A stretch of 64,000 nucleotides of DNA, taken from the IMG/VR virus record IMGVR_UViG_3300026290_000001. The stretch is one strand, 5' to 3'. Below are positions 1 to 64,000 of this stretch, in pieces. Below the pieces are notes generated by a model, which ran no database searches, was not told the origin of the DNA, and saw only the letters and a program-made list of their open reading frames with translations. This DNA is from a virus. Each line of letters begins with the position of its first letter. Within the stretch, counting starts at the first letter, position 1. Both the position numbers and the translations under genes were made by a program.

Positions 1-29
1 AAATTGCTATTTATGATATTTTAAAAGAA

Positions 30-2282
30 TTGGATAGTTATAAGTCTGATTGGGATTTAGATGTTGAGAAGGGGATACAGCAAGCAGAAAAAGAACAAGG
101 ATTTGAATTTTCTGATGAGCAAAAAAATATTATTAAAGAATCAGTAAAACATAATGTTGTTAGTATTTCAGGCAAGGCAGGTTGTGTTGATTGTGATACT
201 GAATATTTTAATGGAATTGAATGGATTAAAATATCAAAATATAAAAATAAAGATAAGGTATTACAATATAATAAAGATGGGAGTGCTGAATTAGTTACCC
301 CCTTAGAATATCATAAGTATCCGGCAGAATATTTATGGCACTTTGAAACAAAGTATGGATTAGATCAATGTTTATCAGATGAACATAATGTATATTACAT
401 AACTTCAAAAAATAATTTATATCACAAAACATTTAAGGAAGTTAGAGAAAATCATAATACAACTGGATTTAAAGGTAGATTTATTACTACTTTTAATTAT
501 GAAGGTAAGGGATTACCTTATAATGAATGGGAAATAAGATTAAAAGTAGCAATAAAGGCAGATGGTAGTTTTTATAGTTCAAATCCTTATACTTGTTATA
601 TTAATGTTAAAAAACAAAGAAAAAAAGATAGAATTGAATACTTGTTAGATAAAAATAATATAAATTATGAAATAATGAAAAGTGGGGAAGGATATAATAG
701 ATATAAGTTTACATATTTAGATAACGAAAAAACATACACTAATGAATGGTATAATTGTAATAAGGAACAATTTAAAATCATTTTTGATGAAATATTTTAT
801 TGGGATGGAAATTTTAATGATAGAGATCAATATTATACTTCATTAAAATCGGATGCAAATTTTATTCAATTTGTAGGAACAACATTAGGTTATAAATCAA
901 CTATTCAAATTCAAAACAGATTAAATAGAAAATATAAAACTGCTGGAAAAGAATATACTAGAAAATCAATTGGTTATATAGTTGTTTTTACAAAAAGAAA
1001 TTTAATAGGTTTATGTTCAGACTCAAGAGAGGATCATACAAAAACCCCAATTATTCAATATAAAACATTAGATGGTTTTAAATATTGTTTTACCGTTCCT
1101 TCAGGTATGTTAGTTTTACGTAGAAATAATAAAATATTTATTACCGGGAATTCAGGTAAAACCACTATTTCTAGAGCATTACTAACAATATATAAAAATG
1201 CAAATAAAACAATAGGAACCTGTGCACTTTCTGCCAAAGCTGCACAACGTATCACTGAAGCAACTGGTTTTCAAGCATCTACTATTCACCGTTTATTAGG
1301 AGCAAAAGGATTAAATGAATTTACTTTTAATTATGAAAATCCATTACCTTATGATGTGATTTTAGCAGATGAATGTAGTATGAATAATGCAAGAATTTTT
1401 TATGATTTGATCTCAGCAATTAAACCAGGATCGAAATTAATCATGTCTGGTGATTGTCGGCAGTTACCTCCTATTGGTTTTGGGAACATTTTTAGTGACG
1501 TTCTTGAATTAAAAGAGCAATTTAATATTTATGAACTTACTAAAGTACATAGGCAAGCAGAAAAATCAGGAATATTAACCGATGCTAATCTAATTAGAGA
1601 GGGTATTAATCCTATTCAACAACCTGAATTTAAAATTGTTAGTGGTGAATTGCAAGACATGTACTACATGTTTAGAGATAATAAACAAGCATTAAATGAT
1701 ATTGCAATTAAAATGTATTTAAAATCAATTGAAGAAGATGGGTTGGATGATGTTATAATTATTACTCCAAGAAAAAAAGATTGTATTAATAGTACTATTG
1801 AAATTAATAGAATAATTCAAGATAAATTAATTAGTGACAATAAACCATTTTTAAAAAAGGGTAATTTAAAATTTAAACTTGGTGCAAAGGTAATTCAAAG
1901 AGTAAATAATTATGATAAGAATATTTTTAATGGTGAAATAGGATATATTGTTGATATTTTTAAGGCAAAACCTACAGATGAATATGACAATATGTTTACA
2001 GTACAATATCCTAGTAAAACCATTACCTATTCAAAGAACGAATTGGATCAGATTGATTTAGCATATGCCCTTACGATCCATCTCGCACAGGGTAGCGGAT
2101 ATAAAACTACAATAGTTATTATTGATAATTCTCATTATATTTTACTTGATAGTTGTTTACTTTATACAGGTATTACTAGAGCGAAACAAAGGTGCTTATT
2201 ATTGGCTGAACCTTCAGCATTTAAAAAATGTATTGTTAATAATAAAAGTATTGAAAGGCAAACATGGTTTAAAGAATTTTAA
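30..2282 (+). CDS. RecD-like superfamily I DNA helicase, interrupted by an in-frame intein
   Basis: Walker B-like DECSM, motif SGDCRQLPP, C-terminal motif LAYALTIHLAQGSGY typical of RecD/TraA-like helicases; the Walker A P-loop is split as GKAG / SGKTT by a 323-codon insertion. Confidence 0.75.
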   Translation: MDSYKSDWDLDVEKGIQQAEKEQGFEFSDEQKNIIKESVKHNVVSISGKAGCVDCDTEYFNGIEWIKISKYKNKDKVLQYNKDGSAELVTPLEYHKYPAEYLWHFETKYGLDQCLSDEHNVYYITSKNNLYHKTFKEVRENHNTTGFKGRFITTFNYEGKGLPYNEWEIRLKVAIKADGSFYSSNPYTCYINVKKQRKKDRIEYLLDKNNINYEIMKSGEGYNRYKFTYLDNEKTYTNEWYNCNKEQFKIIFDEIFYWDGNFNDRDQYYTSLKSDANFIQFVGTTLGYKSTIQIQNRLNRKYKTAGKEYTRKSIGYIVVFTKRNLIGLCSDSREDHTKTPIIQYKTLDGFKYCFTVPSGMLVLRRNNKIFITGNSGKTTISRALLTIYKNANKTIGTCALSAKAAQRITEATGFQASTIHRLLGAKGLNEFTFNYENPLPYDVILADECSMNNARIFYDLISAIKPGSKLIMSGDCRQLPPIGFGNIFSDVLELKEQFNIYELTKVHRQAEKSGILTDANLIREGINPIQQPEFKIVSGELQDMYYMFRDNKQALNDIAIKMYLKSIEEDGLDDVIIITPRKKDCINSTIEINRIIQDKLISDNKPFLKKGNLKFKLGAKVIQRVNNYDKNIFNGEIGYIVDIFKAKPTDEYDNMFTVQYPSKTITYSKNELDQIDLAYALTIHLAQGSGYKTTIVIIDNSHYILLDSCLLYTGITRAKQRCLLLAEPSAFKKCIVNNKSIERQTWFKEF
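183..1151 (+). mobile_element. Intein with LAGLIDADG-type homing endonuclease domain, inserted in the helicase P-loop
   Basis: Begins with Cys (CVDCDTEY, intein block A-like) directly after GKAG; ends ...FITGN followed by extein Ser (SGKTT); internal LKVAIKADGSF and IFYWDGNF LAGLIDADG-like motifs; removal restores GKAGSGKTT. Confidence 0.7.
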
Positions 2283-2304
2283 TCAAAAACATAATATAAA
2301 TATA

Positions 2305-2333
2305 TTGACAAACAACAACATAAATAATATACT
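2305..2333 (+). promoter_or_regulatory. Sigma-70-like promoter (TTGACA - 17 bp - TATACT)
   Basis: Consensus -35 TTGACA at 2305-2310 and -10 TATACT at 2328-2333 with 17-bp spacer, upstream of the 2393 ORF and the sigma-like gene. Confidence 0.5.
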
Positions 2334-2392
2334 ATTACTAAGGAGCGAGGCACAGAAAAACAGAATTTTGGATTGATGAGACTATAAATATT

Positions 2393-2578
2393 TTGTCAAC
2401 TAGGGAATTATCTTTAAAAGATTTTGGTGGTATAGAAAGTGTTTGTATAGGAGATTCTGGATATCCACTTTGTACAATTACTTTTAAAAACGGTATAGAA
2501 ATATATGCGGAAAATCAATCTCCACTTTGGGCAGTAGAAGAGAATGATAAAATATTAGATAGTTTAAACCAAAGGTAA
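2393..2578 (+). CDS. hypothetical protein
   Basis: ORF downstream of the predicted promoter, co-oriented with the module. Confidence 0.35.
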   Translation: MSTRELSLKDFGGIESVCIGDSGYPLCTITFKNGIEIYAENQSPLWAVEENDKILDSLNQR

Positions 2579-2619
2579 ATTTCGTTCAAACTTAAAAAGA
2601 AAGGAGGATAAATTTAAAA

Positions 2620-3219
2620 ATGCCAGCACAAATACCAGACACAGAATACATGCTAGACGATTCAAAGAGACAAATTCTAGAAAACAATATAGATTTTATT
2701 CACTATATAACTAACAAACTTTTAAATACCCACGATATATCCAGGGATCAATATGATGATATTTTTCAAGATTGTACTATTGACTTTATCAAATGTTTAA
2801 AAGAATTTGACAAATCTAAGTCTAAAATCACTACTTATACAGGTAAAAAAATGATATCCGAACACAATAGAAGAATGGATAGATACTACAAAAAGAAAAA
2901 TGTTTTAGGCGAATATTTCTTTGATGACATTATCAATAGTGATTCCGAAGATACATTAGAAGTACTTAATGTTTTATCTGCTACATATGATTTTGAAGAC
3001 AATATAATTCATAATATTTTTATTCAAGATATATTAAATCAGTTAGAAAATAAATTTTCATCAAGAAATTTAGAAATTTTTAATTTACATATGAACGGAA
3101 TAAAGCAAACCAAAATAGCAAAGATGTATAATATTACTAGTCAAAGAGTAGGGCAAATTATTAGTAAATTTAGAGAAGAGGCACAAAAGTTAATGATAGA
3201 AAATGGGATATATCAATAG
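2620..3219 (+). CDS. sigma-70 family-like transcription factor (region 4 HTH)
   Basis: C-terminal segment QTKIAKMYNITSQRVGQIISKFREE resembles sigma region 4.2 helix-turn-helix; strong RBS AAAGGAGG upstream. Confidence 0.45.
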   Translation: MPAQIPDTEYMLDDSKRQILENNIDFIHYITNKLLNTHDISRDQYDDIFQDCTIDFIKCLKEFDKSKSKITTYTGKKMISEHNRRMDRYYKKKNVLGEYFFDDIINSDSEDTLEVLNVLSATYDFEDNIIHNIFIQDILNQLENKFSSRNLEIFNLHMNGIKQTKIAKMYNITSQRVGQIISKFREEAQKLMIENGIYQ

Positions 3220-3343
3220 GAGGCAATATAAATGATTTGTAGATTTAAAATATGGTTTAATACTAAAGTTTTAAAAAGAAATGGGAATAAAAATAAAGTA
3301 GTTAAAATCACTAATATTAAATATTATTAAGGAGAATTGAATT

Positions 3344-3688
3344 ATGAAAATTATAAACAATCCTTTTGATACTATAATTCAAGCAGTAGAAGAATTATAT
3401 CCTAATACACATGCACTTATTCAGTTTAATCCAGAATTAAGAGGCAGAGATTATGGAGAATGTGGATGCACCACCTTCCCTACTAACCCAGACGAAGAAA
3501 TATTAATAGACATATCTACTAACATCCCTTTTATTCACATGCCTGAGATTCTTGCACATGAATTAGCACATGTAGTAGTTGGCACAAATGAAGAAAATGA
3601 TCATGGTGATAAATGGCAGGAAGTGTTTGATGCTATTCATGTAAAATATGAAGAGTTAGTAGATTTTGCTGAGAAAGAATATTCGTAA
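3344..3688 (+). CDS. small HExxH zinc-metallopeptidase-like protein
   Basis: HELAHVVVG motif; RBS AAGGAG upstream. Confidence 0.35.
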   Translation: MKIINNPFDTIIQAVEELYPNTHALIQFNPELRGRDYGECGCTTFPTNPDEEILIDISTNIPFIHMPEILAHELAHVVVGTNEENDHGDKWQEVFDAIHVKYEELVDFAEKEYS

Positions 3689-3865
3689 AGGAGGTTAACC
3701 CCATCAAACACATACAAGATATTAGAAAGTTAATCCCAACGGGAAATACATTTTTAAAAACTTACACAAAGCATTATTTAATGTGTCAAATATTAAGTAG
3801 TTTATTATTAATAATTATTACAATTTGTATTGCGGTTTATATTATAAATATAAAAGGAGGGTAAA

Positions 3866-4153
3866 ATGAAAAAAATTTACCGTAATTTTGAATTAGATGC
3901 ACATAAAGAAAAATCTTTAGCAGGTTATCTATTATTATACTTTGCCATTTATGATAAAGACGGTTATGAATGGGTTTGTGGTTTTGAAGATTCTGTTGAA
4001 AAAGTAATTGATAAAATTGACGATCTTGAAGAATGGGTGGATGAATTTTATGAAAATATTAAAAACAAAATTTGCTCAGATTGTTATGAAGAATTAAATG
4101 ATATGTTGTATTGTAAGTTTTGTGATTTAGATTATAATAAATACATAAAATAA
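3866..4153 (+). CDS. hypothetical Cys-rich protein
   Basis: ORF with RBS AAAGGAGGG; CxxC ... CxxC pairs. Confidence 0.3.
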   Translation: MKKIYRNFELDAHKEKSLAGYLLLYFAIYDKDGYEWVCGFEDSVEKVIDKIDDLEEWVDEFYENIKNKICSDCYEELNDMLYCKFCDLDYNKYIK

Positions 4154-4171
4154 AAATAGGAGGGAAACAAA

Positions 4172-4381
4172 ATGTATAAAAATACTCGTACTGCCGAAGT
4201 ATTAGTTAATGGAGAGTGGATTCATATTGAACCAATTAACATTAAAAAGGGTATGGGGTTTAGAATGTTTGAGGAAGATGGGACTCCTGTAACTACAAAT
4301 GGAATTAATTCTTTTATAGCATCTAGTGATGCATTTATCAATAAACATGGTGTAGTTTGCATTAATACATACTCAATATAA
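4172..4381 (+). CDS. hypothetical protein
   Basis: ORF with RBS AGGAGGG. Confidence 0.3.
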   Translation: MYKNTRTAEVLVNGEWIHIEPINIKKGMGFRMFEEDGTPVTTNGINSFIASSDAFINKHGVVCINTYSI

Positions 4382-4422
4382 AAGTAACATTTGGTATTAA
4401 ATTATAAAGATATGGAGGCAAA

Positions 4423-4758
4423 ATGAACACATCTTATTTTGCAAAATACAAAGGAGAAAACGCGGTTTCAATAGCAGGTAAATGTCCAGACTGGTTTAAG
4501 GGTAGACAATATAAAAAACTTGCCCCAAAATATAATTGGTGGAAGAAATGGCATGATGAAAAATTAAGTGAAGAATGGTATATAGAGCAATATTACAAAA
4601 CAATATTAAATAAACTAGATGCTAAAAAAGTTTATGAAGAACTAGGTAAAAATGCAGTTTTACTTTGTTGGGAAAAATCGGGAAAGTTTTGTCATCGTCA
4701 TTTAGTTGCCGAATGGTTTAAAAAAGAATTAGGAATTGAAGTTGATGAATTAAAATAA
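4423..4758 (+). CDS. DUF488-like protein
   Basis: C-terminal LLCWEKSGKFCHRHLVAEW resembles the DUF488 conserved C...E...CHR motif. Confidence 0.35.
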   Translation: MNTSYFAKYKGENAVSIAGKCPDWFKGRQYKKLAPKYNWWKKWHDEKLSEEWYIEQYYKTILNKLDAKKVYEELGKNAVLLCWEKSGKFCHRHLVAEWFKKELGIEVDELK

Positions 4759-4790
4759 TTTTAAACAATAAAGTTTTAAAAGGAGGAATA

Positions 4791-5069
4791 ATGACAAAAC
4801 AATACTTTAAAATCATATCATTAAATAATACCAGAGCAATAGAATTAGAAAGATACGGAGATTTCAACGAAGAATATCATCAGAAATATATTGGTCAAAT
4901 AGGCTATATGATAGGTCACTCTATATCAGATAAAAGTATATTTAAAGATTTTAAATGTTTGATCACTAAAACAGATAATATGGGTAGGCCATTAGATGGT
5001 GATTGGTTCCATAAAGACGATTTGGAAAAAGTGAAAAGAAAGGAGGAAATATTAATATGGCAGAAATAA
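4791..5069 (+). CDS. hypothetical protein
   Basis: ORF with RBS AAGGAGG. Confidence 0.3.
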   Translation: MTKQYFKIISLNNTRAIELERYGDFNEEYHQKYIGQIGYMIGHSISDKSIFKDFKCLITKTDNMGRPLDGDWFHKDDLEKVKRKEEILIWQK

Positions 5070-5133
5070 TTGCCATAAACCATAAACATCTAATTAAAAC
5101 AATAAAATAAATATGGAGGTAATAAATTATTGA

Positions 5134-5373
5134 ATGGATGAAATAATAGAAATGCTAGAAGAAAGGCATACACCATTAGAAATAGTTGAAATTTTGTATG
5201 GTTTAGATAAGTTTGATATTGACAATTATGCTGTCGAGCATGATATATGCCCTGTATGTTTAGGAGAATTGGTTATGCGTAGGTATAAAGAACGTAGACC
5301 TGATTTTTGGGGATTCCCCGCTTATGAGGAAATGTGTGATTTAGTTTGTAGTAGATGTGGAGAGGTATTTTAA
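5134..5373 (+). CDS. zinc-ribbon protein
   Basis: CPVC ... CSRC Cys pairs. Confidence 0.3.
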   Translation: MDEIIEMLEERHTPLEIVEILYGLDKFDIDNYAVEHDICPVCLGELVMRRYKERRPDFWGFPAYEEMCDLVCSRCGEVF

Positions 5374-5391
5374 AGGAGGGATTATTACATA

Positions 5392-5592
5392 TTGAATATT
5401 ACATTGTATTCTACTGATTGCCCTAAATGTAAAATATTAAAACAAAGATTGGATGAAAAAAATATTAATTATGAAATATGTAAAGATGTAAATTTTATGT
5501 TATCTAAGGGGATTAAGTCTGTGCCAATGCTAGAAGTGAATGATGAAATGATGAATTTTGACAAAGCAATATTTTTTGTTAAGGAGATATAA
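5392..5592 (+). CDS. glutaredoxin/NrdH-like redoxin
   Basis: N-terminal CPKC redox motif in a 66-aa protein immediately upstream of nrdD. Confidence 0.5.
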   Translation: MNITLYSTDCPKCKILKQRLDEKNINYEICKDVNFMLSKGIKSVPMLEVNDEMMNFDKAIFFVKEI

Positions 5593-7347
5593 ATGGATAG
5601 TAAATCGATTATTGACGAATATATAAAGAAAACAGATTGGAGAGTAAATGAAAATTCAAATTCACCTTATAGTTTTGGTGGATTAAATAAACATATAATT
5701 GCTGAAATATCAAAAGATTATTGGCTAAGGAATGTTTATCCCAAAAGAATAACTAATACTTATCTTAATGGGAAAATGCATATTCATGATCTTGGAGGAA
5801 TGACGTTATATTGTTGCGGATATTCTCTTAAAGATATACTAATGATGGGTGTACAAGGAGTACCTAATATTCCTACTTCTGCCCCTGCTAAACATTTTGA
5901 TGCTGTACTTAATCAATTAAGTAATTTAGTTACTGTGTTTCAAAATGAAATTATGGGTGCAGTAGCTTTTAATTCTTTTGATACATTACTTGCACCATTT
6001 GTTAAAAAAGATAATTTAACTTTTAAAGAAGTTAAGCAAAGTATGCAAAATTTTATTTTTAGTATTAACTCTAATTCTAGAGGTGGTGCGGAACCTGCTT
6101 TTTCAAATATTACATTTGATCTCACACCACCAGATGATTTATTAAATGAAAATGCAATTATTGGTGGAGATTTTGTTGGTTTTACATATAAGGATTGTCA
6201 AAAAGAAATAGATATGATAAACAAAGCATTTTATGAATTAATGCTTAAAGGAGATGCTAAGAAACGTCCGTTTGCATACCCAATACCCACATATAATATC
6301 CATTCTCGTTTTGATTGGAATAATCCTAATAATGATTTGTTATGGGAAATGGCAGGTAAATATGGTTATCCATACTTTGCAAATTTTTTAAATAGTGATA
6401 TGAACCCAAGTGATATAAGAAGTATGTGTTGCAGACTTAGTATTAATTTAAAAGAATTATCAAGAAAAAATGGTGGGTTATTTGGTGCAGGAGATTCTAC
6501 TGGCTCTATTGGTGTAGTTACAATAAATCTGCCAAGAATAGCATATTTAAATAGTAGTAATAAAAAGAAGTTCTATAAAGATTTAGAACGCACTTTAAAT
6601 ATTGCCAAAGATAGTCTTGAAATTAAACGAAAATGGTTACAAGAAAATATTGTTGATAAAAATATGATTCCTGCCTTTTGTACATATGTAGGCACTTTAA
6701 AAAATCATTTTAGTACAATTGGTGTAGTTGGTATGAATGAAATGTGTGAAAATTTTTTTGGGAAAGATATTGATATATTAACTTCGCAAGGAAAAGAATT
6801 TGCAATTGAAGTTGGTAATTTTATTCGTAATAAACTTATACAATATCAAGAAGAAACTGGCAACCTTTATAATTTTGAGGCTACCCCTGCCGAGTCTACA
6901 TGTTATAGATTAGCAAAAAAAGATTGTGAAGAATTTGATGATATTATTATTAGAGGAACAAGAGAAGCACCTTATTATACAAATTCTTGTCATATGCCAG
7001 TTAATAAAGTTAAAAATATCCATCAAGTATTTGAACATCAAAATGATTTGCAAATTCTATTTACGGGTGGAACCGTAATTCATATATTTATGAATGGTGC
7101 TATTAGCGGACAACAAGCGAAAAGCATTATTAAAACAGTTTGCGAACAATATAAAGTTCCATATGTAAGTATTTCACCATTAAATAGATATTGTCCTAAT
7201 CATAATTATATCGAAGAAAAAGTTGATTATTGTCCTATATGTAATACGCCAGTTGAAATGTATCAAAGAATTACGGGTTATCTTAGGAGAGTTGAATTTT
7301 TTAATGATGGTAAAAAATCAGAATTCAGAGATAGAGTACAATTATAA
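5593..7347 (+). CDS. nrdD: anaerobic ribonucleoside-triphosphate reductase (class III)
   Basis: C-terminal glycyl-radical motif RITGYLRRV preceded by Cys-rich zinc ribbon CPNHNY...CPICN; size and gene order with nrdG. Confidence 0.8.
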   Translation: MDSKSIIDEYIKKTDWRVNENSNSPYSFGGLNKHIIAEISKDYWLRNVYPKRITNTYLNGKMHIHDLGGMTLYCCGYSLKDILMMGVQGVPNIPTSAPAKHFDAVLNQLSNLVTVFQNEIMGAVAFNSFDTLLAPFVKKDNLTFKEVKQSMQNFIFSINSNSRGGAEPAFSNITFDLTPPDDLLNENAIIGGDFVGFTYKDCQKEIDMINKAFYELMLKGDAKKRPFAYPIPTYNIHSRFDWNNPNNDLLWEMAGKYGYPYFANFLNSDMNPSDIRSMCCRLSINLKELSRKNGGLFGAGDSTGSIGVVTINLPRIAYLNSSNKKKFYKDLERTLNIAKDSLEIKRKWLQENIVDKNMIPAFCTYVGTLKNHFSTIGVVGMNEMCENFFGKDIDILTSQGKEFAIEVGNFIRNKLIQYQEETGNLYNFEATPAESTCYRLAKKDCEEFDDIIIRGTREAPYYTNSCHMPVNKVKNIHQVFEHQNDLQILFTGGTVIHIFMNGAISGQQAKSIIKTVCEQYKVPYVSISPLNRYCPNHNYIEEKVDYCPICNTPVEMYQRITGYLRRVEFFNDGKKSEFRDRVQL

Positions 7348-7349
7348 AT

Positions 7350-7802
7350 ATGGAAATTCTTATTAAAGGTATTTTTCATGAACGCACAGAAGATGCTCCT
7401 TTTATTGGGGCATTAATCTGTGCAAATAATTGTAAATTTAATTGCCCTAATTGCTATAATAAAGAATTAAAATTTTCACCTAGTTATTATATAAATGATA
7501 ATGAAATAATTCAAGAGGTAAAATCCAATCTATTTAATAAAGGTATTATTCTTGCAGGATTAGAATGGACTTTACAAGCAGAAGAAATGTTTAGGTTAAT
7601 TGAATTAGCATTAAATAATCAATTAGAAATTATTTTGTATACTGGAATGGATTATGATGTATTAATTAAAAAGTTTCCTGAGTTATTGAATTATCATATT
7701 TATATAAAAACAGGCAAGTATATAAAGGAATTATCAACAGATGATAATATTCAATTTGGAGTTAAATTAGCAAGTTCAAATCAAAAAATATATAAAATAT
7801 AG
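7350..7802 (+). CDS. nrdG: anaerobic RNR activating protein (radical SAM-like)
   Basis: Cys cluster CANNCKFNCPNC near N-terminus; directly downstream of nrdD. Confidence 0.6.
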   Translation: MEILIKGIFHERTEDAPFIGALICANNCKFNCPNCYNKELKFSPSYYINDNEIIQEVKSNLFNKGIILAGLEWTLQAEEMFRLIELALNNQLEIILYTGMDYDVLIKKFPELLNYHIYIKTGKYIKELSTDDNIQFGVKLASSNQKIYKI

Positions 7803-7987
7803 AAAGGAGGGAAATAACCATACCACAATTCATTCTCTGTAAAAAAACAACTTGTCCTAACCCGAACATGAAAATCATCCTTACAATGATTTTATAAATT
7901 TATGTGATGATAATGATGAGTATAGATATTTTGTGAAGATTCGTGAAACTGACAAAGTGATTAAATTAGATGTAAATAAAAAAGAAG

Positions 7988-8431
7988 ATGAGGAGAAAAT
8001 TGATGAATATTAAAATTAAATACTTTAATGACCAACTAGAAAAAATACAAAAAATATCTCAAGGAGATTGGATTGATTTACGTTCATCTATTAATTGTGA
8101 ATTAAAACAAGGAGAATTTAAATTAATACCACTAGGTGTTGCTATGGAATTACCAAAAAATCATGAAGCACATATTGTTCCTAGGTCAAGTACTTATAAA
8201 AATTTTGGAATTATTCAAACTAATCATAAAGGCGTAGTTGACGAATCTTATTCGGGCAATAACGATCAGTGGTTTATGCCTGTTATTGCCTTTAGAGATA
8301 CAAAGATAAATATGAATGACAGAATATGTCAATTCAGGATTGTAGAAAAAATGCCAGAAGTTAATTTTATTGAAGTTGAAGAATTAGGTAATAAAGATAG
8401 GGGAGGGCATGGAAGTACAGGTATTCAATAA
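7988..8431 (+). CDS. dut: dUTP diphosphatase (dUTPase)
   Basis: dUTPase motifs PRSS and [10 protein letters not shown]-terminal Gly-rich RGGHGSTG. Confidence 0.7.
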
Positions 8432-8496
8432 ATATAGCAGAGGTTATCCCTCTGCTATCCCTTCAATAAACAATTTAATTCAAAGGAGGCAATTAT

Positions 8497-8691
8497 ATGA
8501 AATGTACCGATCCTAAATTATGCATCCACTATTTTGAATTTGATATTTCACCAACAAAAATAAAATCAGTTTGTATAAAACATGAATTTGATATTAATTT
8601 TCACAACATAAATCAAATAGAAAAATGCCAAGATCATAAAACATACGAGCAAGCTAGGGAAGAACGGAAAAACTACTTGAAAATTAATTAG
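8497..8691 (+). CDS. hypothetical protein
   Basis: ORF with RBS AAAGGAGG. Confidence 0.25.
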   Translation: MKCTDPKLCIHYFEFDISPTKIKSVCIKHEFDINFHNINQIEKCQDHKTYEQAREERKNYLKIN

Positions 8692-8742
8692 TTATGTATT
8701 AAAATAGTAATATAAAAATACATTAATTATTGGGAGGTATTT

Positions 8743-8982
8743 ATGGAATATACGAGCGTAAATAATATCGCAGACGCTACCCATTGGATATCATTGCCTG
8801 ATGCTGATAGTCCAGTCAGAGATTCAATTATTCCCCACAAAACATATAAATTACACAAAATAAAAGATGATATTGATTTTGAAGAATATTATATAATTGA
8901 TGAAAATAATAATTATGCTATGACATATATTTGTCATAAAGGAATGTTTGTAAAAGAAAGGATAATTAATGAAAATCCCTAA
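8743..8982 (+). CDS. hypothetical protein
   Basis: ORF with RBS GGGAGG. Confidence 0.25.
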   Translation: MEYTSVNNIADATHWISLPDADSPVRDSIIPHKTYKLHKIKDDIDFEEYYIIDENNNYAMTYICHKGMFVKERIINENP

Positions 8983-9274
8983 AACTATAAAAATTGGCTG
9001 GAGAATTTATGAAGTAAAATTTATTGATGAAGAAATTAGAGATAAGAATGGTGATTTACTAGATGGGCAAATCGACTTCAATAATCATATTATCTATATC
9101 GATAATGGCATGATATATGAAGATGAAAGAATAGTTACATTTTTACATGAAGTTGTGCATGGAATATTCCATAGTTACTGCAATTCAAAGTGGAATGATG
9201 ATGAAGATTTAGTGGAGTGTGTTGCAGAAGGGATATTCCAATTGATTAAAGATAATCCTAATTTATTTAAATGA
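8969..9274 (+). CDS. small HExxH metallopeptidase-like protein
   Basis: HEVVHGIFH motif. Confidence 0.3.
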   Translation: MKIPKTIKIGWRIYEVKFIDEEIRDKNGDLLDGQIDFNNHIIYIDNGMIYEDERIVTFLHEVVHGIFHSYCNSKWNDDEDLVECVAEGIFQLIKDNPNLFK

Positions 9275-9290
9275 GAAAGGAAATATAAAT

Positions 9291-9554
9291 ATGGATAATA
9301 TAATTAAACAAATACGTAAAATTATTGGAAATAATGATTCTAGTCATATACAAGTTAATATTGGTATTAATGAGATATGGTTTAATATCTATGAATCGGA
9401 AGTATTGATAACTATTGATACAAAAAAGAAAGAAATTTACGTTGACTGTGAATTATCAAACCATCATTTAACTAGCAGTATGTTATACGAATTATATATG
9501 ATTACTGAATTATTAGAAACTAAATGGGATGTGTTTGAGGAATTATTAAAATAG
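9291..9554 (+). CDS. hypothetical protein
   Basis: ORF co-oriented in module. Confidence 0.25.
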   Translation: MDNIIKQIRKIIGNNDSSHIQVNIGINEIWFNIYESEVLITIDTKKKEIYVDCELSNHHLTSSMLYELYMITELLETKWDVFEELLK

Positions 9555-9568
9555 AAAGGAAAGGTAAA

Positions 9569-10240
9569 TTGATTAAAGTAGAAAATATAGAAGTGTTCAA
9601 TTTTCAAGGGGCTTTAAGGGGCATGCGGAATCCTTTAGAATCTTGGGATAAATCAGATAGTTATTGGAATGACACTACTATTGAAAGTGTCAAAGATTTC
9701 ATCATTGGTGAAAAAGATATGACACTTGCTTTAAAACTTATTAAAGCAGGAAATGAACATGCAAAATTCATGCGTCAAATTTTTGTCTCAATGGATATTA
9801 CTGCGCCTTTATATTGGTGGAAGGAAGCAGACACATATAAAATTTCTACAGTAGCAAACAGTACATCCACTATGCACAAAATGGGCAGCAGACCATTAAT
9901 TTATGAAGATTTTTCTTGGGATAAATTCTTTGAAACAAATTTAGGTAATATTACTGATGAATATATCTACAACTCAATTGAAAAATACCGACAGGATACT
10001 TTATCTCACTTAAACGAATTGATAGAAATATGGCAGGAACGAAGAGATAAGAAAATATGGCTGGCAATAATTCAAAACTTACCTTCTTCGTTTAATCAAA
10101 TGAGAACTTGGACTGGTAATTATCAAGTATTAAGAAATATGTATTTTCAGAGACGTAATCACAAGTTAAAGGAGTGGAAAGATTTTTGTAAGGTGATTGA
10201 GGAGTTACCTTATAGTGAATTGATTATAGTGGAAAAATAA
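9569..10240 (+). CDS. ThyX-like (flavin-dependent thymidylate synthase fold) protein lacking the canonical RHR motif
   Basis: Segment ITAPLYWWKEADTYKISTVANSTSTM loosely parallels the ThyX region around the RHRxxSxxxxSxR motif but without the Arg/His residues; placed among nucleotide-metabolism genes. Confidence 0.3.
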   Translation: MIKVENIEVFNFQGALRGMRNPLESWDKSDSYWNDTTIESVKDFIIGEKDMTLALKLIKAGNEHAKFMRQIFVSMDITAPLYWWKEADTYKISTVANSTSTMHKMGSRPLIYEDFSWDKFFETNLGNITDEYIYNSIEKYRQDTLSHLNELIEIWQERRDKKIWLAIIQNLPSSFNQMRTWTGNYQVLRNMYFQRRNHKLKEWKDFCKVIEELPYSELIIVEK

Positions 10241-10257
10241 AAAGAAAGGAAGAATAT

Positions 10258-10788
10258 ATGAAAATAATAAATATATCGGGCAAGGCGCAACACGGGAAGG
10301 ACACAACGGCATTAATTTTAAAAAAGAAATTAGAATCAAAAAATAAAAAAGTTATAATAACTCACTATGCAGACCTACTCAAATATGAAGCAAAACAATT
10401 TTTTAATTGGGACGGAAATAAAGATGAAAAAGGTAGACAAATACTTCAGTATATGGGTACTGATGTAATAAGAAAAATAAATCCTGATTATTGGGTTAAT
10501 TTCATTAAAGAATTTATGTCAATGTTTGAAAATGAATGGGATTATGTAATAATTCCTGATTGCAGGTTCCCCAATGAGATTGAAGTGTGGGGCATTGATA
10601 ATTGGCCTAATGTATCGGTTAGAATTATTAGAGATAATTTTATTAGTAATCTCACTCCTGAACAATTAAATCATCCATCTGAAACTGCTTTAGATGATTA
10701 TGAATTTGATTATTACATATTTAATTCTGATGATATAAATTATTTAAATAAAGAAGTAGATTATTTAGTTGAATGGCTGGAGGTATAA
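10258..10788 (+). CDS. P-loop nucleotide/nucleoside kinase (dNMP-kinase-like)
   Basis: N-terminal Walker A ISGKAQHGKDT. Confidence 0.4.
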   Translation: MKIINISGKAQHGKDTTALILKKKLESKNKKVIITHYADLLKYEAKQFFNWDGNKDEKGRQILQYMGTDVIRKINPDYWVNFIKEFMSMFENEWDYVIIPDCRFPNEIEVWGIDNWPNVSVRIIRDNFISNLTPEQLNHPSETALDDYEFDYYIFNSDDINYLNKEVDYLVEWLEV

Positions 10789-11346
10789 ATGAAAAGAAAG
10801 TTTTTTATTGATTTTGATAATACAATTATAGATACAACCAACGCTTTCTGCGCAGTTTATAATGAGCTTTATTGCGATCATCCTAATTTTAAAACAGCAG
10901 AACCAGATCAAGTTAAGGTTTACAATTTTTCTGACGAATGTCCTTTAGTTACAAATGTAGAAGAAATTTTTACTCATCCATTATTCTTTCAATTTGCAGA
11001 ATTTATAAATCACAATACATATGAAACTCTAGAAAAATTAAACAATAAATATCAACTTATAGTATGTTCAATAGGTTGGCCTAAAAACTTAGCATACAAG
11101 GCACGTTGGTTGGAAGAAAAACTACCTTTTATTAAAGACTATGTTCTAATCAGTAATCCTACATGCAAAATGAATAAGAGCATTGTAAATATGGAAGGTG
11201 CAATATTTTTGGACGATATACCGTCAAACTTATATAGTTCAAATGCTGAAAGAAAGATATTATTTGGTAAGAGATATATTTGGAATAAAGAATGGGATGG
11301 AGAATGGGTAAGAAGTTGGAGTGAAGTTGAAGGAAGGTTTTTGTAG
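10789..11346 (+). CDS. HAD-family 5'(3')-deoxyribonucleotidase-like
   Basis: N-terminal FIDFDNTIIDT (DxDxT HAD motif I). Confidence 0.5.
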   Translation: MKRKFFIDFDNTIIDTTNAFCAVYNELYCDHPNFKTAEPDQVKVYNFSDECPLVTNVEEIFTHPLFFQFAEFINHNTYETLEKLNNKYQLIVCSIGWPKNLAYKARWLEEKLPFIKDYVLISNPTCKMNKSIVNMEGAIFLDDIPSNLYSSNAERKILFGKRYIWNKEWDGEWVRSWSEVEGRFL

Positions 11347-11398
11347 AAGAATTAAAATAGTAATATAAATATATGTTTATATAATAAACATTATTTAA

Positions 11399-11734
11399 GA
11401 TTTAGTTAAATTTAGTTATAGGACAATCATAGGTGTTCATAAGTTTATATGGGAAAATGGTGAACCATATAGACCAAATTATTTAAGTGATTTATTTAAA
11501 AAGACAGTTACTGATAATAATTTACCACCAATAAGACTGCATGATTTAAGACATACATTCGCAAGTGTAGCAAATGAATTAGGAGTTGGATTATATGATA
11601 TTAGCAAAGCATTAGGTCATAGTCAAATAGGTACTACTAGCGAAATATACACACATATGTTTGATAAGACCCATAAGAAAACCATTAGTAAAGTTGCCGA
11701 TGCCTTTAAAGAAACAGAAAAAAATAAGGAATGA
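11399..11734 (+). pseudogene. tyrosine recombinase/integrase C-terminal fragment (no start codon, about 110 codons)
   Basis: Open frame after a TAA stop encodes ...IRLHDLRHTFASVANELG...LGHSQIGTTSEIYTHMF (H-x-x-R box and catalytic Tyr region) but lacks the N-terminal 2/3 and any ATG start. Confidence 0.6.
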
Positions 11735-11790
11735 TATTTCTACCATTCCTTACATTCTTTATACATTTTTTAAAGTTATCCACAGGCTAC

Positions 11791-11812
11791 AAATCCCAAT
11801 ATATAGGCATTT
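11791..11812 (+). repeat. recombination-site-like core, copy A (aaatcccaatatataggcattt)
   Basis: Imperfect palindrome (aaatccc / 8-9 bp AT spacer / ggcattt); 20 of 22 nt identical to copy B, same orientation. Confidence 0.5.
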
Positions 11813-11856
11813 GTTTTTCTGAAAATCATGATAAAAACCTTATTTGGTTCAAATTA

Positions 11857-12216
11857 TTATCTAACTTGTTCTTTCCATGCATTTCCAAATTGCTTTTTCA
11901 ATGTTTTTAAAGACGATTCAATTAAAATTTGAATTTCACTTTCAGTTAAAGCAATACCTTTTTTATTCAACATTTCCGATAAAGCAATAAATGCTTCTCT
12001 ATATTTAGTTTGACCATCAACATCTTTAAAACTCTTTTGAACATATAAAACTGCAAGTCTAGCTAATTCTTGATTAGTCTGAATTTCATGATCAATCTTT
12101 TTAAGATTCTCTATACCTAATTTTTTCTTTAAAAGTGCAATTATAAAATATGAAAAAATCAATCCTATGATATACATAATATTTAAAAATAATTCACTAA
12201 TGATTTGATTATCCAT
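11857..12216 (-). CDS. membrane-anchored hypothetical protein (lysis cassette)
   Basis: N-terminal hydrophobic segment; directly downstream of endolysin. Confidence 0.3.
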   Translation of the reverse strand: MDNQIISELFLNIMYIIGLIFSYFIIALLKKKLGIENLKKIDHEIQTNQELARLAVLYVQKSFKDVDGQTKYREAFIALSEMLNKKGIALTESEIQILIESSLKTLKKQFGNAWKEQVR

Positions 12217-12236
12217 ATGTAACCTCCCTCTACCCT

Positions 12237-12953
12237 CTACTTCTTCAATTCTTTAAGTAAATATTCAACGGCATTATCAATTAAAACAGCACATTCTATT
12301 CGTGTAATACTACTATTAGGATCTAAAATCCCATCGCCTTTACCAGAAAGTATTTTCTTCTCATATAATCTATCTGCACTTTTTGCTCCCCAATGATCTT
12401 TAGGCAAGTCTTTAAAATACTTTGACATTTCTTCAATCACCTTACCTTTCAACAATTCCTTCTGAACTTCATTTTTAAATTTATCCCATGTCCAACCTAA
12501 ATGACCTGCTCTTATTAAACGTGGACAATTTTTTCCATTCCAATCCCAATGCTGTCTTAATGATTCTACATTTTTATTTTTAGATTTTAATAATTCTGCC
12601 ACAAGTAAAACTGCATTTTCTAATGTTTTTTGGTAATTCCCACTTTCACATATTTCAATTCCTATACTACGTCTATTACCAGCACCACTTCCTCCATCTC
12701 CTGCGTGCCAAGCATTTTCAAATAAAGGAATACATTCAATTGCTTGTTTTTCATCAATGGCAATATGATAACCTGTAGAAGATGTATTTGAAGGATTGGT
12801 TAAATAATCTCTTTCATTTCTTGCAGTAGATTTTGAATTCCCTGTGTTGTGAATAGTAATATATTCCCAATCCATTTTATATTTTGGACGTTTATTAGAA
12901 TTCATAGGAATGTGATCTATTACATAAGGAAAAGGTAAATTAAATTTACTCAT
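12237..12953 (-). CDS. endolysin, N-acetylmuramoyl-L-alanine amidase (amidase_2/PGRP-like)
   Basis: HNTGNS...GYHIAID...AWHAG...SIGIEICE...CPRL motifs typical of amidase_2 domain; adjacent to holin. Confidence 0.75.
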   Translation of the reverse strand: MSKFNLPFPYVIDHIPMNSNKRPKYKMDWEYITIHNTGNSKSTARNERDYLTNPSNTSSTGYHIAIDEKQAIECIPLFENAWHAGDGGSGAGNRRSIGIEICESGNYQKTLENAVLLVAELLKSKNKNVESLRQHWDWNGKNCPRLIRAGHLGWTWDKFKNEVQKELLKGKVIEEMSKYFKDLPKDHWGAKSADRLYEKKILSGKGDGILDPNSSITRIECAVLIDNAVEYLLKELKK

Positions 12954-13217
12954 TTATTTTTCACCACCTTTAACTAATCTCTCAATAAAGTCCGTTCCAG
13001 CATATCCAACGGTAATAAAAACTATCATTATCAACTTGCTTGTTTCAACACCTAGTAAGGCAATAGCAGTTATAGTCCCAATAGCACAACTTACCAATAA
13101 ACTTATAAATATTTGAGGTAAACTTTTATTGTTATTTACAACCATTCGTAAGACTTGACCTGCCATTCCTAAGATTGCACCTAGCAAAATAAATGATTGA
13201 ACTTCAAAAATATTCAA
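12954..13217 (-). CDS. holin
   Basis: 87-aa protein with two to three hydrophobic helices and charged C-terminus, immediately upstream of the endolysin. Confidence 0.6.
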   Translation of the reverse strand: MNIFEVQSFILLGAILGMAGQVLRMVVNNNKSLPQIFISLLVSCAIGTITAIALLGVETSKLIMIVFITVGYAGTDFIERLVKGGEK

Positions 13218-13239
13218 TTTACCACCTCAGAATTAAAAA

Positions 13240-13536
13240 TTAAATACTAGGAATATTGTCATTATCATCCAAAGTATTTATATCATTTATATTATTACTA
13301 TAATCAGGTTTATCAGGCCAAGTATTATGTTTACTTAAATTTTCAAATAATGATTTTACACAATAAATTAATGTCACTCCGATTATTTGAATGACGATTT
13401 TTTCTGAAAGATTTTCAGCAATTTGTTCTCTTCCTAGAAAGGCCAATAAATAAGAAAGATAAACCCAAATTACGCTGTTAATCATTAATAAATAAACTAT
13501 TCTTTTGCTAAATTCATCTATGTTAAATATTTTCAT
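13240..13536 (-). CDS. small membrane protein
   Basis: Hydrophobic segments; lysis-cassette context. Confidence 0.3.
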   Translation of the reverse strand: MKIFNIDEFSKRIVYLLMINSVIWVYLSYLLAFLGREQIAENLSEKIVIQIIGVTLIYCVKSLFENLSKHNTWPDKPDYSNNINDINTLDDNDNIPSI

Positions 13537-13547
13537 AACTCACCTTC

Positions 13548-13772
13548 TCACAAACGTATTTGTTGATGACAACTTGGACAATGTTCAATAGGTGAAGCAG
13601 GATAAGTTATTATATAATAAATAACCCATAAAATTACTAATAACCAAAACAATGGAGAACGAATAATAGTTGATAATATATTCCAAACTAAAAACAAGAT
13701 ACCTTGAATAAAAGATGTAGTTATATCTGTTATGTTATTAAAAAATATATCTACTTTGTTTTTATATTTCAT
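13548..13772 (-). CDS. small membrane protein
   Basis: Two hydrophobic helices. Confidence 0.3.
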   Translation of the reverse strand: MKYKNKVDIFFNNITDITTSFIQGILFLVWNILSTIIRSPLFWLLVILWVIYYIITYPASPIEHCPSCHQQIRL

Positions 13773-13779
13773 AATCTAC

Positions 13780-14361
13780 CTACTTTAAAACCATACTTAT
13801 CACTGCACCAAATCCCATAGACATTGCAATTATAAATAAATTCTTTAAAATATCTGATAATTTTATTTTATTATCACCACTTACTTCATCAATCTTCTTG
13901 CTTAATTTCTCCACACTAACTTCTGTACTGTTCATTCTATTGCTTAGTACGTCTAATGAATTACTGATCTTCGCTTGATTTTCACTAATTTCAGCAATCA
14001 ATTTATCTCTTTTAATTCCGTCTTCTCTCTGTAATTTTGTGAGCAATTGGAGTTCGGACAAAACACTTGTAATATCATATATTTTGTTTGTTTGGCTTTC
14101 CAAATCATCTATACGGTGATTTGCCACCTTTATTTTTTCATCAACATTCTTAAATACTTCGGCACAAATTTTTGGTTGTTCACATTCTTGATTTATGACC
14201 AATTCACAACACCATCCAATCTTTGTATTCATTCCTCCTTTGCGGTATAATGGGTACAAGGTAATTAATTTGACCGCAAAATTAATTACCATAACGAATA
14301 AGGCAGGATACCTATTTTTATCCTGCCTTATTTTTATTTTATTAAATTTAAAAAATCTCAA
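13780..14361 (-). CDS. coiled-coil protein with C-terminal membrane anchor
   Basis: Heptad-like central region, hydrophobic C-terminus IIAMSMGFGAVISMVL. Confidence 0.3.
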   Translation of the reverse strand: MRFFKFNKIKIRQDKNRYPALFVMVINFAVKLITLYPLYRKGGMNTKIGWCCELVINQECEQPKICAEVFKNVDEKIKVANHRIDDLESQTNKIYDITSVLSELQLLTKLQREDGIKRDKLIAEISENQAKISNSLDVLSNRMNSTEVSVEKLSKKIDEVSGDNKIKLSDILKNLFIIAMSMGFGAVISMVLK

Positions 14362-14375
14362 AAAATCATTTTTAA

Positions 14376-14397
14376 GAATCCCAATATATAGGGATTT
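14376..14397 (+). repeat. recombination-site-like core, copy B (gaatcccaatatatagggattt)
   Basis: Imperfect palindrome about 60 bp downstream of the XerD-like recombinase stop; direct repeat of copy A. Confidence 0.5.
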
Positions 14398-14456
14398 CTA
14401 AACCCGAAAATTTGAACCAAATTAAAGATTTGTTATGATACAAAATAAAAACATAA

Positions 14457-15461
14457 TTATTGATAGAAATATTGAGTATAACTTTGTTGCTTGTGTTCAA
14501 ACGTTTGTTTTGCGTAAATGCCCGTAGTTTGAATATCATCATGACCTAAAAGTTCTTGTAATACCGACATTGGACAACCGTTATTTAGCATCAAGGTTGC
14601 GAAAGTATGTCTGAGCATATGGGGATGAGTTCTCTTGTCAAGCCCTGCACGTTTACCTATTGCTGCTATTTCTCGTTGAATACCTCGATTGCTTAATCTT
14701 CTATATTCCTGCCGTTCTGTTACAAATAATGCTTCACAGTCATCCTTACGACTTTCAAGATATTTTTTAAGGTAAATTGCAGCTCTAGCAGAATAGAATA
14801 CAATTCGCTCTTTGTTTCCTTTGCCTAATACCTTAATCGTCCGATTTGATTGTCCTATATCATCTTTATTTAGTGCCGATATTTCAGATAATCGACAACC
14901 TGTTGAATACATAATTTCAGTTAATGCTTTTTCTCGCAAAGTGAAACAACTTTCACGGAATAGTTCCAATTCTTCAATTGTTAATGCCTTTGCCATTGCT
15001 TTTCCCACTTTATAAGGTTTAATTCTAATCATCGGATTTTCTTCAATAATCTGTTCCTCACAAAGCCATTCAAAGAAACTGCGAAGTACTGAGCGAATTG
15101 TCTCAACAGTACTTTTAGCATTTACTGTTGGGTCGCTTTCCCGATCATCCAGATAGTTAATTATGTCCTGCTTGGTTATTTCATTTACTGGTTTTTCTTC
15201 GGTTCTATCGGTAAATATTTTAAGATGAAGTCGATAATTATCAATAGTTATTGGACTTAATCCTTGCCGTTTTTTATCCTTCAAAAACAGTTTTATGTTT
15301 TTCCGCAAATTATAATATTCTGGATCGCTGTTTTGTTTTATAACTCTGTATTCATCAAGAATGGAGGCTAATTGATTTTTAGCCTCCATCTTATTCATGC
15401 CTTTTTCTATGATTCCATCTACAATTTTAGCATATAGCTCATAATTGAGATTAGGGTGCAT
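14457..15461 (-). CDS. XerC/XerD-like tyrosine site-specific recombinase
   Basis: RLSE (box I Arg), GKGNKER, HMLRHTFAT (H-x-x-R), LGHDDIQTTGIYA (catalytic Tyr). Confidence 0.8.
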   Translation of the reverse strand: MHPNLNYELYAKIVDGIIEKGMNKMEAKNQLASILDEYRVIKQNSDPEYYNLRKNIKLFLKDKKRQGLSPITIDNYRLHLKIFTDRTEEKPVNEITKQDIINYLDDRESDPTVNAKSTVETIRSVLRSFFEWLCEEQIIEENPMIRIKPYKVGKAMAKALTIEELELFRESCFTLREKALTEIMYSTGCRLSEISALNKDDIGQSNRTIKVLGKGNKERIVFYSARAAIYLKKYLESRKDDCEALFVTERQEYRRLSNRGIQREIAAIGKRAGLDKRTHPHMLRHTFATLMLNNGCPMSVLQELLGHDDIQTTGIYAKQTFEHKQQSYTQYFYQ

Positions 15462-15729
15462 AGAATACCTCCTTTTATTTAGTTGTTACTGAAGGTTCAT
15501 AGTCTACTGCGAAGTAACTTCTTAATACACATTTGCGAAGTCAGAAAACTTTTTAACCAATATCAAACAACCCCGACAATTTCTCTAACTTTTTCCCTAT
15601 ACATATTAGGCACAAAATCAATTATAATTCGCCCACTTTCTACTGCATATACCCACATTCCTAATATAGCTTCACTCATATCATTCATCTCCTTTTAGAT
15701 TAAACAATTCGGTTCTTAACATATCGATT

Positions 15730-15960
15730 TCAGCCATCATCAAAGTGAGTAGAAGTGCTATTCCTTCTGCATCTTCGTTGAAAGCCAACTTCGATATAGT
15801 CATTCTTGTTGAACACTTGCTCATCATATTCCCAACCACTAAACCCCTTCATGGCGTCAATATCTTCTTCCTCAATTCGCACTATATTCGTCCGAACATA
15901 GACTGTATCAGCATTCACTTCAATGGGCTTAACTGTTTCCTGTGTCCCTCTTATTCTCAC
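15730..15960 (-). CDS. hypothetical protein (GTG start)
   Basis: Small ORF just downstream of the tail-fibre gene. Confidence 0.25.
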   Translation of the reverse strand: MRIRGTQETVKPIEVNADTVYVRTNIVRIEEEDIDAMKGFSGWEYDEQVFNKNDYIEVGFQRRCRRNSTSTHFDDG

Positions 15961-16035
15961 GCTTTATCACCTCTTTATAGTATTTTCCTTGATAGGCTTC
16001 TATTCGACCCATTCGACCAATTACCACTGTTATTA

Positions 16036-17187
16036 TTAAAAATACACGAGGCGAGCGCCGATAACCGAATACTTTTCAGACTCCGAATAACCCACATGCA
16101 GCCGAAACGCCCCCGCCTTATCCGCAGCCGACCAATCACCACCGAAACGCGGCAAGCGCGAAACATTCAGAACCGCGGAATCGGGATAATGCGTGCTTTC
16201 GCTTCCGTTTGCTGTTTTGACGATAAAACCCGTTTCCGTACCACCTTGTATGTCGTCTATGTAACCGACTATATTCGTTGTCGCACCCTGTCCGTAATTT
16301 GTATATCCAGAACCAATATCGTTAAAACTTTCATTGCCGATTAGGATGTTTCGGTCTGCATCACTAAATAATCCGTCAATCCAATAGTAAATATTACCCC
16401 AAAAATCTTCTATGCCACAAAATTTTAATTGTTGTTTTCCTGTAGTTTCACCATAGAACATACCTTTAGCATTTGTAGCACCCGTATTAACTTTGGCACT
16501 ATTCCCATCGACATAACCTCTGCCTAAAGCAGTTTGCCAATCCCTACTCTTAAACATCACCGTACCTAAGACTTGCAACATTAAAAGTTGAAAATAAGCC
16601 ATTTGGTCATAACCACTGCCATTCGCCTGTGCAATAGTTCTAAATGCACCGATAGTTTCATAAGCGGTTGTTATTTTTCCGCTTAAACTTCTTAATTTAG
16701 AACCGTCAGAATATCCTAAATAAGCTGAAATGTAACACTTGGCTTTTTCGGTTGTACCCCTCATATGTGCTAAACATTTATACCCACTATCTACCTTTGC
16801 ATTAGCATATCTTACATACAAGTCAGTCCCAATGGTTTCAAATTTCCACCAAATCTTAGGAAATTCAATCATTACGTCACCATCTGCACCACTTGTAATG
16901 TCTGCATTTGTCCCGTCAATTTTTTTAGTATAATCGTTTGGATTTAGATAGTATTGCACCACTCCATTTTTAAGTAAACATGGTTTAATCTGATTAAATG
17001 GAAACTTGTCTTGCCAACTACCATAAGAAAAATTGCCATTATTTCCTTGGGCTGGAGTAAAACCTATTGCATTATCTGTATAGGCTAAAGCAGTTTCGGG
17101 GTTGCTATTTGTAGTATCAATTTTGATGCCATATATTTTAGGTGGTGATTTTACTGGTTTTCTTTTCCTAATTAATGCCTCACCCAT
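16036..17187 (-). CDS. tail fibre / receptor-binding protein with C-type-lectin (FGE)-like C-terminal domain
   Basis: Position in fibre cluster; C-terminus RFGGDWSAADKAGAFRLHVGYSESEKYSVIGARLV fits the RGGxW...GFRxV pattern of CLec/FGE-fold variable domains; 3' end visibly GC-rich. Confidence 0.45.
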   Translation of the reverse strand: MGEALIRKRKPVKSPPKIYGIKIDTTNSNPETALAYTDNAIGFTPAQGNNGNFSYGSWQDKFPFNQIKPCLLKNGVVQYYLNPNDYTKKIDGTNADITSGADGDVMIEFPKIWWKFETIGTDLYVRYANAKVDSGYKCLAHMRGTTEKAKCYISAYLGYSDGSKLRSLSGKITTAYETIGAFRTIAQANGSGYDQMAYFQLLMLQVLGTVMFKSRDWQTALGRGYVDGNSAKVNTGATNAKGMFYGETTGKQQLKFCGIEDFWGNIYYWIDGLFSDADRNILIGNESFNDIGSGYTNYGQGATTNIVGYIDDIQGGTETGFIVKTANGSESTHYPDSAVLNVSRLPRFGGDWSAADKAGAFRLHVGYSESEKYSVIGARLVYF

Positions 17188-18030
17188 TTACCTCACCACC
17201 TTTAGCTGAATTGGCAAACTAACTTCAGGTTTATCCATCGCATATAATGTTATAGAATTATTAGCAGTTGTTACACGATAAATTTTACCCCACTCATTTA
17301 CTCGTTCTTTATCTGTAGCAAATGTGCCACTCATTACTACGTCAACTATAGGATTGTCATTTGACGATATTCCAGTTACCGTTTGCGTTTTCGTATATGG
17401 GGCTTCTGTACCTGTCCAAGTAGTATCAAGTGTTGTCGTAAGCGTAGCGTGATATACGTGTCCTAATTTACTTATTGTCGCACCATCTGCCAGATGGTTA
17501 GCAAACTTTTTCCCAACCCCACTAACCAAAGGTCTTTTATCGACAATTATATTTACAGTTTTATCCGCATTTGTACTAATAGTACCAATTAATAGACTTC
17601 CATCTGTAATTGTTCCATCTATACTACTAGCAAAATTTCCATCATTTTTAAGATATATAGTATAGGTTATACTGGCCGATACTGGATTAATAGTAAAAGT
17701 TGTATCAGATGTTTTAGTTATAGTATTTATTGTATTTCCACTAAATGTTTCACCAGTACCACTAGCAATAACTATACTTAATGTATCTGTACCACTCGTA
17801 TAAAATGCAGATTTTATTCTAAATGGACTATCCAATTCTAATGAATTTAATAAAAATCTCGCATCTTTCCATGTTGCTCCTAAATCTCTAGGATCAGTAC
17901 CACCTAAAGTAACATTTGCATCATCAGCAACATGGATAATATCTAAACCACTATATTTATTTCTAATTTCTGCTACTTGCTCATCTGTATGTATAGCAAA
18001 TACTTTGCTATTTTTAATTACACAAATCAT
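17188..18030 (-). CDS. tail fibre protein
   Basis: Shares a roughly 110-aa domain (about 75% identical by eye) with the adjacent tailspike; Ser/Thr/Gly-rich. Confidence 0.45.
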   Translation of the reverse strand: MICVIKNSKVFAIHTDEQVAEIRNKYSGLDIIHVADDANVTLGGTDPRDLGATWKDARFLLNSLELDSPFRIKSAFYTSGTDTLSIVIASGTGETFSGNTINTITKTSDTTFTINPVSASITYTIYLKNDGNFASSIDGTITDGSLLIGTISTNADKTVNIIVDKRPLVSGVGKKFANHLADGATISKLGHVYHATLTTTLDTTWTGTEAPYTKTQTVTGISSNDNPIVDVVMSGTFATDKERVNEWGKIYRVTTANNSITLYAMDKPEVSLPIQLKVVR

Positions 18031-18049
18031 AAATTTATATCTCCCTCCT

Positions 18050-19813
18050 TTACACTATTATCCATGAACCTTTATTTCCCTCAGAATTAGGTTCAGGAGA
18101 GAAAATAGGACTGCCACTATAATTAGAACAACGTACATATCCATTGTTATATGCAAATATATCAATTAAACCTGCATCACCAACATTAGAATTTGAAGCA
18201 AATAAAGAACCTTCTTCACAACAATCTATATTGTATTCCACATTGTTTTTTGCAATAATTCCCGAACTAAATCCTTTTCCACCATTATTAACTGTTAATC
18301 CTGATTTATTTCCACAAACACATATATTTTCTGCCATCATACCCCCACCAGTAGAATCATAAGCACCTTTTTCAGAATTACCATTTGCTATACAATTATT
18401 TATATAAATCCCTGCGAAATTGGAACATTCATAACCATTTTCATTATTGGAAGATGCTGTATATGGTGCAGTAATACCTGCTCTGTTAGTTACAAAAAAA
18501 CCAGATTTAAAACCAGATACTCCAACATTTGTACCACAAGTTATGCTTGCGCCTGTTGTTGATAATATTCCATAATTAGTACTAGCATTAGAACCAATAA
18601 TTGCAACATTATTTAATAATCCTAATTCAGAACGGTCAGCAACAATACCATTACAATTTGTAAATTTTAACGTTGTAGTTAAAACAACAAAATCTCCACC
18701 CGTTAATGCAACAGCAGGGAATGGAGTACCTTGAAAAGTATTTTTAACCGTTACTACGTTTCCATTTATATTTATAATTTCATACATTCCACGTAAAACT
18801 TCATGATTACCTGTGCCTGTAGTATTTTTTATAATAGCATATTGTCCTACTTGCATACCTACTGCACTAGCAACTGTTATAGGTACAGACCAATTTCCAG
18901 CAGTATCAGAAACACTACCTACGTTTGAAACGGTTGTGGCAATAGGAGTAGCACCAATTATTCTTATATTAGAACCATTAACATGATTTATTTTAAGTTG
19001 AGAAGTATGTTCATACATTTCTGTTAATAAAGAAATAGTTACAGTAGTTGAACTAGTTATACTAGCAGTTTTTATACTATCTAAAGCATTTGGTATTGTA
19101 GTAAAATCACATCCAGTAGAGCCAACAGTTATAGTTTTATTGGCATCTATAATAGTATCTGTTAAATGTTTAATAAATTCACTACCTACAGCACTAACTA
19201 AAGGTCTTTTATCAGTAATTGTATTTATAGATTTATCTGCATTGGTACTAATTGTTCCTATTAAAATACTTCCATTTGGAATACTACCATTTGTACTTTT
19301 ATCAAAATTACCATCATTCTTTAAATAAATATTATAGGTCACGCTAGCACTTACTGGATTAATATTAAAAGTAGTATCAGATGTTTTTGTAATAGTGTTT
19401 AAAGTAGTACTATTAAAACTTTCACCTGAACCCGAAGTAATTATTATTGATAAAGTATCTGTTACTGAATTATATTCAGCAGATTTTATCTGAAACGGAT
19501 ACCCATATACATCTTCTACATTACTTTTTAAACTATCATGATCATATGCTGTAAATAATCTTCCTATTATCGTTCCATTACTCCATGTCTGTGCTGTCCC
19601 TTGAAATCCCCTAGTTACACCAACCAAACTACTACCACTTTTATCTGTATATAAAATAGTTTCTGCATTATTACCAGTTCCTATAGTAGCAAGATTAGGT
19701 GCATTGGGAAAAACTGAAATATCAGTTACGGGGATGGTAGTTGCAATACTATTTATATCAGAAGAAAGTGTTGTAAGAGGGGAGTTAATTTTAGCATTAT
19801 ACATTGTTTCCAT
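18050..19813 (-). CDS. tailspike with right-handed beta-helix (pectate-lyase-like) domain, putative depolymerase
   Basis: Repetitive N/G/S-rich coils (NCNGIV...NNVAIIG...GTNVGVSG...NNCIANGN...) typical of parallel beta-helix; N-terminal domain shared with neighbour. Confidence 0.5.
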   Translation of the reverse strand: METMYNAKINSPLTTLSSDINSIATTIPVTDISVFPNAPNLATIGTGNNAETILYTDKSGSSLVGVTRGFQGTAQTWSNGTIIGRLFTAYDHDSLKSNVEDVYGYPFQIKSAEYNSVTDTLSIIITSGSGESFNSTTLNTITKTSDTTFNINPVSASVTYNIYLKNDGNFDKSTNGSIPNGSILIGTISTNADKSINTITDKRPLVSAVGSEFIKHLTDTIIDANKTITVGSTGCDFTTIPNALDSIKTASITSSTTVTISLLTEMYEHTSQLKINHVNGSNIRIIGATPIATTVSNVGSVSDTAGNWSVPITVASAVGMQVGQYAIIKNTTGTGNHEVLRGMYEIININGNVVTVKNTFQGTPFPAVALTGGDFVVLTTTLKFTNCNGIVADRSELGLLNNVAIIGSNASTNYGILSTTGASITCGTNVGVSGFKSGFFVTNRAGITAPYTASSNNENGYECSNFAGIYINNCIANGNSEKGAYDSTGGGMMAENICVCGNKSGLTVNNGGKGFSSGIIAKNNVEYNIDCCEEGSLFASNSNVGDAGLIDIFAYNNGYVRCSNYSGSPIFSPEPNSEGNKGSWIIV

Positions 19814-21031
19814 TTACTCTATCACCCCTTCATAATTAACCTTCCAAACATCATTAACTTTGCCATAGATGCCAATGATAGGTTTCCATTTTCCATTAAT
19901 TTTTACATAAACATTATTAATATTTTTCCAATTACCATTTACTTTATAAATCAGCGCAGTATTGTAAACTGAAATATCATTAATATTTAATAATAAATTA
20001 TCATTAGCATTGGTTTCTACAAATACATTTGTAGTTTCATGTATATTTATATTTAAACTATCATTAGAATTAATATCAACATTTTTGTGAATATAACTTT
20101 CATTAATAGACAATCTAATTGAATCAGTTATATTATTAGATGCAGTTAAATTATTTACATTATCCGTTGAAGAAATATTTAATGTATCACTAACATTTGG
20201 CAAGGCAGTAACATTTGCATTGTCAGCACAATAAATATTAATAGCATCATTTTTATTAAACTCATTAATAGTTAAATCTATGCCATTAATATCTAAATTT
20301 TCAGATGTGCTAATATCTACCAATATATTTTTGGTTTCATTTACACCTATATTTAAATTATCACCAGTATTTATATTAGTAATTAATTGACTTTCTTCGG
20401 TAATATCTAAATATAAATTGTTTTCAATATCCTTGGATAATACTAATAAAGAATCTTCTTGTAGATTGATATCTAAAGAATCTTCTAGGTTTAAAGAAAT
20501 ATATGATGATTCATCTATTGTTAAATTAATATCATCTTCTACTTCAATGTTTTTATCTAAATTATTAGTTTCACTTAATGATAAATCAAGATCGTCATAA
20601 GTTTTTATATTGTAAGCATCAGGAGAATCCCATATAGATAATTCTTGTATATTTATAGACAAAGAATCATTAACATTTATATTTACATTTAATGATTGCG
20701 AATCACTTACAGTTAAGTTAAGTGCATCTTGAAGTGTATTAGTTACTTCTAAATCCGAAACATCATTTAGTGTAATTATAGGCGGGTCAGTACCTGAAGC
20801 ATTTACAAGCCTTTCACTTTCCTCTACAGATGTAATAATTAAATTGTCAGAAACACTAAAAGTCCAAATTTTATTACTTTCTTCAGTTATAGTTATTGTT
20901 AATTCATCATGTACATTTATTTCTATAACTGCTGATTCTGTAATATTTAGTGTTAATTCATCCGAAGAGGAAGATGATATATCGTTTAATGTGTTGAAAG
21001 ATGTTTGGTTAAAACGTCCTTGATTAAACAA
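19814..21031 (-). CDS. tail/baseplate protein with short internal repeats
   Basis: Acidic, repetitive D/E-S-L-N-I units; fibre-cluster context. Confidence 0.3.
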   Translation of the reverse strand: MFNQGRFNQTSFNTLNDISSSSSDELTLNITESAVIEINVHDELTITITEESNKIWTFSVSDNLIITSVEESERLVNASGTDPPIITLNDVSDLEVTNTLQDALNLTVSDSQSLNVNINVNDSLSINIQELSIWDSPDAYNIKTYDDLDLSLSETNNLDKNIEVEDDINLTIDESSYISLNLEDSLDINLQEDSLLVLSKDIENNLYLDITEESQLITNINTGDNLNIGVNETKNILVDISTSENLDINGIDLTINEFNKNDAINIYCADNANVTALPNVSDTLNISSTDNVNNLTASNNITDSIRLSINESYIHKNVDINSNDSLNINIHETTNVFVETNANDNLLLNINDISVYNTALIYKVNGNWKNINNVYVKINGKWKPIIGIYGKVNDVWKVNYEGVIE

Positions 21032-21091
21032 TAAATATCACCTCCTCATTAATTAAAAATAGGACTATATATAATTTTTATATTAATAATA

Positions 21092-21472
21092 TTAACTAAT
21101 ATTAATTGTAAGTGTTACGGTAAGAAGCCAGTTTCCACCGGATTTTGTGCCTAAATTTTCCACCTTCCTATTCAACATAACTCCTCCACTAGAAGCATTA
21201 AAAACTCCCCATTCCTGCCATGCAAAATTAGCATCAGTAGTTCCAAAACTAGATTTAAATACTAACTGATTATTAGTTCTTGTAGGGAAAGTGGCTTCCA
21301 TGCCCTTTCTTACTTTGTTAGAACTTGCTTGTAAATCAATCTGTGAAGCTGCAAAAGCAGTAGTAGAATCACCGACTCCGATATGCGAATTTGTCGAATT
21401 AAAGAATACGGGTGAATCATCATTAATTATACAAGCTGCTATAAAATCTCTACCACTATTTGTTAATGCCAT
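21092..21472 (-). CDS. hypothetical structural protein
   Basis: ORF in baseplate/fibre region. Confidence 0.3.
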   Translation of the reverse strand: MALTNSGRDFIAACIINDDSPVFFNSTNSHIGVGDSTTAFAASQIDLQASSNKVRKGMEATFPTRTNNQLVFKSSFGTTDANFAWQEWGVFNASSGGVMLNRKVENLGTKSGGNWLLTVTLTINIS

Positions 21473-21536
21473 TTTTATAATTCCTCCTTAAATTTATATT
21501 TGTAAAATAATAAATAATTTAATAAATATTTAAATA

Positions 21537-21716
21537 TTAAATATTAAAACCCATATCTTTTAAATTATCTTCTGATGCCATAAAATCATCTTCAGATATA
21601 ATAACTTCAATGGGTTTTACCAAACCTTTATCAATTTGTTCCTGTGTTGCCCAATCAGGATATTTTTCTAATCTGAGCGTTGCTTTCATGCTAATTCCCA
21701 TTTTTTCATTATTCAT
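21537..21716 (-). CDS. small acidic hypothetical protein (59 aa, below the ORF-track cutoff)
   Basis: ATG at 21716 preceded by AGGAGG RBS; open to TAA at 21537. Confidence 0.3.
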   Translation of the reverse strand: MNNEKMGISMKATLRLEKYPDWATQEQIDKGLVKPIEVIISEDDFMASEDNLKDMGFNI

Positions 21717-21779
21717 AAAATCTAATAATTACCTCCTTATTTTTCTAGTATATTTATATTAATAAAATAATTAATATCT

Positions 21780-22286
21780 TTATTCTTGATAGACGAACCA
21801 AATGTCCCCATCCTCACCGTCTTCATTACTAGGTTGTACAGTAGAAAATATAAAATGGTGTGCAGAAGTTTGTATTATATCTTCAAGTGTTTCTTTAATA
21901 TCATAAGAACCACTACCATTAGATTGAAAACTACTATAAATCCTACTTGCGGGTATATAAACTCCACCACTACCATAAAAAGAAAATTGTAATATACTTC
22001 CACTTACATCAGGATGAAAATAAACGTATCCATATACATAATCTACTTTATATGTACCAATTTTACTTTCTGTGTCTAATGTAGGAAAACCATCAACAAT
22101 TTCATACCACTGGTAAGTTTCCAATCCAAAATTACCCATGACCTGAACTTTATTTTGCCTATGCGGAATTTCTGATAATATTACTAATCCATTTATTATT
22201 TTTTTATATTCACTTAATGAAACTAAAGGTTGCTCATTATTACCTCTTCGTATTGAAATAAAAGGATCATAAAAAATTTGATTCAA
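21780..22286 (-). CDS. hypothetical structural protein
   Basis: ORF in baseplate region. Confidence 0.3.
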   Translation of the reverse strand: MNQIFYDPFISIRRGNNEQPLVSLSEYKKIINGLVILSEIPHRQNKVQVMGNFGLETYQWYEIVDGFPTLDTESKIGTYKVDYVYGYVYFHPDVSGSILQFSFYGSGGVYIPASRIYSSFQSNGSGSYDIKETLEDIIQTSAHHFIFSTVQPSNEDGEDGDIWFVYQE

Positions 22287-22448
22287 AATTTATCACCTCC
22301 AACCTAATTTTTCAAAAAATAGAAAAATCAAAAATGTTCAAAAATTTATCTTCTGTTTTCTCTTGTTTTCTTCCATTTACTCTGTTTTTCAAGCACAAAA
22401 TTTGAATAAAAGGAATATTTTATTGTTGAGCCAAGAACACTCGTGACT

Positions 22449-23741
22449 TCAGTCATGAGATGAATTGGCTCTGTTCTGTTCATATATAATCCATGATTTT
22501 CTTGCATTAATTCTTTGCATGTTAGATATTTTCGGTGTCTTCATACCTCTGGGTGCATTACTAAAATCTATTTTTTCACCATCTATACCCATAAGAATGG
22601 CATAACCCGTAGACATTCTACCTTTAATAAAATATTCATTACCTATATACCTTACTTTATCAAACTTCCTAAATCCTTCTATTTTACCTGTAGGTATCTT
22701 CTGATGACTTCTTACTCCTTTTGCCTGTTGGTAATCGCCTTTAGGGATACACTTTTTTAATACAGCTTTTTCAGTTTTAAAGCTTACATCAATTAACCCT
22801 ATATCTTCAATATTATTTAAACAGGCAATAGCTACAGCATCGTAGTAATGCTCTTTTGGTAATCCCATTAGCTGTCTATGTTCTTTGGTAATAAATCCAA
22901 AGGTTTCTTTTGCATTTGGTAGCTGTCTTAATAATTGTTGTCTTATACTATTCATCTGTGTTGTGTGTTTTAATTGTCCTTTAATTTTACCATTCTTCTT
23001 TAATTTAATTCCTCCTTTGTGCAAACTATTATGACAAGTTTTACAAAGTGTAATTAAATTTTCTGCATCATCTGAGCCACCATTTTTTCTAAAAACTATA
23101 TGATGTACCTCTAATCTGCTGTCTTTACTTTTTCCTTTGCAATACTGGCAAATATATTTATCTCTACTTAATACATAAGCTTTAGTATTAGCAAATCCAT
23201 AATTAGTTCCTTTTTGATAAAGCCATTTATTACTTAATACTGCTGGATTTTTTAAAGCATGTGGGTCAAATGTTGCTGTTTCTATTATTATATTTGTAAT
23301 GGGCATTATTGATTTTGCAAAATCAATTTCTTTTAAGTGTGAATTAATTTTACTTGTCATTGTAGGAGAAAATCTATCTTTTTTAATGCTGTTTTTCCTA
23401 TTATTAAATCTAGGTTCCCTATATCTAGTTTTCCTATTCCTTCTAGTTCTCCTATATTTAGCTCTTTTGTCCATTTTGTCAGATATATCATTTCTAATTT
23501 CTACTTCTGATATATAATACACTTCATTTTCGTCATTTGCTACTGCACTTCCTATTTTACTACTACCAGTATCAATTCCTAAAGTTAAATCTTGTGTATA
23601 GTCTGTAGCATGATATAGTAATTTAATTGTAAATGGAGTTCTTCTTATGCATTTTGCTTTACCATCTTTTAACAATAATCTTGCTATTGCTGGTTTACAA
23701 GGCATTAAAGGACTCCCATCTTCATTAATTACATAAACCAT
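22449..23741 (-). CDS. iscB: IscB-type RNA-guided nuclease (OMEGA system effector; PLMP + split RuvC + HNH)
   Basis: N-terminal PLMP motif (GSPLMPCKPAIARLLLKDGKA), RuvC-I LGIDTGSSKIG, Arg-rich bridge RRTRRNRKTRYREPR, RuvC-II IIIETATFD, HNH CQYCKGK...EVHHIVFRKNGGSDDAENLITLCKTCH, RuvC-III HYYDAVAIA. Confidence 0.75.
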   Translation of the reverse strand: MVYVINEDGSPLMPCKPAIARLLLKDGKAKCIRRTPFTIKLLYHATDYTQDLTLGIDTGSSKIGSAVANDENEVYYISEVEIRNDISDKMDKRAKYRRTRRNRKTRYREPRFNNRKNSIKKDRFSPTMTSKINSHLKEIDFAKSIMPITNIIIETATFDPHALKNPAVLSNKWLYQKGTNYGFANTKAYVLSRDKYICQYCKGKSKDSRLEVHHIVFRKNGGSDDAENLITLCKTCHNSLHKGGIKLKKNGKIKGQLKHTTQMNSIRQQLLRQLPNAKETFGFITKEHRQLMGLPKEHYYDAVAIACLNNIEDIGLIDVSFKTEKAVLKKCIPKGDYQQAKGVRSHQKIPTGKIEGFRKFDKVRYIGNEYFIKGRMSTGYAILMGIDGEKIDFSNAPRGMKTPKISNMQRINARKSWIIYEQNRANSSHD

Positions 23742-24030
23742 AAAATCAAATCCTTTCGGATAAATACTCTGCTTAAAAGCAGGTTATGCGTATCTATATA
23801 CTATTACCATATATAGAATTCGTCCTCATCTCGACAATGATAAAATAGCTTATATGTATATCACACCGAGCCTTACCCTCCAACTCTACTTAGTGATATA
23901 CGATAGAGCAATGGTCTGATGCGTCAACCAAAGGTATCATAACTATTCTATCGTAGTATAAATTTCTCTATACTAAGTCTGGTGAACTTAGACTTTAGAA
24001 GCCTCCGACTTTAGTCGGGGGTAGTTCACT
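23742..24030 (-). ncRNA. candidate omega-RNA scaffold upstream of iscB
   Basis: About 285 nt with no ORF, GC-enriched relative to surroundings, several stem-loops on the - strand (cccccgact-aaa-gtcggagg; ctaagt-tcaccag-acttag; ctgct-ttta-agcag) directly 5' of iscB. Confidence 0.45.
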
Positions 24031-24271
24031 CTATTTCAGGATTGATAGATAAATCATCTTTGCTTGTACTATTTACATTAGATAAATTATCTTCATTGGA
24101 CAAATCATCATTAATAATTTGACTTAATTCGTCTATTTTAGAACTTAATTTGATAATCTCTATCTGATACATATTATTTTGTAAACATAAAGTGACTACA
24201 TCTAAGGGCAAATTACTATTGTTTATTAACTCTGCCAGTTTAATATTAAAATCACTTATAATAAAAATCAC
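24026..24271 (-). CDS. hypothetical protein
   Basis: ORF; may overlap the 5' end of the IscB element. Confidence 0.2.
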   Translation of the reverse strand: MIFIISDFNIKLAELINNSNLPLDVVTLCLQNNMYQIEIIKLSSKIDELSQIINDDLSNEDNLSNVNSTSKDDLSINPEIE

Positions 24272-24328
24272 TTCCTTTATATTATTTTTTTATCTTATTA
24301 TATTGTTATTTTTTATCTTACTATCTTG

Positions 24329-24649
24329 CTATATTGTTATCTGCGCTTTTATTTCAATCCTACAAGTGTTATTAAAAATATCTTTGTTAATATTTATTAC
24401 TTTTCCATCTAATAATCTATTTATCTCATTTTCGTATTTATCAATAAAAACCACATCGATTTTATTATCTAGATTTAATTCTAAAAAACTACAAACATCT
24501 GAACTTTTATTTGTTGGGATTTGCCCTATAAATCTGTGATAATAAATATTTTCCATTTCATGATAATAAACATCTAAAGTTCCTTGTTGAAAATCGTCTG
24601 AATAGATATGGTTGTCTAGGCAATTAAATTTTATTTTTAATTTCATCAC
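24329..24649 (-). CDS. hypothetical protein
   Basis: ORF co-oriented in late module. Confidence 0.3.
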   Translation of the reverse strand: MMKLKIKFNCLDNHIYSDDFQQGTLDVYYHEMENIYYHRFIGQIPTNKSSDVCSFLELNLDNKIDVVFIDKYENEINRLLDGKVININKDIFNNTCRIEIKAQITI

Positions 24650-24679
24650 CTTCTTTCAAGTTTATTTATTTTTATATTG

Positions 24680-25606
24680 TTATTGAACTCCGTTTAATTT
24701 ATCTTCAAGTGTTATAAAATATGAACCATACACTATATCACCTGGAATCCTATCTGTAATCCCTGTTGAATTCATATTTCCTATTGCTGTTCTTGCAATA
24801 TTAAATTTCAAAGCAGTTAATGTTTTATTGCTAGATGAAACTTTTGCATTAGTTATATGATAAGATGTTCCACCTACTGTTACATATTCAGTTAAACCTT
24901 TGTAATTCCTAAACTCTACTATTTTATCAACAAACGAATTCCATCGATCCCATGTCAAAGTTGTTACTGCACCATGATTATTGAAAGCATTTCTTTCTGC
25001 TGTAGTCCAAGACCAATTAGTAGGACGAGATTTTGAAGTAGTTAAATAAGTATAACCAGACCAATCCGAAACCTCATAATTATAATTACGATCCCTTGCT
25101 CTACATCTAAATCCATATTGTGTATTTGGTTGTAAATTATTAAATGTGTCTGAAGGAGAATATGGTGAAGCAGTAATTCCATTAGTGCATTGAATATCAT
25201 AAACATTAGCATTAGATACATTAGAATAGTTTATAGTAATTGAATTAGAAGATATTGATGAACTAATATAATATGGTGTAGACAATTTTGATCTTGCTGT
25301 AGTTACATATATTGTATCTATTAAATACCAAGTTCCGTTCCATTTTCCAGATACTGAAACTTTATATTCAGTATTAGGTGTTAATTTTTGATATAAAGGA
25401 GGACTAGGCATTGAATTATAAATATCGTGCCATGTATTATAAGTAGAATTGGTTGATGTCCAATTATTCCAATATACATACTCTTGTGTACTTGACTTTA
25501 CAAGCACAATCTCAAATCCACCATAATCTTTTGCAGGATATGTTAATTCAGTAACATTGATTCGCATAGAATTGGAAGTTACATTATTGGCATATATTCT
25601 AGCCAT
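24680..25606 (-). CDS. structural protein with fibronectin-III/Ig-like repeats
   Basis: Trp/Thr/Ser-rich beta-sandwich-like repeats; baseplate context. Confidence 0.3.
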   Translation of the reverse strand: MARIYANNVTSNSMRINVTELTYPAKDYGGFEIVLVKSSTQEYVYWNNWTSTNSTYNTWHDIYNSMPSPPLYQKLTPNTEYKVSVSGKWNGTWYLIDTIYVTTARSKLSTPYYISSSISSNSITINYSNVSNANVYDIQCTNGITASPYSPSDTFNNLQPNTQYGFRCRARDRNYNYEVSDWSGYTYLTTSKSRPTNWSWTTAERNAFNNHGAVTTLTWDRWNSFVDKIVEFRNYKGLTEYVTVGGTSYHITNAKVSSSNKTLTALKFNIARTAIGNMNSTGITDRIPGDIVYGSYFITLEDKLNGVQ

Positions 25607-25735
25607 AAAATCACCTAAATTTCTTTATAATTGAATAAATTATTTAAAAAAGAATAATAATAATTAATAAGCAAAATAGTTAAATAGTATTGTAAAAAAT
25701 TAGATAATATGATAGTATAAATATATATTATTAAA

Positions 25736-26335
25736 ATGAAAGGATGTATAATAATGAAAATTAAAAACTTATCTTATCTGTTTATTGGTTTGCTAGTTGG
25801 GTGTTTATTTCCCATTCAATCTTTATTTGCCGAACAACCTATTACATTAATTATCAATGGTAAAACAATTACTAATGCTTCACCACAAATAGTTTCAGAT
25901 AGAACGTATGTACCTTTGAGGGTAATATCCGAAGAATTAGGTGCAACAGTTGAATGGGACGGAGTAAATAGGGTAGTTAGGGTTAATAGTGGGGATGGAC
26001 AAAAAATTGAAAAGATTAATCAAAATCAAACTCAAAACAATAATGATAATAGTAATGTGGAGAGCAACCCTAGAGATAATATCAATTATATTAGTAGTGA
26101 TGATATGGAAAAATATTACGAAAGAGATACAAATAAAGGTTTTGTAAAAAATCGTTGGGTAGATGGTAAATATTTTATTGACTATGATAGAAAAATTACA
26201 CGTTTTGAAGATTATGAATATTATTATGATAGAGAAAGAGATATATTTTATTGGGCAGATTATAAGGCAATTTTAATCTTTGGAGAAACAATAAAAGATT
26301 ATCCTAAATATAAATTTAACCAAATACAGCAGTAG
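25736..26335 (+). CDS. secreted lipoprotein with copper-amine-oxidase-N-terminal-like domain (moron)
   Basis: Signal peptide with lipobox LLVGC; domain ITLIINGKTITNASPQIVSDRTYVPLRVISEELGATVEWDGVNRVVRV; opposite strand to the surrounding late genes. Confidence 0.5.
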   Translation: MKGCIIMKIKNLSYLFIGLLVGCLFPIQSLFAEQPITLIINGKTITNASPQIVSDRTYVPLRVISEELGATVEWDGVNRVVRVNSGDGQKIEKINQNQTQNNNDNSNVESNPRDNINYISSDDMEKYYERDTNKGFVKNRWVDGKYFIDYDRKITRFEDYEYYYDRERDIFYWADYKAILIFGETIKDYPKYKFNQIQQ

Positions 26336-29189
26336 AAGAAATAGCATCTCCTTCAACTAAAACTCTTTTTGCTCCATACCAACTACTACCAACATAAACT
26401 TCATCACCTAATAAAACTTGATTAGCACTTATTTGTAAATGTGGATAAGTAGAACCACCTGCTGAAATAATAACATTATGACCAGAAGTAGTGTACATTA
26501 AAATTTCTTTATTACTACTATTTTTTCCACCTATTTGCAAAGAATTAAATGCAGTAAAATCTCCAGCAGTTATTTGATTAGCATATATTTTACCAGTAAT
26601 AACATAATCTTTTCCTAATTGTGTAGTTAAGGCAGTATTAGTAACATAGTTTGCTAAATCACCAGAATATACTAAATCTGTTGGTTTATCTATCACTTTG
26701 CCCCATGCTATATAAGCATTCGGACCCATTTGAATATTGTCACCAACAATTAACTCATTAACTTTTAGTTTATTTGCACCAACACTACCATTGGACAAAT
26801 AATTACCATTGATTTTATTTAAAGAATCCAATACATTAGTACCTGCAATTTTTAAACTCGAACAATCTATATTACCTTGAATATCTGCTGATGTTGCCAC
26901 TAAGTGACCTGAAAGGGAAACCCTGAAGGGTGCATAATTATAGTTACTACTACCTAAATATATTCCATTCGTGTCGGCTTTAAATATGGCATTACCCGAT
27001 CCTATCTGCATATGTCCTTTTAATATTAAATTACCATCAATGTCAGCATATAATTTTTTGTTCCATTGAGAACCTTCATATTTTTCAATAGTGAATCCAT
27101 CTGTTGCGTTAGATATGGAACGTACTTTATTGTCTGAACGGGTAATTGTTAGTCCATCTGTTATATCTATTTTTACACCATTATAGAGTTTATTTTCTAA
27201 GAGTACTCCTTCTGCTAATTCTGAAACTGGTAATCCACCATCCGTTATTTGTAGGGAAAGACCTGAAATTTTTACTCCCGTTTCATTGACGGTGAAGAAT
27301 TTTTTACCTTCGTTGTTTGATGCGTCTATTATGAGGTTTTGACCAATTAATAAAGTACCTAAAATTCTTTCTGCTACAATCCGATCTGGCAAAATCGCAG
27401 TATGAAATGTATTACCTCCATCTTGGGTAAGAGTAATTACACCATGCATCATACGAATAAATTTATCAGAATCGTTCGGATCTATAATACTGATGCCTCT
27501 TCTATCAGTAATTACCGTCTCATTACCACAAGCAATTACTGCTTGTTTAGTAGCATCCCATGCATTATTTATAATTTTCTGTACTTCATTATTAGCATTT
27601 TCACCCAATGACCATTTATATTTTTCCATATCAACAGTAGTAGATGTGCTCACTGCTTGATTTATTCTCTTTAAAAACAAATCATAATCACGATTAATAT
27701 TTTCAATATTACTAATTACAAGATTGACACTATTTTCTTCAAAATCAAAATCCATTTCAATAATTTTTGCCATAATGCTAATATCAAAAGTTTCATGGTC
27801 AATTCTAACCAAATCACCTAAAATCAATTTACCTTTATCTAATTGACAATCTTCATCTAAATATTGATCAATATTTATCGAATCTATCTCTATTAATATT
27901 TGTGGTGTATTTATTTTTACAAACTGTTCTTTACCCCAAGATAATAATTCTTTAGCATCAAAGATGTATTGATTTTCAACAGTTTTTACAACTATATAAT
28001 CAGTAAGTTCAAATAATTCAGATTGAGTAAAATTACTTTCCATACGCAATGTGTCACCAAGAGAAATTATATTAGATTGTACAGAATTTATTTGTGATTG
28101 TTTATTACTAATTTCAGTGTTTTTATTATTTATTTCATTTTGTTTGGCAGATTGTTGTGCTAATAAATCATAAGCACTTTGACCCTTAGATTGTGCCAAA
28201 TCTATATTGTCTTGAATTATTATTAATTCAGATTGTAGTGTAATTAATTGACTATTTAAAATTATTAGTTCTGCTTCATATGTTTCTAATTGAGATAAAT
28301 AACCTTGATATATACCATCATTATCTTGTAATTTTTTATTATAAGCCAATAAAGCATGACATAATTCATTGGACATATAATGACTACTTTGAATTACATT
28401 GCCTTGCTCATCTTCTGTATATGGATAAAGAAAATATCCAAAGTTATCTAAATAGTCAGTACCAGTTATATTGTATTCATTTATACTTAATCCCGATTTG
28501 CCATAAATTTTTAAACGAGTGCAAAAATCTGAATCATCCAAAGATTGATTTAGTGATTTCAAATAGATACCATAATTAAAATTTAAACCAGTGTAGTTTC
28601 CGATTTGGTCTAATTTATAAAAACTTATCTTTTTATTTTCAGTATCCCATTTAATAATTGCACTAAATGTTTCTGAAACTGTAAATATTGCATCTAGTAC
28701 CGTAGCAGAAGTAATTTCTAACATGCGAAATTTAGTGTCGAACTCTGAATTCACGTACCCCAAAGACCATGTAGTTTCCTTTAACAAATCGGTCATTATT
28801 TGTGATAATGTTTTGGATTCAACTTTATATCCTCTAATTAAATTATCTTTTAATTTAAAGGGGAGAGAAAAACATTCCACTTGAAACGAATCTATATCTT
28901 CACCCATATTTTGAATTGGTTTTTGTATAATAAACCATTCAATTTTATTATTATATTCAAATTTTATTAGGTATTTATAACGAATCATATTAAGATGTTT
29001 GTTATAAACTAATTCGTTCTCTATTTCAATATATAAAGGAAGATCAAACGATAATTCTGAAATATTACCAAGTTTACAGTTATATTGTATATTAAATGCC
29101 TGATTAGATAAATCTGCAATAATATTTCTATCAGGTTTTGTAAGATATAGTTTTGGTTTTTGTAGTAAGTCTATTATAAATATCACCAC
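26316..29189 (-). CDS. tail-associated lysin / baseplate hub (Tal-like) protein
   Basis: 957-aa protein downstream of tape measure and Dit-like gene; central coiled-coil. Confidence 0.4.
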   Translation of the reverse strand: MVIFIIDLLQKPKLYLTKPDRNIIADLSNQAFNIQYNCKLGNISELSFDLPLYIEIENELVYNKHLNMIRYKYLIKFEYNNKIEWFIIQKPIQNMGEDIDSFQVECFSLPFKLKDNLIRGYKVESKTLSQIMTDLLKETTWSLGYVNSEFDTKFRMLEITSATVLDAIFTVSETFSAIIKWDTENKKISFYKLDQIGNYTGLNFNYGIYLKSLNQSLDDSDFCTRLKIYGKSGLSINEYNITGTDYLDNFGYFLYPYTEDEQGNVIQSSHYMSNELCHALLAYNKKLQDNDGIYQGYLSQLETYEAELIILNSQLITLQSELIIIQDNIDLAQSKGQSAYDLLAQQSAKQNEINNKNTEISNKQSQINSVQSNIISLGDTLRMESNFTQSELFELTDYIVVKTVENQYIFDAKELLSWGKEQFVKINTPQILIEIDSINIDQYLDEDCQLDKGKLILGDLVRIDHETFDISIMAKIIEMDFDFEENSVNLVISNIENINRDYDLFLKRINQAVSTSTTVDMEKYKWSLGENANNEVQKIINNAWDATKQAVIACGNETVITDRRGISIIDPNDSDKFIRMMHGVITLTQDGGNTFHTAILPDRIVAERILGTLLIGQNLIIDASNNEGKKFFTVNETGVKISGLSLQITDGGLPVSELAEGVLLENKLYNGVKIDITDGLTITRSDNKVRSISNATDGFTIEKYEGSQWNKKLYADIDGNLILKGHMQIGSGNAIFKADTNGIYLGSSNYNYAPFRVSLSGHLVATSADIQGNIDCSSLKIAGTNVLDSLNKINGNYLSNGSVGANKLKVNELIVGDNIQMGPNAYIAWGKVIDKPTDLVYSGDLANYVTNTALTTQLGKDYVITGKIYANQITAGDFTAFNSLQIGGKNSSNKEILMYTTSGHNVIISAGGSTYPHLQISANQVLLGDEVYVGSSWYGAKRVLVEGDAISSTAVFG

Positions 29190-29208
29190 CTTTCTAAATA
29201 ATTAAATA

Positions 29209-29982
29209 CTAATAAAATCTGAATTCATATTTCATGTCCAAAAAACACTTGCCATCAACCTTTAGTCTATTTTTACCATAAGGCAAACTCATATAATAAT
29301 TATTTATAAGTTTGTCATATCTATAAATAGGTGGAGGTGTGCTTTCTAACGAACTTTCTATATTTCTTCTCTTACAATCGATTTGTACAATTTCATTATC
29401 TTCTAATTCTGAAAATCCAAATTCTTTACCGTTAGATAAATTTAAAATAGATACTTTACCTTTTTCTAGTTTTTTAATTGTTATTATAGGTAAAACATCC
29501 ACATCTCCTAAATTATTAAATACAAAATGATTAGTACTTTCTTTGCTAAAATCATAAGATTCTAAATAGATATGCGAATGTGCATAAGAACTCTTACATC
29601 TAAATTGACAAGTTATATAACCTTGATTTATACCATTATGAGATATTTGTGGATCAGAAATTAAAATACAATAATAAATTTTATCAGGATTTTCCGAAAA
29701 ACGCATTTTAGCATAATATGGTTTTCTTAACCATCGTTTAACCCTTTGTAAAGATTCTTCCGTCCATCCCTTTTTAAAAGCAAAAACTAAATCCAGTATT
29801 AAAGGTTTTGGTTTAACTTCTTGAAAATAAGGTTCATTTCTACCACGTATTTCAGTTTCAATTATTTCTACTTCTGCTACAAAAGGTTCTTCTGTCATTC
29901 CAGAAGAAAGATTACAATTTATAATATCGTAATCATATGAATATTCATTATCAAATTCAAAATACGCAGAATCTTTTATCAT
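29209..29982 (-). CDS. distal tail protein (Dit-like)
   Basis: Position immediately downstream of the tape measure gene. Confidence 0.35.
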   Translation of the reverse strand: MIKDSAYFEFDNEYSYDYDIINCNLSSGMTEEPFVAEVEIIETEIRGRNEPYFQEVKPKPLILDLVFAFKKGWTEESLQRVKRWLRKPYYAKMRFSENPDKIYYCILISDPQISHNGINQGYITCQFRCKSSYAHSHIYLESYDFSKESTNHFVFNNLGDVDVLPIITIKKLEKGKVSILNLSNGKEFGFSELEDNEIVQIDCKRRNIESSLESTPPPIYRYDKLINNYYMSLPYGKNRLKVDGKCFLDMKYEFRFY

Positions 29983-30030
29983 TGCTGTTCACCACCTTAA
30001 AACAAAACAGAAGGGGAGTAGATACCCCTT

Positions 30031-33000
30031 CTATTTACCAAGTTTACTCATTCCATTATTTATCCGTTTAAAGAAACCATCAACACCTTTTTCTGTGTTT
30101 TCTACTTTATCTATATGAACATTCATATTATAAGTTACGTTACCTCCACCAGCAAACTGTAATTGTGGAGTTGCATTGGCAATTAATTTTTGCATATTAG
30201 GAATTAGATATCTTTCAATATTTTTTGGTGGAATTAAAATTTCATTTGTTAGTGCTTTGATTATATGTTCATTGGCACTGGTATTGAAAAATTTATTAAA
30301 TTTATCAACAAAACCAAATGATTTATCTCCGACTATACCACCTTCATGATATATCCTAATTTGTCTTTTCTTTTCATCCCATTCTACTTGATGACCTAAT
30401 GCTTCTGCAACTTCCCTGATAGAAAGATATGTTGTTCCGTCAACATTTTTAGCTGGTTTAAATCTCTTTCCACCAATTATAATTGTCTGGTTTTGTCCAT
30501 AACCTTCCCAATCAGCAGATGCTCCTAAAAGTGATGCAAGAAGTCTAGATTGCATAATTGCTCTATTATTGACAAGTTCAAAAGAACCAGAATCCAATAC
30601 TGCCATAGGTTGTCTACCAGATGTGTTAGAACTAGGATTAGTACTTTCCAAAGAGGGAATAGACATATTCGCACTATTTGCACTTTCTAATAATGCTAAT
30701 GCCTGTTCCATTTTTGTAATTAAATTAGCACTAATACTATTACCAATAAACTCTAAATTGCCATTTACAAAAGTTTTAAATTCTGCAAAAGCTGATTTAA
30801 CTTTATCAATATTACCATTTATAATATCAGAACGAATTTGGGCAAACTTTTGTTCGTCATTAATTAAATCGTCATAGTGTTTTTCGGTTTCTCTTTTAAT
30901 TCTATCCAACCTATCTTTTTCTAAGTTAAGTTTAGTATCTTCTGCTTTTTTCTTTGCATCAATATCTTTTTTATAAGCATCTAATTGGTCTTTAAGATTT
31001 TCTTTACGTAAATCAATTGAATGGTCATGTTGATATTCATTAATTTCATCCTCTTGTTCTGCCAATTGTTTTATTAATTCTGCTTTTTTTGCTTTTGCTT
31101 CAAAAGAATCATCTAATGATAAAACGTCAATATTTTTTTGAGTTTCTAATATTGCTTTTTGTTTCTTTTCCAATTCACGATTATAATCATGCTCATTTTC
31201 TTCTCTATCTAGTGCTTTGATTCGTGCATTGATGTAATCTTCAAATTGTTTTAATTCATCATCAAGATTATCAGTTGCTTGTTTATGACGTTTTTCTTCT
31301 GCTTTCATTTGTTCATCTATGGCATCTAATGCAACTTGTTTTTGTTTTTCATAGATATTTTTATAGATAGAGATGATTTCGTCTGCTATGGATGCTAGTT
31401 GTTGTTTGATAGAGAATTGGAGATTGATATATTCTTGCTTTAGTTGTTTTAAAGTATTTATCAATTCTTGTTTTTGGTCAGCATTGTATCTATCACTTGC
31501 TAATTCCTGTTGAACTAATGCTATTTTATTTCTTAAAATATTAACACTTTCAATATTAATTTGATTTTCTCGTTCTAATAATGCAATATATTCAGCAGAC
31601 CCTTTTTCTAATAAAGACATTTCATTTCTAAGGTTTTCTTTTTCTTGAGTTAAATCAGATAGTTTAATATCTTCAATTGATAAATTAATTTTAAATTCAG
31701 CAAAACTCAAATCTCTTATTTCATCATCTATACCTTGAATTTCTTTTTTAAGACCTTCTGCACTATCTTTGAGTTTTTTAAAATCTTCAATCGCTTTTGC
31801 AATTTTTTCATTCTTTATATCAACTTCAATTGTATCTGTTGAACCAGACATTATTTTGTTAAAGTCAGATTCAGACAACCCTTTTCCAATATAAGACCGT
31901 AGATTCTGTTCTGCTTGTTTTAGACTTGAATCAAAAGTGTTATTTATATCTAAAAGCAGGTTTTGTTTTTTTTGTAATAAAAGTATCATTTGGTCATATA
32001 TTTCTGTTTTTTGTTCAAAAGAAGTTACATCGTCAAGTTGATCTTTAAAAGTTTCTATTTCTCTGTTAATTGCTTCGAGTGCTTCTTTCCAAACTTCAAA
32101 GGTTTTGGTAAAGGATTTGGAGGATTTAGAGGAAGAACCATATCTATCTAAAGAACTAGATACATTAAGATTTTTAAACTTAGATGCCATATCTCTAGTG
32201 GCTTTTTGAAATTCAGCATAATCTTTAAGCATCTGGTTTGTTTTAGAATCAACAGCTAAAGCACTACCGCTTTCAATACGTCTAAAATCACCCATACTCG
32301 AAGGATTTACTAATAGCGTACCTGCATTAAAAGCATCAAAATATTTCGCCCATTCAGAACCTAATTTGCTTATTAATTGCAATTCAATTGCTTCTCTTGC
32401 TTGAGCTAAATTTGCCCATTGAGTTACATTATTGCCATATAATTTTGATAAATGATTAAATAATTCAGCATGGTTATTTTTAACACTGTTATAGAAATTA
32501 ATATCTTGTTCTTTAGTTTTTATAAAGGCATCATAAATTGCATTTTGGTAATCTTCTGTGTCTTTGACAAGTTGTTGTCTTAATTTGGACTCATCTTCAA
32601 GTAGAGGAATATAATCTTGATAATCAGATATTATTTTTTCTATTGAAGATTGAGTAAGACCTTTGTCAGATAATTCATCAAGAAAACCTTTTAGGTCTTT
32701 TATTTTAGATACATTGTCTTTGTAAGTGGTTTGAAAATCGGAGAGAGCTTTTTCATATTGATTTAAAGTATTAATCGCATTTTTTGAATCAATAGTAGAA
32801 GGATATAGTGATGCAAAATTAATAGCAAATTCTTTTAAATCGGGATTACCTTTAGTTAATGTATTAATTAAATTAGTTATTTCCTTAGATGTTTTTGATA
32901 ATCCATCTCTATTTTTCTTAGAATCATCGCCACTATTAATAGCAGAAGTTAATTTATTATATTGTTCAATTAAAGAATCTAAATCAGAATTAGCAACTTT

Positions 33001-36000
33001 AGTAGCAAAATCACTTAATGCTTGTTGTTGAGTTTCTATATCTTCGGGTTGTAAAGCAAGTGATTTAGCAAATTCGGAAACAACTAATTTGGCAGAATCA
33101 GACATTTCCTTACCATTAGATTCTAAAGTTTTAATGGTTTCTTGCGCTTCGTATTCTAAATATTTTTGTTTGTTTTTAGAAAGATTATATATTTCTTCTT
33201 GTTGTCTTTGATATATATCTTTCCAATCTTCTAATTTTCTGAGGTTATACCATTCAGTTCCTTTATTATTATCAATCATTAATTGATATTCTTCTATACG
33301 TTTTTCTGCGGTGTCTCTGAGGTTAATTGCTTTTTTAATTTCTTTATTAGTTTGTTTATCTGATGCTTTAACTTTAAATTCTAATAATTCCTGTTCTTTT
33401 TTTAATTCTTCATCTAAAGCCAAAATTCTTAGTTTAATTACTTCTATAGAATCAGAATAAGCTTCTCCTTCAAGATTAATACCAGTAGCAGATACACCAT
33501 ATTTATCAACAAGTTCTTTTTGAATTTCTAATAATCGTTTCTTTTCTTCGGTAGTTGCGGTAAGATTTTTCTCTTTATCTTTAAGAGTTTCATATTCAGA
33601 AGTTAATTCTTTTAACCCCTCTTTTTGTTGTTTTAAATTTTGTATTTGATTTTGACTTGTTTCTATTTGTTTTTGTTGTTCTTCTCTATGTTTTTTAGTA
33701 GCATTAGTGAGTCCATAAATAGCAACCATTGCAGTTGTTGCAACAACTGCCAATAATCCTAATGGATTTGTTGCCATCGTTGCTTTTAAAAAATTCATTG
33801 CAGCAGTAAGTCCTTGTGTTGTTGTCAATAATGCTAAAAGGGAAATATTGGCAGCATTAGTAGTAGTAATGAATGCGATCATTGCTTTTATACTAGAAGT
33901 AATAGCAGTTCCTTTCCAAATTAAAAAAGCCGTAGTTAAAAGTGCTACAACAACTTCTGCATTTCCAAGAACTTCAACTAAAGTTGTCATAGCAATTACA
34001 AAACCTTTAATTACGTCAGAATTTAATGCTTCTTGCCATTTCCCCATTACTGTGTTTTTGAATTGTGCAGATTTTGCCTCAATTGATTCCATATACTTTT
34101 CGTTTTCAATTAAAGCAGAATTTGTCGAATTTAAGGCAGTAGTTAGAGAGTCCTGCATATCCTTGTAATTAGTCATCATAGCCATTACTATGTTTCCTTG
34201 TCTTTTTCCTGCGACAAGTTCCGACATATTAGCCCTCTGTACGTCTGTAAGTTTTTCCCAAACTAAGGCTAATTCTAACATAATGTCATAGGTGGATTTA
34301 AAGGTATTTTCATCTTTGCGAATTTGAATACCAATATTTTTAAATGATTCTTCAAGTTTAGGAAGATATTCTAAAACATCTTCACCATCTTCGGATACAC
34401 CTCTAAGTCTCATTGAAATTGTTTTGAGGGCTGTTCCTACGGTTGCTGGGTCTTGTACCACTGCGTTAGCAGCAGTTATCAATGCAACTGCTTCTTCCAT
34501 TGTATTGCCAGCAGAATATAATGAAGCAGCAGATCTACGCATAGCTTCACCAATACCTGCACTTGAAATTGCAAAATTATTTCCAACTTCATTATAAATA
34601 TCTACAATTTTCTGTATATTTCTACCTTCTTCATCTACTGCAACACCAAAACCTTTTACTGCTGAAATAATTGCTAGACTAGCTTCTTCTACTCCAATAT
34701 CACCTACATTAGAATATAATAATGCTTGTTTTGCTAATTGAGCAGATTGTTCAAGGGAATAACCCAAACGGGCAAACTCTGTCGTACTATTAATAACTTC
34801 CACACTAGTTTTTGCCAAATTTCGACCTATAGCATTTGCCTCAAGTGAAAATTTATTTAATGTTTCTCTAGTTTCGTCAGTAACTTTATTCAAATTTGTG
34901 AGAGCAGTATCTATGTCGATGATACTTTGAATACCATTTTTTACTGCTGTTATTGTTTTGATTATTACATCACCGATGAGCAACCAACTAGCGAATTTCT
35001 TGCCCGCTTCAAGTAAACTTTGTCCAAAAAGTCCAGTATATTTATTAGCATCTTGAATTTCTTTCTTATAAATACTTGTGGTAGTAGAAATTTCTCTAAG
35101 TTTAGAATTGGCTTCTGCCATATTCTTACTGAAATTTTTATTAGTTGGATCAAAACCACGTATTTGAGATTCAAGAGTATTTAAAGCACTTAAATTATCA
35201 CCAACAATAAACTTTCCATCTACACCTCTCATGCCCCTGATTCTATTTAATAAATCTTGTTGAGCAAGAGATTGTTTATGTATTTCACTTGTTAACTTTT
35301 GCTGTTGAATAATATCTTTATCAATATTTTTTGCTTTTATTGTACCAACATTCCGTAATGTTTGTTCTCTAATTTTTTCAAGTTGAATTAATTTTTCAGC
35401 TTCTATTCCTTCTATTTTGGTTTTTTCACCAATGTCAATTTTTCTTCTAATAATATTATTATATTGACCTTGATGATAGGTTATTTGTTTAGTTAATTCT
35501 TTTGCCTGTTCTGTATCTTTATTTCCTAAACTATGATAATCTTGTCTTAATTTATTTAATTGTGTTAAATGCTGTTTGGCTTCATTAAAATTTTTATTTT
35601 GTGTATTTTTAATAGTTTCTAAATTAGTTTTTTCAAGATTATCATAATAATCTGCCATTTTAACCAGTTCATCTGGTTTCTTTGTCATATCACCTACAGT
35701 TTCTTTAACTCTCTGTGACCAATATTTGGACTGTTCTTTATTTAATTTTTCTAACTCTGTACGTTGTTTTTTATAATTAATAGTAGTTTCTGTTACTTTT
35801 TTATATACTTCGTCTGTTCCTGCTTTTAAATGTTCAATTTGTTTTACACTCTCACCATTTGCTTTTGTCCACTCTTTAGTTCTTTCAGTAATTTTTGCTT
35901 CAGCATTTTCAATTTGTACATATTTTTCTTTATACTTGTCTAAACCCTTACTATCAACATCAATTTTTATTTTAGGATTAACTCGTTGTTCAATATCTTT

Positions 36001-36075
36001 TTTTACTTTATTTAGTTCTGATTCTGATGCTCTATCTAATAACGTTTTTATTCGGATTACAATATCATCTGCCAC
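30031..36075 (-). CDS. tail tape measure protein
   Basis: 2014 aa, extensive coiled-coil, central hydrophobic block, position between tail genes and baseplate; C-terminus carries a copper-amine-oxidase-N-terminal-like segment (YLSIREVAEALGHQVEWDEKKRQIRI). Confidence 0.8.
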   Translation of the reverse strand: MADDIVIRIKTLLDRASESELNKVKKDIEQRVNPKIKIDVDSKGLDKYKEKYVQIENAEAKITERTKEWTKANGESVKQIEHLKAGTDEVYKKVTETTINYKKQRTELEKLNKEQSKYWSQRVKETVGDMTKKPDELVKMADYYDNLEKTNLETIKNTQNKNFNEAKQHLTQLNKLRQDYHSLGNKDTEQAKELTKQITYHQGQYNNIIRRKIDIGEKTKIEGIEAEKLIQLEKIREQTLRNVGTIKAKNIDKDIIQQQKLTSEIHKQSLAQQDLLNRIRGMRGVDGKFIVGDNLSALNTLESQIRGFDPTNKNFSKNMAEANSKLREISTTTSIYKKEIQDANKYTGLFGQSLLEAGKKFASWLLIGDVIIKTITAVKNGIQSIIDIDTALTNLNKVTDETRETLNKFSLEANAIGRNLAKTSVEVINSTTEFARLGYSLEQSAQLAKQALLYSNVGDIGVEEASLAIISAVKGFGVAVDEEGRNIQKIVDIYNEVGNNFAISSAGIGEAMRRSAASLYSAGNTMEEAVALITAANAVVQDPATVGTALKTISMRLRGVSEDGEDVLEYLPKLEESFKNIGIQIRKDENTFKSTYDIMLELALVWEKLTDVQRANMSELVAGKRQGNIVMAMMTNYKDMQDSLTTALNSTNSALIENEKYMESIEAKSAQFKNTVMGKWQEALNSDVIKGFVIAMTTLVEVLGNAEVVVALLTTAFLIWKGTAITSSIKAMIAFITTTNAANISLLALLTTTQGLTAAMNFLKATMATNPLGLLAVVATTAMVAIYGLTNATKKHREEQQKQIETSQNQIQNLKQQKEGLKELTSEYETLKDKEKNLTATTEEKKRLLEIQKELVDKYGVSATGINLEGEAYSDSIEVIKLRILALDEELKKEQELLEFKVKASDKQTNKEIKKAINLRDTAEKRIEEYQLMIDNNKGTEWYNLRKLEDWKDIYQRQQEEIYNLSKNKQKYLEYEAQETIKTLESNGKEMSDSAKLVVSEFAKSLALQPEDIETQQQALSDFATKVANSDLDSLIEQYNKLTSAINSGDDSKKNRDGLSKTSKEITNLINTLTKGNPDLKEFAINFASLYPSTIDSKNAINTLNQYEKALSDFQTTYKDNVSKIKDLKGFLDELSDKGLTQSSIEKIISDYQDYIPLLEDESKLRQQLVKDTEDYQNAIYDAFIKTKEQDINFYNSVKNNHAELFNHLSKLYGNNVTQWANLAQAREAIELQLISKLGSEWAKYFDAFNAGTLLVNPSSMGDFRRIESGSALAVDSKTNQMLKDYAEFQKATRDMASKFKNLNVSSSLDRYGSSSKSSKSFTKTFEVWKEALEAINREIETFKDQLDDVTSFEQKTEIYDQMILLLQKKQNLLLDINNTFDSSLKQAEQNLRSYIGKGLSESDFNKIMSGSTDTIEVDIKNEKIAKAIEDFKKLKDSAEGLKKEIQGIDDEIRDLSFAEFKINLSIEDIKLSDLTQEKENLRNEMSLLEKGSAEYIALLERENQINIESVNILRNKIALVQQELASDRYNADQKQELINTLKQLKQEYINLQFSIKQQLASIADEIISIYKNIYEKQKQVALDAIDEQMKAEEKRHKQATDNLDDELKQFEDYINARIKALDREENEHDYNRELEKKQKAILETQKNIDVLSLDDSFEAKAKKAELIKQLAEQEDEINEYQHDHSIDLRKENLKDQLDAYKKDIDAKKKAEDTKLNLEKDRLDRIKRETEKHYDDLINDEQKFAQIRSDIINGNIDKVKSAFAEFKTFVNGNLEFIGNSISANLITKMEQALALLESANSANMSIPSLESTNPSSNTSGRQPMAVLDSGSFELVNNRAIMQSRLLASLLGASADWEGYGQNQTIIIGGKRFKPAKNVDGTTYLSIREVAEALGHQVEWDEKKRQIRIYHEGGIVGDKSFGFVDKFNKFFNTSANEHIIKALTNEILIPPKNIERYLIPNMQKLIANATPQLQFAGGGNVTYNMNVHIDKVENTEKGVDGFFKRINNGMSKLGK

Positions 36076-36189
36076 ATATATCCACTCCTTTCTTTACAAA
36101 TTTAAAAATAGGCAACAAAAAAGAAGTGGATATAATAATCTCACTTCTAAAAATTCAAACTATTAAAATTATTAAATTTTAAATTATAT

Positions 36190-36435
36190 CTAAGTAATCA
36201 TTCCATGAAACAATCCACCAACCTTAACTTTTCTACCATCTTTCAATTTAATATACACAATCTTACAGCACATTCTATATCGCAACATACTCTGAGCATA
36301 TGATCTAGGTGGAGGTGGAGCTAGATATGATTCTTTCCAATGCTTGTATTCATATTCAATAATTTCATCTTTGTATTTTTCAACTAATTGATTTAATGCT
36401 TGTTTATTAGTTTTGTCTGTAGGCATAATAATCAC
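36190..36435 (-). CDS. hypothetical protein
   Basis: RBS AAGGAAGTGATTAT identical to that of the upstream recombinase gene. Confidence 0.3.
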   Translation of the reverse strand: MIIMPTDKTNKQALNQLVEKYKDEIIEYEYKHWKESYLAPPPPRSYAQSMLRYRMCCKIVYIKLKDGRKVKVGGLFHGMIT

Positions 36436-36507
36436 TTCCTTTTGATTGTATGATTATATTATATGCGAAAAGGGGAGTGAAAATTAAGATAAAATGAAGT
36501 TTCTATC

Positions 36508-37545
36508 TTACAAATCACTTAAAGATTTATTTTCTACTTGTTTAATCCCATCTTCATCAAAATACTTACCTAATTCCTCATCTATCTCAGTGTCATTATA
36601 TAATGACACCATATTCGTACTCTCCCAGCCAACTACATCTTTAATTACATCTGCTGGAATATTTGCTTGGCAAAGTGCGGTTGTAAAATAATGTCTATTT
36701 GAATGCCAATACCAATCTATACCTAAAATATTAGAAAAAGTTATTGCCCAAGAATTTAATAAAGATATAGTGCCTGGTTTCCATACACTATTTCTTTTAT
36801 TCCAAAATAACTCTTCCCCTTCAATGCCTAATTCTTCACGTTGCTTCATCCATAAATCAAAATAAGGTTTAAATTTAGAAACCAAGATATACCTATAAAT
36901 CATTTTACCCTTAGAACTTCTACCCTTTGTTTTTATCTTTTCAGGAGTTTTATATAAAGCACCGTATTTAATATTTTCTTCTGTAAAATGACTTACTTTA
37001 AACCTTAATAATTCTGCCTTTCTTGATCCACTACTTACTGCCAATGCAACTGCACATGCTTGTTGATATTTGCCTTTTTCAACTAAATAATTAAGCAATT
37101 CGTCAACTTGTTCATCTGCAAGGACAGTTTTATCCCTAACATTTACTTTTACTGGTGCAGGGATTTTATTAACTATATTGCGAAAATTAGGGTGAATGTC
37201 ATCTAGCATTGCCTCTATATAATTAGACATACTACTAATTGCTGACTTCAATCTTCTTACTCTATTAGGACTAAGATTTTGTGTATTCACAAGCCAATTC
37301 TGATATTTTAAAATATCACGTTTAGTAAAATCTATAAAAAATTTATTATCATTATATTGTAAATTCCATACCCAACAAATTTCAATATCATTTTCATAAC
37401 CTTTTATAGTGGCATGAGACATATCTTTCCCTCTGCAATAATCTAAAAATTCATTAAGTAAATCTTTATTTTCTTTTGAAACTCGTTTCCACAATTCAGG
37501 AGTTACAATTGTATGTTGTTCGGTTTTCCTTGCGATTATAATCAC
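36508..37545 (-). CDS. tyrosine recombinase / phage integrase family protein
   Basis: SGSRKAELLRFK (box I Arg), WHSNRHYFTT (H-x-x-R), GWESTNMVSLYND (Tyr). Confidence 0.7.
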   Translation of the reverse strand: MIIIARKTEQHTIVTPELWKRVSKENKDLLNEFLDYCRGKDMSHATIKGYENDIEICWVWNLQYNDNKFFIDFTKRDILKYQNWLVNTQNLSPNRVRRLKSAISSMSNYIEAMLDDIHPNFRNIVNKIPAPVKVNVRDKTVLADEQVDELLNYLVEKGKYQQACAVALAVSSGSRKAELLRFKVSHFTEENIKYGALYKTPEKIKTKGRSSKGKMIYRYILVSKFKPYFDLWMKQREELGIEGEELFWNKRNSVWKPGTISLLNSWAITFSNILGIDWYWHSNRHYFTTALCQANIPADVIKDVVGWESTNMVSLYNDTEIDEELGKYFDEDGIKQVENKSLSDL

Positions 37546-37607
37546 TTCCTTATGTTCTATATAATAAAATAGGGCAAGGGATAGATAAAAACATCTACCA
37601 CTTACCC

Positions 37608-38120
37608 TTACACAACATCTATACCTCTAGTTTTTAAAGCACTTTTCATCGTTTGAACATGTAACCCTTTACTTCCAATTTCTTCTCGTGTATTCTTAAT
37701 AAATGGTCTTGGTTTGCTCCAAGGATCATTCCCATATCCAAATTCTATATTATGTGCCAAACTTTCACCTAAATCAACACCACCATATCCACCATGATTG
37801 TATGCAAATGAATGATTAAAATCGGCATTATCAACAACTTCAAGTACTCCATCTTCAATTAAATGAGAATTCATTTGTCCTGTATCCCCAAGACCGAGTG
37901 AACCTTCAATAAAACCTCTACGTTTATACATAACTGGATTAGGATATTTATCATAAACATCTGTTTTTACATGATCTGAAATTTTATCTTTAACCATTTC
38001 AGACATTTCTTTTTGAAGTGAAGAATTAACTTGTTGTGTAATATACTGCTCAAGTTGTTTTAAACTACTAAAGCTTTTACCCAATTTCCTCACCTTCACT
38101 TTGATTGCCATTTGCAACAT
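37608..38120 (-). CDS. hypothetical tail protein (possible tail assembly chaperone partner)
   Basis: Overlaps the upstream ORF by 44 nt in another frame, upstream of the tape measure region. Confidence 0.25.
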   Translation of the reverse strand: MLQMAIKVKVRKLGKSFSSLKQLEQYITQQVNSSLQKEMSEMVKDKISDHVKTDVYDKYPNPVMYKRRGFIEGSLGLGDTGQMNSHLIEDGVLEVVDNADFNHSFAYNHGGYGGVDLGESLAHNIEFGYGNDPWSKPRPFIKNTREEIGSKGLHVQTMKSALKTRGIDVV

Positions 38121-38715
38121 TCCACATATCCTTCAACATAGGTAATTTATCCCAATCTAATTTATTTATATCTTTTACTAAACTTTTACTGAGACTTTTT
38201 ATTTGCTTATCTGTGGGGAGTTTTTCAACCACTTTATCTAATTTACTTGCCAATATTCCCTCAATACTATTATTTAACTTTATAATCTGAGTAAGTTCAC
38301 AATCCACCAAATCCAATATAAATTCAACTTCAGTTATTGGTATTTGATTTAAAATCCTTTCTATCCCCACATTCTCACAAAGATAATCATAATCTTCAAT
38401 AAGATTTTCTGAGAACTCGATATTAGTGTAATTCACCAATAATGAAACATCACTGGTTAATTTTTTATAAAAGTAATCTATTTTGCTTAAACCATTAATT
38501 TCATCTAAGACAATACAACTATCTATAATTTTATTTACTATTAAATTTTTTTCTATAATGGATAAATACTGTTTAACTTCAAGCAGATCATCTACGAATT
38601 TACCTGCTTCAATTTGTTCTTTTATTTCTTGAACTAACATATTAAATACCTCCAATATATTTATTTTAATAATATATAAAAATCTCTGTGCGAGGCCACT
38701 CTTTGTCATAGCCAC
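38077..38715 (-). CDS. hypothetical tail protein (possible tail assembly chaperone)
   Basis: Acidic protein, overlapping pair with 37608..38120. Confidence 0.25.
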   Translation of the reverse strand: MAMTKSGLAQRFLYIIKINILEVFNMLVQEIKEQIEAGKFVDDLLEVKQYLSIIEKNLIVNKIIDSCIVLDEINGLSKIDYFYKKLTSDVSLLVNYTNIEFSENLIEDYDYLCENVGIERILNQIPITEVEFILDLVDCELTQIIKLNNSIEGILASKLDKVVEKLPTDKQIKSLSKSLVKDINKLDWDKLPMLKDMWNVANGNQSEGEEIG

Positions 38716-39112
38716 ATTTCAAAGTTAAACTTGTTAAATGTAAAGAATCATCATCAATTATTAATCCTGATTCAGCAATACCGTCTAAAATAAATTTAGG
38801 GACAGTATTGTCACAATCTTTACGGATTTTGGTTTTGAAGTAACTAACAAATGTCATTTCACACTGTTCTATTTTTTTATTTGTAAGTTTGTTTTCTTCT
38901 ACAAACCAGATTATGAAATCTTTCCATTTTTGTTTTAAATCATTCATTTGAGGACGTTTCATTATCATCCATTTATTGATAGATGGATGAGTAGGTTTAT
39001 CAATAGGAATTTTTTTACGTTTTGGATATTTAGCAAAATAATATTTATTGTATTTTTCTAAAACATTATTATCTATAATTAGTTTTATTTCTGAAATAAT
39101 AAATTCCTCCAA
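38666..39112 (-). CDS. hypothetical protein
   Basis: ORF in tail module. Confidence 0.3.
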   Translation of the reverse strand: MEEFIISEIKLIIDNNVLEKYNKYYFAKYPKRKKIPIDKPTHPSINKWMIMKRPQMNDLKQKWKDFIIWFVEENKLTNKKIEQCEMTFVSYFKTKIRKDCDNTVPKFILDGIAESGLIIDDDSLHLTSLTLKCGYDKEWPRTEIFIYY

Positions 39113-39174
39113 ACAAAAAGAGAGATTATTTATAATTTCTAACCCCTCTTTATATATTAATTTATATTGTTGTT

Positions 39175-40137
39175 TTAAAACACCACATAACTCACACCAC
39201 TACCAACAATTGCATCTTCACTACCACCAGCAAACGGTACTGGTTCACTTAAAATATCTAATGGGAAACCTGCTTGATAAGTACCAACCACAAATAATGC
39301 TGCTAATTCAGGGGTATTATTAATTATACTTTCTACATTACCTGGCATTATCTGGTCTGGATCGCCATCAACATTAGTAGGAGAAGTAATTGTTAATAAA
39401 TTATTAGCAAAACCAACAGTCCCTTGTTGACTTATTCCCGTACCAGCAACTAATATCACCGAATAATCATTTCCACTTACACCTGCTGTTTTACAATTAA
39501 TTACCATAGAACCACCTGTTGAACCTGTTACAGTTACACTTGCTGGAATGGCAAGTTGAGTATCAGCAAATCCTATAGTATCACCAATGGAAGATGTTAT
39601 TGTTCTTATATATTCAGTGTTATCTACACTGAATTTTATTGTTTTTGTGTTAAGCGAATCTAATTCAAAATTTTTAGTTGAATCTATTAATGTTGAAGTT
39701 GTTCCTATAGAAGTAGATGTACCATGAAGAAGTGCAGTTTGAATGGGAGTAGTTATGGTTGCGTTTAGATTAGTAGGGATATTGGTTATTAAACTTGCTC
39801 CTACATCAACTACACGACCTGTAATTTTTAATGTTCCTCCACTAACGGCAGATACTCGACATCTTACTCCTGCAAAATGTGCTAAATCTATGACGAAAAC
39901 CTGATTGGCATTACCTGTGACAGATGTAGCAATTGTTAATTCTGGTAATTTAACAGCAGGAATAGGAAACCAATTAGGTGTAGATGAACCATCACAACCT
40001 TCAAAATGTACAGTATAATTAGCCGAACTAATAATATAAACCGCCATTTGATTGTTTCTACCTGTTTTAAAAGTTACTCCATTACCTGTAGTTGTTACAT
40101 TATCTTGGAAAATCCAAGAGTTTGTTTGTACGTTCAT
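39175..40137 (-). CDS. putative major tail/structural protein
   Basis: Preceded by a terminator hairpin and a long CA-rich leader, suggesting high expression; Thr/Ser/Gly-rich. Confidence 0.35.
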   Translation of the reverse strand: MNVQTNSWIFQDNVTTTGNGVTFKTGRNNQMAVYIISSANYTVHFEGCDGSSTPNWFPIPAVKLPELTIATSVTGNANQVFVIDLAHFAGVRCRVSAVSGGTLKITGRVVDVGASLITNIPTNLNATITTPIQTALLHGTSTSIGTTSTLIDSTKNFELDSLNTKTIKFSVDNTEYIRTITSSIGDTIGFADTQLAIPASVTVTGSTGGSMVINCKTAGVSGNDYSVILVAGTGISQQGTVGFANNLLTITSPTNVDGDPDQIMPGNVESIINNTPELAALFVVGTYQAGFPLDILSEPVPFAGGSEDAIVGSGVSYVVF

Positions 40138-40291
40138 TTTATTTGCCTCCTTTTGATTTATGGATTTATGTTGTTTTGAGTGGTTGGTTGATTGATTGGT
40201 TAGTTAGTTGGTTGATTTGATTGGTTGAATGATAGTTGATTTGATTTGATTTGATTGTTATTTGAGTGATAGTTGAAAGGTTAATAAAATA

Positions 40292-40320
40292 GGGTAGATA
40301 CTGTAGGAATGTATCTACCC
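40292..40320 (-). terminator. rho-independent terminator-like hairpin
   Basis: Perfect 10-bp stem gggtagatac / gtatctaccc with 9-nt loop, 7 nt after the stop of 40327..40617, followed by T-rich tract on the - strand. Confidence 0.5.
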
Positions 40321-40326
40321 ATGTGA

Positions 40327-40617
40327 TTATTTTTGTGGAATAATTTTGTCAAATGTTTTCATTGTTTCTTTTATTGTTTCTTTTACCATTTCCTTTTCTT
40401 CTGAAAAATCTACATCAACCCAATCGCAATTTTGGGGAGAAAAAAGCATTTGAATATACCAGATATCCGAGTCTTTAACATGTTCCATATAATTACCATC
40501 TGTAAAATAAAAACCTTTTTTATCTTTACCTATGGTGTAGATTCTATCCATATAAAGACCAGGGGGTGGGGCGGCAGGACAAGTATAAGTTAATTTAACT
40601 TCATTGTATTTCATCAT
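40327..40617 (-). CDS. hypothetical protein
   Basis: ORF with RBS. Confidence 0.3.
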   Translation of the reverse strand: MMKYNEVKLTYTCPAAPPPGLYMDRIYTIGKDKKGFYFTDGNYMEHVKDSDIWYIQMLFSPQNCDWVDVDFSEEKEMVKETIKETMKTFDKIIPQK

Positions 40618-40683
40618 TTCGGAATCACCTCTTTTAAATTATAGGAGATTATGTAAAGACATAACCTCCTATAAAAACTATAA

Positions 40684-41439
40684 TTAAACTTCTACATAAT
40701 GCATCATATCACCAGTTGAATCAGCGAGAATATCCCATTCAATCGATAATCTTGCTACGTTATCTGCGTCCATAGTAAGAGATACATTAGATTTTGGCTT
40801 AACATTTAATAATTGATACTGTACAAATGTATCAACCTGATTTGTTCCACGAACAGCACTATCAGCATAAATAGTATAACCACCAGGGAAACTTACATTA
40901 TCAACGGTAAATGTATTATGAGTTCCTTCTAACATATAATAACATACTACTTTTCCTGCGGTTGAAAATGTAGTCGGATTAAAAGTTAAGGCTTTATCTG
41001 TTATAGAATACTTATCTTCAGCACTTGCTGGAGTTCCTGCTGTTTGTTCAGCGTCATGGGTAATACCATCACTATTTAATTTAAAAATAACTAGACTACC
41101 AGCTTTGGGAAGTTCAGTTAATGATGCACCTCCACCACCGGCTTGAACATTTAAAACTTCACGTTTTGCTACAGGCATAGTTTTATTAGACATAGTTGTT
41201 CCGAAGAGCAAAGATAACCATTTAAGTTCAAAAACTTCCATCTCTGTCTTAAATGTACCCTCTCTCTGTTTATCCCATCTAATAGCTTTTGTAGTCTTAT
41301 TGTAAGCATAAACGGAATCAGCAGTAAAATCTATTGAACTTGTTTTGGCGTAATCAGCATAAAGAACTGGTTTTAATCCACCACCAGCAACTTGTTCATA
41401 TACATGAAGATTGGCCGCATCTTTAATACCATATAGCAT
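40684..41439 (-). CDS. putative tail tube / major tail protein
   Basis: Size and position; followed by an imperfect hairpin. Confidence 0.3.
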   Translation of the reverse strand: MLYGIKDAANLHVYEQVAGGGLKPVLYADYAKTSSIDFTADSVYAYNKTTKAIRWDKQREGTFKTEMEVFELKWLSLLFGTTMSNKTMPVAKREVLNVQAGGGGASLTELPKAGSLVIFKLNSDGITHDAEQTAGTPASAEDKYSITDKALTFNPTTFSTAGKVVCYYMLEGTHNTFTVDNVSFPGGYTIYADSAVRGTNQVDTFVQYQLLNVKPKSNVSLTMDADNVARLSIEWDILADSTGDMMHYVEV

Positions 41440-41509
41440 ATTATAAATTCCTCCTTTAATTATTTTTGTTTAATAAAAAGAGTAGATAATAGAAATCCAA
41501 TCCTTACAT

Positions 41510-42229
41510 CTATTCTTTATATTGATAATTTAACTTTAATAAATCAGTCCAATGTTTATTTTCAATTAATGATTTTTCACCACTAACTAAATAGATTCTA
41601 AAATGATCATTATAAGTACTAATTCCCATTATCGAACTATAGCAATTTATTATTCTCCAAATAGTCCACTTTTTTATTTCTTCAATCGGAATATAACTTC
41701 TCCCACCAAACTCACAATAGTTTATTATATCTTCTAATTTAACCTCATTATTTTTAGCATTTCTACGTCTACCTTCTTGAAGTTTTTCCCATATATCTCT
41801 TTGTCTATCATTTTTAAATACAGGTTTTTTCTCTTTTACTGGTCTTTCCCTACCACATATTTTTAATATAATCTCGGCAAATTCATCAAAATTATTTTTA
41901 TTCAATCTACCTTTAAACCCATCAAAAAAAATACCTTGTTCATCAACATCGAATTTATTCTTACAGAAAAACTCTAAAGATAAAAATAAGAAACTTACAA
42001 CATCCTGTGAACTACACAATAAATCAAAAGTGTTTAATCCTTCTTTTTCTTCCTCTGTTATCTCATCATCAAATAAACTATCAACTGTTATATAATAGGG
42101 AAGTAGTAACTTCTCAAATTCTTCAAGACGATAATCTAATATTTCTTCAAAACTTGGTTGATAAATCATACAAATATCATAAAAAGGAATTGGTTTCTGT
42201 AATTTAAGATAAAGATTTAAATTTTCCAT
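41510..42229 (-). CDS. hypothetical protein
   Basis: ORF in tail/head-tail joining region. Confidence 0.3.
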   Translation of the reverse strand: MENLNLYLKLQKPIPFYDICMIYQPSFEEILDYRLEEFEKLLLPYYITVDSLFDDEITEEEKEGLNTFDLLCSSQDVVSFLFLSLEFFCKNKFDVDEQGIFFDGFKGRLNKNNFDEFAEIILKICGRERPVKEKKPVFKNDRQRDIWEKLQEGRRRNAKNNEVKLEDIINYCEFGGRSYIPIEEIKKWTIWRIINCYSSIMGISTYNDHFRIYLVSGEKSLIENKHWTDLLKLNYQYKE

Positions 42230-42243
42230 ATTCTCACTTACTT

Positions 42244-42720
42244 TTATTGAAATTCCGTAGACCTGTACCCAATATATGCACCTGAATAATAATCATTTAC
42301 AGAAAAATCTGCCATATCATAAAATTCTAATTTCCCTAAACCAATATCTCTTGAATAATTCATTAATTCATCAATCTGATTTATTAAGAAATCATACCTT
42401 AAAAAACCATGATCTGTTTTAATCAAAGAATTATGAGAAATCACGTAAAAATAAATAGATCCATTTTTATAAGACATACCTTTTGCTCTATAATTAAAAG
42501 ATGTTGTTATGAATGTTTTAGGTGTTGTTTCAATAGTGGGTATGTACTTGTATGGATATATATTTTCGTAAATTAAACTACTGGCATCGAAATCTTCTGG
42601 TAAAGGTATATCTAAAAAATTAGATTCATTATTAACCAAGCATTTTACAATTTCTTGATCTTCAATTAATTTTGAAAGAATAATATATTTATTTGTACTA
42701 AGTTCAGCAAATCGTCCCAT
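42244..42720 (-). CDS. hypothetical protein
   Basis: ORF. Confidence 0.3.
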   Translation of the reverse strand: MGRFAELSTNKYIILSKLIEDQEIVKCLVNNESNFLDIPLPEDFDASSLIYENIYPYKYIPTIETTPKTFITTSFNYRAKGMSYKNGSIYFYVISHNSLIKTDHGFLRYDFLINQIDELMNYSRDIGLGKLEFYDMADFSVNDYYSGAYIGYRSTEFQ

Positions 42721-42737
42721 TAGATACCCCCCTTTAC

Positions 42738-43910
42738 CTAAAATAAATTCCTTATCATAATTCTAAATGCTGGTGTTACAAGACTTCCGCTTTCATTCCT
42801 TGCAAAAAGCTTTACATATCCAATAGTACTTCCAGCAGTTATCACACAACTATCAGTATCATAACTTGATATAGTTGCTAAATTTGTATTACTCACACCA
42901 TCATCACTTTTTAGATAAAATAGCATATCTCCAGGCACAATAATTCCATTATCACGAACAATACAATTATAATTAGATGATTTACCTTTTATAATTGAAT
43001 CACTTCCAATAATTTCTGCTGTAATATTGTGTTGGACTTCTTCAACCACGGTTACGGTAATACTATCACTTACCCCATTGGCACTTGCAGTTATTGTACA
43101 ACCACCTGTTTTTATAGCAGTTACCAAACCTGTACTGCTAACTGTGCAAATTCCTTCGTTTGAACTGATATAGGATAGGGCAGGGGAGGGAGATAATAAA
43201 AATTCATTATCATATACATTTACATTAAGTTGAAGGGTATCACCATCTTGAAGATTTATGGTTGATCCGTTAAGGATTTCTATAGTGTAAGTGTGAGTTA
43301 TAACTTCTTCAATGCAATATTCCATTTTTAATACTATTAGACCAGGCATGACTAAACGATTTATATCAATAACTCTATAATTATCATTTGATATAGAAAA
43401 TACTTCGCCACGTTCAATCAAAGAAGTTATATTATCATTTTTAATATAAACAATAATACTTGACTCAGGTATTGTTAAATATTTATTACTGTTATATCCC
43501 ATTGAATATAAACGAACATTACCATCTATTACAACGGGATAATTATATACAGTATTGTTTTTGTTTAAAGTTATATTTTGTGATGATAAATAAACTGTCC
43601 CAAATTCATAAACTGGATTAGTATCATCTATTCCAATGCACAACCATGTTTTATTATCAAAAACAATTTTGTCCCCAACACTGATACTATCACCAGGTTT
43701 CATTAATACTTTTTTAATAAAATAATCATCAGTATCAATTACTTGTATGTCAGTTGTAAATATTGAATCATTAAAATATGCTGAACGATAGGATGGATTA
43801 CTACTAAAATCTTTTGTTATAGAATTTTTCATATAATCAATTTGCCTATCGTTTATAGTATAACCATTGATTTTCAATTTTCGTTCATATAAATCCCAAT
43901 TTGTAGTCAA
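42738..43910 (-). CDS. structural protein with bacterial Ig-like (Big_2-type) domain
   Basis: C-terminal CTVSSTGLVTAIKTGGCTITASANGVSDSITVTV resembles Big_2 Ig-like domain. Confidence 0.4.
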   Translation of the reverse strand: MTTNWDLYERKLKINGYTINDRQIDYMKNSITKDFSSNPSYRSAYFNDSIFTTDIQVIDTDDYFIKKVLMKPGDSISVGDKIVFDNKTWLCIGIDDTNPVYEFGTVYLSSQNITLNKNNTVYNYPVVIDGNVRLYSMGYNSNKYLTIPESSIIVYIKNDNITSLIERGEVFSISNDNYRVIDINRLVMPGLIVLKMEYCIEEVITHTYTIEILNGSTINLQDGDTLQLNVNVYDNEFLLSPSPALSYISSNEGICTVSSTGLVTAIKTGGCTITASANGVSDSITVTVVEEVQHNITAEIIGSDSIIKGKSSNYNCIVRDNGIIVPGDMLFYLKSDDGVSNTNLATISSYDTDSCVITAGSTIGYVKLFARNESGSLVTPAFRIMIRNLF

Positions 43911-43934
43911 TAATCCACCCCCTTTTCATTTATT

Positions 43935-44468
43935 TTAATAAGCCTCAGGAATAAACTTTTTCCAAACAACTGTCGATTCAGAACCTTCTTTTTCACACCA
44001 GTAGTAATGTGGTGAAGCATAAACTACCACATTTCTCAACATACTTGGAGTACCTAAAGAACCACTGGATAGTTTTTCTACATCATCTCCCCAAGATGCA
44101 TTAGTGCAGTCTTCCGCAACTGCAACATCATTTCCGTCAGTACCTATAGTTTTATATTCAACCACAACAGTATCATCTTCTTTAGATGCTACAGCAGTTA
44201 CTAATACAGAATTAGCATTTATAGCTTTTGCCAATTCTTCAACTGCCTTATCTGCTGTTAAAGTTTCTCCTAAAACAACTGCAATGTTTCCTTCTTGAGC
44301 ATTCTCAGCAGCAACAACAAATTCATAAATTTCCGTTCCTCCGATAGTAACTGTTTCTGCTACTACGGGAATTCCTTTAAAAGTAAGAGTAGCAGTAGCC
44401 TTGTGTGGATTTGTTGGGTGTTCTTCGCTAAACCATTTCTCCTGCAATTGCAAAGTTCCATATGCCAA
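43935..44468 (-). CDS. hypothetical structural protein
   Basis: ORF with strong RBS, preceded by the repeated stem-loop element. Confidence 0.3.
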   Translation of the reverse strand: MAYGTLQLQEKWFSEEHPTNPHKATATLTFKGIPVVAETVTIGGTEIYEFVVAAENAQEGNIAVVLGETLTADKAVEELAKAINANSVLVTAVASKEDDTVVVEYKTIGTDGNDVAVAEDCTNASWGDDVEKLSSGSLGTPSMLRNVVVYASPHYYWCEKEGSESTVVWKKFIPEAY

Positions 44469-44537
44469 AATTAATTACCTCCTTTTCTTTATAAATAAAA
44501 AGGAGAGGGAAGGTTATTATCCTTCAAATTCTCCTAG

Positions 44538-44858
44538 CTAGTTATATTTATTTATCAATTTCTTAATAATATTAATACTCTTAAATACTTCTCGTTTTAT
44601 CTCACTATGAGAATATTGATTTTCAGACAACGCTTGCAATGTTGCTATTAAAGATAAAAAACTAGCATCTTTTTTTAACTTCAAAATCAAATCCTTACTG
44701 CCCGTCAACTCAAGAATAAGACTATCCAAATATGATTTTAAAGTTTCTGGTTCTGACTCACTTATTGGAAGGATTTTGTACACACGACCAATCAAGAAAT
44801 TCAGATAATTTAGAAAGAATTCATTGTCAATAATATTATCAATATGTACTTTAACCAT
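44538..44858 (-). CDS. hypothetical head-tail connector-region protein
   Basis: Small ORF downstream of capsid genes. Confidence 0.3.
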   Translation of the reverse strand: MVKVHIDNIIDNEFFLNYLNFLIGRVYKILPISESEPETLKSYLDSLILELTGSKDLILKLKKDASFLSLIATLQALSENQYSHSEIKREVFKSINIIKKLINKYN

Positions 44859-45313
44859 TATGAATCACCATAGGTATATAAAGTATAATCTACTATCATC
44901 CTTGAAATCTCTTTATCTAGTTCTTGTGCTAAAACCGTAAGTCTCAATAAATGTTCTGCCTGGGACGTTAATTTGAAATCCTTCGTTGTCATCCTTTGTT
45001 GCAATAATTCAAGATTATAAATCTTATCATTCAACCAATATTTTCTCATTATTGTAGCAAGAATTAATTTTTCTTCTTCTGTAAGAGTTTCATTAAATTT
45101 ACCTTCAATTGCTTCTCCAGTTTCACTTTCATCTTCACTAACTGGTTCAACCCTATCATTTAAATCTTTCTCACATGCTTTAAACCTTGTTATTGCCTTT
45201 AATAGTAATCCGTGTAAAATATCATCTCTTTCAGATTCCGTAAAATCTAAAAGAGAATCATCTTTTATATCACTAAGAAACATATTATATATTTCAGAAT
45301 ATAGTGAGGACAT
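44858..45313 (-). CDS. hypothetical head-tail connector-region protein
   Basis: Small ORF downstream of capsid genes. Confidence 0.3.
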   Translation of the reverse strand: MSSLYSEIYNMFLSDIKDDSLLDFTESERDDILHGLLLKAITRFKACEKDLNDRVEPVSEDESETGEAIEGKFNETLTEEEKLILATIMRKYWLNDKIYNLELLQQRMTTKDFKLTSQAEHLLRLTVLAQELDKEISRMIVDYTLYTYGDS

Positions 45314-45327
45314 TATCTTTGCCCCCT

Positions 45328-46080
45328 TTATTTAATGTTGATAAAATTGTCAACAGGTTTACCTTCAGGTTGTAAAAGAATATCCAATTCAATACCCATT
45401 GATTCTTCGATATAATTCTTTATTTTAATAGAATCCAATTCACCACTTTTAATCATTTTTGCCGCTTGTTCGACCACTGAATTCTTATATCCACTAGGTA
45501 ATTTATCAAACTTTTTCTTAAATGAATTAAAATCAAGTCTTAAAATATCAGATACATTATTCAATCCAAGAATTTCTTCATAATGTTTGAAAATGTTTGC
45601 ATATTTCAAAATTTCAATTTCATCATCTTCTATTACTCTAATCCAAGGCTCTCGTATAAATCTTGAGTCAGTATTTTTAAGATCAATAAATTCACCAAGT
45701 TCTATATTATTTGTATCTCCAGGGTTTTCCCAAACAATTTTATAACCAATTTTACGTTTGGATTTATAAATCAATCTACCACTGGATATATTTTTTAAGC
45801 AAATCATACGATTAAGATCTGGTTTCCAAGGTTCTTCTTTTGGTTGGATATTTTTTTTAGATGTTTGAGAAGGTTTAGATTCAAGTTGGGAAGTATCGGT
45901 ATTCAATTCTAAACTTTTTTTAATTCCTTCTACCTGTTCATCATCTAGTTTAGTCATGTGACTTTTTACTTCATATCCTAAATCTTGTGCTGTTTCAATA
46001 ATCTTTTTATTCTCAATATCTAGTTCCTTTGCCAATTCAAATACTTTCATATTAAAATTTACTCCTCTCATTCTTTGCAA
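45328..46080 (-). CDS. hypothetical protein with Rho-N/SAP-like N-terminal motif
   Basis: N-terminus MKVFELAKELDIENKKIIETAQDLG. Confidence 0.3.
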   Translation of the reverse strand: MQRMRGVNFNMKVFELAKELDIENKKIIETAQDLGYEVKSHMTKLDDEQVEGIKKSLELNTDTSQLESKPSQTSKKNIQPKEEPWKPDLNRMICLKNISSGRLIYKSKRKIGYKIVWENPGDTNNIELGEFIDLKNTDSRFIREPWIRVIEDDEIEILKYANIFKHYEEILGLNNVSDILRLDFNSFKKKFDKLPSGYKNSVVEQAAKMIKSGELDSIKIKNYIEESMGIELDILLQPEGKPVDNFINIK

Positions 46081-46086
46081 TTAAAA

Positions 46087-46105
46087 AGAGGGGATTAACC
46101 CCTCT
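46087..46105 (-). terminator. rho-independent terminator downstream of the capsid gene
   Basis: Perfect 7-bp GC-rich stem agagggg / cccctct, 5-nt loop, followed by a T-run on the - strand. Confidence 0.55.
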
Positions 46106-46146
46106 AAATAATTACTATAAAATTATATTGATAATTTATAATTTAA

Positions 46147-47145
46147 TTAGTCAGATATTTGATATCTGCCATAAAGGTCAGTAATTACAATACCAGTACC
46201 GTACCGAGTAGCTGCAAAGTAATCTTGGGTCAAATCTTGGTTGGCAAGTGCATCACCACTGATAATTCTCATTTCACCTTCGGTTACAAATTTTACAGGT
46301 TTTGCATCAACGGATACTATATAAAGATCACTTTCAGAAAGTTTGAAATTATATGTACCAACGGTGTGAACCTGTTTGATTCTCATCATAGGAGTACCAT
46401 TAAAGTTACCATAATAACCCATTTTGTACATATCATCTTTTGCAGCATCAGCTATAATAGCAGTAGTTACTTTCCGTAGTGCTTTTCTAGTTCCTGCAAT
46501 CATGGCAGATTTGCCAGTGGCGGCTTCAACGTGTTCAATTACATCAAGTAAATCTTCTTCATCAAAAGAACCATTGTCGGTGAATCCAGCAGGTAAACCA
46601 GAGAAAGCACCAGTGAAAGCGGTGTAAATATCATCGTTAATTTTCAGTTTGAAAGCCTTATCTAATGCTTCAAGCATTTCGTTAAAGTCTACACGTCCGG
46701 CGAGTAAACGAGAAAGATGTTCGTATATTTTGATGCCTTTCCAAGAGGTGGTGATAGAAACATTAGTTCCAACATCTAAACGCTGTCTACGTAGAGATTG
46801 AGTTCCATCGGCAATTTCTGAAATTACCAACATGGTGCGGTCTGGCGCATAGAAACTATTCTGATCACCAAGGGCAAGGTTCTTATATTCCACAAAATTT
46901 TCAAAGAAATTATCATCAGGAAGTCCTTCAAGGACAGTGTTTTGAAGAATCTCTTCTAATATTTCAAACATTGCTACGCCATTTCTACGGAATGATTTAT
47001 AATCCAATTTGGTAGAACCACCATTGAGTTCTATAAAATGTTGGCGCAATGCCTCTGTTGCATCGGATTTACTAAATTTATCATGTGAAAATTTATTTTT
47101 ATAAATATCTTTCGCTAATTTTACCAAAGTTTTATTATCTTCCAT
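46147..47145 (-). CDS. major capsid protein (putative)
   Basis: 332 aa, position after portal/scaffold region, followed by a strong terminator. Confidence 0.5.
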   Translation of the reverse strand: MEDNKTLVKLAKDIYKNKFSHDKFSKSDATEALRQHFIELNGGSTKLDYKSFRRNGVAMFEILEEILQNTVLEGLPDDNFFENFVEYKNLALGDQNSFYAPDRTMLVISEIADGTQSLRRQRLDVGTNVSITTSWKGIKIYEHLSRLLAGRVDFNEMLEALDKAFKLKINDDIYTAFTGAFSGLPAGFTDNGSFDEEDLLDVIEHVEAATGKSAMIAGTRKALRKVTTAIIADAAKDDMYKMGYYGNFNGTPMMRIKQVHTVGTYNFKLSESDLYIVSVDAKPVKFVTEGEMRIISGDALANQDLTQDYFAATRYGTGIVITDLYGRYQISD

Positions 47146-47182
47146 TTAATTTATTCCTCCTTTATTTATATTAATAGATTAA

Positions 47183-47713
47183 TTATCTAACACTAATCAT
47201 CTCTACCACATTAAGATACTTCGAACCATTGTAGATTTCTCTTGCAATGATTTTTCCATAGAAAACTTCACTCTTAGCAATGTTGGCTACTTCTGCCCAC
47301 TTAACACCTGTGGCGTCAGGAGCAACATAGGAATTAACTGCGGGGATGCCACTACCACTGCTAATCGGAGTAATGCAATCATCGCTGATACTAAAAGTGT
47401 CACCAACTTCAAGAGGTATTAGAGTAATATTCGCACCTGCGGCATTTTGAAACTTGTCTAATGCCTGACCAGATTTCGTTGATTCATCATAGATGATTTC
47501 TGGACTGGCTACAAGGTAACAATTAGGAGTAGTTTCACCCCCAGGTGCCACACACTTCCAGAGTTCTCTTTCTCCCGTAATTAGGGAATGCAATTTTACG
47601 ATACATCCATTGTCAATAGCAGTAGGATCAGCACCTACATAGTACCGTCCACTCTTGATATTACCTGCTTTAGTAGCCTTGATTGCGTCTGTTCTTACGA
47701 TTCCGTATGCCAT
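47183..47713 (-). CDS. hypothetical head protein (scaffold or decoration candidate)
   Basis: Immediately upstream of the putative capsid gene. Confidence 0.3.
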   Translation of the reverse strand: MAYGIVRTDAIKATKAGNIKSGRYYVGADPTAIDNGCIVKLHSLITGERELWKCVAPGGETTPNCYLVASPEIIYDESTKSGQALDKFQNAAGANITLIPLEVGDTFSISDDCITPISSGSGIPAVNSYVAPDATGVKWAEVANIAKSEVFYGKIIAREIYNGSKYLNVVEMISVR

Positions 47714-47729
47714 ATTATAAATTCCTCCT

Positions 47730-48710
47730 TTAAATTTTTAGTTCATTTTTTAAAATTTCCTCAATATTATCAAATTCCCAATAGGGAATACGAAGCAAAA
47801 TTATATTATGCTTTTTACAATATTCATTTTTTAGTTCATCATGAATTTGTAAAGTTTCAAACTCCTTCTTGGTCATCATACCTTTAACCCATTCATAATG
47901 TTGTTTCCCGTCATATTCAATCAACATTCTTAATTGGGTTTTTTCTTTGTCCCAAAATACAGGAACATCAAATTTAAGTAAACCTCCTCCAACGCCCTTT
48001 AAATCATCAAAAGTATATTGGGTGTGATGTGGAATATCATATTTTGTAAGTAAAATATCTAATTGTTTCTCTCCTTTAGATTCTGCACACTGGGAACAAC
48101 CTCTATTATTGCAACTTCTACTGAATATTTTTGCTTTCCATTCATACCCACATTCTAAACATTTCCACCAAGCGTACTTATTACAACCATAAGTTATATC
48201 ATAGGGAGTTAAATCGCCATTTTTGGTAGGATGCCACTCTAAGGTTAGGTCTGGTCTTTTAGTAGCGAGACAGTTTGATAATGTTACTTGCGCCCCTACG
48301 CAAACACCACATCCATTACCACTATAAATACCACTCCAATCAGCTAGAAAAATTTCTCCACAATCTTCTTTTAAACATCTCCATTGCATTTTAGTTTTTG
48401 CATTGCTATAATTTGTACTTATTAACTCAAAAGGTTTATTATTTAATACACACCAATTTTTCATATTTTGAATTGTGTATGGATTAGAAACATCAAATTT
48501 CATTGGATTGCTTCTTAAAAATACCGATATACTTTGAAAATAATAATAACTATCCATATCTTTAAATGTTAATTTTGAAAGCGCATTCTTATATTTCAAA
48601 TCAATCAAAATATAACCTTTTGCTAATAAAGTTTCCTTCACTAACTCATAAGTCCATTTAGTACCACTTGTATAACCCATAAATTCCTCCTCATCCTTGT
48701 TTACAAACAA
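47730..48710 (-). CDS. homing-endonuclease-like protein (zinc ribbon + PD-(D/E)xK/Vsr-like nuclease domain)
   Basis: Cys-rich region with EWHPTKNGDLTP zinc-ribbon motif, C-terminal ...LIEYDGKQHYEW...LLRIPYWE nuclease-like motif; intrusive position between capsid-assembly genes. Confidence 0.45.
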   Translation of the reverse strand: MFVNKDEEEFMGYTSGTKWTYELVKETLLAKGYILIDLKYKNALSKLTFKDMDSYYYFQSISVFLRSNPMKFDVSNPYTIQNMKNWCVLNNKPFELISTNYSNAKTKMQWRCLKEDCGEIFLADWSGIYSGNGCGVCVGAQVTLSNCLATKRPDLTLEWHPTKNGDLTPYDITYGCNKYAWWKCLECGYEWKAKIFSRSCNNRGCSQCAESKGEKQLDILLTKYDIPHHTQYTFDDLKGVGGGLLKFDVPVFWDKEKTQLRMLIEYDGKQHYEWVKGMMTKKEFETLQIHDELKNEYCKKHNIILLRIPYWEFDNIEEILKNELKI

Positions 48711-48827
48711 AAATAAGGAGAGGGAAGGTTTTTATCCTTCAAATCTCCTTTTATATAAAGAGGTAGTGGGAACATACCCCACCAGGAGTAACCTCCAAAT
48801 CTTAATTTCTTTTAATTTTTACTCTAC

Positions 48828-50294
48828 TTACTCTTTCTTCGAATACTTCTCTAAAAATTCATCAACTTTACTATGATTCTCTTCAATCTTCTTACTAAAA
48901 TCCAACTTCACTTTATCATTTTTATTTTTCTCTTTTGGTTTTGAAAAATTATTAGCACTCTGAATACCTAAAATCATATAACACTCTTTTTCCAAATCTT
49001 TAATTTTAAATTCAGATGCGGTTTCTTTCAATTTTTCATATTCAGGAATACCTTGAAGTTTATCATCGAATCGAGAGAAAAGATTTTGTTCGGATTCTTT
49101 GCGTTCTTCGGCAAATTTTATTGCCTGATATTCACGCAGAGCAATTACTTCTTCTTCTAGAGCAGAATAATTGTTTCTCATAATATCAATTGCTTCTTTT
49201 TCTTCTTTTGTAAGTCTATATTGGAAAAGTTCAATTCTTTCTCCCACAAAAGATACAACATCTTCTTCCTTTTTATATCCTTGACGATATATTTTTGTAC
49301 CTTCCCAATTTTCATATTCAAAACGATCATCATAAACCTGATCAATAAAATACCATTCATTATCTTCATCTTCCACGGGAGATAATAATTGATATAAAGC
49401 ATATCTTATCTCTGAATGCGAAAGTTCAAAAGATTTGATGAATTTTTCTGGTTCGTTATTATCATCGTTTTCTGAATCTAAATCATTGGTAGAATACAAT
49501 TCTTTTAATTTCTCCTCGATTTCCTCAAATTGCATCTCTTCTATATTAAAAGGTAATTCTTCTAAAGTTACCTTATATTCAGAAAGCAAAGCAATTATCT
49601 TTTCATCCACATTACTACCTCCTTTTTCAGTTTTATCTATATCATAATTAGAAAGAGTATTTTTTAACTCTTCCATCATTAAGATAAACTTTTGTTTTGT
49701 ATATTCTTCAAATGTTCCAGTAGTACCCAAAGCATTTTCCATACCAGTACCAGAATCTTTATTTAAAAATGTAATACCTTGATATCTATAATCAGTTATA
49801 TTAAACACCTTATCTTTTGCATTAAAAGTATATCCATCAATAATAATTTCCATAGATAATTTTATATTTTCATCTCTTTCAATTATATCTTCTGCATAAT
49901 TTGAGTACTCACGCCAAATATATGCATCCACAAAAACATAATTTTTGCCATTAAATTCTTTTATTTCATGATTACAATTTTCTGGCACAAGCCCAATTGG
50001 GGTTTCCTGAAATATTACTTTATATTCTCCTTCTTTTATCTTGTTGGGTTCTAAAGTCATATCATGGCCACCAAATTGAGGTTGTCCATCTTCATCAAAA
50101 ATTACATTTGCAAGAATTGGAATGTTTTTTATAGAATCTTTTGCATTTTCCATATCTGACACTATAAAATTACTCTTATTTGGGTTCACGCCATCATGAC
50201 ACACCCTTAATCGCATTTTTATAAATTTTTCAGAATCAAAAGATTCATCCACTTCATATGTGGTAGCAAGTGAAAGATGTTGCAATTCATTCAA
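48828..50294 (-). CDS. putative prohead protease/scaffold protein
   Basis: Position directly downstream of portal; acidic coiled-coil C-terminal half. Confidence 0.35.
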   Translation of the reverse strand: MNELQHLSLATTYEVDESFDSEKFIKMRLRVCHDGVNPNKSNFIVSDMENAKDSIKNIPILANVIFDEDGQPQFGGHDMTLEPNKIKEGEYKVIFQETPIGLVPENCNHEIKEFNGKNYVFVDAYIWREYSNYAEDIIERDENIKLSMEIIIDGYTFNAKDKVFNITDYRYQGITFLNKDSGTGMENALGTTGTFEEYTKQKFILMMEELKNTLSNYDIDKTEKGGSNVDEKIIALLSEYKVTLEELPFNIEEMQFEEIEEKLKELYSTNDLDSENDDNNEPEKFIKSFELSHSEIRYALYQLLSPVEDEDNEWYFIDQVYDDRFEYENWEGTKIYRQGYKKEEDVVSFVGERIELFQYRLTKEEKEAIDIMRNNYSALEEEVIALREYQAIKFAEERKESEQNLFSRFDDKLQGIPEYEKLKETASEFKIKDLEKECYMILGIQSANNFSKPKEKNKNDKVKLDFSKKIEENHSKVDEFLEKYSKKE

Positions 50295-50525
50295 TACTTA
50301 ATCACCACCTTTACTAAAAAATCATTTTATTACTAAAAATAAATTGCTTCTTATCTAGTTGATTGAAATCAAATGATATAGAAGAAGAATTCTCAAAAAT
50401 AAATAAACTATCGGTAGAAACCAATAGTTTAAATCCATTTTGCAACAATTTATTTTTTAGTTCTTGATTAAAACAGTGAATAAACTTCACATTAGGATAC
50501 CTCCTTCTTTAAATTAAATATTTAA

Positions 50526-52052
50526 TTATGTCCTATTATCAGGATTATTACTATCAACCACCTGACCTGCTTCTGTTGATCCTTCTATATTATCCCCCTT
50601 ACTTTTTGCCCCACCTTTATTAGAATCCTGATAAGCTGATTTAAGTGGCACAAATTTATCCGTAATTTTCATCACATCATTTTCAAGTAGTATCGAATTC
50701 ATCACATCAGAAGGAGATAGTCCCAAAGACGCACAATAATGACGTTTTACTGGAAGTCCAACTGTACTTGCTTCTCTATACATAGTTGCTAATTCATTTT
50801 TGTTATATCTTGTAATGTCCAAGAAAGTAACCTTGAAATTTATTTTTTTATTTTCATCTTTCAATCTGCGATTTATCCATCTCTCAAATTGCCGTAATAA
50901 TTGAAATACAGTTGCTTCATCACTCATAATGGCTTTGTTCAAGGCGGCACCAGATGCTTTATCACTATTAAAAATAAGTTTTGGTACACCAGCCGAATTA
51001 TAAATTGAATTCTCTGCCAAACTTACTCCATCTAACTCTCTTTCACTTTTATTAAGTTTAATGGATTCTACGGAATCAAAAGGGGATAATGCGATTCCGA
51101 TTTGATTAGGTAAATTACTACCCATAAGCTGATAGTACTCTTTGGCAATATCTAAACTTAAGGCGAAATTATTGGCAGAATCATCACTTTTGTTATATGG
51201 AATCTTAGCAATAAGTAGTAAATAGTTTTCTAATTCAGTTTTAGACATCTGAATATCCTTATACTCATAAAGTGAATAAATATCTTCAAATATTCCCGCC
51301 AAAGGTGGTATAGAATAATCGGTGTTAGATATTTTAATGCAAATAGTTTTACTAGAATCTAACTCTTGCCATTTCATATTCTTTCTATCTTTTTTATAAA
51401 TTTCATATTTTTCTCTAAATTCAGGAGCATACCTTTCTAAATCTTTTGGATAGGTGTCAAAATAATTGAACGAAAAACTGTAATTGTAGCACCCATCCTC
51501 AATACTACTTATAGCACAATAATCAGGGTTTAATAAATCAAAAAAGAAAGAATTTTTAGTTGAATAAATATACCCATACGCAACATCATCTATAAATGCC
51601 CTATATGTTAATTTTGAAAATTCATGTTTAATATTCATTGTTTCTAATAAATTTAATGTTGTTATATATTTTTTTTCTATTGTTGTAATTAAATCTTTAG
51701 TAATTTCATAATCAGTTTGGTTATATATATCTACCACATAATCAAAAGTTAACATTGTGGAAAAATAATCAATTAATCTTCTATAATGAGAAGAACTATC
51801 TAACAAAAACCTTGATAAATCTCTTAGTTTCTTTTCATATTTATGAGGATTTGCTAACCATGCAATTACATCATTTTTTGAAAATGTTTTATTAAAAGTA
51901 GAATTTGGTTGAGTATTATTTAAATCTTTTTTTATGTATTTTGCAAACTCAGCAAAATGAAGCATCATACGTTGAAACTGCATATCTTCTTTACTTAATG
52001 GTACATCGGTTTTAATAATTTCTTCTTTAATATCTGTTTTAGTATCTGTCAA
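50526..52052 (-). CDS. portal protein (putative)
   Basis: 508 aa directly downstream of large terminase. Confidence 0.55.
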   Translation of the reverse strand: MTDTKTDIKEEIIKTDVPLSKEDMQFQRMMLHFAEFAKYIKKDLNNTQPNSTFNKTFSKNDVIAWLANPHKYEKKLRDLSRFLLDSSSHYRRLIDYFSTMLTFDYVVDIYNQTDYEITKDLITTIEKKYITTLNLLETMNIKHEFSKLTYRAFIDDVAYGYIYSTKNSFFFDLLNPDYCAISSIEDGCYNYSFSFNYFDTYPKDLERYAPEFREKYEIYKKDRKNMKWQELDSSKTICIKISNTDYSIPPLAGIFEDIYSLYEYKDIQMSKTELENYLLLIAKIPYNKSDDSANNFALSLDIAKEYYQLMGSNLPNQIGIALSPFDSVESIKLNKSERELDGVSLAENSIYNSAGVPKLIFNSDKASGAALNKAIMSDEATVFQLLRQFERWINRRLKDENKKINFKVTFLDITRYNKNELATMYREASTVGLPVKRHYCASLGLSPSDVMNSILLENDVMKITDKFVPLKSAYQDSNKGGAKSKGDNIEGSTEAGQVVDSNNPDNRT

Positions 52053-52139
52053 TAAAATTACACCACCTTTCTATGTGAAATTTATATTTATGTTTATTGA
52101 TTTGTTATTTATATAATTAATTATATTTTTATTTTGTTA

Positions 52140-54014
52140 TTATCGTTTGCGAATTTGGGGTTTTTTAAATTGAAATAATTCTTGGACATTAATATCGTTG
52201 TTGGTTTTTCTTTGTGTAATATGTTTTCTTCTTAATTGTTGCAAATACCATGCTAACATGGCAATGCAATATGCACGGTCATCGTGCATGATTCTTTCTT
52301 TATCAGGTGGAAGATTATATCTATATCCACCATTAGGACTATCAAATCTATAAATATTTACCAATTCTTCTTTTGCCAAATCAATATTTTTTAATGCTAA
52401 TTCTTCATCAAAAGATAATTTATGTATTTTTTGACTAGATTGAATATCTTTCTTTTTATTTTTATTATCATCTTCATATTCTACTTCCTGATTCTCAAAT
52501 AAAGAAATATATCCCTTCATATCATACTCTTCTGTAAATGATATTAAATCTAATCCCAACATTTCAACTAATGCATCAAACATTTCATTTTTATATTTTT
52601 TAGGACTCATTAATTTTAATTTATCTACTGCATTTGGAAATTTAGTAATATAATCAGCAGATTCTATTTTATCAATCAACCCTTTATGTGGATTGCCTTG
52701 TTGATCAATCCAATCCTCCATAAGATAGTCTGCAATATTTACGCCAGCACCGCCAGCACCCGAATCAATGAGAATTGCTTCAATATTTTCATAATCAGCA
52801 CATTGTTTTCCATTGTAATCTAAAATCATTTGTTTTAAATATGCAATTTGTTCTGGTGTTCTCATTGGTGTTTTTTTCTTCTTACCAATGTCTACAAAAC
52901 TAACACCATTGCAAATTCTCATTTTATATCCAACTTGTTCATCAAAATAAATTTCACCAACTAAAGATACCGAATTATCATAACTCCTAGCAGGATCATA
53001 TCCTATCACAAACTTACTATTATCAGTGTTATATAAAATAGGAGGTCTAACTTCACTATTTCTAATTATAACTGATCTTTTAATTGCCTGATTTTCTCCG
53101 CCTTCATTAGAAAATTTATTATAATACTCTCTTAAGGCTTTAATTTTATTCTTTTTCATAGCATCTTCTACAACTTCTTTTTTCAACAAAGATGGGTAAA
53201 CCTTACCATTATAAGTAGAATTAAATACAATTTCTACATTTATATCTGCAACAAAATAATTTTTATTACCTAAAAACATCTCTTTGGCATAATCTCTATA
53301 TACCTTGTAAAAATATGTGTCCGTACCAGATGCTGAAGATGCAAATATTGCTTGGTTAGGAAACTCTTTAGGTAATAAATCTAAGTTTATATCTCCACCT
53401 AATTTAAAGTTACTATCTTGTGTAATAAAGGGTAGGGAAGTAATAAACAATTCTTCTGGTGCAAAACCACTTTCATCATAAATATTTAAATTACTTCTTT
53501 TACTTCTATTATGATCAAAAGCACCATTTAGTGAATTTAAAGCACTTCCATTATAAAGTTTATATTGAAATGAAGAAGGATTATGTGTAAATCCATCAGT
53601 ATCAGACCTACTTTTAACTGTTTCATTATAAAAAACATCTGTTAATCCAGTAAAAGAAGCAATTTCTCTTTTTGCTATTTTTTCTATTTTCATAAATGCT
53701 TCTTGTGCTTGACTACCAACTCCACTCATTACATATGCTTGAAAATTAGATATTAAATTAGTCTTTGCCATTGCAAAAGGTGCAATCATTGTAGTTTTAC
53801 CACTACCCCTACTCTGACACCATACACAAAAAGGAGTTGTCCAACTCATCATAAAAACATACTTTTGACTATCTAAAAAATCAATTCCATAGAAACGTTC
53901 ACAAAAACGAATGGGGTATTGCCTCCCCCATTGTACAATTTGTACTAAACGCATATATCCTTCTAATTTTCTTTGAGACATTTCTTGTTTTGTTTTTTGA
54001 ATAATATATTCCAT
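52140..54014 (-). CDS. terminase large subunit
   Basis: Walker A QSRGSGKTT, Walker B-like NIYDESG, C-terminal nuclease motifs IGYDPARS and LIDSGAGG. Confidence 0.8.
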   Translation of the reverse strand: MEYIIQKTKQEMSQRKLEGYMRLVQIVQWGRQYPIRFCERFYGIDFLDSQKYVFMMSWTTPFCVWCQSRGSGKTTMIAPFAMAKTNLISNFQAYVMSGVGSQAQEAFMKIEKIAKREIASFTGLTDVFYNETVKSRSDTDGFTHNPSSFQYKLYNGSALNSLNGAFDHNRSKRSNLNIYDESGFAPEELFITSLPFITQDSNFKLGGDINLDLLPKEFPNQAIFASSASGTDTYFYKVYRDYAKEMFLGNKNYFVADINVEIVFNSTYNGKVYPSLLKKEVVEDAMKKNKIKALREYYNKFSNEGGENQAIKRSVIIRNSEVRPPILYNTDNSKFVIGYDPARSYDNSVSLVGEIYFDEQVGYKMRICNGVSFVDIGKKKKTPMRTPEQIAYLKQMILDYNGKQCADYENIEAILIDSGAGGAGVNIADYLMEDWIDQQGNPHKGLIDKIESADYITKFPNAVDKLKLMSPKKYKNEMFDALVEMLGLDLISFTEEYDMKGYISLFENQEVEYEDDNKNKKKDIQSSQKIHKLSFDEELALKNIDLAKEELVNIYRFDSPNGGYRYNLPPDKERIMHDDRAYCIAMLAWYLQQLRRKHITQRKTNNDINVQELFQFKKPQIRKR

Positions 54015-54022
54015 TAATTATT

Positions 54023-55177
54023 TCACACCTTTAAATCACCTTCATAATTATATATTTTTGTTTTTAATAATCTATTTTCTTCTTCTAATTTATCATTAGA
54101 CTCGGTAAGATTTAAAATCATTTCACGTTGCTTAGTAATCATTTCAGTATAATCATTTTCGTCAAATATTAATTGTTCAATAATACTTTTATTGCTTATA
54201 TCAGCAACTTGCTTTATACCCTTGCAAGTTTCTATATCAAATAAATTAACTTCTGAACCTGGTATTTTTTTTTCATGCAAATCTTTAATTATTCCTGATA
54301 ATGTACCTGCTCCTTTTGATTTATTAGTTGCATGATTTACTGATATACCATTATCTTTAGCCAATGCTAATAATGAACGATACATCTTATCTTTTGCTTC
54401 AAATAATGATTTAACTCCACCTACAGAATTTGCAACATTATTAACATCTGCTGTCATAATTGCTAACGCTTGATTAATTTTATCTATTTGATTAAAACTT
54501 TTAACTATTTCTATGACGGTTGGCAGTTTGAACGAATCCTCAAGTGTGCTTTCGTCAAGAAAATCAACTAAAGTATTATAAAGATATTTTTTATCCATAG
54601 GGTTTTCATTCTCAAATGGATCATAACCAACCATACGAATTACATCTTCTTTATTTCTTTTATCCAACTCATTAGTATCTAAATCAATTTCCGTTTGAAA
54701 TATATTTGGATCAACATTTGTATCTAATGGTACAGATTCAGAAAATGTTTTTGATTTCCATTGTGGTAAACTATTAATTTTTTGAAAGTAGATTTGAGCT
54801 ATATTACTATTACTGTTACTTGCTTGTTGTTCAGCAGTTAAATATACCGATGAATCAAAATAATAATCTAATAATCTACATAAAAAATATAATGCCACTT
54901 TACAATCATCATGTTTTTCAACAAGATAAGCATATAAATCAATTACACATTGTTTACAAATGACTGTACGTTGGTTATTCCCCTTTAATATTATAGAATT
55001 TGACAAATAGTAGTTTCTTTCTTGCTCTTTTTCTTCTCCACAACAAACGCATTTAAACATAATTTTTTCTTTTTTTTCTTGTGGTACTTTTTTAGTACCA
55101 GATTTTACTTTAGGAATAAGTACCACTCCTTTTATCCTTTGATCTAAAATAAATTTTCCCAATTCAATACACAACAA
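54023..55177 (-). CDS. hypothetical protein (possible terminase small subunit / DNA-binding)
   Basis: Immediately upstream of the large terminase; N-terminal CxxC pairs. Confidence 0.25.
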   Translation of the reverse strand: MLCIELGKFILDQRIKGVVLIPKVKSGTKKVPQEKKEKIMFKCVCCGEEKEQERNYYLSNSIILKGNNQRTVICKQCVIDLYAYLVEKHDDCKVALYFLCRLLDYYFDSSVYLTAEQQASNSNSNIAQIYFQKINSLPQWKSKTFSESVPLDTNVDPNIFQTEIDLDTNELDKRNKEDVIRMVGYDPFENENPMDKKYLYNTLVDFLDESTLEDSFKLPTVIEIVKSFNQIDKINQALAIMTADVNNVANSVGGVKSLFEAKDKMYRSLLALAKDNGISVNHATNKSKGAGTLSGIIKDLHEKKIPGSEVNLFDIETCKGIKQVADISNKSIIEQLIFDENDYTEMITKQREMILNLTESNDKLEEENRLLKTKIYNYEGDLKV

Positions 55178-55241
55178 AACACTTTCAAAATCCCAATAGA
55201 GTAGGGAAGTGAAAGTGTTTAATGTAAATTGAATTATTTAT

Positions 55242-55550
55242 TTAATTATCTTCCAAACTTTCTATTACAATATGATCTACCATCGTCTCAAAGAAAGATT
55301 CAAGAACGTCATGTACGCACCCAGGGCATATTTGACCATCGGCAAGTTCATAAATCATTTCAACATATCTATCTATGGTACAATTCACACAATCACAACC
55401 ATCGTCTTCATCATCATAATCACTAAAATTCAATTCTTCAAACATTTCATCAAAATCATTTTCACTACATGGTTCATCATTAATAGCATACCTAGAACCT
55501 ACAAATTCTCCTGTACGATCATCATAATATTCGTCAATACTTAATTTCAT
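55242..55550 (-). CDS. acidic Cys-containing hypothetical protein
   Basis: ORF. Confidence 0.3.
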   Translation of the reverse strand: MKLSIDEYYDDRTGEFVGSRYAINDEPCSENDFDEMFEELNFSDYDDEDDGCDCVNCTIDRYVEMIYELADGQICPGCVHDVLESFFETMVDHIVIESLEDN

Positions 55551-55602
55551 AAATTAATCTCCTTTAATTCATTTATATTTATTTTAATAATTTAATTAAA
55601 AT

Positions 55603-56571
55603 TTAAATTGGTATCAACATCAACTTAGTTTTATCATAAATTAATTCACCATTGTCATTCTGACACACATATATAAATCCTTGCTGTTGTGGTACAGTTA
55701 ATAATCCATCGGTATAATCCATTGCTTCTGTTTCACAACAACAACCTTGTTCATACATATATATATCACCTTGAATATAAGAACCAAGTTTATGAGTGTG
55801 GGCTAATATAATTGAATCAAAATCCCTATCAATCCTAAAAAAATAATCAATAGCTTTTTCAGTAGTTTTTAACATTCCATTTGAAGATGTTCTAGGATGT
55901 GCAAACCATGTTTTCCCTATTTTACATTTCCAATCTTTTGTATATTCAATATCAATATCAAAAACATTTTTAATAGGTTCATACCAAATTTCTGTTTTTT
56001 GCCTTTTATCATAATTTTTAAAACCATTATCAATAATCATATCTAAAGAAGTATCAGGCATTAATTGAAGTAAATCATCGTGTATTTTATCACTAAAATA
56101 TTTTTGTAATCTCAATTCATGATTCCCATAATTTAAAATCACTTTCTTTGGTTTTAAATATTCAATTAAATCAATTATGTATTGCCTAGTTTCAATCATT
56201 TCTTCAACAAAATTAACTCTATATTTTTTACTAAATTTACTAATTGATTGACAATCAGATATGTCTCCATTTAACTGTAAAACGTCAACTTTATTTATAT
56301 ATTCTCTAAAAGTTTTTACTGGAAGTTGAAATGGAACGTGAGTGTCAGATATTGATAAAATTCTAGTAGCAACACCATTGCTTTTAAGATAGTTGTCATA
56401 CTCAATTAAACCATAAGCAGTTTTTCTTAAATGATCTGCACTACAATCTAACTTTAATAAATCAACAATTTCTTGCCATTCAATATCATATTTTTCTATA
56501 AGTTTTAATTTGCATAATCTTAATTTCCATTCAAAACCCGATTCTGAATCTTTCTTATTTAAAAATTCCAT
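55603..56571 (-). CDS. calcineurin-like metallophosphoesterase
   Basis: Motifs SISDTHVPF, NGDISD, LNYGNHE, ILAHTHKLG. Confidence 0.6.
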   Translation of the reverse strand: MEFLNKKDSESGFEWKLRLCKLKLIEKYDIEWQEIVDLLKLDCSADHLRKTAYGLIEYDNYLKSNGVATRILSISDTHVPFQLPVKTFREYINKVDVLQLNGDISDCQSISKFSKKYRVNFVEEMIETRQYIIDLIEYLKPKKVILNYGNHELRLQKYFSDKIHDDLLQLMPDTSLDMIIDNGFKNYDKRQKTEIWYEPIKNVFDIDIEYTKDWKCKIGKTWFAHPRTSSNGMLKTTEKAIDYFFRIDRDFDSIILAHTHKLGSYIQGDIYMYEQGCCCETEAMDYTDGLLTVPQQQGFIYVCQNDNGELIYDKTKLMLIPI

Positions 56572-56599
56572 AAGACCTCCTTTAATTCAAAGGTTAATT

Positions 56600-56675
56600 T
56601 GGAGCCGAGTATAGGATTTGAACCCATAATCTGTTGTTTACAAGACAACTGCCTTATCAATTTGGCTAACCCGGC
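56600..56675 (-). tRNA. tRNA-Thr (anticodon UGU), CCA encoded
   Basis: 76-nt cloverleaf folded by hand: 7-bp acceptor stem, T-arm with TTCAAAT loop, anticodon stem GTTGT/ACAAC with loop CTTGTAA. Confidence 0.7.
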
Positions 56676-56877
56676 AAATTAGAAAGTTGGTATCTGCCTA
56701 ACTTAATAGGTCAAATCCCACTTTCTTTGTTATTAATATTAATTCAGTCGGCGTAAAGCCTTTATAATAAAATTCAAACTTTAGTAGATTGGCACTCGCT
56801 ATATCTCTTCAAAGAGCATAATTTTAATAGTTTGATAGCTGTCCATTCTACCCTCAAAGTTTAAATTTATTAATATA

Positions 56878-57264
56878 TTATTCTTTTTCAATCAAAATCT
56901 TTTTCTTTTCAGGTCTATCTAAAATTAAAGTAATAAAAGTTAAACCATTTTTACTTTTAACTTTTATTTTTTCAATCTCATTCATAATACTATCAGCAAT
57001 GGGTAATTCAAAATATGTGTCATAAGTATATCCTTCAACCTCAGTTGAACCACTTACTTTCAGGCCAAAGTTTGTTTCTTCAACCTTTACATCACTAGGA
57101 TCAATACCAATCGTTTTACAAACACACATATAGGTTTTATCGTCTTTTTTGCTCCAGTATGTAGGAAGCATGTCCTTCACAATTGAATTAAAAACTAATT
57201 TTCTAGGCTTTCCAAAACCTAAAGTAAATAAATCCTCAAAAACATCATCAAAAATCCTACTCAT
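56878..57264 (-). CDS. small heat-shock protein (Hsp20/alpha-crystallin-like)
   Basis: About 128 aa; segment GIDPSDVKVEETNFGLKVSGSTE resembles the alpha-crystallin domain core. Confidence 0.4.
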   Translation of the reverse strand: MSRIFDDVFEDLFTLGFGKPRKLVFNSIVKDMLPTYWSKKDDKTYMCVCKTIGIDPSDVKVEETNFGLKVSGSTEVEGYTYDTYFELPIADSIMNEIEKIKVKSKNGLTFITLILDRPEKKKILIEKE

Positions 57265-57361
57265 AAAAATTCCTCCTTAAAATAATTTTAAAAAATATTG
57301 ATAAAGTGGAATACCACATTTATCCTAAAAAATAAATAATAAAATAATTTTAATTTTTATA

Positions 57362-57571
57362 TTAATAACCTAAAAAATATTCCTCCTCATCTATTTTAAA
57401 TTCTTCTCCATTTTTAATTGCTAAATATTTTTTAAATTTAAACTCATCCACATATTTCTTTTTTCGCTTGCTTTTCTTTTTTACACTTGTAGTTACCCAA
57501 TTTTTATTTGTTTCTTTAAGGATACCTAAATCTATCATTTCCTGAAATTGTGCTTTTGTTATTTGGATCAA
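57362..57571 (-). CDS. hypothetical basic protein
   Basis: ORF. Confidence 0.3.
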   Translation of the reverse strand: MIQITKAQFQEMIDLGILKETNKNWVTTSVKKKSKRKKKYVDEFKFKKYLAIKNGEEFKIDEEEYFLGY

Positions 57572-57724
57572 AGTTAATCTATAACTCCTTTATTATTTAT
57601 TGTAATAAAAAATAAAAACTAATAAACATATCGACCAAATATTTATTAGCAATATTTATATTGATACTATATTCATTACATACAAATACTTATTTTTTTA
57701 AATAGTGTTGATATATTGGGATTG

Positions 57725-58546
57725 TTAAGGATTTTCTATTACTTTAGCAGGTCTATATTTATCTTTATAATTATGCCATGCTTTTCTCTGCCATTCTAAT
57801 TGTTTTTCCCTCCAACAACTCCTACAAAATTTTCTTCTATTAGATGTTGCTTTTATTAATTTTCCACATTCATTACAATTAATAATTTTTGGATTACCAT
57901 TATACAAATCAAAGTAATATCCAATATTATCAAAGGTAGTTATTTCAAAAACTACTATTCCATTTTCCTTGATATTATTCATAAATATAAGATGAATTTT
58001 CCCCTTCATTCTAACATCAACCAATCCTAAAATCTCTAATTCATTAATTATGGCATTTATTTTATACTCATTATTAGATATTTTAGACACTTCTAATATC
58101 TCATTATATGTATTTTGATTACCACTTATATAATTATATTTTAAAACATTTCCGTATTTTAATTTATGTATTTCTTTATATATCTTCATTTCTACTAACA
58201 AAACAAACAGAATTTTTTTATAATTATACTCTATATCTAAATTATTAATGTATTCAATTTCTTCGTTTGTTATAGGAATACTATCAATAATTATTAAAGG
58301 GTTATCTTTTCTACCTCCTTTTTTGAGTGCAGTATTAATTTGTTTGAAATATAAAACATCATTGAAATTAACTATATACTTCTTGCAAAATTCATATAAT
58401 TTTTCTTTTCGTTGTTTAGGTTTTATGCCAAGTTTTTTCCAATATTTAACTAACAAAACCAATTCATAATTATGACGTTCAGTTAAAAATCCATGTTGTT
58501 CAATTTGTTTTGCATATTCTTCTTCATTGTATTTTTCTTGAATCAA
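57725..58546 (-). CDS. hypothetical protein with C-terminal zinc finger
   Basis: CNECGK...CRSC motif. Confidence 0.3.
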   Translation of the reverse strand: MIQEKYNEEEYAKQIEQHGFLTERHNYELVLLVKYWKKLGIKPKQRKEKLYEFCKKYIVNFNDVLYFKQINTALKKGGRKDNPLIIIDSIPITNEEIEYINNLDIEYNYKKILFVLLVEMKIYKEIHKLKYGNVLKYNYISGNQNTYNEILEVSKISNNEYKINAIINELEILGLVDVRMKGKIHLIFMNNIKENGIVVFEITTFDNIGYYFDLYNGNPKIINCNECGKLIKATSNRRKFCRSCWREKQLEWQRKAWHNYKDKYRPAKVIENP

Positions 58547-61347
58547 ATAATCACTTCTTCCAACTTGTACTTTTTATTCAAGTAAACAATACCCCCTTCT
58601 TTATTAGGCATGGGAAAAAATATAGATTCTTTTGTGTTTGATTTAATATTTGAAAAAATATACTTACCAAAGGAATTCCATAAAATATCTTTGTTTGAAC
58701 TTTTATATTCACAATAAAATATTTCAACTAAATAATTAGTTAATTCATATGCGTATGAACATATTTCAAACATTCTACTTTTAAAGTCATCATAAATATT
58801 ATTTACAATACGATCAGATTCTTCATCAAATTGCTCTTTGTTGGCATTTTGATTAATACCCATAGTATTCAAGTCTTTTAATTCTTTCATAAATTTTTTA
58901 TACTCATTTAATACTTTCTGATAGGTTTCTTGATTTTTAGGAATATCATTTTTCATATATAATTTATACAAATCACCTATTTTACTTGTTTTTAATTTAC
59001 TTTTAATATCAAAATCAACATTTTCAATATGTTTACACAATAAATTCATTACACTGTCACTATCAATTACTGGTAAAAATCTATAATATGCATCCACAAA
59101 AGACTGTTCTTTTTCATTACAATTTTCCTTAATTAATAGTTCATTTAATGTTAATCCAAATTTTTGCTGACTAGACAAATCGTTACTTTTGACATATTTT
59201 TTATATTTATTATAGGTATTTTTATAAAGATGAATAAAAAAATATGGATGTTTATCCAATAATATTTTATTTAAAAATTCCTTTTCTTTTTTAACTTTTT
59301 CATCATCATCTTTATAAATTTTTTGCCTTTCAATCCAAATCTTAGGAATGCCCTTAACTTTTTTACCTATTTTTGCTTTATCAATTTGAGCAGATTGAAG
59401 TTTCGTACACATTTTTAATCTATTTATCAATGTTTGATATTCCAAACTTTCTTTATTAAAAAGAGGGAGTAAGGCATAAGCACTTGTACTTTTATTTGTT
59501 ATAGAGCCTATAGTGGAACCAAAGGCGAAAAGATCAGCTTTATATAAATCTTCTTCTGTAAATACCATAGATATAGATTTAGGTGCATCATAAACCACTG
59601 GCAACTCATCTTGAAATATTGAATTTAATATTGTTTGATCAGAAGTAGTTGCAATAATATCAAAATCCCAATCACTTCCAGCCCAATTAAGAGTTTCATA
59701 ACCATGTATATTTACTATTACTCCACCATCATCACAATACTTATACCATTTATTTAATTTATCATGATTAATTAAATTTAATTTCAAATGTTCTGATTTA
59801 TAAGTAAGTGGTGCTCTCATTGAATCTACGATACAAACATTTTTTTTATTCCAATAATTACAATAATACTCTTTTTCTTTAAGCAATCCAGTAACCTTTT
59901 GCCCGCAAATATGTTGCATCATAGCATAGGGATCACTTACTAAAACCTGAAAATTTCCATCTAAAATAATTTCACCAAGACAACCTCTTTTTATGATATT
60001 GTTAGTATATTTATAAACTTTATCTCTGATATATTTATCATTTTTTAATTCATGATTAACTATCAAACTTTTTAACCAATAATTATTACTATACTTTAAA
60101 AAATATTGAATACTTTCTTGAGTTATATTTTCTCCTAATAAAAATAATAACGTATAATATATATTATCAAAATTGACCCCAGTAACCCAATCAACAAAAG
60201 GAGTACAAATCTTCTTAATATCTTTTTGGTTTAAATCCAAAGTCTGTAAAAATTGATAATTCATTTTTAATATATCATTAGGTTTTTTAGGAGAAGTTAA
60301 ACTAACACCCCATTTTAAATCATTCATCTCGCAATTATGTATATATTCTTCTAAACTACCAAACGCATTCCAAAGTTTAAATTGACTTTCCGATACAACC
60401 ACATCGATATCCCTTAAATCAACCTGTATTGGATTATTATTGTCTTTGTATATAGTATTTATTATATAATTACCATGATTTTCATTTTCACAATATTCAT
60501 CTATATCAAATACGCAGAGCATCCCTTTCAGAAAATTCTGCCTGACACAAAATTGACCAGGAATATAATCTAATCCTAATTCTTCTGCCCATTCTTTAGC
60601 TTTACTTGGTTTAATCAACCCTTGACCATCAAACCTATTAAAACTCAACTCTACTTCTTTAATTACAATATCATCATCTTTATTTTCTTCTGTTTCAGTT
60701 ACAAAATTAACATTAACTTTTTGCTTAATTTCATAATCAGGCACTACACAAAATTTAGGCGTACTTACTATTTTTGTAGATGAACCCGACAATCCTTTAT
60801 ATGCATTGTATTTAGAAGGGCATAGGGGTATATTTTTATCTCTATTATTATCTAAAATTTCATTAAGTTGATTTAAAATTTTCTCGTTGCAAAATACCAC
60901 TGTTGAAACTCTGGATTGACTGGCAGATGATGATAATCTAAAATACCGTTCAGAATTTAATAATAATCCATTTTTAAATAAATAATTATAATGTGAGTTA
61001 TGTTCCATTACTATAGTTATGTACTCAGGAATAAAAAGCATATCTAAAATATTATTTTGTAATTCTATTATTCTACTTGAGTTTTCCTTTGAATATATTT
61101 GTTTTTTTAACCTATCTCTTTCTTTATACCATTGTTCAAGTTGTATATAATTAATTTCTTTACCAGTTATTTTTCTAATACTTCTAAGAATTTGATTGTC
61201 TGATAAAGCAATTAACTCACCATTTTGTTTAGCTTGTTGTGGAGTTAATTGTATATCATACCCATATTCTTTAAGCCTAGATGATTTAAATTTCATAGTA
61301 TATAATTGTCTATTTATCAATATTTTTTGCCTCCAATAAATCTTCAT
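58543..61347 (-). CDS. large protein of unknown function (934 aa) with acidic motifs VFDIDE and SDWDFD
   Basis: Long uninterrupted ORF; no P-loop; acidic clusters could be metal-binding catalytic motifs (primase/polymerase-like), unassigned. Confidence 0.4.
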   Translation of the reverse strand: MKIYWRQKILINRQLYTMKFKSSRLKEYGYDIQLTPQQAKQNGELIALSDNQILRSIRKITGKEINYIQLEQWYKERDRLKKQIYSKENSSRIIELQNNILDMLFIPEYITIVMEHNSHYNYLFKNGLLLNSERYFRLSSSASQSRVSTVVFCNEKILNQLNEILDNNRDKNIPLCPSKYNAYKGLSGSSTKIVSTPKFCVVPDYEIKQKVNVNFVTETEENKDDDIVIKEVELSFNRFDGQGLIKPSKAKEWAEELGLDYIPGQFCVRQNFLKGMLCVFDIDEYCENENHGNYIINTIYKDNNNPIQVDLRDIDVVVSESQFKLWNAFGSLEEYIHNCEMNDLKWGVSLTSPKKPNDILKMNYQFLQTLDLNQKDIKKICTPFVDWVTGVNFDNIYYTLLFLLGENITQESIQYFLKYSNNYWLKSLIVNHELKNDKYIRDKVYKYTNNIIKRGCLGEIILDGNFQVLVSDPYAMMQHICGQKVTGLLKEKEYYCNYWNKKNVCIVDSMRAPLTYKSEHLKLNLINHDKLNKWYKYCDDGGVIVNIHGYETLNWAGSDWDFDIIATTSDQTILNSIFQDELPVVYDAPKSISMVFTEEDLYKADLFAFGSTIGSITNKSTSAYALLPLFNKESLEYQTLINRLKMCTKLQSAQIDKAKIGKKVKGIPKIWIERQKIYKDDDEKVKKEKEFLNKILLDKHPYFFIHLYKNTYNKYKKYVKSNDLSSQQKFGLTLNELLIKENCNEKEQSFVDAYYRFLPVIDSDSVMNLLCKHIENVDFDIKSKLKTSKIGDLYKLYMKNDIPKNQETYQKVLNEYKKFMKELKDLNTMGINQNANKEQFDEESDRIVNNIYDDFKSRMFEICSYAYELTNYLVEIFYCEYKSSNKDILWNSFGKYIFSNIKSNTKESIFFPMPNKEGGIVYLNKKYKLEEVII

Positions 61348-62554
61348 ACTCTAAAAAATTAAGTCCTAATTCTTTAAAATCATTCATTACATTATATTTA
61401 TAATTACGTACTTTATAATGTGAATACAATAAAGAACCACTTCTACTTTCTCGAATTCGTTTTCTAGGCATCATTAAAATATATCTATTTGCACCTTTTG
61501 ATTCAACAAATTTTAATTCCTTTAATATCAATTTTGCAAGATTAAGAATATTATCAGGATAATTATTAACCATTTTAAATCTAATATTATCAAGTTTATG
61601 ATCATCTTCTAAAAATAATAGATAAATAGGTTTATTATTAAATCGAGATAGTTCTTGCTTTAATTTATTTAATTCTAATTTTCTTTCTTCTTTATGTTTT
61701 TGGAATTGTTTAAAATATGATTCTTCATTTTTTCTAATAGTTTCTTGTCTTTTTAACTCTTTTTCCTTCTTTTTATCAGAATATTGTTTATTTTTATTAA
61801 ATACTTCTTCTGAAAGTAAAAAATTATTATTTTTAAAAATGAGTCCATTAATATCAATAATATATTTCTTAATATCTTTATCAAAAGATATTAATTTATT
61901 ATGCAACAAATGTCTTTTCTCGTTATCATAATATTTACCATTTGCAATTTTAAATCTAAAATCACTTAAGCCCAATATATTCAAATGAGTATAATTAAAC
62001 ATAAATAATTTGTACATTGGATCAAAATAAAAACCTGTAAATTGTTCTATTGCTTTATCTCTAAACCTATTTCCTATTTCTGCTTTTTCAATATATTTAT
62101 CCGTCCCTAAAATCCAAATATCATTTATATCTGCTAATTTATATAATTCATGTCTTTCTAAACATTCTGTTGCTATTGGACTACATTGAAATTCGAAAAC
62201 AAATCTTTTATCACCTATTTCAAAATACAAATCAGGTCTTTGCCTAGTTTCTGGTATATATGATTCTAACTTTATATTTGATAAACCATCTTGCTTTAAC
62301 AACCAATTATAAAGCATTATTTTACCTTTAATATGTTCGTCTGTTTCAGGTTCATAATAAATACCTTCACAATTAATATTTTTTTCTTTATGTCTAAAAT
62401 ATGGATAAACTATTTCTCCGTGACAATACTCATAAAAATTACCACAATCGGGACAAAGTAATCTATTTTCTTCAGACCATTTTTTTAGAATAAATTTATC
62501 ATATTTACCATCAAAACAATTAATAATTGTATTACCAATCTTACAAGTTAACAA
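61310..62554 (-). CDS. CoiA-like (competence protein CoiA family) nuclease-like protein
   Basis: N-terminal zinc finger CPDCG...H, then RQRPDLYFEIGDKRFVFEFQCSPIATECLERHELY...WILG matching the CoiA family signature. Confidence 0.5.
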   Translation of the reverse strand: MLTCKIGNTIINCFDGKYDKFILKKWSEENRLLCPDCGNFYEYCHGEIVYPYFRHKEKNINCEGIYYEPETDEHIKGKIMLYNWLLKQDGLSNIKLESYIPETRQRPDLYFEIGDKRFVFEFQCSPIATECLERHELYKLADINDIWILGTDKYIEKAEIGNRFRDKAIEQFTGFYFDPMYKLFMFNYTHLNILGLSDFRFKIANGKYYDNEKRHLLHNKLISFDKDIKKYIIDINGLIFKNNNFLLSEEVFNKNKQYSDKKKEKELKRQETIRKNEESYFKQFQKHKEERKLELNKLKQELSRFNNKPIYLLFLEDDHKLDNIRFKMVNNYPDNILNLAKLILKELKFVESKGANRYILMMPRKRIRESRSGSLLYSHYKVRNYKYNVMNDFKELGLNFLEYEDLLEAKNIDK

Positions 62555-62570
62555 TAAAATTATTCCTCCT

Positions 62571-62810
62571 TTAAACAGACAATATAAAAGCTAAAAAACA
62601 AAATGCGATAATGCCAATCACTATATTTGCAGTTGTATTTGCAACCGGATCAATAGTATTATTATTATTTTGCTTTACACTTGAATTTAAATAAAAATTA
62701 CTATTCCTTTTTGCATTTCTCTTTTTTCTATCATTCTCTCTTAATGCATAAGTAACTCCTCTTGCTATTGACCTATTTAAAACTCCATAATTTCTGGGTC
62801 TCATCATCAT
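62571..62810 (-). CDS. small membrane protein
   Basis: C-terminal hydrophobic helix. Confidence 0.3.
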   Translation of the reverse strand: MMMRPRNYGVLNRSIARGVTYALRENDRKKRNAKRNSNFYLNSSVKQNNNNTIDPVANTTANIVIGIIAFCFLAFILSV

Positions 62811-62830
62811 AATTTTTATTCCAACCTTCC

Positions 62831-63046
62831 TTAATTAATACCCACAATATCATCCATATCCTGTGCCAACTCACTATAATATTCTTTCTTACATTCCCAA
62901 TCACACCAAGGTGTTTCTGATCCTTCAGGTAATTGTTTAGAACATTTCCAACAGTATTTAAACAATTTTTCCTTAACTTTAAATCTACCGAAACTAGTAT
63001 TATTAATACCATTATTATATTTATCTTTTATTTCTCTCATTTCCAT
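62831..63046 (-). CDS. small zinc-finger protein
   Basis: CWKC...CDWEC. Confidence 0.3.
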   Translation of the reverse strand: MEMREIKDKYNNGINNTSFGRFKVKEKLFKYCWKCSKQLPEGSETPWCDWECKKEYYSELAQDMDDIVGIN

Positions 63047-63341
63047 ATTTCCTTCTCTTTCTAATTACTATTTGCAATACCTCATCTGTATTATTAAACA
63101 ACAATAAATCTAAATTATTGCCACATACAAAATTAGATACAATTCCATCTTTGTCTACTTTTTTCATAACCGCCCCATCTTCCTCAAAAAGCAAACTGCT
63201 CCCTTTAATTATTTTTATGTATGCTTGTTCTTTTGCCATATATATACCATCTAATAAATTTGAAATATTAATTATACCTGTCTCATCTTCCAATTCAAAT
63301 TCTGCATTATCGTTATAAATTAACTGACCGTATAATATCAT
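63021..63341 (-). CDS. hypothetical protein
   Basis: ORF. Confidence 0.3.
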   Translation of the reverse strand: MILYGQLIYNDNAEFELEDETGIINISNLLDGIYMAKEQAYIKIIKGSSLLFEEDGAVMKKVDKDGIVSNFVCGNNLDLLLFNNTDEVLQIVIRKRRKYGNERNKR

Positions 63342-63530
63342 ATATAAACCTCCAATTTTTTATTTAATTCTCAGCCTACATTCTTAAACTTTAAATCTTA
63401 CCTAACCCCCCTAAATTTTTATACACATTTTTACTATACTTACTGTAGAATTTCACTCTAAATTCAACGTGAATATGTTTTATGAAGTTCTATATGGTTA
63501 GAGTAGCAAAAGCGTTTTTAGAGTGAAATT

Positions 63531-63980
63531 CTATTGATTAGATAGTAATTTTTCTTTATGTTCCCTTACACGTTTAATTGCTAAATTAAAATATTGATCA
63601 TGTGGTTCACTCAGACTCCATTCAAAACCTATGTAATTTCTTTCAGTATTTAAACAAGCTATCGCTGTTGTGCCTGAACCTATGCAATTATCTAAGACTA
63701 AATCTCCTTCATTTGTATATGTTTTAATTAGATATTCAAATAATTTTACTGGTTTTTGAGTGGGGTGTGGTAATTTTTCTTTAGAATTTGAATTAACTAT
63801 AGGATTATATATTACAGTTGATGGATTTTTTAATTTTGCATTGTACACATCATAACTTCTTCCAGCATAATCTGTATTAAAAACAATTTCATTATCTTTT
63901 CTTTTTGAGATAGAACTTCTAAAATTAATATTATTATTTTCTTGCATTTGTTTCATTCTTTCGCTTTTACGTTCTATCAT
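63531..63980 (-). CDS. DNA methyltransferase C-terminal portion (N6/N4 beta-class; AdoMet-binding FxGSGTT region) - possibly truncated or split
   Basis: HPTQKPVKLFEYLIKTYTNEGDLVLDNCIGSGTTAIA matches the TQKP...DPFxGSGTT region; no DPPY-type catalytic motif in the 149 aa, and an in-frame stop lies just upstream of the ATG. Confidence 0.5.
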   Translation of the reverse strand: MIERKSERMKQMQENNNINFRSSISKRKDNEIVFNTDYAGRSYDVYNAKLKNPSTVIYNPIVNSNSKEKLPHPTQKPVKLFEYLIKTYTNEGDLVLDNCIGSGTTAIACLNTERNYIGFEWSLSEPHDQYFNLAIKRVREHKEKLLSNQ

Positions 63981-64000
63981 TTGTCTATTATATGTATATT

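Follow-up and report, generated by a model that had tools for sequence, protein, structure and literature searches.

A probable IscB omega-RNA of the HEARO family within a non-autonomous IS200/IS605-type element among the tail genes of an uncultivated phage

The IMG/VR record IMGVR_UViG_3300026290_000001 derives from an uncultivated, AT-rich phage, and the stretch of it analysed here (64,000 nt, hereafter the window) carries an iscB gene in its tail-gene region. An interval of about 285 nt separates the start codon of that gene, at 23741, from an upstream 81-aa ORF whose stop is the TGA at 24028-24026, with all of these features on the minus strand. The locus raises the question of what this interval encodes, and, if it encodes a guide-bearing RNA, what that guide would be directed against. 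A first-pass annotation made from the letters alone had described positions 23742-24030 as a structured, G+C-enriched region without ORFs and had put it forward as a candidate omega-RNA of IscB.

The descriptive part of that proposal holds. Within 23742-24025 the longest ORF comprises no more than 29 aa, whichever strand is read. The G+C content is 36.3% across 23742-24030 and 39.3% across 23819-24029, compared with a window mean of 28.7% and with 22.5% in the 670 nt upstream of the interval, and only 6% of 289-nt windows are equally G+C-rich; the enrichment is real and of modest size. The 304-nt strand running from 24045 to 23742 has a predicted folding energy of -83.4 kcal/mol (z = -3.3 relative to dinucleotide shuffles), and none of 100 shuffled sequences folds as stably.

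The identity of the structure is indicated by the Rfam family HEARO (RF02033), which cmscan matched to the minus strand of 23819-24029 with 121.7 bits (E = 1e-24), well above the curated gathering threshold of 83 bits and over model positions 1-211 of 211 with no truncation. HEARO is the omega-RNA of IscB (Meers et al., 2023; Goltsman et al.; a 2026 review). Across the entire window only two Rfam matches exceeded their thresholds, this one and a distant tRNA; matches to MIR395 and Bacilli-1 within the interval were far below threshold and were discarded. The HEARO match and the iscB ATG are on the same strand and 77 nt apart, placing the RNA directly upstream of a genuine IscB ORF, in the position and orientation that had been noted as typical of IscB omega-RNAs. 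The reading that the interval encodes the omega-RNA of IscB, and does so as part of a 1.6-kb non-autonomous IS200/IS605 element in a phage tail-gene region, is thus well supported, and we assign it, as a joint figure, a probability of roughly 0.88.

Related copies provide a further view of the RNA. A protein-seeded scan of viral contigs recovered the source contig, IMGVR_UViG_3300009671_000358 (99.6 kb), and seven other IscB loci, six of them (L002-L007) at 72-90% identity and one (L008) at 35%. Each of the five viral loci that include the upstream region carries a full-length HEARO RNA in the same position, and HEARO is also found upstream of the IscB relative in 14 of the 20 bacterial loci scanned. 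The closest bacterial copy, L031, has 89% protein identity and the same left-end hairpin and adjoining motif; it belongs to a Tetragenococcus metagenome-assembled genome and occupies a 1,005-bp contig barely longer than the element fragment, as expected for a multi-copy repeat. This copy may hint at the host range of the element lineage.

Covariation was assessed by projecting the Rfam consensus pairs, together with hairpins predicted in the 3′ tail, onto an alignment of six copies. Standard pairs occupy 85.5% of cells, compared with 31-39% when the partners are slid by one to three columns, and 31 pairs have changed on both sides, compared with 6-12 in the slid controls; as the pairs were projected from the window's own alignment to the model, these values are somewhat biased in favour of the structure. 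None of 500 shuffles reaches them. Agreement with homologous elements, which together with a covariance-model search the first-pass annotation had named as a check on its proposal, is thus positive, and the energy-minimised fold recovers the same stems as the RF02033 consensus. The scaffold is 93.5% identical to that of L002, a copy that differs at 38% of synonymous sites in the adjoining iscB; a scaffold so much more conserved than the synonymous sites of its neighbour indicates that the RNA itself is under constraint.

Within the scaffold core (23819-24029, minus strand), the conserved features comprise a closing stem, a first hairpin, a pseudoknot and a large central multi-helix domain. The closing stem, GUGAACU paired with AGUUCAC, is kept in all six copies and includes one G-C to C-G swap, and the pseudoknot, GAC (23979-23977) with GUC (23835-23833), has undergone one A-U to C-G swap (in L008). 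The conserved stems contain many G-U pairs. Three hairpins had been drawn from the sequence beforehand. The first, CCCCCGACU-AAA-GUCGGAGG, is present on the minus strand at 24002-24021 (its arms run from 24021 to 24002, one base away from where it had been placed), is imperfect, and forms part of the Rfam consensus structure. The third, CTGCT-TTTA-AGCAG (23782-23769), is likewise genuine and shows compensatory changes among the relatives, where it corresponds to helix 14 below. The second, with arms CTAAGT and ACTTAG around a TCACCAG loop (23991-23973), can be drawn in the window's own sequence but does not represent the conserved pairing: five of five relatives have lost its third pair with no compensating change, and its left arm pairs instead with the 5′ GUGAACU (24029-24023) to form the closing stem.

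Two conserved hairpins extend the omega-RNA on the 3′ side of the Rfam model, to about position 23767. The first of these, helix 13 (23794-23816, minus strand; CUAUAUAUG-GUAAUAG-UAUAUAUAG), has 95.5% of cells paired, with changes on both sides in four of its nine pairs. The other, helix 14 (23767-23783, minus strand; CCUGC-UUUUAA-GCAGAG, then AGUAUUUAUC), is 91.7% paired with two pairs changed on both sides, and is also listed as terminator-like in a terminator listing at 23783-23767; this terminal hairpin may represent the 3′ end of the RNA or a weak terminator. That RF02033 leaves out structural elements on the downstream (3′) side has been noted previously (Meers et al.). The scaffold would accordingly measure roughly 263 nt, to which the guide is added, with both ends being predicted. 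The remaining linker (23742-23766, minus strand) holds the iscB ribosome-binding site AAAGGA (23756-23751); a small hairpin over that site (AUCCGAAAGGAU, 23761-23750) was rejected as a conserved element, with helix 16 being 68.8% paired and showing zero compensatory changes. A promoter scan for the start of the RNA found 25 sites where 25.1 were expected from shuffles, and hence no enrichment.

The RNA is also the boundary of a mobile element. Similarity among the six copies begins abruptly at GTGAAC (24029), upstream of which identity is 30-44%, equivalent to alignment noise, compared with the 68-94% that the four closest copies show in the scaffold. At the other end, the window, L002, L004 and L031 diverge downstream of iscB after a common ATAAA, and the far ends of L005, L007 and L033 consist of a hairpin, then ATAAA, after which the flanks diverge. 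These breakpoints at both ends delimit a 1,606-bp non-autonomous IS200/IS605-type (ISC-type) element at 22424-24029 on the minus strand. A subterminal imperfect hairpin marks its left end (22440-22459, minus strand; CTCATGAC-TGAA-GTCACGAG), overlapping the final codons of iscB together with its stop, and is conserved in L002, L004 and L031. The first hairpin of the omega-RNA doubles as the subterminal hairpin of the right end, and the two (24021-24002 and 22459-22440) are alike in having a GACUnAAGUC core; each end of the element thus has a subterminal hairpin, and inverted terminal repeats are absent. The sequences that flank the element in the window do not repeat one another, so that no target duplication is seen.

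The pentanucleotide ATAAA (22419-22423, minus strand; TTTAT on the plus strand) abuts the left end and recurs at the far junction of each of the seven copies whose flanks are unrelated (the window, L002, L004, L031, L005, L007 and L033). From this comparison it is likely to be the target-adjacent motif (TAM), and TTTAT has been reported as the TAM of a related Geobacillus IS605-family element, GstTnpB2 (Meers et al.). The boundaries proposed here, 22424 and 24029, are drawn from the comparison of seven copies and from the restoration of an ORF described below, and could be off by 1 nt.

The resemblance between the two end hairpins invites a different reading of the structure, namely that it acts mainly as DNA, as single-stranded right-end signals for the transposase TnpA. 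Paired likenesses of this kind are expected of TnpA sites, and the end hairpins are also alike in relatives that do carry tnpA, a sequence located directly after iscB in L003 (as a truncated copy), L005, L007 and L033 and intact in L007 (133 aa; Pfam Y1_Tnp, 1.6e-34). However, recognition by TnpA would explain one subterminal hairpin and not a covarying multi-helix structure of about 263 nt with a pseudoknot. The frequent G-U pairs of the conserved stems also argue against a structure that acts as DNA, as such pairs are stable in RNA but considerably weaker in DNA. Moreover, the roles are not exclusive, as the right end serves both according to the literature (Meers et al.). We therefore regard a predominantly DNA-level function as highly improbable and retain the omega-RNA reading, with the first hairpin serving the element's end as well.

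The gene downstream of the RNA is an intact iscB (22449-23741, minus strand) of 430 aa, with Pfam matches to RRXRR at residues 2-178 (2e-54) and to HNH at residues 198-242 (4e-14). Solved IscB structures are among its matches in the PDB, the best being 11hr (E = 1e-43), along with 7utn and 7xht (both E = 1.7e-42), and the expected motifs are present: PLMP at 11-14, D57 within LGIDTG, the bridge-helix segment RRTRRNRK at 97-104, E154, the HNH residues H213/H214 with CxxC...CxxH, and H299/D302 of RuvC-III. PLMP, D57, E154, H213/H214 and H299/D302 all align with identical residues of solved IscB, and E154 and H299/D302 are taken by us to be catalytic by assignment from OgeuIscB. Mutation of D58/H209/H210, the counterparts of D57 and H213/H214, inactivates GstIscB (Meers et al.). 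The C-terminal 120 or so residues (309-430), in which the TAM-reading domain is expected, gave no sequence alignment to solved IscB chains, and the match to a PHROG HNH family reaches as far as residue 377. Ratios of dN/dS are 0.07-0.23 against four relatives of 73-90% identity, and the gene is under purifying selection.

Neither a tnpA gene nor a second copy of the element was found in the 64-kb window, which makes the element non-autonomous, and this is the usual state of iscB elements (Meers et al.). The lack of the transposase gene also means that it may be stranded. An empty-site allele was sought among viral contigs with a 29-nt string from the flanks and with the 168-aa protein encoded downstream, both of which returned the source contig alone, and no insertion-free relative of the phage was found in viral or metagenome collections. 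Two of the related phage-borne copies are decaying: the iscB of L007 (5917-7273) is split by a frameshift into parts of 372 and 89 aa, and the tnpA of L003 (2595-2879) is truncated to 94 aa. The gene that follows the latter is presumably a cytosine DNA methyltransferase, as judged from its appearance.

These observations could be taken to mean that the locus in the window is itself a stranded relic, its RNA and protein still recognisable but no longer working as an RNA-guided nuclease, so that a phage HNH gene would now simply have the interval as its 5′ leader. The missing tnpA, the failure to find either an empty site in the viral and metagenome collections or a second copy in the window, and the decay within the lineage (the frameshifted iscB of L007, the truncated tnpA of L003) all lean in that direction. 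Yet iscB in the window is full length, has all motif residues and evolves at dN/dS values of 0.07-0.23; the RNA exceeds the family threshold over the whole model, with stems kept by compensatory changes; and the scaffold is far more conserved than the adjoining synonymous sites. A relic is therefore considered unlikely, and the locus is treated below as an omega-RNA and an IscB that remain under constraint together.

If the interval is an omega-RNA, its 5′ end should carry a guide. The predicted 16-nt guide, 5′-TCAATCCTGAAATAGA-3′, lies at 24030-24045 on the minus strand, immediately outside the transposon end, with its length taken from characterised IscB systems. The first-pass annotation had anticipated a segment of about 16 nt at the 5′ edge, which stands, and had placed it near 24022-24045, which does not: positions 24029-24022 are already scaffold, so the guide cannot extend to 24022 and is instead positioned at 24045-24030. 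As the copies are unrelated upstream of 24029, this segment is flanking phage DNA that happens to occupy the guide position, and it coincides with the final codons of the 81-aa ORF upstream. The guide is thus flanking DNA, as in any IS200/IS605 element, and was not taken up as a spacer directed at a host or a competitor.

It had also been proposed that the guide be compared with the phage itself, with competing phages and with the host. In the window, its only full match is its own site; no second target was found there beyond one site with three mismatches, which is at chance level. A 23-nt flank string that includes the guide was in addition searched against metagenome contigs and occurred in two unrelated ones (L099, 1703-1730; L100, 423-451). 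In both, the exact match is 23-25 nt long and its reading frame gives LSINPEI, the peptide also encoded in the phage ORF; one of the sites seems to fall within a NUDIX-type gene and the second within an unrelated ORF, by our reading. With nothing else shared, we judge these to be chance matches in AT-rich coding DNA, while noting that two matches in frame are slightly odd.

Matches of this kind bear on the idea that the system is a domesticated weapon, with the guide targeting the host's chromosome or a rival phage instead of the element's own empty site. The phage setting makes such a role conceivable, several cultured phages carry IscB genes, and the guide-containing string does recur in two unrelated contigs. 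Against this, the guide is merely the DNA abutting the element's end and differs in every copy, the window holds no second match to it, the two metagenome contigs have only 23-25 nt in common with it, and the targeting of insertion-free sibling phages is already part of the explanation that we prefer. Use as a weapon is hence hardly probable at all, and the guide is best read as pointing back to the site at which the element resides.

The 81-aa phage ORF (24026-24271, minus strand), which had no match in protein family searches, is co-oriented with the element and ends at a TGA (24028-24026) supplied by the element's first bases. When the element is excised in silico, joining 24030 to 22423, the predicted joint is ...ATCAATCCTGAAATAGA|ATAAAATATTCCTTTT and the reading frame runs ...CCT GAA ATA GAA TAA, giving the same 81-aa protein with the same final glutamate; the stop codon TAA then comes from the motif, whereas with the element in place the final codons are GAG TGA. 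A shift of one base at either end of the excised segment lengthens or changes the ORF. The element's G-TGA (24026-24030) thus stands in for the motif's A-TAA (22419-22423), keeping both the last residue and an in-frame stop codon, and the insertion is silent for the 81-aa phage gene. An ORF ending on the element's own TGA was also considered as a rule for the family and rejected, since it holds here and possibly in L002, and not in L003, L006, L007 or L008.

These features can be assembled into a putative mechanism modelled on characterised IscB systems. Transcription of the omega-RNA would start outside the element, probably as read-through from the co-oriented 81-aa phage ORF. In the literature on HEARO and IscB, the right end bounds the RNA, and both the guide and transcription come from outside the element (Meers et al.). 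The RNA would carry about 16 nt of flank (24045-24030) as its guide, and its scaffold of about 263 nt would bind IscB. The resulting complex would be expected to cut guide-matching DNA only when ATAAA comes next; TnpA and IscB are reported to use a common TAM (Meers et al.). A guide match followed by ATAAA should occur only at the joint left by excision or in an insertion-free sibling phage genome, and repair of the break from an element-bearing copy would restore or spread the element, that is, bring about homing. Movement to new sites would require TnpA to be provided in trans, because the window has none.

A more specific version of this mechanism can be offered only tentatively, and we would rate it as possible but doubtful. 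In it, IscB and its omega-RNA would act during co-infection as an RNA-guided homing endonuclease, cutting insertion-free sibling phages at the stop codon of the 81-aa ORF, where TCAATCCTGAAATAGA is followed by ATAAA, such that the element and the neighbouring tail genes would be copied in together (marker exclusion), and the element would be adapted to gene ends. Were this to be true, the insertion would cost the phage nothing, with G-TGA replacing A-TAA, and the adaptation would be to places where read-through transcription makes the guide RNA.

HEARO RNAs and IscB omega-RNAs have been described in detail (Weinberg et al., 2009; Altae-Tran et al., 2021; Meers et al., 2023), and the locus reported here is a further example of a known system, whose family, RNA and mechanism are well described; standard Rfam or Pfam annotation would label it. 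The RNA has the position and strand relative to iscB, the closing stem, the first hairpin, the pseudoknot, the central domain and the variable 5′ segment of HEARO (RF02033), and differs in having the additional hairpins at 23816-23794 and 23783-23767, which lie in the stretch from the model's 3′ end to the ribosome-binding site. The distance from the model end to the ATG is 77 nt here, compared with 41-66 nt in most matched bacterial relatives and up to 96 nt in one.

The protein shares with OgeuIscB (PDB 7utn, 7xht, 8csz) the same PLMP, RuvC, bridge-helix and HNH architecture (E about 1e-42). It is shorter, at 430 aa compared with 496 aa, aligns over residues 1-308 alone, with a diverged C-terminal domain, and is phage-encoded and known from sequence alone. 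The published motif of OgeuIscB is NWRRNA, which the ATAAAA region proposed here from sequence comparison would fit. GstIscB of Geobacillus stearothermophilus (ISGst; Meers et al., 2023) resembles the present system in belonging to IS605-type elements with iscB and an omega-RNA bounded by the right end, in having a guide that lies beyond the element, with an AT-rich pentanucleotide beside the left end, and in being likewise co-oriented with an upstream gene; most Gst elements are also non-autonomous. The differences are a TTCAT motif there compared with the TTTAT proposed here, and the phage location of the present copy.

Occurrence in phages is not in itself new, as HEARO nucleases in viral genomes were reported by Goltsman et al. 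Proteins 27-42% identical to the one described here are encoded by Clostridium phage c-st, Clostridioides phage pCD1602_4 and Staphylococcus, Ralstonia and other phages, where they are usually annotated as HNH endonuclease or hypothetical protein. These IscB-like genes of cultured phages are phage-borne as well, but all are below 60% identity, in a comparison made by protein and DNA only, and the DNA of the locus had no match among 50,697 phage records. The locus adds one fully dissected IscB element from a phage structural-gene region, with its guide, scaffold, ends, likely motif and silent stop-codon insertion, and confirms that an omega-RNA can be spotted by a reader working from sequence alone. 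Its only mildly unusual points are the tail-region phage setting and the insertion that preserves a stop codon. Phage-borne IscB proteins are of broader interest as compact candidates for genome editing and as possible RNA-guided analogues of phage homing endonucleases.

The surroundings of the element offer several minor observations. Its neighbouring genes are all on the minus strand, and one of them encodes a minor tail protein of 957 aa (phrog_6211, 4e-188). A 405-aa ORF (19814-21031, minus strand) situated among the tail genes downstream of the element contains many short, loosely repeated segments rich in D, E, N, S, I and L (...LNI..., ...DSL.I.I...); it matched neither Pfam nor PHROG families and may encode a repetitive, fibre-like protein. 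On the opposite strand, inside the minus-strand tail block, a 199-aa ORF (25736-26335, plus strand) has a hydrophobic N-terminus and a domain of the copper amine oxidase N-terminal type (PF07833, 1.4e-14), and could be a cargo gene for a protein associated with the cell envelope. Farther away, a single tRNA-Thr gene with the anticodon TGT is encoded at 56600-56675 on the minus strand.

Follow-up and report, generated by a model that had tools for sequence, protein, structure and literature searches.

An exported phage protein with a conserved PF07833 head and an exchangeable tail, encoded convergently with the tail-tip gene

Facing the tail-tip (Tal-like) gene of this phage, on the opposite strand, is a gene whose predicted exported product is built of two modules: a constant head, consisting of a signal peptide and one Cu_amine_oxidN1 (PF07833) half-repeat, and a C-terminal tail that takes several unrelated forms among relatives. 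The DNA that varies does not stop at the end of the gene but continues past the point where the two genes meet and takes in the last part of Tal, so that the tail and the end of Tal appear usually to be inherited together. Both the head/tail modularity and the variable segment in common with Tal are new, and neither appeared in the initial annotation of this DNA. We tentatively read the gene as encoding an envelope protein that excludes phages with matching tail tips, and we weigh this reading against three others.

Results

A lone plus-strand gene in the late region

The open reading frame on which the initial annotation was based (25736..26335, plus strand) is present in the ORF list of the window (i.e., the whole 64,000-nt stretch of viral DNA that was analysed). 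A second in-frame ATG occurs at 25754, and a Shine-Dalgarno-like element, aaaGGAtg, can be read from the sequence at 25739..25746, its GGA (25742-25744) lying 8-9 nt 5' of this second ATG; the AAAGGA core is retained in every aligned upstream type. Public gene calls likewise start at 25754 (P0001, 193 aa, 100% identical, n = 17 contigs), which is probably the true start, giving a coding sequence of 193 aa at 25754..26335 with an alternative in-frame ATG at 25736.

That this is the only plus-strand gene amid late genes of the minus strand holds when the ORFs are compared: from 11.8 to 64 kb, it is the sole supported plus-strand ORF of at least 40 aa that does not lie mostly under a minus-strand ORF. 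The AT-rich region noted upstream of it is also real, in that the spacer at 25607..25735 has a GC content of 10.9%, the lowest among the gaps of this block, in a window whose overall GC content is 28.75%. This spacer is identical in two related contigs (L024 and L026), and the distant copy in a third, L015, is conserved from about 25697. A TATAAA at about 25718-25723 within the spacer is the likely promoter of the gene; a consensus scan gave promoter matches not above chance, in DNA so AT-rich that such a scan says little, and a terminator scan of the same very AT-rich DNA found none for the gene. Base composition within the gene is 35.5% GC in the conserved head (25775-25994) and 24.6% GC in the variable tail (25995-26335).

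At its 3' end the gene meets the Tal-like gene (26316..29189, minus strand; Pfam YOMG_N and Prophage_tail), which is adjoined by a Dit-like gene (29209..29982). The two genes are convergent and, as the initial annotation had it, overlap at their 3' ends, the overlap being 20 nt (26316-26335). The same convergent, Tal-adjacent arrangement is found in L009, L011, L023, L024, L026, L027, L028 and L029.

Export and the lipobox

The first 26 residues (25754..25831, plus strand) read as a signal peptide, with MKIK at the N-terminus, a hydrophobic core and a putative SLFA/EQP cleavage site; that the product is an exported protein is well supported by these signals. The initial annotation went further and considered it a lipoprotein. 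Applying the PROSITE lipobox pattern (PS51257) by hand, we find that MKIKNLSYLFIGLLVGC has a Cys at position 17 (codon 25802-25804), within the range of 15-35 that the pattern allows, after a positively charged N-terminus with Lys residues in the first 7 positions. Export and the fit of LLVGC to the pattern therefore stand, but lipidation cannot be a conserved requirement of the family, because the lipobox residue of 19 relatives is Cys in 11, Ser in 7 and Ile in 1, their signal peptides being otherwise near-identical.

It is accordingly the individual protein, and not the family, for which a membrane-tethered form has to be considered, with Cys17 lipidated and the protein acting at the outer face of the membrane. 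We regard this as unlikely. The match of LLVGC to the lipobox, the placement of the Cys and the Lys residues, and the retention of the Cys by 11 of the 19 relatives all speak for it; set against them are not only the eight relatives with Ser or Ile but also the conservation around SLFA/EQP, where Ala26 at position -1 is kept in at least 90% of the family and Pro at -6 is conserved, both as expected for signal peptidase I, although a Leu occupies -3. Moreover, the residues that follow the Cys (LFPIQSLF) are hydrophobic, and a hydrophobic stretch in this place is unusual at the N-terminus of a mature lipoprotein.

A domain in common with the tape measure

A single Cu_amine_oxidN1 half-repeat makes up the rest of the head (aa 28-79; 25835..25990, plus strand). 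The initial annotation had proposed that this domain recurs in the tape measure protein (2014 aa, PhageMin_Tail; 30031..36075, minus strand), and this is upheld: against PF07833, whose gathering cut-off is 24.2 bits, the plus-strand ORF scores 54.4 bits (E 1.4e-14) and the tape measure 39.8 bits when its C-terminal piece is searched and 31.5 bits when the whole protein is. The C-terminal location given for the tape measure motif is also correct, but its position and extent are not: the motif, TTYLSIREVAEALGHQVEWDEKKRQIRI, is at 30352-30435 and not at 30.1-30.3 kb, and it belongs to two tandem half-repeats (aa ~1826-1911; 30343..30600, minus strand; identified by Pfam, BLASTP and AF2) rather than one. 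For the C-terminal part of the tape measure, AF2 gives a model that is confident only across these two half-repeats (pLDDT 73-88), and the same two-half-repeat layout is found in P0023, a tape measure fragment of 34% identity. No lytic domain was detected in the tape measure. The plus-strand ORF, in contrast, has one half-repeat and not the complete two-repeat domain of E. coli amine oxidase.

The head aligns with both tape measure repeats in BLASTP searches, at 40% identity with the second (47 aa, E 3e-7) and 25% with the first (51 aa, E 3e-5). Bacterial matches to PF07833 are closer to it, at 56-64% identity, than is the tape measure copy, at 40%; and the tape measure scores lower with an HMM built from the head family (31.6 bits) than with the general Pfam model (39.8 bits). 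In a six-frame search of the window with the family HMM, only the plus-strand gene and the tape measure match, with no third copy. A tblastn search of 50,697 phage records returned no match to either the plus-strand ORF or the tape measure C-terminus. Because the head is nearer to bacterial domains than to the tape measure copy, the shared PF07833 signifies family membership only: on these comparisons the two are family-level relatives without a specific tie between the genes, and on the same grounds we reject the idea that the tape measure domain was recently duplicated into the plus-strand gene.

PF07833 is frequent in secreted wall hydrolases and wall-associated proteins of Firmicutes (PMC4137172). 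Paenibacillus cells, however, were not labelled by a probe bearing PF07833 (bioRxiv 10.64898/2026.09.23.753664), and a wall-binding role of the head is at most conjectural.

A constant head joined to unrelated tails

All homologues in the family have the signal peptide and the domain in common, and their C-terminal halves are mutually unrelated. Between the two modules lies an Asn/Gln-rich, low-complexity linker (25991..26071, plus strand), at which similarity ends and which thus marks a recombination breakpoint at ~25980-26025. In L006, L009 and L011, the DNA of the head (25775-25994) matches at 93-95% identity within unrelated flanks; L006, which matches 25775-25985 at 94.8% DNA identity, shares no other DNA similarity with the window. 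By the evidence of these alignments, the head block has spread horizontally between phages. Among relatives at the Tal locus, heads are 89-96% identical and Tal cores 70-96%, and the tails and Tal ends between them are unrelated. The left ends of similarity are sharply placed, at 25993-25995 in four contigs, 25980 in L023 and 26025 in L026. Each of several tail types is found with both head alleles (P0001/P0002, P0003/P0017 and P0011/L015), a pattern in which head alleles and tail types have evidently been shuffled in both directions.

The tail in the window (type A; 26072..26332, plus strand) contains 21% aromatic residues and is an orphan fold with no family match. An exhaustive phmmer search of 1.84 billion representative proteins yielded one true relative, P0024, which is 44% identical, has the same architecture and carries Ser in place of the lipobox Cys; the other close relatives of this tail are P0002 and P0006. 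Searches of all the variable tails with Pfam, NCBIfam and PADLOC identified nothing beyond PF07833, and no match in the PDB accounts for any tail. For the whole product, the only names returned were PF07833 and one unannotated PHROG, with no match to the known defence or exclusion families in PADLOC, NCBIfam and Pfam. AF2 gave no usable model for this product (pLDDT 41.9).

Several other identities can be set aside. Resemblances of the tail to a choline-binding repeat (E 0.21) and to a WW domain (E 0.69) do not reach any threshold; its one match among the other ORFs of the window, to 36508..37545, covers 40 residues at 12 bits and is taken as compositional. A cis-element acting on the late transcript is rejected as the reason for the conserved head DNA, given that some copies of the gene point the same way as the structural genes and others the opposite way, and a role as tail-fibre chaperone is dismissed in view of the export signal.

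The tail usually travels with the end of Tal

In the Tal-adjacent copies, the variable DNA extends from the head/linker junction across the convergent gene ends to the last ~100 aa of Tal, where the right-hand breakpoints are placed at 26546-26796. Comparison of Tal ends places the variable C-terminal end at 26319..26700 (minus strand), i.e., the last ~100-130 aa of the protein. All variants of this end (26319-26333 in the window, and L009, L011, L023, L024 and L026-L029) finish with AVFG before the stop.

When the tails of two contigs are related, their Tal ends tend to be related as well, and three pairings of this kind link phages that are distant from each other. The window and L027 form one such concordant pair, with tails 39% and Tal ends 43% identical, even though the partner of the gene in L027 is a protein of 284 aa and Tal in the window has 957 aa; the 20-nt overlap is the same in both. 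L009 and L023 are also concordant (tails 43%, Tal ends 55%), as are L011 and L029/L030 (tails 48%, Tal ends 58-62%). L015 is of the same type as the latter group: its tail matches, and a frameshifted remnant of the Tal end lies beside the gene. The exception is L026/L028, in which related tails (34% identity over 145 aa) are found with different Tal ends. In addition, two copies, those for P0002 (tail type A) and P0008 (tail type D), lie at a portal/YomX locus, where the gene is found in either orientation and has no Tal end next to it. Taken together, tail and Tal end seem to be inherited usually, but not obligatorily, as one cassette, and physical adjacency alone could give rise to the pairing.

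The phage and its relatives

The nearest isolates are large Bacillales siphophages (Sundance, KKP_3916 and the SPbeta-like phages), with at most 35% identity in Tal, and there is no opposite-strand gene after Tal in any of these. Because the gene is missing from this position in Sundance and KKP_3916, and because relatives carry it at either the Tal locus or the portal/YomX locus and in both orientations, it behaves as a phage moron, and the initial annotation is borne out in calling it one.

Two long contigs carry the same 20.6-kb stretch, one of 135.3 kb at 79-100 kb and one of 138.1 kb at 3-24 kb, from which we infer that these are differently permuted assemblies of a genome of ~135 kb. A tyrosine integrase is encoded at 14457..15461, so the phage could be temperate. 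The endolysin close by (12237-12953) combines Amidase_2 with a single SLH domain, and it is this SLH domain, not PF07833, that forms the wall-binding module of the phage. Genes for an anaerobic ribonucleotide reductase, NrdD, and its activase (5593-7802, plus strand, in the early region) imply an anaerobic host. Taken together, the integrase, the Amidase_2 and SLH endolysin and the anaerobic ribonucleotide reductase genes suggest that the phage is capable of a temperate life and infects an anaerobic, low-GC Firmicute with an SLH-binding wall.

A 1.6-kb segment of the tail module (22424-24030) that contains an HNH endonuclease gene (22449..23741; RRXRR and HNH) is missing from L009 and from L011, where 22423 joins 24031, and looks like a homing-endonuclease insertion. 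A repeat of ~300 nt (17520-17817 and 19192-19489, 76% identity), situated in the neighbouring tail genes 17188..18030 and 18050..19813, suggests a domain common to two fibre-like proteins.

Two of the related contigs have unusual surroundings. L015 (positions 1-1150 of JAAYCQ010000219.1, a Syntrophomonadaceae MAG contig) holds an island of ~650 nt with 27-34% GC, comprising only the exported-protein gene and the frameshifted Tal-end remnant, between flanks of 45-65% GC; an Rfam search of its very GC-rich stretches (1-200 and 900-1100) gave no match. Either a genuine insertion or a chimeric assembly may account for this island. In L006, the region 4300-10164 encodes YomX, a 115-aa gene product, the exported protein, the portal and a truncated terminase, and ends at an IS66-family element, beyond which are bacterial molybdopterin oxidoreductase genes of higher GC; the phage segment looks like a decayed prophage.

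Discussion

The features described above suggest to us a moron located at the cell envelope, with a constant head and an exchangeable tail, that would serve in exclusion of phages whose tail tips match. Among the readings considered here it has the most support, and exclusion is in our view the likeliest activity, but we put it forward tentatively, as a possibility to be taken seriously without our being persuaded of it. Sec export would place the two-module protein at the envelope, presumably in the wall or at the membrane. There, the head (signal peptide and one half-repeat) may either dimerise the protein or dock it to the envelope, and the tail, held beyond the Asn/Gln-rich linker, would act at the cell surface. 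Its object might be the surface target of the distal domain of Tal or that domain itself, and phages with a matching tail tip would thereby be kept from infecting the cell or from adsorbing to it wastefully, in the manner of the superinfection exclusion exerted by Llp and Cor. Superinfection exclusion had been raised for this gene in the initial annotation; such a role is plausible, and the variable segment that the gene has in common with the C-terminus of Tal lends it indirect support.

A more ambitious version of the same idea is that, in the lineage of ~135-kb SPbeta-like phages to which this one belongs, with anaerobic Firmicutes as hosts, host range and self-exclusion are swapped as one two-gene cassette, in which the distal domain of Tal is matched by a domain of the exported protein that masks its receptor or neutralises the tail tip, the PF07833 head serving both as anchor or dimeriser and as a recombination arm. 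This is a speculation that we think improbable as it stands; if it were true, phages of Gram-positive hosts would have in this cassette an equivalent of the pb5/Llp pairing, assembled from unrelated parts.

The chief competitor of the exclusion reading dispenses with any tie to the tail tip. The protein could be a generic product of lysogenic conversion or surface remodelling whose gene happens to lie in a recombination hotspot, with the head and the Tal core as arms and the two 3' ends swapped together by linkage. In its favour are the sharp breakpoints that recur where head and linker join, the one discordant pair and the two copies situated away from Tal, and the abundance of PF07833 among secreted, wall-associated proteins of Firmicutes (PMC4137172) agrees with a function of this general kind. 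Linkage by itself, however, does not readily explain why three pairings of tail and Tal end have held together at identities of about 40-60%, why one of them spans different architectures and keeps an identical 20-nt overlap although Tal has 957 aa in one phage and its counterpart 284 aa in the other, or why another survives in an isolated island from which all but the gene and a Tal-end remnant has gone (L015). We consider this account rather unlikely, though still a serious contender.

It is also conceivable that the target is the tape measure instead of the tail tip: the exported head would compete for an envelope partner of the tape measure, or pair with its half-repeats, and so jam DNA entry as Ltp does. 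PF07833 is indeed present in both proteins and is retained in the tape measure fragment P0023, at only 34% identity; the head has only one half-repeat, and in PaSOD such single repeats form pairs; and Ltp acts on the C-terminal region of the tape measure. Yet bacterial PF07833 domains resemble the head more closely (56-64% identity) than the tape measure copy does (40%), and the tape measure is recognised less well by the head-family HMM (31.6 bits) than by the Pfam model (39.8 bits). Such a mechanism would, in addition, leave both the variability of the tail and its co-travel with the Tal end unexplained, and we judge it quite improbable.

Should the protein prove to be the cognate blocker of the adjacent tail-tip domain, as in the exclusion reading, it would represent a new exclusion family for Gram-positive siphophages. 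There would then be a genomic rule by which receptor-binding ends and their blockers could be recognised in uncultured phages, namely by two convergent genes whose variable ends are shared, and PF07833, a widespread but functionally obscure domain, would gain a role in a phage exported protein and in the tape measure. If the protein is not a blocker, the locus is still a clear case of head/tail shuffling at a recombination hotspot of the tail module.

Comparison with known systems

The genes for Llp, Cor and related exclusion proteins are found immediately next to, or downstream of, the tail-tip gene (PMC9586334). The present gene resembles Llp of T5 and Cor of the T1/phi80 type in that a small exported protein is encoded next to the gene for the tail tip or receptor-binding protein; it lies directly downstream of Tal, and in most cases the distal end of Tal and the variable part of the gene move together. 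It differs from them in its convergent orientation, in its larger, two-module product and in that lipidation is not conserved, and its probable host is a low-GC Firmicute without an outer-membrane receptor. The family searches, in which PF07833 and one unannotated PHROG were the only names returned, pointed to no sequence similarity to Llp or Cor.

Ltp, from the Streptococcus thermophilus phage TP-J34, is likewise a phage-encoded exported protein of a Gram-positive host; it acts at the surface, where it blocks the entry of siphophage DNA by way of the tape measure C-terminus (PMC3952083). Ltp, however, is a true lipoprotein with helix-turn-helix-like repeats that is encoded in the lysogeny module, whereas the protein described here has only a PF07833 half-repeat, a variable C-terminus and a Cys that is not conserved, and is encoded in the tail module.

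A parallel to the modular organisation is CwpV of Clostridioides difficile, in which a constant anchor is joined to one of five variable C-terminal types that bear an exclusion-like antiphage activity (PMC4737114); both proteins combine a constant N-terminal part with several unrelated C-terminal types. CwpV is nonetheless host-encoded, phase-variable and much larger, is anchored by CWB2 repeats and has no homology to the product of the phage gene.

For the head, the best sequence match in the PDB, although a weak one (profile E 0.039 over ~35 residues), is the Cu/Zn superoxide dismutase of Paenibacillus lautus (PaSOD, PDB 8IMD). The single PF07833 repeat of PaSOD homodimerises and thereby partly rebuilds the two-repeat domain of amine oxidase (PMC10432803). 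PaSOD differs in being a bacterial enzyme, and the phage protein may be supposed to dimerise only by analogy with it; the two are alike in Sec export and in placing a single PF07833-type repeat before an unrelated C-terminal domain.

Follow-up and report, generated by a model that had tools for sequence, protein, structure and literature searches.

In many siphoviruses, the slot ahead of the tape measure gene encodes tail assembly chaperones. SPbeta integrates by means of SprA/SprB, and a further recombinase gene, yomM, stays internal in the prophage; a literature search for yomM found no relevant paper within the searchable library. For Tyroviruses—the Tsamsa/Thrax-like phages of Bacillus—the position of the recombinase gp50 has been called "especially curious", the same placement has been noted for phage Perkons and the 949 family, and attP has been proposed to lie directly after gp50 (PMC9703825). 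SPbeta-like phages integrate via serine or other recombinases—SprA or its replacements—and not via the gene in the yomM position; they combine concatemer replication with headful packaging, as does P1 (bioRxiv 10.1101/2021.11.22.469490). The late gene cluster of SPbeta is transcribed by YonO as one operon (PMC5467207).

The window analyzed here—the whole 64-kb stretch of DNA, 28.8% GC and contained without differences in the 99.6-kb contig IMGVR_UViG_3300009671_000358—belongs to a large siphovirus with an anaerobic Firmicute as host. Its genes include those for an anaerobic ribonucleotide reductase, helicase, amidase, portal, terminase, and a tail protein with a YOMG_N domain. A preliminary description had reported two intact tyrosine recombinases and one recombinase relic in the window, the second of the intact genes lying in the tail region and not at a prophage end. 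This inventory and this location hold: on the late strand, the order is tube-type virion protein, RusA-like resolvase, 212-aa protein, YomN-like protein, recombinase, 78-aa gene, and tape measure gene. The genes that matter for the following comparison are:

58543-61347, minus strand: YonO-type single-chain RNA polymerase of 934 aa (24% identity to SPBc2 yonO, E 7e-16; phrog_8308, 8e-166)
38666-39112, minus strand: RusA-like Holliday junction resolvase (phrog_1682, 7.9e-14; Pfam RusA in the relative L004)
37608-38120, minus strand: YomN-family tail gene of 170 aa, the upstream anchor of the conserved order (phrog_19892; Pfam YomN in the homologues of relatives)
36508-37545, minus strand: tyrosine recombinase open reading frame of 345 codons from GTG, in the SPbeta yomM position and matching Tyrovirus gp50
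36190-36426, minus strand: small gene of 78 aa from ATG, present only in the nearest relatives (no family match in Pfam or PHROG)
30031-36075, minus strand: tape measure gene of 2014 aa, the downstream anchor (PhageMin_Tail in the homologues of relatives, linked by tblastn)
14457-15461, minus strand: second intact recombinase, int2 (Pfam 3e-41; phrog_1, 1.7e-63)
about 11399-11734, plus strand: C-terminal relic of a truncated integrase

The YomN and PhageMin_Tail assignments come from the homologues in relatives and not from the window proteins; a Pfam search with the window's own proteins returned no tail family for the YomN-like or the tape measure product.

The frame at 36508-37545 encodes a two-domain tyrosine recombinase of 345 aa. 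Its residues 29-106 match the SAM-like core-binding domain Phage_int_SAM_4 (PF13495, 2.8e-10, 40.9 bits at a cut-off of 27) and its residues 141-319 the catalytic Phage_integrase domain (PF00589, 3.4e-14, 53.4 bits at a cut-off of 27.1); in PHROG, it falls to phrog_1 'integrase' with 1.6e-35. The RHR-Y motif reported in the preliminary description is present as R175, H281, R284, and Y316, and K207 and W307 complete the catalytic set. All six residues are invariant across 34 aligned sequences, i.e., the recombinase and 33 relatives. The product thereby combines the R-K-H-R-(H/W)-Y catalytic domain with the N-terminal core-binding domain of the tyrosine recombinase superfamily.

The AlphaFold model (mean pLDDT 86.9, residues 1-11 disordered) finds XerA, IntI4, XerH, and Cre as top matches in Foldseek, and also the core of lambda Int, with full-length coverage. 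A sequence-profile search against solved structures places XerA first (1e-15), then XerH and XerD, with Cre and IntI also among the nearest. No arm-domain family matched the recombinase; a lambda-type arm-binding domain is absent, since only about 25 residues precede the core-binding domain. On the curated Xer equivalog models, the scores stay far under the cut-offs: 46.8 bits versus 220 for XerA, 38.6 versus 335 for XerC, 31.5 versus 330 for XerD, and 25.2 versus 267 for XerS. Hence, by domains, fold, and curated-model scores, the protein is a simple Xer/Cre-type tyrosine recombinase and a member of no named Xer family. The gene is genuine, intact, and maintained by selection: its dN/dS against six relatives ranges from 0.07 to 0.16, which marks strong purifying selection, and the lowest value, 0.07, is found against the closest relative, L120, which likewise lacks an ATG start. 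The SPbeta and E3 clades have lysine in place of the second catalytic arginine; hence, activity may vary from clade to clade.

A tblastn search with the recombinase found homologues in 168 phage records, and a search of known phages for near-identical DNA gave no match. The matches include the gene in the SPbeta yomM position, Tyrovirus gp50, GP28 of Geobacillus phage E3, and ORF155 of WRP3, a lactococcal phage of the 949 group. In SPbeta-like Goe14, Tyrovirus MrDarsey, E3, and WRP3, the homologue directly follows a small tail or structural gene and precedes the tape measure gene. Among metagenomic relatives, 2135 proteins match with E <= 1e-5, the close ones at 57-93% identity, and the Pfam-named order in the latter reads YomX, YomW, YomV, YomU tube, RusA, YomN, recombinase, variable genes, tape measure. 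All close relatives with enough flanking sequence keep the succession of YomN-like gene, recombinase, 0-13 variable genes, and tape measure gene; for relatives above 60% identity with sufficient downstream flank, the tape measure gene follows within a few kilobases in each case.

The preliminary description had treated the position as an oddity of this one genome, a view that does not survive this comparison, as the position is conserved in SPbeta-like phages, Tyroviruses, E3, WRP3, and all close metagenomic relatives. It had also named what would speak against its view—a gene order conserved in relatives together with a canonical integrase. The conserved order is found, but the enzyme is not the canonical integrase at the end of a prophage. 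Many big phages of Firmicutes (SPbeta, Tsamsa-like Tyroviruses, lactococcal 949-type) thus share a recombinase ahead of the tape measure gene as a conserved and previously noted trait. The gene described here, a homologue lying on the late strand between the YomN-like and the tape measure gene, adds a new member, of clostridial type, to this known class of late-operon recombinases. Phages of the 949 group are virulent; hence, the role of the recombinase is not limited to lysogeny.

The YomN-like gene and the tape measure gene enclose a plasticity zone (L003, L004, L007, L031, L033, L034). Depending on the phage, it holds genes for HU-like DNA-binding proteins, endonuclease-type proteins (GIY-YIG, HNH-repeat), toxin–antitoxin systems, or immunity; Geobacillus E3 has 13 genes here and Tyroviruses have none. 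In L007, a 2.1-kb insertion falls precisely into the gap that separates the recombinase stop codon from the small gene.

More distant relatives use other junctions of the late region. Gut phages at about 54% identity carry the homologue with a metallophosphatase gene on one side and the terminase genes on the other; in SEP9, phiCDIF1296T, and pBS32, it follows the lysis genes. A homologue with 60% identity is carried by the Clostridium botulinum plasmid prophage p1BKT015925, and pBS32 carries one as well. In the gut loci L075-L112 (locus coordinates about 6900-8080), the recombinase, an upstream hairpin, and a 3' palindrome, GATGAAACTTTCATC, form a sharply bounded island of 1.15 kb. Phages that share only 74-80% identity in their terminase regions share 92-93% in this island. 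Beyond its edges, the sequences are non-homologous: immediately past the palindrome and a TTCGTCTAA unit, present in one or two copies, at least six unrelated sequences begin.

Around the recombinase gene, several elements might bear on its expression and on its target:

37571-37608, minus strand: hairpin with a 16-bp stem, then UAUUUUAUUAU, between the YomN-like stop codon and the recombinase ribosome-binding site (-21.3 kcal/mol, z -3.7)
37534-37551, minus strand: translation start region of the recombinase, with the Shine-Dalgarno sequence AAGGAAGTGA followed by ATT ATA ATC
36485-36510, minus strand: candidate recombination core site, an imperfect 10-6-10 palindrome, TAAGATAGAA-ACTTCA-TTTTATCTTA, overlapping the recombinase stop codon
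36077-36148, minus strand: leader of the tape measure gene (-26.7 kcal/mol, z -3.3)

The sole standard start codon of the recombinase is a GTG at 37543-37545, which lies inside the Shine-Dalgarno sequence itself. Codon 4, ATC at 37534-37536, aligns to the ATG that most relatives use and is ATA in L120. The ribosome-binding context is common to the recombinase and the downstream small gene, as stated in the preliminary description: the 14-nt sequence AAGGAAGTGATTAT occurs twice exactly in the window, at 37538-37551 and 36428-36441, and with one mismatch there are three matches versus 0.11 expected by chance. The hairpin at 37571-37608 is trailed by a U-tract and looks like an intrinsic terminator or insulator. 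L120 and L007 share it, and the gut-phage relatives have a comparable hairpin ahead of the recombinase gene. As the hairpin upstream is strong and the usual ATG start is missing, expression of the recombinase is probably low.

The cotranscription with structural genes proposed in the preliminary description is thus only partly borne out: the recombinase and the neighboring late genes share the strand with short gaps in between, but the hairpin and its U-tract stand after the YomN-like gene. The window also encodes a YonO homologue, and YonO transcribes the late genes in SPbeta; hence, late expression of the recombinase is a reasonable inference by analogy. This homologue (58543-61347) is located just upstream of the late genes. 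Along its full length, it shares 54.6% identity with a protein of 'Bacillus phage BUCT082', a closer match than would be expected of a Bacillus phage.

The neighborhood holds further features of its own. The small gene at 36190-36426 is preceded by a sigma-70-like promoter at 36453-36481, and the shared downstream motif CACTCCCC is better read as the -35 region of this promoter. As the small gene is confined to the nearest relatives, it would be accessory cargo and no conserved partner; a role of this 78-81-aa gene as excisionase partner was ruled out, given no family matches and its presence in nearest relatives only. The leader of the tape measure gene allows two alternatives—a terminator-like hairpin at 36117-36148, or pairing of 36117-36134 with the tape measure ribosome-binding site and GTG start (36077-36094)—and looks like an attenuator or a translational control of this gene. 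The RusA-like gene sits inside the tail block between the tube-type protein and the YomN-like gene, as it does in L004. Over 44 nt (38077-38120, minus strand), the 212-aa gene shares its sequence with the YomN-like gene, each read in a frame of its own, and similar overlaps are present in L120 and L031; the two genes may be coupled in translation or linked by a programmed frameshift of the kind known from tail assembly chaperones. Farther downstream on the minus strand, a protein with RRXRR and HNH endonuclease domains (22449-23741, Pfam 2.2e-54) lies among the tail-fibre genes and is probably a selfish insertion. Nearby, the minus-strand tail block includes a gene on the plus strand (25736-26335) whose product has the N-terminal domain of copper amine oxidases.

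The palindrome at 36485-36510 is single-copy in the 64-kb window with up to three mismatches allowed, and the second-copy search covered these 64 kb of the 99.6-kb contig. The search for target repeats that the preliminary description had recommended hence returned the 26-bp palindrome only once in the window, and the inverted repeats that might bracket tail genes were AT-rich pairs at chance level. Against shuffled sequences, the palindrome reaches p of about 0.04 and, as RNA fold, z -2.9; it is weak when taken alone and could be an RNA hairpin instead. In L120, the palindrome TAATATAGAA...TTTTATATTA carries a matching change on both arms, from G:C to T:A. Palindromes at the stop codon are found elsewhere as well, in Tyroviruses (arms of 13-15 bp in MrDarsey), in the L043 lineage (arms of 17 bp), and in the gut relatives in the form given above. 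They are not general in the family: in a shuffling test, 7 of 91 distinct downstream sequences reached p<=0.05, versus 4.6 expected. A motif ~AAAnCYTCATTTT after the stop codon, considered as a deeply conserved core, was downgraded on this test. Searched against viral contigs, the 20-bp core found the source contig and one unrelated chance match only, and the looser motif AAAYYYCATTTT occurs at chance-level frequency. As a recombination site, 36485-36510 is a lead and not a finding.

The preliminary description had asked which recombinase serves integration. The int2 product is a much stronger Xer/integrase match than the tail-operon enzyme, and its gene lies between tail-fibre and lysis genes, near the junction with the early genes. 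The two enzymes are distant kin only (19% identity over 115 residues), on which grounds paralogy within the window was rejected; a tblastn search of the window for a further recombinase copy found none. On gut contigs of 274-645 kb, phage genes stand on both sides of the homologue—metallophosphatase upstream, terminase downstream—and neither there nor in SPbeta-like phages is the gene placed at a prophage end with host DNA after the site. Taken together, the int2 match, the integration of SPbeta-like phages by other recombinases, and the flanks on the gut contigs make integration unlikely for the tail-operon enzyme; int2 is the more likely one to serve it.

The int2 gene and the relic face each other across a 2.5-kb lysis cassette. 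A common 31-nt element, ATCAT-N12-ATTTGGTTCAAATT, follows both in the same relative orientation (11825-11855 and 14409-14439), with its 14-mer exact in both copies; with one mismatch, this 14-mer has three matches in the window versus 0.3 expected. Also, AATCCCAATATATAGG is present in both regions (11792-11855 and 14377-14439). This arrangement may represent a lysis module that can be inverted or exchanged, or it may be left over from the replacement of an integrase module.

How do these observations bear on the role of the tail-operon enzyme? In many elements, the attachment site adjoins the integrase gene, and a phage integrase with the palindrome as attP would correspond to this layout; integration would then interrupt the tail operon and separate the recombinase from the tape measure gene. 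The attP proposed directly after gp50 (PMC9703825) points the same way, and exchangeable integration modules look like the gut island, in which gene and palindrome are far more similar (92-93%) than the terminase regions (74-80%). Nevertheless, we consider this role rather unlikely. The recombinase has no arm-binding domain and no excisionase-like partner conserved beside it, yomM stays internal in SPbeta-like prophages that integrate by other recombinases, phage genes flank the site on both sides on the gut contigs, the family is present in virulent phages, and int2 at the lysis/early junction is the better candidate. The gut island is also what would be expected of a self-contained mobile cassette of recombinase, upstream hairpin, and 3' palindrome that moves among late-operon junctions and seeds hot spots of accessory genes in a selfish or integron-like manner. 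Three junction types are occupied (YomN-like/tape measure, metallophosphatase/terminase, after lysis genes), the island is sharp-edged with non-homologous flanks and at least six different sequences after the palindrome and TTCGTCTAA, 0-13 variable genes accumulate before the tape measure gene in relatives, and the 2.1-kb insertion of L007 falls exactly into the gap between recombinase stop codon and small gene. On the contrary, no repeated attC-like sites flank the cargo and a search of the stretches from recombinase to tape measure gene in the window, L004, E3, and Goe14 brought up no convincing families of repeated sites, and no second palindrome copy lies within 7 kb on either side; cassette exchange, one of the roles listed in the preliminary description, loses its footing with the missing repeats. 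Much of the cargo is of the homing-endonuclease type (GIY-YIG, HNH repeat) and able to insert unaided, a conserved island in a tail context is expected anyway because tail genes evolve fast, and the position is stable over deep divergence, which favors vertical inheritance. Such a cassette thus appears improbable to us; if true, it would mark a phage-borne tyrosine-recombinase platform for gene capture or module shuffling, not a housekeeping resolvase.

Inversion, likewise listed in the preliminary description, would make the enzyme a shufflon/Rci-like invertase that flips a segment to switch tail or accessory genes in expression or variant. Tail genes are nearby and some relatives carry an opposite-strand gene between recombinase and tape measure gene, but the single candidate site in 64 kb (at <=3 mismatches), the lack of convincing inverted repeats around any tail gene beyond chance-level AT-rich pairs, and the lack of paired sites in the relatives examined make this very unlikely. 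Equally little speaks for a protein that has left catalysis behind and acts as a DNA-binding or assembly factor, e.g., as a stand-in for the tail assembly chaperone or packaged into the virion. It does occupy the usual chaperone slot before the tape measure gene, and lysine stands for the second catalytic arginine in the clades of SPbeta and E3. Yet the six catalytic residues are invariant in the clade described here, the weak start codon and the upstream hairpin point to a low-copy enzyme, and the record of WRP3 labels the neighbor 'structural protein' but not the recombinase; such a function is thus hardly to be expected. A considerable minority of the probability is shared by functions other than the readings listed here.

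The reading we favor—tentatively, with a probability of about 0.35—is that of a late-expressed, low-copy Cre/dif-like resolvase that acts on replicated phage DNA and is an inherited core gene of the SPbeta/Tyrovirus-type late region. The recombinase would be transcribed with the late genes by the phage's YonO-type RNA polymerase, and the upstream hairpin and the weak start codon would hold its level low. A dimer might then bind a single palindromic core site at the gene's own 3' end, for which 36485-36510 is the candidate, and recombine two copies of this site on one replicated molecule. Dimers and concatemer-derived or terminally redundant molecules would thereby be converted to unit circles, like by Cre at loxP or by Xer at dif, possibly together with the RusA-like junction resolvase encoded upstream. 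This resolvase reading is favored because the fold is simple, there is one site only, the phage group replicates as concatemers and packages by headful, a RusA-like resolvase is encoded nearby, homologues are found on plasmid prophages, and the gene is present in virulent members of the group; int2, with a site of its own, is located at the usual lysis/early junction. By analogy, resolution of the Cre/loxP type would be compatible with the fold likeness and the lone adjacent palindrome. Dimer resolution, as dimer or multimer resolution, is also the best fit among the roles listed in the preliminary description; against it stand the palindrome, which is not family-wide, and the late expression, which fits plasmid-dimer resolution during lysogeny poorly.

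For this window, the feature is genuine yet typical of its phage group, and the result is mostly a clarifying one. More generally, a catalytically intact recombinase has long been kept in the tail operon of widespread large phages—SPbeta, anthrax phages, dairy phages, and relatives of the C. botulinum toxin plasmid-prophage. An 'integrase' before the tape measure gene should not count as evidence of a temperate lifestyle, an annotation caveat that is relevant to the screening of phages for therapy or dairy use. SPbeta yomM makes for a tractable system in which to study the function of the recombinase, and the comparative data supply a candidate site.

Compared with known systems, the recombinase finds its best sequence and fold matches in XerA, XerH, and XerS, and in such Xer systems a homodimer acts on one palindromic site with a 6-bp center; unlike these, it scores far under the family cut-offs, is phage-borne in a late operon, and has no dif or FtsK context. 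With Cre/loxP of phage P1, it shares the character of a lone simple recombinase, the two-domain fold (Foldseek TM about 0.55), and a proposed site adjoining the gene, and concatemers are packaged by headful in this phage type as in P1. The identity to Cre is only about 15%, though, cre lies outside structural operons, and loxP is 13-8-13 versus the imperfect 10-6-10 candidate here. SPbeta yomM (e.g., xerC_1 of Goe14) occupies the same slot in the order yomX...yomN, recombinase, variable genes, tape measure; in addition, homologues of the YOMG_N, YomN, and YonO types are common to the window and SPbeta. Here, the identity is only about 26%, and the SPbeta clade differs in the lysine at the second catalytic arginine. 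Tyrovirus gp50 differs in that the host here is a low-GC anaerobe, the arm sequence of the palindrome is another one, and a small accessory gene intervenes before the tape measure gene. Like the recombinase described here, it is Xer-like, sits between a neck/tail-completion gene and the tape measure gene (PMC9703825), is 28-31% identical over about 90% of the protein, has a palindrome shortly past its stop codon, and comes from genomes with several tyrosine recombinases each.

Follow-up and report, generated by a model that had tools for sequence, protein, structure and literature searches.

The 64,000 nt of viral DNA analysed here, called the window throughout, originate from an SPbeta-like phage of roughly 135 kb with a low-GC, probably Clostridia-type host. 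Its gene array on the minus strand comprises, in the direction of transcription, a major tail (tube) protein gene, a 96-aa ORF and a gene of the XepA/YomS family, the latter preceded by the non-coding leader that is the subject of this study (Table 1). The 251-aa tube protein matches phrog_2729, a family of virion structural proteins, and an identical protein is on record as PF27173 (YomU_Tube). In tblastn searches it found Bacillus phage features annotated as 'major tail protein' or 'tail tube protein', and it shares 41% identity with a protein of Clostridium phage c-st. Judged from these family assignments, the abundant tail protein of the locus is the tube protein, while the first-pass annotation had given that role, as a probable one, to the product of the downstream gene at 39175..40137. 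The 96-aa ORF adjoins the tube gene also in the related loci L005-L010 and in phage c-st (CST156).

The 320-aa protein encoded behind the leader consists of an N-terminal YomS-like beta-sandwich (about residues 5-110) and a C-terminal part of about 200 aa. This assignment is based on the family profile A2, which matched the PDB entries 6i56 (XepA residues 176-278, E = 5e-7) and 6i5o (YomS, E = 3e-6), and on homologs that belong to the precomputed family PF27453 (XepA); a local Pfam copy gave no match for the 320-aa protein itself. An AlphaFold2 monomer model reached pLDDT values of 73-83 for residues ~30-110 only, with an overall mean of 51. The position of the gene is that of the SPbeta-type tail module (tube ... 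yomS ... yomN, yomM). GenBank phages gave no matches, neither with the 4.5-kb region (blastn) nor with the 320-aa protein (tblastn). An ORF in L010, likewise of 320 aa and located behind CA-rich tracts, was considered as a homolog, yet with a BLASTP E value of 0.51 such a relationship is unsupported. The PBSX homolog of the XepA-like gene is cytotoxic.

A further gene of the window encodes a 934-aa homolog of the single-polypeptide RNA polymerase YonO. It shows 55% identity (tblastn) to its counterpart in Bacillus phage BUCT082, further matches in c-st, Enterocloster and SPbeta-group phages, and a D-x-D-x-D motif at residue 559. Judging from these similarities, the late gene array is probably transcribed by this enzyme. 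In SPbeta, YonO transcribes the whole late cluster as a single operon and pauses little (PMC5467207). A promoter scan of the coding strand from the hairpin to the ATG found no sigma-70-like promoter, and thus the leader is most likely internal to a longer transcript. The independent regulation that had been suggested for the downstream gene therefore finds no support.

Table 1. Features of the locus with their positions in the window
Feature	Position	Strand	Details
XepA/YomS-family gene, 320 aa	39175..40137	-	profile and homolog family records
Spacer 3' of XepA-like gene	39113..39174	-	hairpin and U-run (folding)
Extended Shine-Dalgarno sequence	40146..40153	-	AAAGGAGG; 8 nt before ATG at 40137
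Full G-free run, 150 nt	40151..40300	-	from inside hairpin 3' arm to base before GGAGG of the Shine-Dalgarno sequence
CA-rich, G-free low-complexity core	40154..40261	-	length differs among relatives
Leader block, first part of G-free tract	40262..40282	-	AACCTTTCAACTATCACTCAA; conserved
U-rich tail	40283..40291	-	TATTTTATT; directly 3' of hairpin
RNA hairpin	40292..40320	-	GGGTAGATAC (40311-40320), loop ATTCCTACA (40302-40310), GTATCTACCC (40292-40301)
96-aa ORF	40327..40617	-	phrog_32178
Spacer 3' of tube gene	40618..40683	-	16-bp hairpin (TATAGGAGGTTATGTC..CATAATCTCCTATA), -20.3 kcal/mol
Major tail (tube) protein gene, 251 aa, YomU_Tube family	40684..41439	-	phrog_2729, PF27173
YonO-type single-polypeptide RNA polymerase homolog, 934 aa	58543..61347	-	phrog_8308, E = 8e-166

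Hairpin and G-free tract

The hairpin at the 5' side of the leader occurs once in the whole window. Its perfect 10-bp stem contains 5 G-C pairs and closes a 9-nt loop, and the predicted folding energy is -15.5 kcal/mol (z = -4.9 against shuffles); the coordinates given for it by the first-pass annotation were exact. Rfam 15 covariance models gave no match at E <= 1 within 39800-40800. A MazF/EndoA site (UACAU) in the hairpin was considered and dropped, as it is not conserved in L005 or L018. When IMG/VR was scanned with the hairpin motif alone, more than 120 loci were found, nearly all of them in unrelated phages; consequently, the motif by itself is not diagnostic.

Among relatives, the stem is kept in all XepA-linked lineages, with folding energies from -10 to -19.5 kcal/mol, and it is not present in relatives without a XepA-like gene. 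Its changes across the XepA-linked lineages amount to two compensatory pairs, three G.U changes and one mismatch, and in three lineages stem changes are tolerated via G.U pairs only. The sequence of six of the nine stem pairs never varies, even between lineages with unalignable flanks, and for this reason covariation statistics are not decisive. One might speculate that the invariant stem GGGTAGA..TCTACCC might serve as a sequence-specific signal for the YonO-type enzyme or a partner protein.

The hairpin had been described as the terminator of the upstream gene. T7 T-phi and the RNase III sites are examples of intercistronic hairpins in operons of phage polymerases, and like these and like intrinsic terminators the window carries a stable, GC-containing stem-loop right behind a block of presumably highly expressed structural genes, followed by a U-rich stretch. 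In contrast to intrinsic terminators, the loop comprises 9 nt and the longest U run in the tail is 4. The tail is also not conserved: L005, L013, L148 and L157 retain the stem but have C-rich TACCC repeats in place of the tail. A consensus terminator scan made no call at 40292-40320. Furthermore, similar hairpins occur at almost all junctions of this gene array, and thus not all of them can be efficient terminators. The stem is a conserved element of the locus, but its designation as a terminator is not supported.

Between hairpin and gene lies the longest run in the window that lacks any single base. It is composed of 72 A, 42 C and 36 T, and 141 of its 150 nt follow the hairpin stem, while shuffled sequences gave longest runs of 56 nt on average and 83 nt at most. 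On the coding strand, G and C make up 12.1% and about 10% of the intergenic spacers of the same array but 0% and about 28% of the tract, and calculated from this intergenic background a G-free run of 150 nt has a probability of about 4e-9 per site. The sole comparable run in the window, a C-free one at 11247-11388, was rejected as a sister element because it is the antisense of a plus-strand coding region. The 130-nt core shows the largest C-minus-G excess in the window on either strand, and its predicted folding energy of 0.0 kcal/mol is among the top 2 of 5,110 windows; for a 154-nt version of the tract -1.07 kcal/mol was obtained. The tract contains no AUG, GUG, UUG or Shine-Dalgarno-like (SD-like) motif, while TAA is found in all three frames. 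Its repetitive nature, noted previously, is real, with four AATCA units at 40236-40256, CAACC/ACTAAC at 40182-40227 and two ATAAATC at 40155-40169, but the repeats are imperfect: Tandem Repeats Finder reported periods of 4, 5, 12 and 29 with 70-84% match.

As previously annotated, the tract leads into the ribosome binding site of 39175..40137. It adjoins a perfect AAAGGAGG, which is preceded by conserved repeats of the AATAAATCA type, and the SD-proximal ..AATAAATCAAAGGAGG.. is conserved in at least eight relatives (L011, L013, L016, L018, L142, L148, L149 and L157). The idea of a higher SD accessibility due to the tract was not supported by thermodynamic modelling. The mean unpaired probability of SD and AUG was 0.37-0.56 with the native tract; random spacers that matched intergenic composition reached 0.51 and shuffled versions of the tract 0.62-0.68, and no gain was seen. 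In the window the hairpin tail pairs over a long range with the segment from SD to AUG (probability about 0.33), whereas this pairing has a probability of at most 0.06 in relatives, where SD accessibility equals that of shuffled controls. A conserved SD-sequestering helix between hairpin tail and SD/AUG was consequently rejected, as it is present in the window only.

The leader among related phages

A hairpin, a G-poor spacer and a strong SD precede the XepA-like genes of all relatives with a native upstream region, and this module stands behind varied upstream genes, namely the tube gene, the 96-aa ORF or a DUF7487 gene. It is missing from relatives without a XepA-like gene; in L005 the tract remains and the gene is gone. 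Thus the non-coding leader goes with the downstream gene, as had been assumed. A different arrangement is found where XepA-like genes stand right behind a translated homing endonuclease gene (HEG): these have a spacer of 29 nt, no leader and a weaker SD (AAAGGA), which argues against the leader being a necessity for such genes.

Across relatives the spacers are divergent in sequence and range from 29 to 218 nt. The comparison of leader lengths proposed by the first-pass annotation thus did reveal variation, but none among five assemblies from different samples, in which the 189-nt spacer and the flanking 3.3 kb are identical and which all represent one clone. This identity lends no support to the idea of a phase-variable repeat number. 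The layout does not resemble a phase-variable switch either, given that no coding-strand promoter elements flank the repeats, that the tract is non-coding and that there are at most four perfect AATCA units.

The block at 40262-40282 can be aligned and is mostly conserved in L142, L018, L013, L148, L157 and L005. Seven homologous leaders contain 67 variable columns, which divide into C/T (29), A/T (15), A/C (14), A/C/T (8) and A/G (1). The sole acquired G is a single one, common to four leaders, and the C content is 18-28% against a background of about 10%. Independent leaders that cannot be aligned (L016, L021, L147 and L149) also contain G-free runs of 50-100 nt adjoining the SD; the leader of L016 is A/U-rich with 7% C. 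Since G is excluded in a strand-specific pattern despite heavy divergence, the data argue for selection on the RNA, by which the absence of G appears to be kept. This evolutionary signature is unusually clean: length and sequence are free to change, while one base is forbidden.

Proposed function of the leader and rival explanations

We tentatively favor, as the likeliest of several readings, that the leader is a structure-free and start-codon-free ribosome-loading platform for the XepA-like gene. From the anatomy of the leader, its statistical extremity, its co-occurrence with the gene and the exclusion of G across diverged lineages, we infer the functional steps of such a model as follows. 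The leader would be the 5' boundary module of the XepA/YomS gene inside a long late (structural) transcription unit, made up of the conserved hairpin, an unstructured spacer of A, C and U only, and an extended SD after AATAAATCA repeats. The hairpin would close the upstream tube/96-aa RNA segment, as a 3'-end protector or a partial attenuator and not as a full stop. With 189 nt between the end of the upstream ORF and the following start codon, ribosomes presumably cannot couple and would have to load anew. The G-less spacer would offer these ribosomes about 140 nt of RNA that stays single-stranded at all times and may serve as a platform for standby or enhancement, feeding the strong SD in the manner of CA-rich unstructured 5' tails and TMV omega. 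The spacer itself would evolve fast, through slippage of short units (AATCA, CAAC) and recombination, under the single constraint that the RNA sense contains no G.

The effect of CA-rich leaders on translation, invoked already by the first-pass annotation, is a known mechanism, in that unstructured and especially CA-rich 5' tails boost translation through ribosome standby (PMC5934652). The genes next to homing endonucleases fit this model if the leader is needed only for fresh ribosome loading; at the same time, their 29-nt spacers speak against it, as the leader is dispensable in these relatives. The modelling, in which the native tract gave no better accessibility of SD and AUG, counts against the model too. 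Measurements of enhancement by CA-rich leaders and of standby come from E. coli, with ribosomal protein S1 implicated, while the ribosomes of low-GC Gram-positives are less S1-reliant. In addition, the leader of L016 is unstructured although A/U-rich, and thus the high C content of the window's leader has no specific explanation under the ribosome-loading model.

This C content is central to an unlikely rival, according to which host Rho would be recruited to the C-rich untranslated RNA behind the hairpin and end some transcripts before or within the XepA-like gene. Such a rut-like attenuator would reduce the output of the low-copy tail genes further downstream below that of the tube gene, or tie their transcription to efficient translation initiation at the XepA-like SD. 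Like rut sites, of which lambda tR1 and the RhoTermPredict motif are examples (PMC6407284), the tract comprises at least 80 nt of untranslated, unstructured, C-rich and G-poor RNA with regular C spacing, and it is ribosome-free. Under the RUT rule, which demands more C than G over 78 nt and six C residues at intervals of 11-13 nt (PMC6407284), it scores at the extreme (C 26 and G 0 per 78 nt; 41 qualifying windows) and is one of just three such regions on the minus strand, the sole one within the late gene array. There are 26 YC dinucleotides per 150 nt of tract, and the location directly after the abundant tube gene would make attenuation plausible. In 11 of 14 orthologous loci, the interval from hairpin to gene includes a patch in which C exceeds G (C 18-26 and G 0-4 per 78 nt). 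However, the signature is only partly conserved: the strict rule is satisfied in six of the 14 loci and fails in eight, including L018 from the same leader clade, and L016 is not C-rich. Unlike in rut terminators, there is neither a pause consensus (G-11 G-10 Y-1 G+1) nor a qualifying hairpin (loop of 4-8 nt) within 150 nt downstream, where the sole hairpin, at 40103-40119 within the translated ORF, has a loop of 3 nt. Moreover, the late genes are probably not under the host's polymerase but under a YonO-type enzyme, which is fast and pauses little (PMC5467207), and Rho efficiency drops with rising elongation rate (PMC6407284). A strong rut upstream of essential tail genes would also be costly. 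The two peculiarities might still be combined, although with low probability, into a polymerase-selective insulator made of the hairpin and the Rho-friendly G-less tract: stray host RNA polymerase, for instance in the lysogen, could be halted by junction hairpins and its read-through removed via Rho, while the fast, pause-insensitive YonO-type polymerase could pass. If true, the XepA-like and distal tail genes would be expressed only with the phage polymerase present.

That the hairpin stem is conserved and its U-tail is not fits as well to an mRNA processing or stability element, a reading we regard as rather improbable. The hairpin would then be the 3' protector of the tube/96-aa message or a 5' stem-loop of the downstream one, the G-less spacer with its strongly ribosome-bound SD would form a decay-resistant 5' region, and the half-lives of the segments would differ. 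In Bacillus, the aprE leader and the cryIIIA STAB-SD are examples of stabilisers that combine a 5' stem-loop with a strong ribosome binding site. The strong hairpins at nearly all junctions of the array fit segmental control within one operon, and the SPbeta record also annotates stem-loops within the late cluster. In low-GC Gram-positives, RNase Y cleaves unstructured AU-rich RNA preferentially 3' of G, with 58% of its sites following G and 2% following C (PMC4608709; bioRxiv 10.1101/2023.03.12.532304), so that G exclusion and C enrichment would reduce the risk of cleavage. Since a G at -1 is dispensable for the enzyme (bioRxiv 10.1101/2023.03.12.532304), such protection would be partial only; unstructured A-rich RNA is still a good endonuclease substrate, and a required length of 100-150 nt is left without explanation.

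The tract could also be a largely neutral low-complexity linker, a slippage filler in a recombination hot spot whose lack of G was inherited from its seeds (AATCA, AATAAATCA). This agrees with the range of spacer lengths among relatives, with their many indels affecting repeat units, with the duplication of the 3'-arm end as TACCC, and with a mosaic in which L142 matches the first half of the window's leader and L013 the second. The site after the tube/96-aa pair is indeed a hot spot, occupied in different relatives by homing endonucleases, an amidase, an NlpC-like gene or different Holliday-junction resolvases, and in L005 the tract persists without its gene. Nevertheless, we hold neutrality for distinctly unlikely. 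Only one of the 67 variable columns is A/G, compared with 29 C/T columns, although A is the commonest base, and C reaches two to three times the intergenic background in an AT-rich genome. The G-free runs by the SD in the four unalignable leaders likewise speak against it. Transcription-associated deamination on the coding strand is expected to increase G rather than to deplete it. Finally, the DNA itself might be the functional element, either because a protein binds the palindrome or the repeats (as operator, recombinase core site or iterons) or because the GT-rich template strand forms a two-tetrad G-quadruplex. The invariance of six stem pairs amid unalignable flanks and the repeated GG doublets of the plus strand (GGTTGGTTGATTGATTGG...) could be read in this way, and the 10-9-10 inverted-repeat geometry is like that of a tyrosine-recombinase core site. 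A conserved integrase-like gene lies 2.7 kb from the hairpin; the hairpin ahead of this gene has a similar core, GGTAGAT..ATCTATCC, with CCCTATTTTATTA behind it. However, the G.U-only changes of three lineages keep an RNA helix and break DNA symmetry, the spacers of the two similar hairpins are unrelated and would be incompatible crossover sites, the deletion end-point in L005 lies away from the hairpin, and the GG/CC doublets are not conserved among relatives. For the same reasons, unrelated spacers and changes that obey RNA pairing, we rejected the hairpins at 40292-40320 and ~37580-37600 as recombinase sites of an invertible segment. As the compositional bias is strand-specific it points to RNA and not to DNA, and a DNA-level role is highly improbable.

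Returning to ribosome loading, the practical importance of the leader is modest, as the underlying principles are already known and the function is predicted only. If the model is true, the leader might be used in expression constructs for low-GC Gram-positive hosts, either as a spacer free of structure or to load ribosomes. It is also a possible test case for the tuning of single genes within the 40-kb single late operon of SPbeta-like phages, and for the handling of hairpins and Rho by YonO-type RNA polymerases.

Comparison with known systems

The closest comparison by gene order is the yomT-yomS junction of SPbeta (NC_001884), which shares with the window the succession of tube, yomS-like gene, yomN and integrase-like yomM as well as a hairpin where the upstream gene ends. 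Its spacer, in contrast, comprises 62 nt and lacks a CA-rich G-free tract, and SPbeta YomS is a single-domain protein of 118 aa, whereas the window protein has 320 aa.

With respect to composition, the tract resembles the TMV omega leader, a translation enhancer of 68 nt with a poly-CAA core and no G after the cap-proximal base that was reported to be active in E. coli. Both are viral, G-less, CAA/CA-rich and unstructured leaders before a gene, which in the case of omega is well translated. However, omega belongs to a eukaryotic plus-strand RNA virus, is located at the cap-proximal 5' end and has neither a Shine-Dalgarno sequence nor an upstream hairpin; the resemblance is thus compositional only, without sequence relationship.

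In bacteria, unstructured CA-rich 5' tails and standby sites stimulate translation in a length-dependent manner in the MS2 coat and tisB systems (Sterk et al. 2018, PMC5934652), and CA-repeat translational enhancers were described by Martin-Farmer and Janssen (1999, as cited in PMC5934652). Like such tails, the tract is single-stranded, CA-rich, non-coding and positioned directly upstream of a ribosome binding site. While standby tails comprise tens of nt and typically rescue structured ribosome binding sites in E. coli with the help of S1, the tract extends over about 140 nt, is fully G-free and is most likely part of the polycistronic late RNA of a phage with a low-GC host, and no conserved SD-sequestering structure was found. 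If the ribosome-loading model is true, the leader would be a natural phage counterpart of TMV omega and of engineered standby tails. Taken together, the leader differs only modestly from leader types already known and is not a new system.

A G-free leader ahead of the XepA-like gene

The hairpin and the repetitive leader described in the first-pass annotation are both present upstream of the gene for a 320-aa XepA-like protein, at 40292-40320 and 40151-40300, respectively. On the minus strand, which encodes every gene of this region, the 150 nt from 40300 down to 40151 comprise 72 A, 42 C, 36 T and not a single G. This is the longest run in the window without any one base, while mononucleotide shuffles gave longest single-base-free runs of 56 nt on average and 83 nt at most. 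The coding-strand composition of the tract (0% G, ~28% C) was compared with that of the other spacers in the array of late structural genes (12.1% G, ~10% C). In addition, the folding energy of the 130-nt core of the tract is predicted at 0.0 kcal/mol, among the top 2 of 5,110 windows, and its C-minus-G excess is the largest on either strand of the window. Thus, the G-free tract is real and far outside chance. Tandem Repeats Finder resolved it into overlapping imperfect periods of 4, 5, 12 and 29; the clearest units are listed in the table.

The second-longest single-base-free run (11247-11388, 142 nt, no C on the plus strand, CT-rich on the minus strand) was rejected as a sister element of the leader, since it overlaps the 3' end of the plus-strand ORF 10789..11346 and represents the antisense of a coding region.

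Features of the leader region, selected genes and 12-mer sites (L005, L011 and L019, related loci; L158, SPbeta)
Feature	Position	Strand	Sequence or remarks
Hairpin 5' arm	40311-40320	-	GGGTAGATAC
Hairpin loop	between 40311-40320 and 40292-40301	-	ATTCCTACA
Hairpin 3' arm	40292-40301	-	GTATCTACCC
Directly 3' of hairpin 3' arm		-	TATTTTATT
AATCA units, four copies	40236-40256	-	among clearest repeat units
CAACC and ACTAAC units	within tract	-	among clearest repeat units
ATAAATC units, two copies	adjoining Shine-Dalgarno (SD) sequence	-	among clearest repeat units
SD sequence	40146-40153	-	AAAGGAGG; end of tract, 8 nt upstream of ATG of XepA-like ORF 39175..40137
Tail tube gene	40684..41439 (upstream)	-	251 aa; phrog_2729, YomU_Tube; annotated 'major tail protein' in Bacillus phages
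Tape measure protein gene	30031..36075 (downstream)	-	2014 aa; read from size and position
YonO-type RNA polymerase homolog	58543..61347	-	934 aa; phrog_8308; D-x-D-x-D motif at residue 559
12-mer TTTTATTCAAAT	L005 ~7251-7262; L011 ~2880; L019 ~1425; L158 4405-4425	-	

The hairpin and late transcription

The 96-aa ORF 40327..40617 (-) ends with TAA, and the hairpin starts six bases further on. It occurs once in the window and has a folding energy of -15.5 kcal/mol (z = -4.9 against shuffles). Among about 20 related loci collected from IMG/VR, JGI, ENA and Logan assemblies, a stem GGGTAGAYA..TRTCTACCC precedes every XepA-like gene with a native upstream region, irrespective of the upstream gene, and was not found in relatives without a XepA-like gene. 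Pairing is kept at 98.4% of stem positions in the seven distinct hairpin versions. Two double changes are compensatory, both of them from the L018/L157 lineage; three others preserve pairing through G.U alone, and one position is an A.C mismatch. Since 6 of the 9 pairs do not vary at all, a shuffle control for covariation was not significant (79/500), and the RNA structure of the hairpin is unproven by covariation alone.

The hairpin had been regarded as a terminator of the upstream gene. However, its U-rich tail is not conserved, and four loci (L005, L013, L148, L157) have C-rich TACCC repeats there. These units, located right 3' of the hairpin, duplicate the end of the 3' arm (CTACCC-TACCC...) and look like slippage copies taking the place of the window's U-rich tail. 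Strong hairpins, many of them with U-rich tails, are also found after the tube, capsid-like, XepA-like and tape measure genes, and one lies upstream of an integrase-like gene. That last hairpin (37546-37607; core GGTAGAT..ATCTATCC, then CCCTATTTTATTA) is similar to the XepA-linked one and is also found in L019 at this junction. The YonO enzyme of SPbeta reads the entire late cluster as a single operon, with one start site and little pausing (PMC5467207). Because a YonO homolog is present, the hairpins of the array more probably mark the borders between segments of a single long RNA, as attenuators or protectors of RNA ends, than act as full terminators. Furthermore, no sigma-70-like promoter was found on the coding strand from hairpin to ATG, so that independent transcription of the XepA-like gene is unsupported, and with it the independent regulation suggested in the first-pass annotation.

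Turnover and possible roles of the leader

The site after the pair of tube and 96-aa genes is a hot spot whose cargo differs among relatives. Locus L005, with a 94% identical tube protein, has kept the hairpin and ~100 nt of G-free tract and lost the XepA-like gene. Some structural genes are separated by inserted homing-endonuclease-like genes (DUF4379 treble-clef zinc finger, HNH), in the window at 47730-48710 (-), and in L014, L019 and L145 such a gene lies between hairpin and XepA-like gene in place of the long leader. The gene position that follows the XepA-like gene directly downstream (38666-39112, -) is filled by non-orthologous Holliday-junction resolvases: RusA-like in the window, L008/L009 and L013, RuvC in L005 (read by eye), L016, L019 and L157, RecU in L014 and DUF1064 in L018. 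The 12-mer TTTTATTCAAAT is repeated in spacers upstream of XepA/yomS-like genes, or of a remnant, in distant relatives and SPbeta.

The intergenic region before the XepA-like gene measures 29 to 218 nt, and 223 nt in L011/L012. Leaders show many indels and are mosaic, that of the window being matched by L142 in its first half and by L013 in its second; the SD-proximal ..AAACCAATAAATCAAAGGAGG.. is conserved among relatives while the spacer middle is variable. The suggested phase variation in repeat number is not supported: five assemblies, which all belong to a single clone, share an identical spacer. Seven alignable leaders differ in 67 columns (29 C/T, 15 A/T, 14 A/C, 8 A/C/T, 1 A/G), with a C content of 18-28% throughout, and G-free runs of 50-100 nt are also present in unalignable leaders (L016, L021, L147, L149). 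Although A is the most frequent base and C/T transitions are frequent, A/G transitions are nearly absent. This pattern speaks for purifying selection that keeps G out of the RNA-sense strand, with the reservation that low-complexity sequences align with uncertainty and that rapid turnover of repeats might imitate part of it.

The leader is tied to the downstream XepA-like gene, and a translational role, tentative as it is, explains it best among the single readings. The tract is predicted to be single-stranded, lacks AUG, GUG and UUG, contains TAA in all frames and ends in a perfect SD. In E. coli, CA-rich unstructured tails act as strong standby sites and enhancers (PMC5934652). Where a XepA-like gene begins 29 nt behind a translated homing endonuclease ORF, the leader is missing and the SD is weaker, which fits the idea that the leader would be needed where ribosomes must load afresh. 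Modelling, however, gave no sign that the native tract raises SD/AUG accessibility (unpaired 0.37-0.56; random spacers 0.51, shuffles 0.62-0.68). Right after the hairpin, 40276-40291 (UAUUUUAUUAACCUUU) is complementary to the SD-to-start segment 40135-40150 (-, GGAGGCAAAUAAAAUG) at 14/16 positions, G.U included; this pairing (predicted probability ~0.33) would loop out the whole G-free tract and is not conserved in relatives.

Alternatively, the tract might load Rho and act as an attenuator. It conforms at the extreme to the published composition rule for Rho-loading (rut) sites, as the sole such region within the late gene array, and a looser C > G patch is found in 11 of 14 orthologous leaders. 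However, the strict rule holds in just 6 of these 14 and no pause signal follows downstream of the tract, so that we consider this reading unlikely. Less likely still is an element for decay or processing: in low-GC Gram-positive bacteria, RNase Y cuts preferentially after G, but the enzyme can do without it. A mostly neutral linker, shaped by slippage, ranks lower again, and readings at the DNA level appear highly improbable, as the G.U-type stem changes speak for RNA rather than for a symmetric DNA site.

The leader among SPbeta-like phages

The window is part of IMG/VR contig 3300009671_000358, and complete versions of the same phage genome comprise ~135.3 kb. Tube, tape measure, YonO-type polymerase, the XepA/YomS match and gene order all put it among the SPbeta-like phages. 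The top cultured match of the YonO-type protein is Bacillus phage BUCT082 (55% identity), with further matches in Clostridium phage c-st, Enterocloster phages and SPbeta-group phages. Phage c-st of Clostridium botulinum is also the nearest cultured relative of the tube gene, which, together with a GC content of 28.8% and strong SD sequences, suggests a Clostridia-type host.

Neither the local Pfam nor the PHROG library gave a match to the 320-aa protein; for its homologs, the precomputed family is PF27453 'XepA'. A profile of the protein's family matches, via the N-terminal domain, two solved structures, PBSX XepA (E = 5e-7) and YomS of SPbeta (E = 3e-6). Both proteins assemble into pentameric discs of beta-sandwich domains, whose function is uncertain (PMC6834076). 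Nothing marks either of them as an abundant tail protein, and the tube is the product of the upstream gene; the abundant tail protein proposed in the first-pass annotation is thus not supported.

Two further elements were observed. A full-length HEARO RNA (Rfam RF02033, 121.7 bits; 23819-24029, -) lies directly 5' of the 430-aa ORF 22449..23741 (-), the predicted layout of an IscB/HNH OMEGA-type element within the tail-gene region. A tRNA-Thr (anticodon TGT; 56600-56675, -) is located in a structured intergenic stretch of 306 nt (56572-56877) that lies upstream of the head genes.

The leader region matched no known RNA family; in kind it is an unstructured G-poor CA-rich leader or rut-like tract. 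What sets it apart is that G stays completely excluded while the sequence turns over rapidly, and that the tract sits in the late operon of a phage encoding a YonO-type polymerase. The local gene order (tube, small ORF, XepA-like, Holliday-junction resolvase, two ORFs of which the second is YomN-like, integrase-like, tape measure) is shared with SPbeta yomU...yomS...yomN-yomM. The integrase-like tyrosine-recombinase gene (36508-37545, -), conserved in the tail module between the YomN-like and tape measure genes, occupies the same position as yomM of SPbeta.
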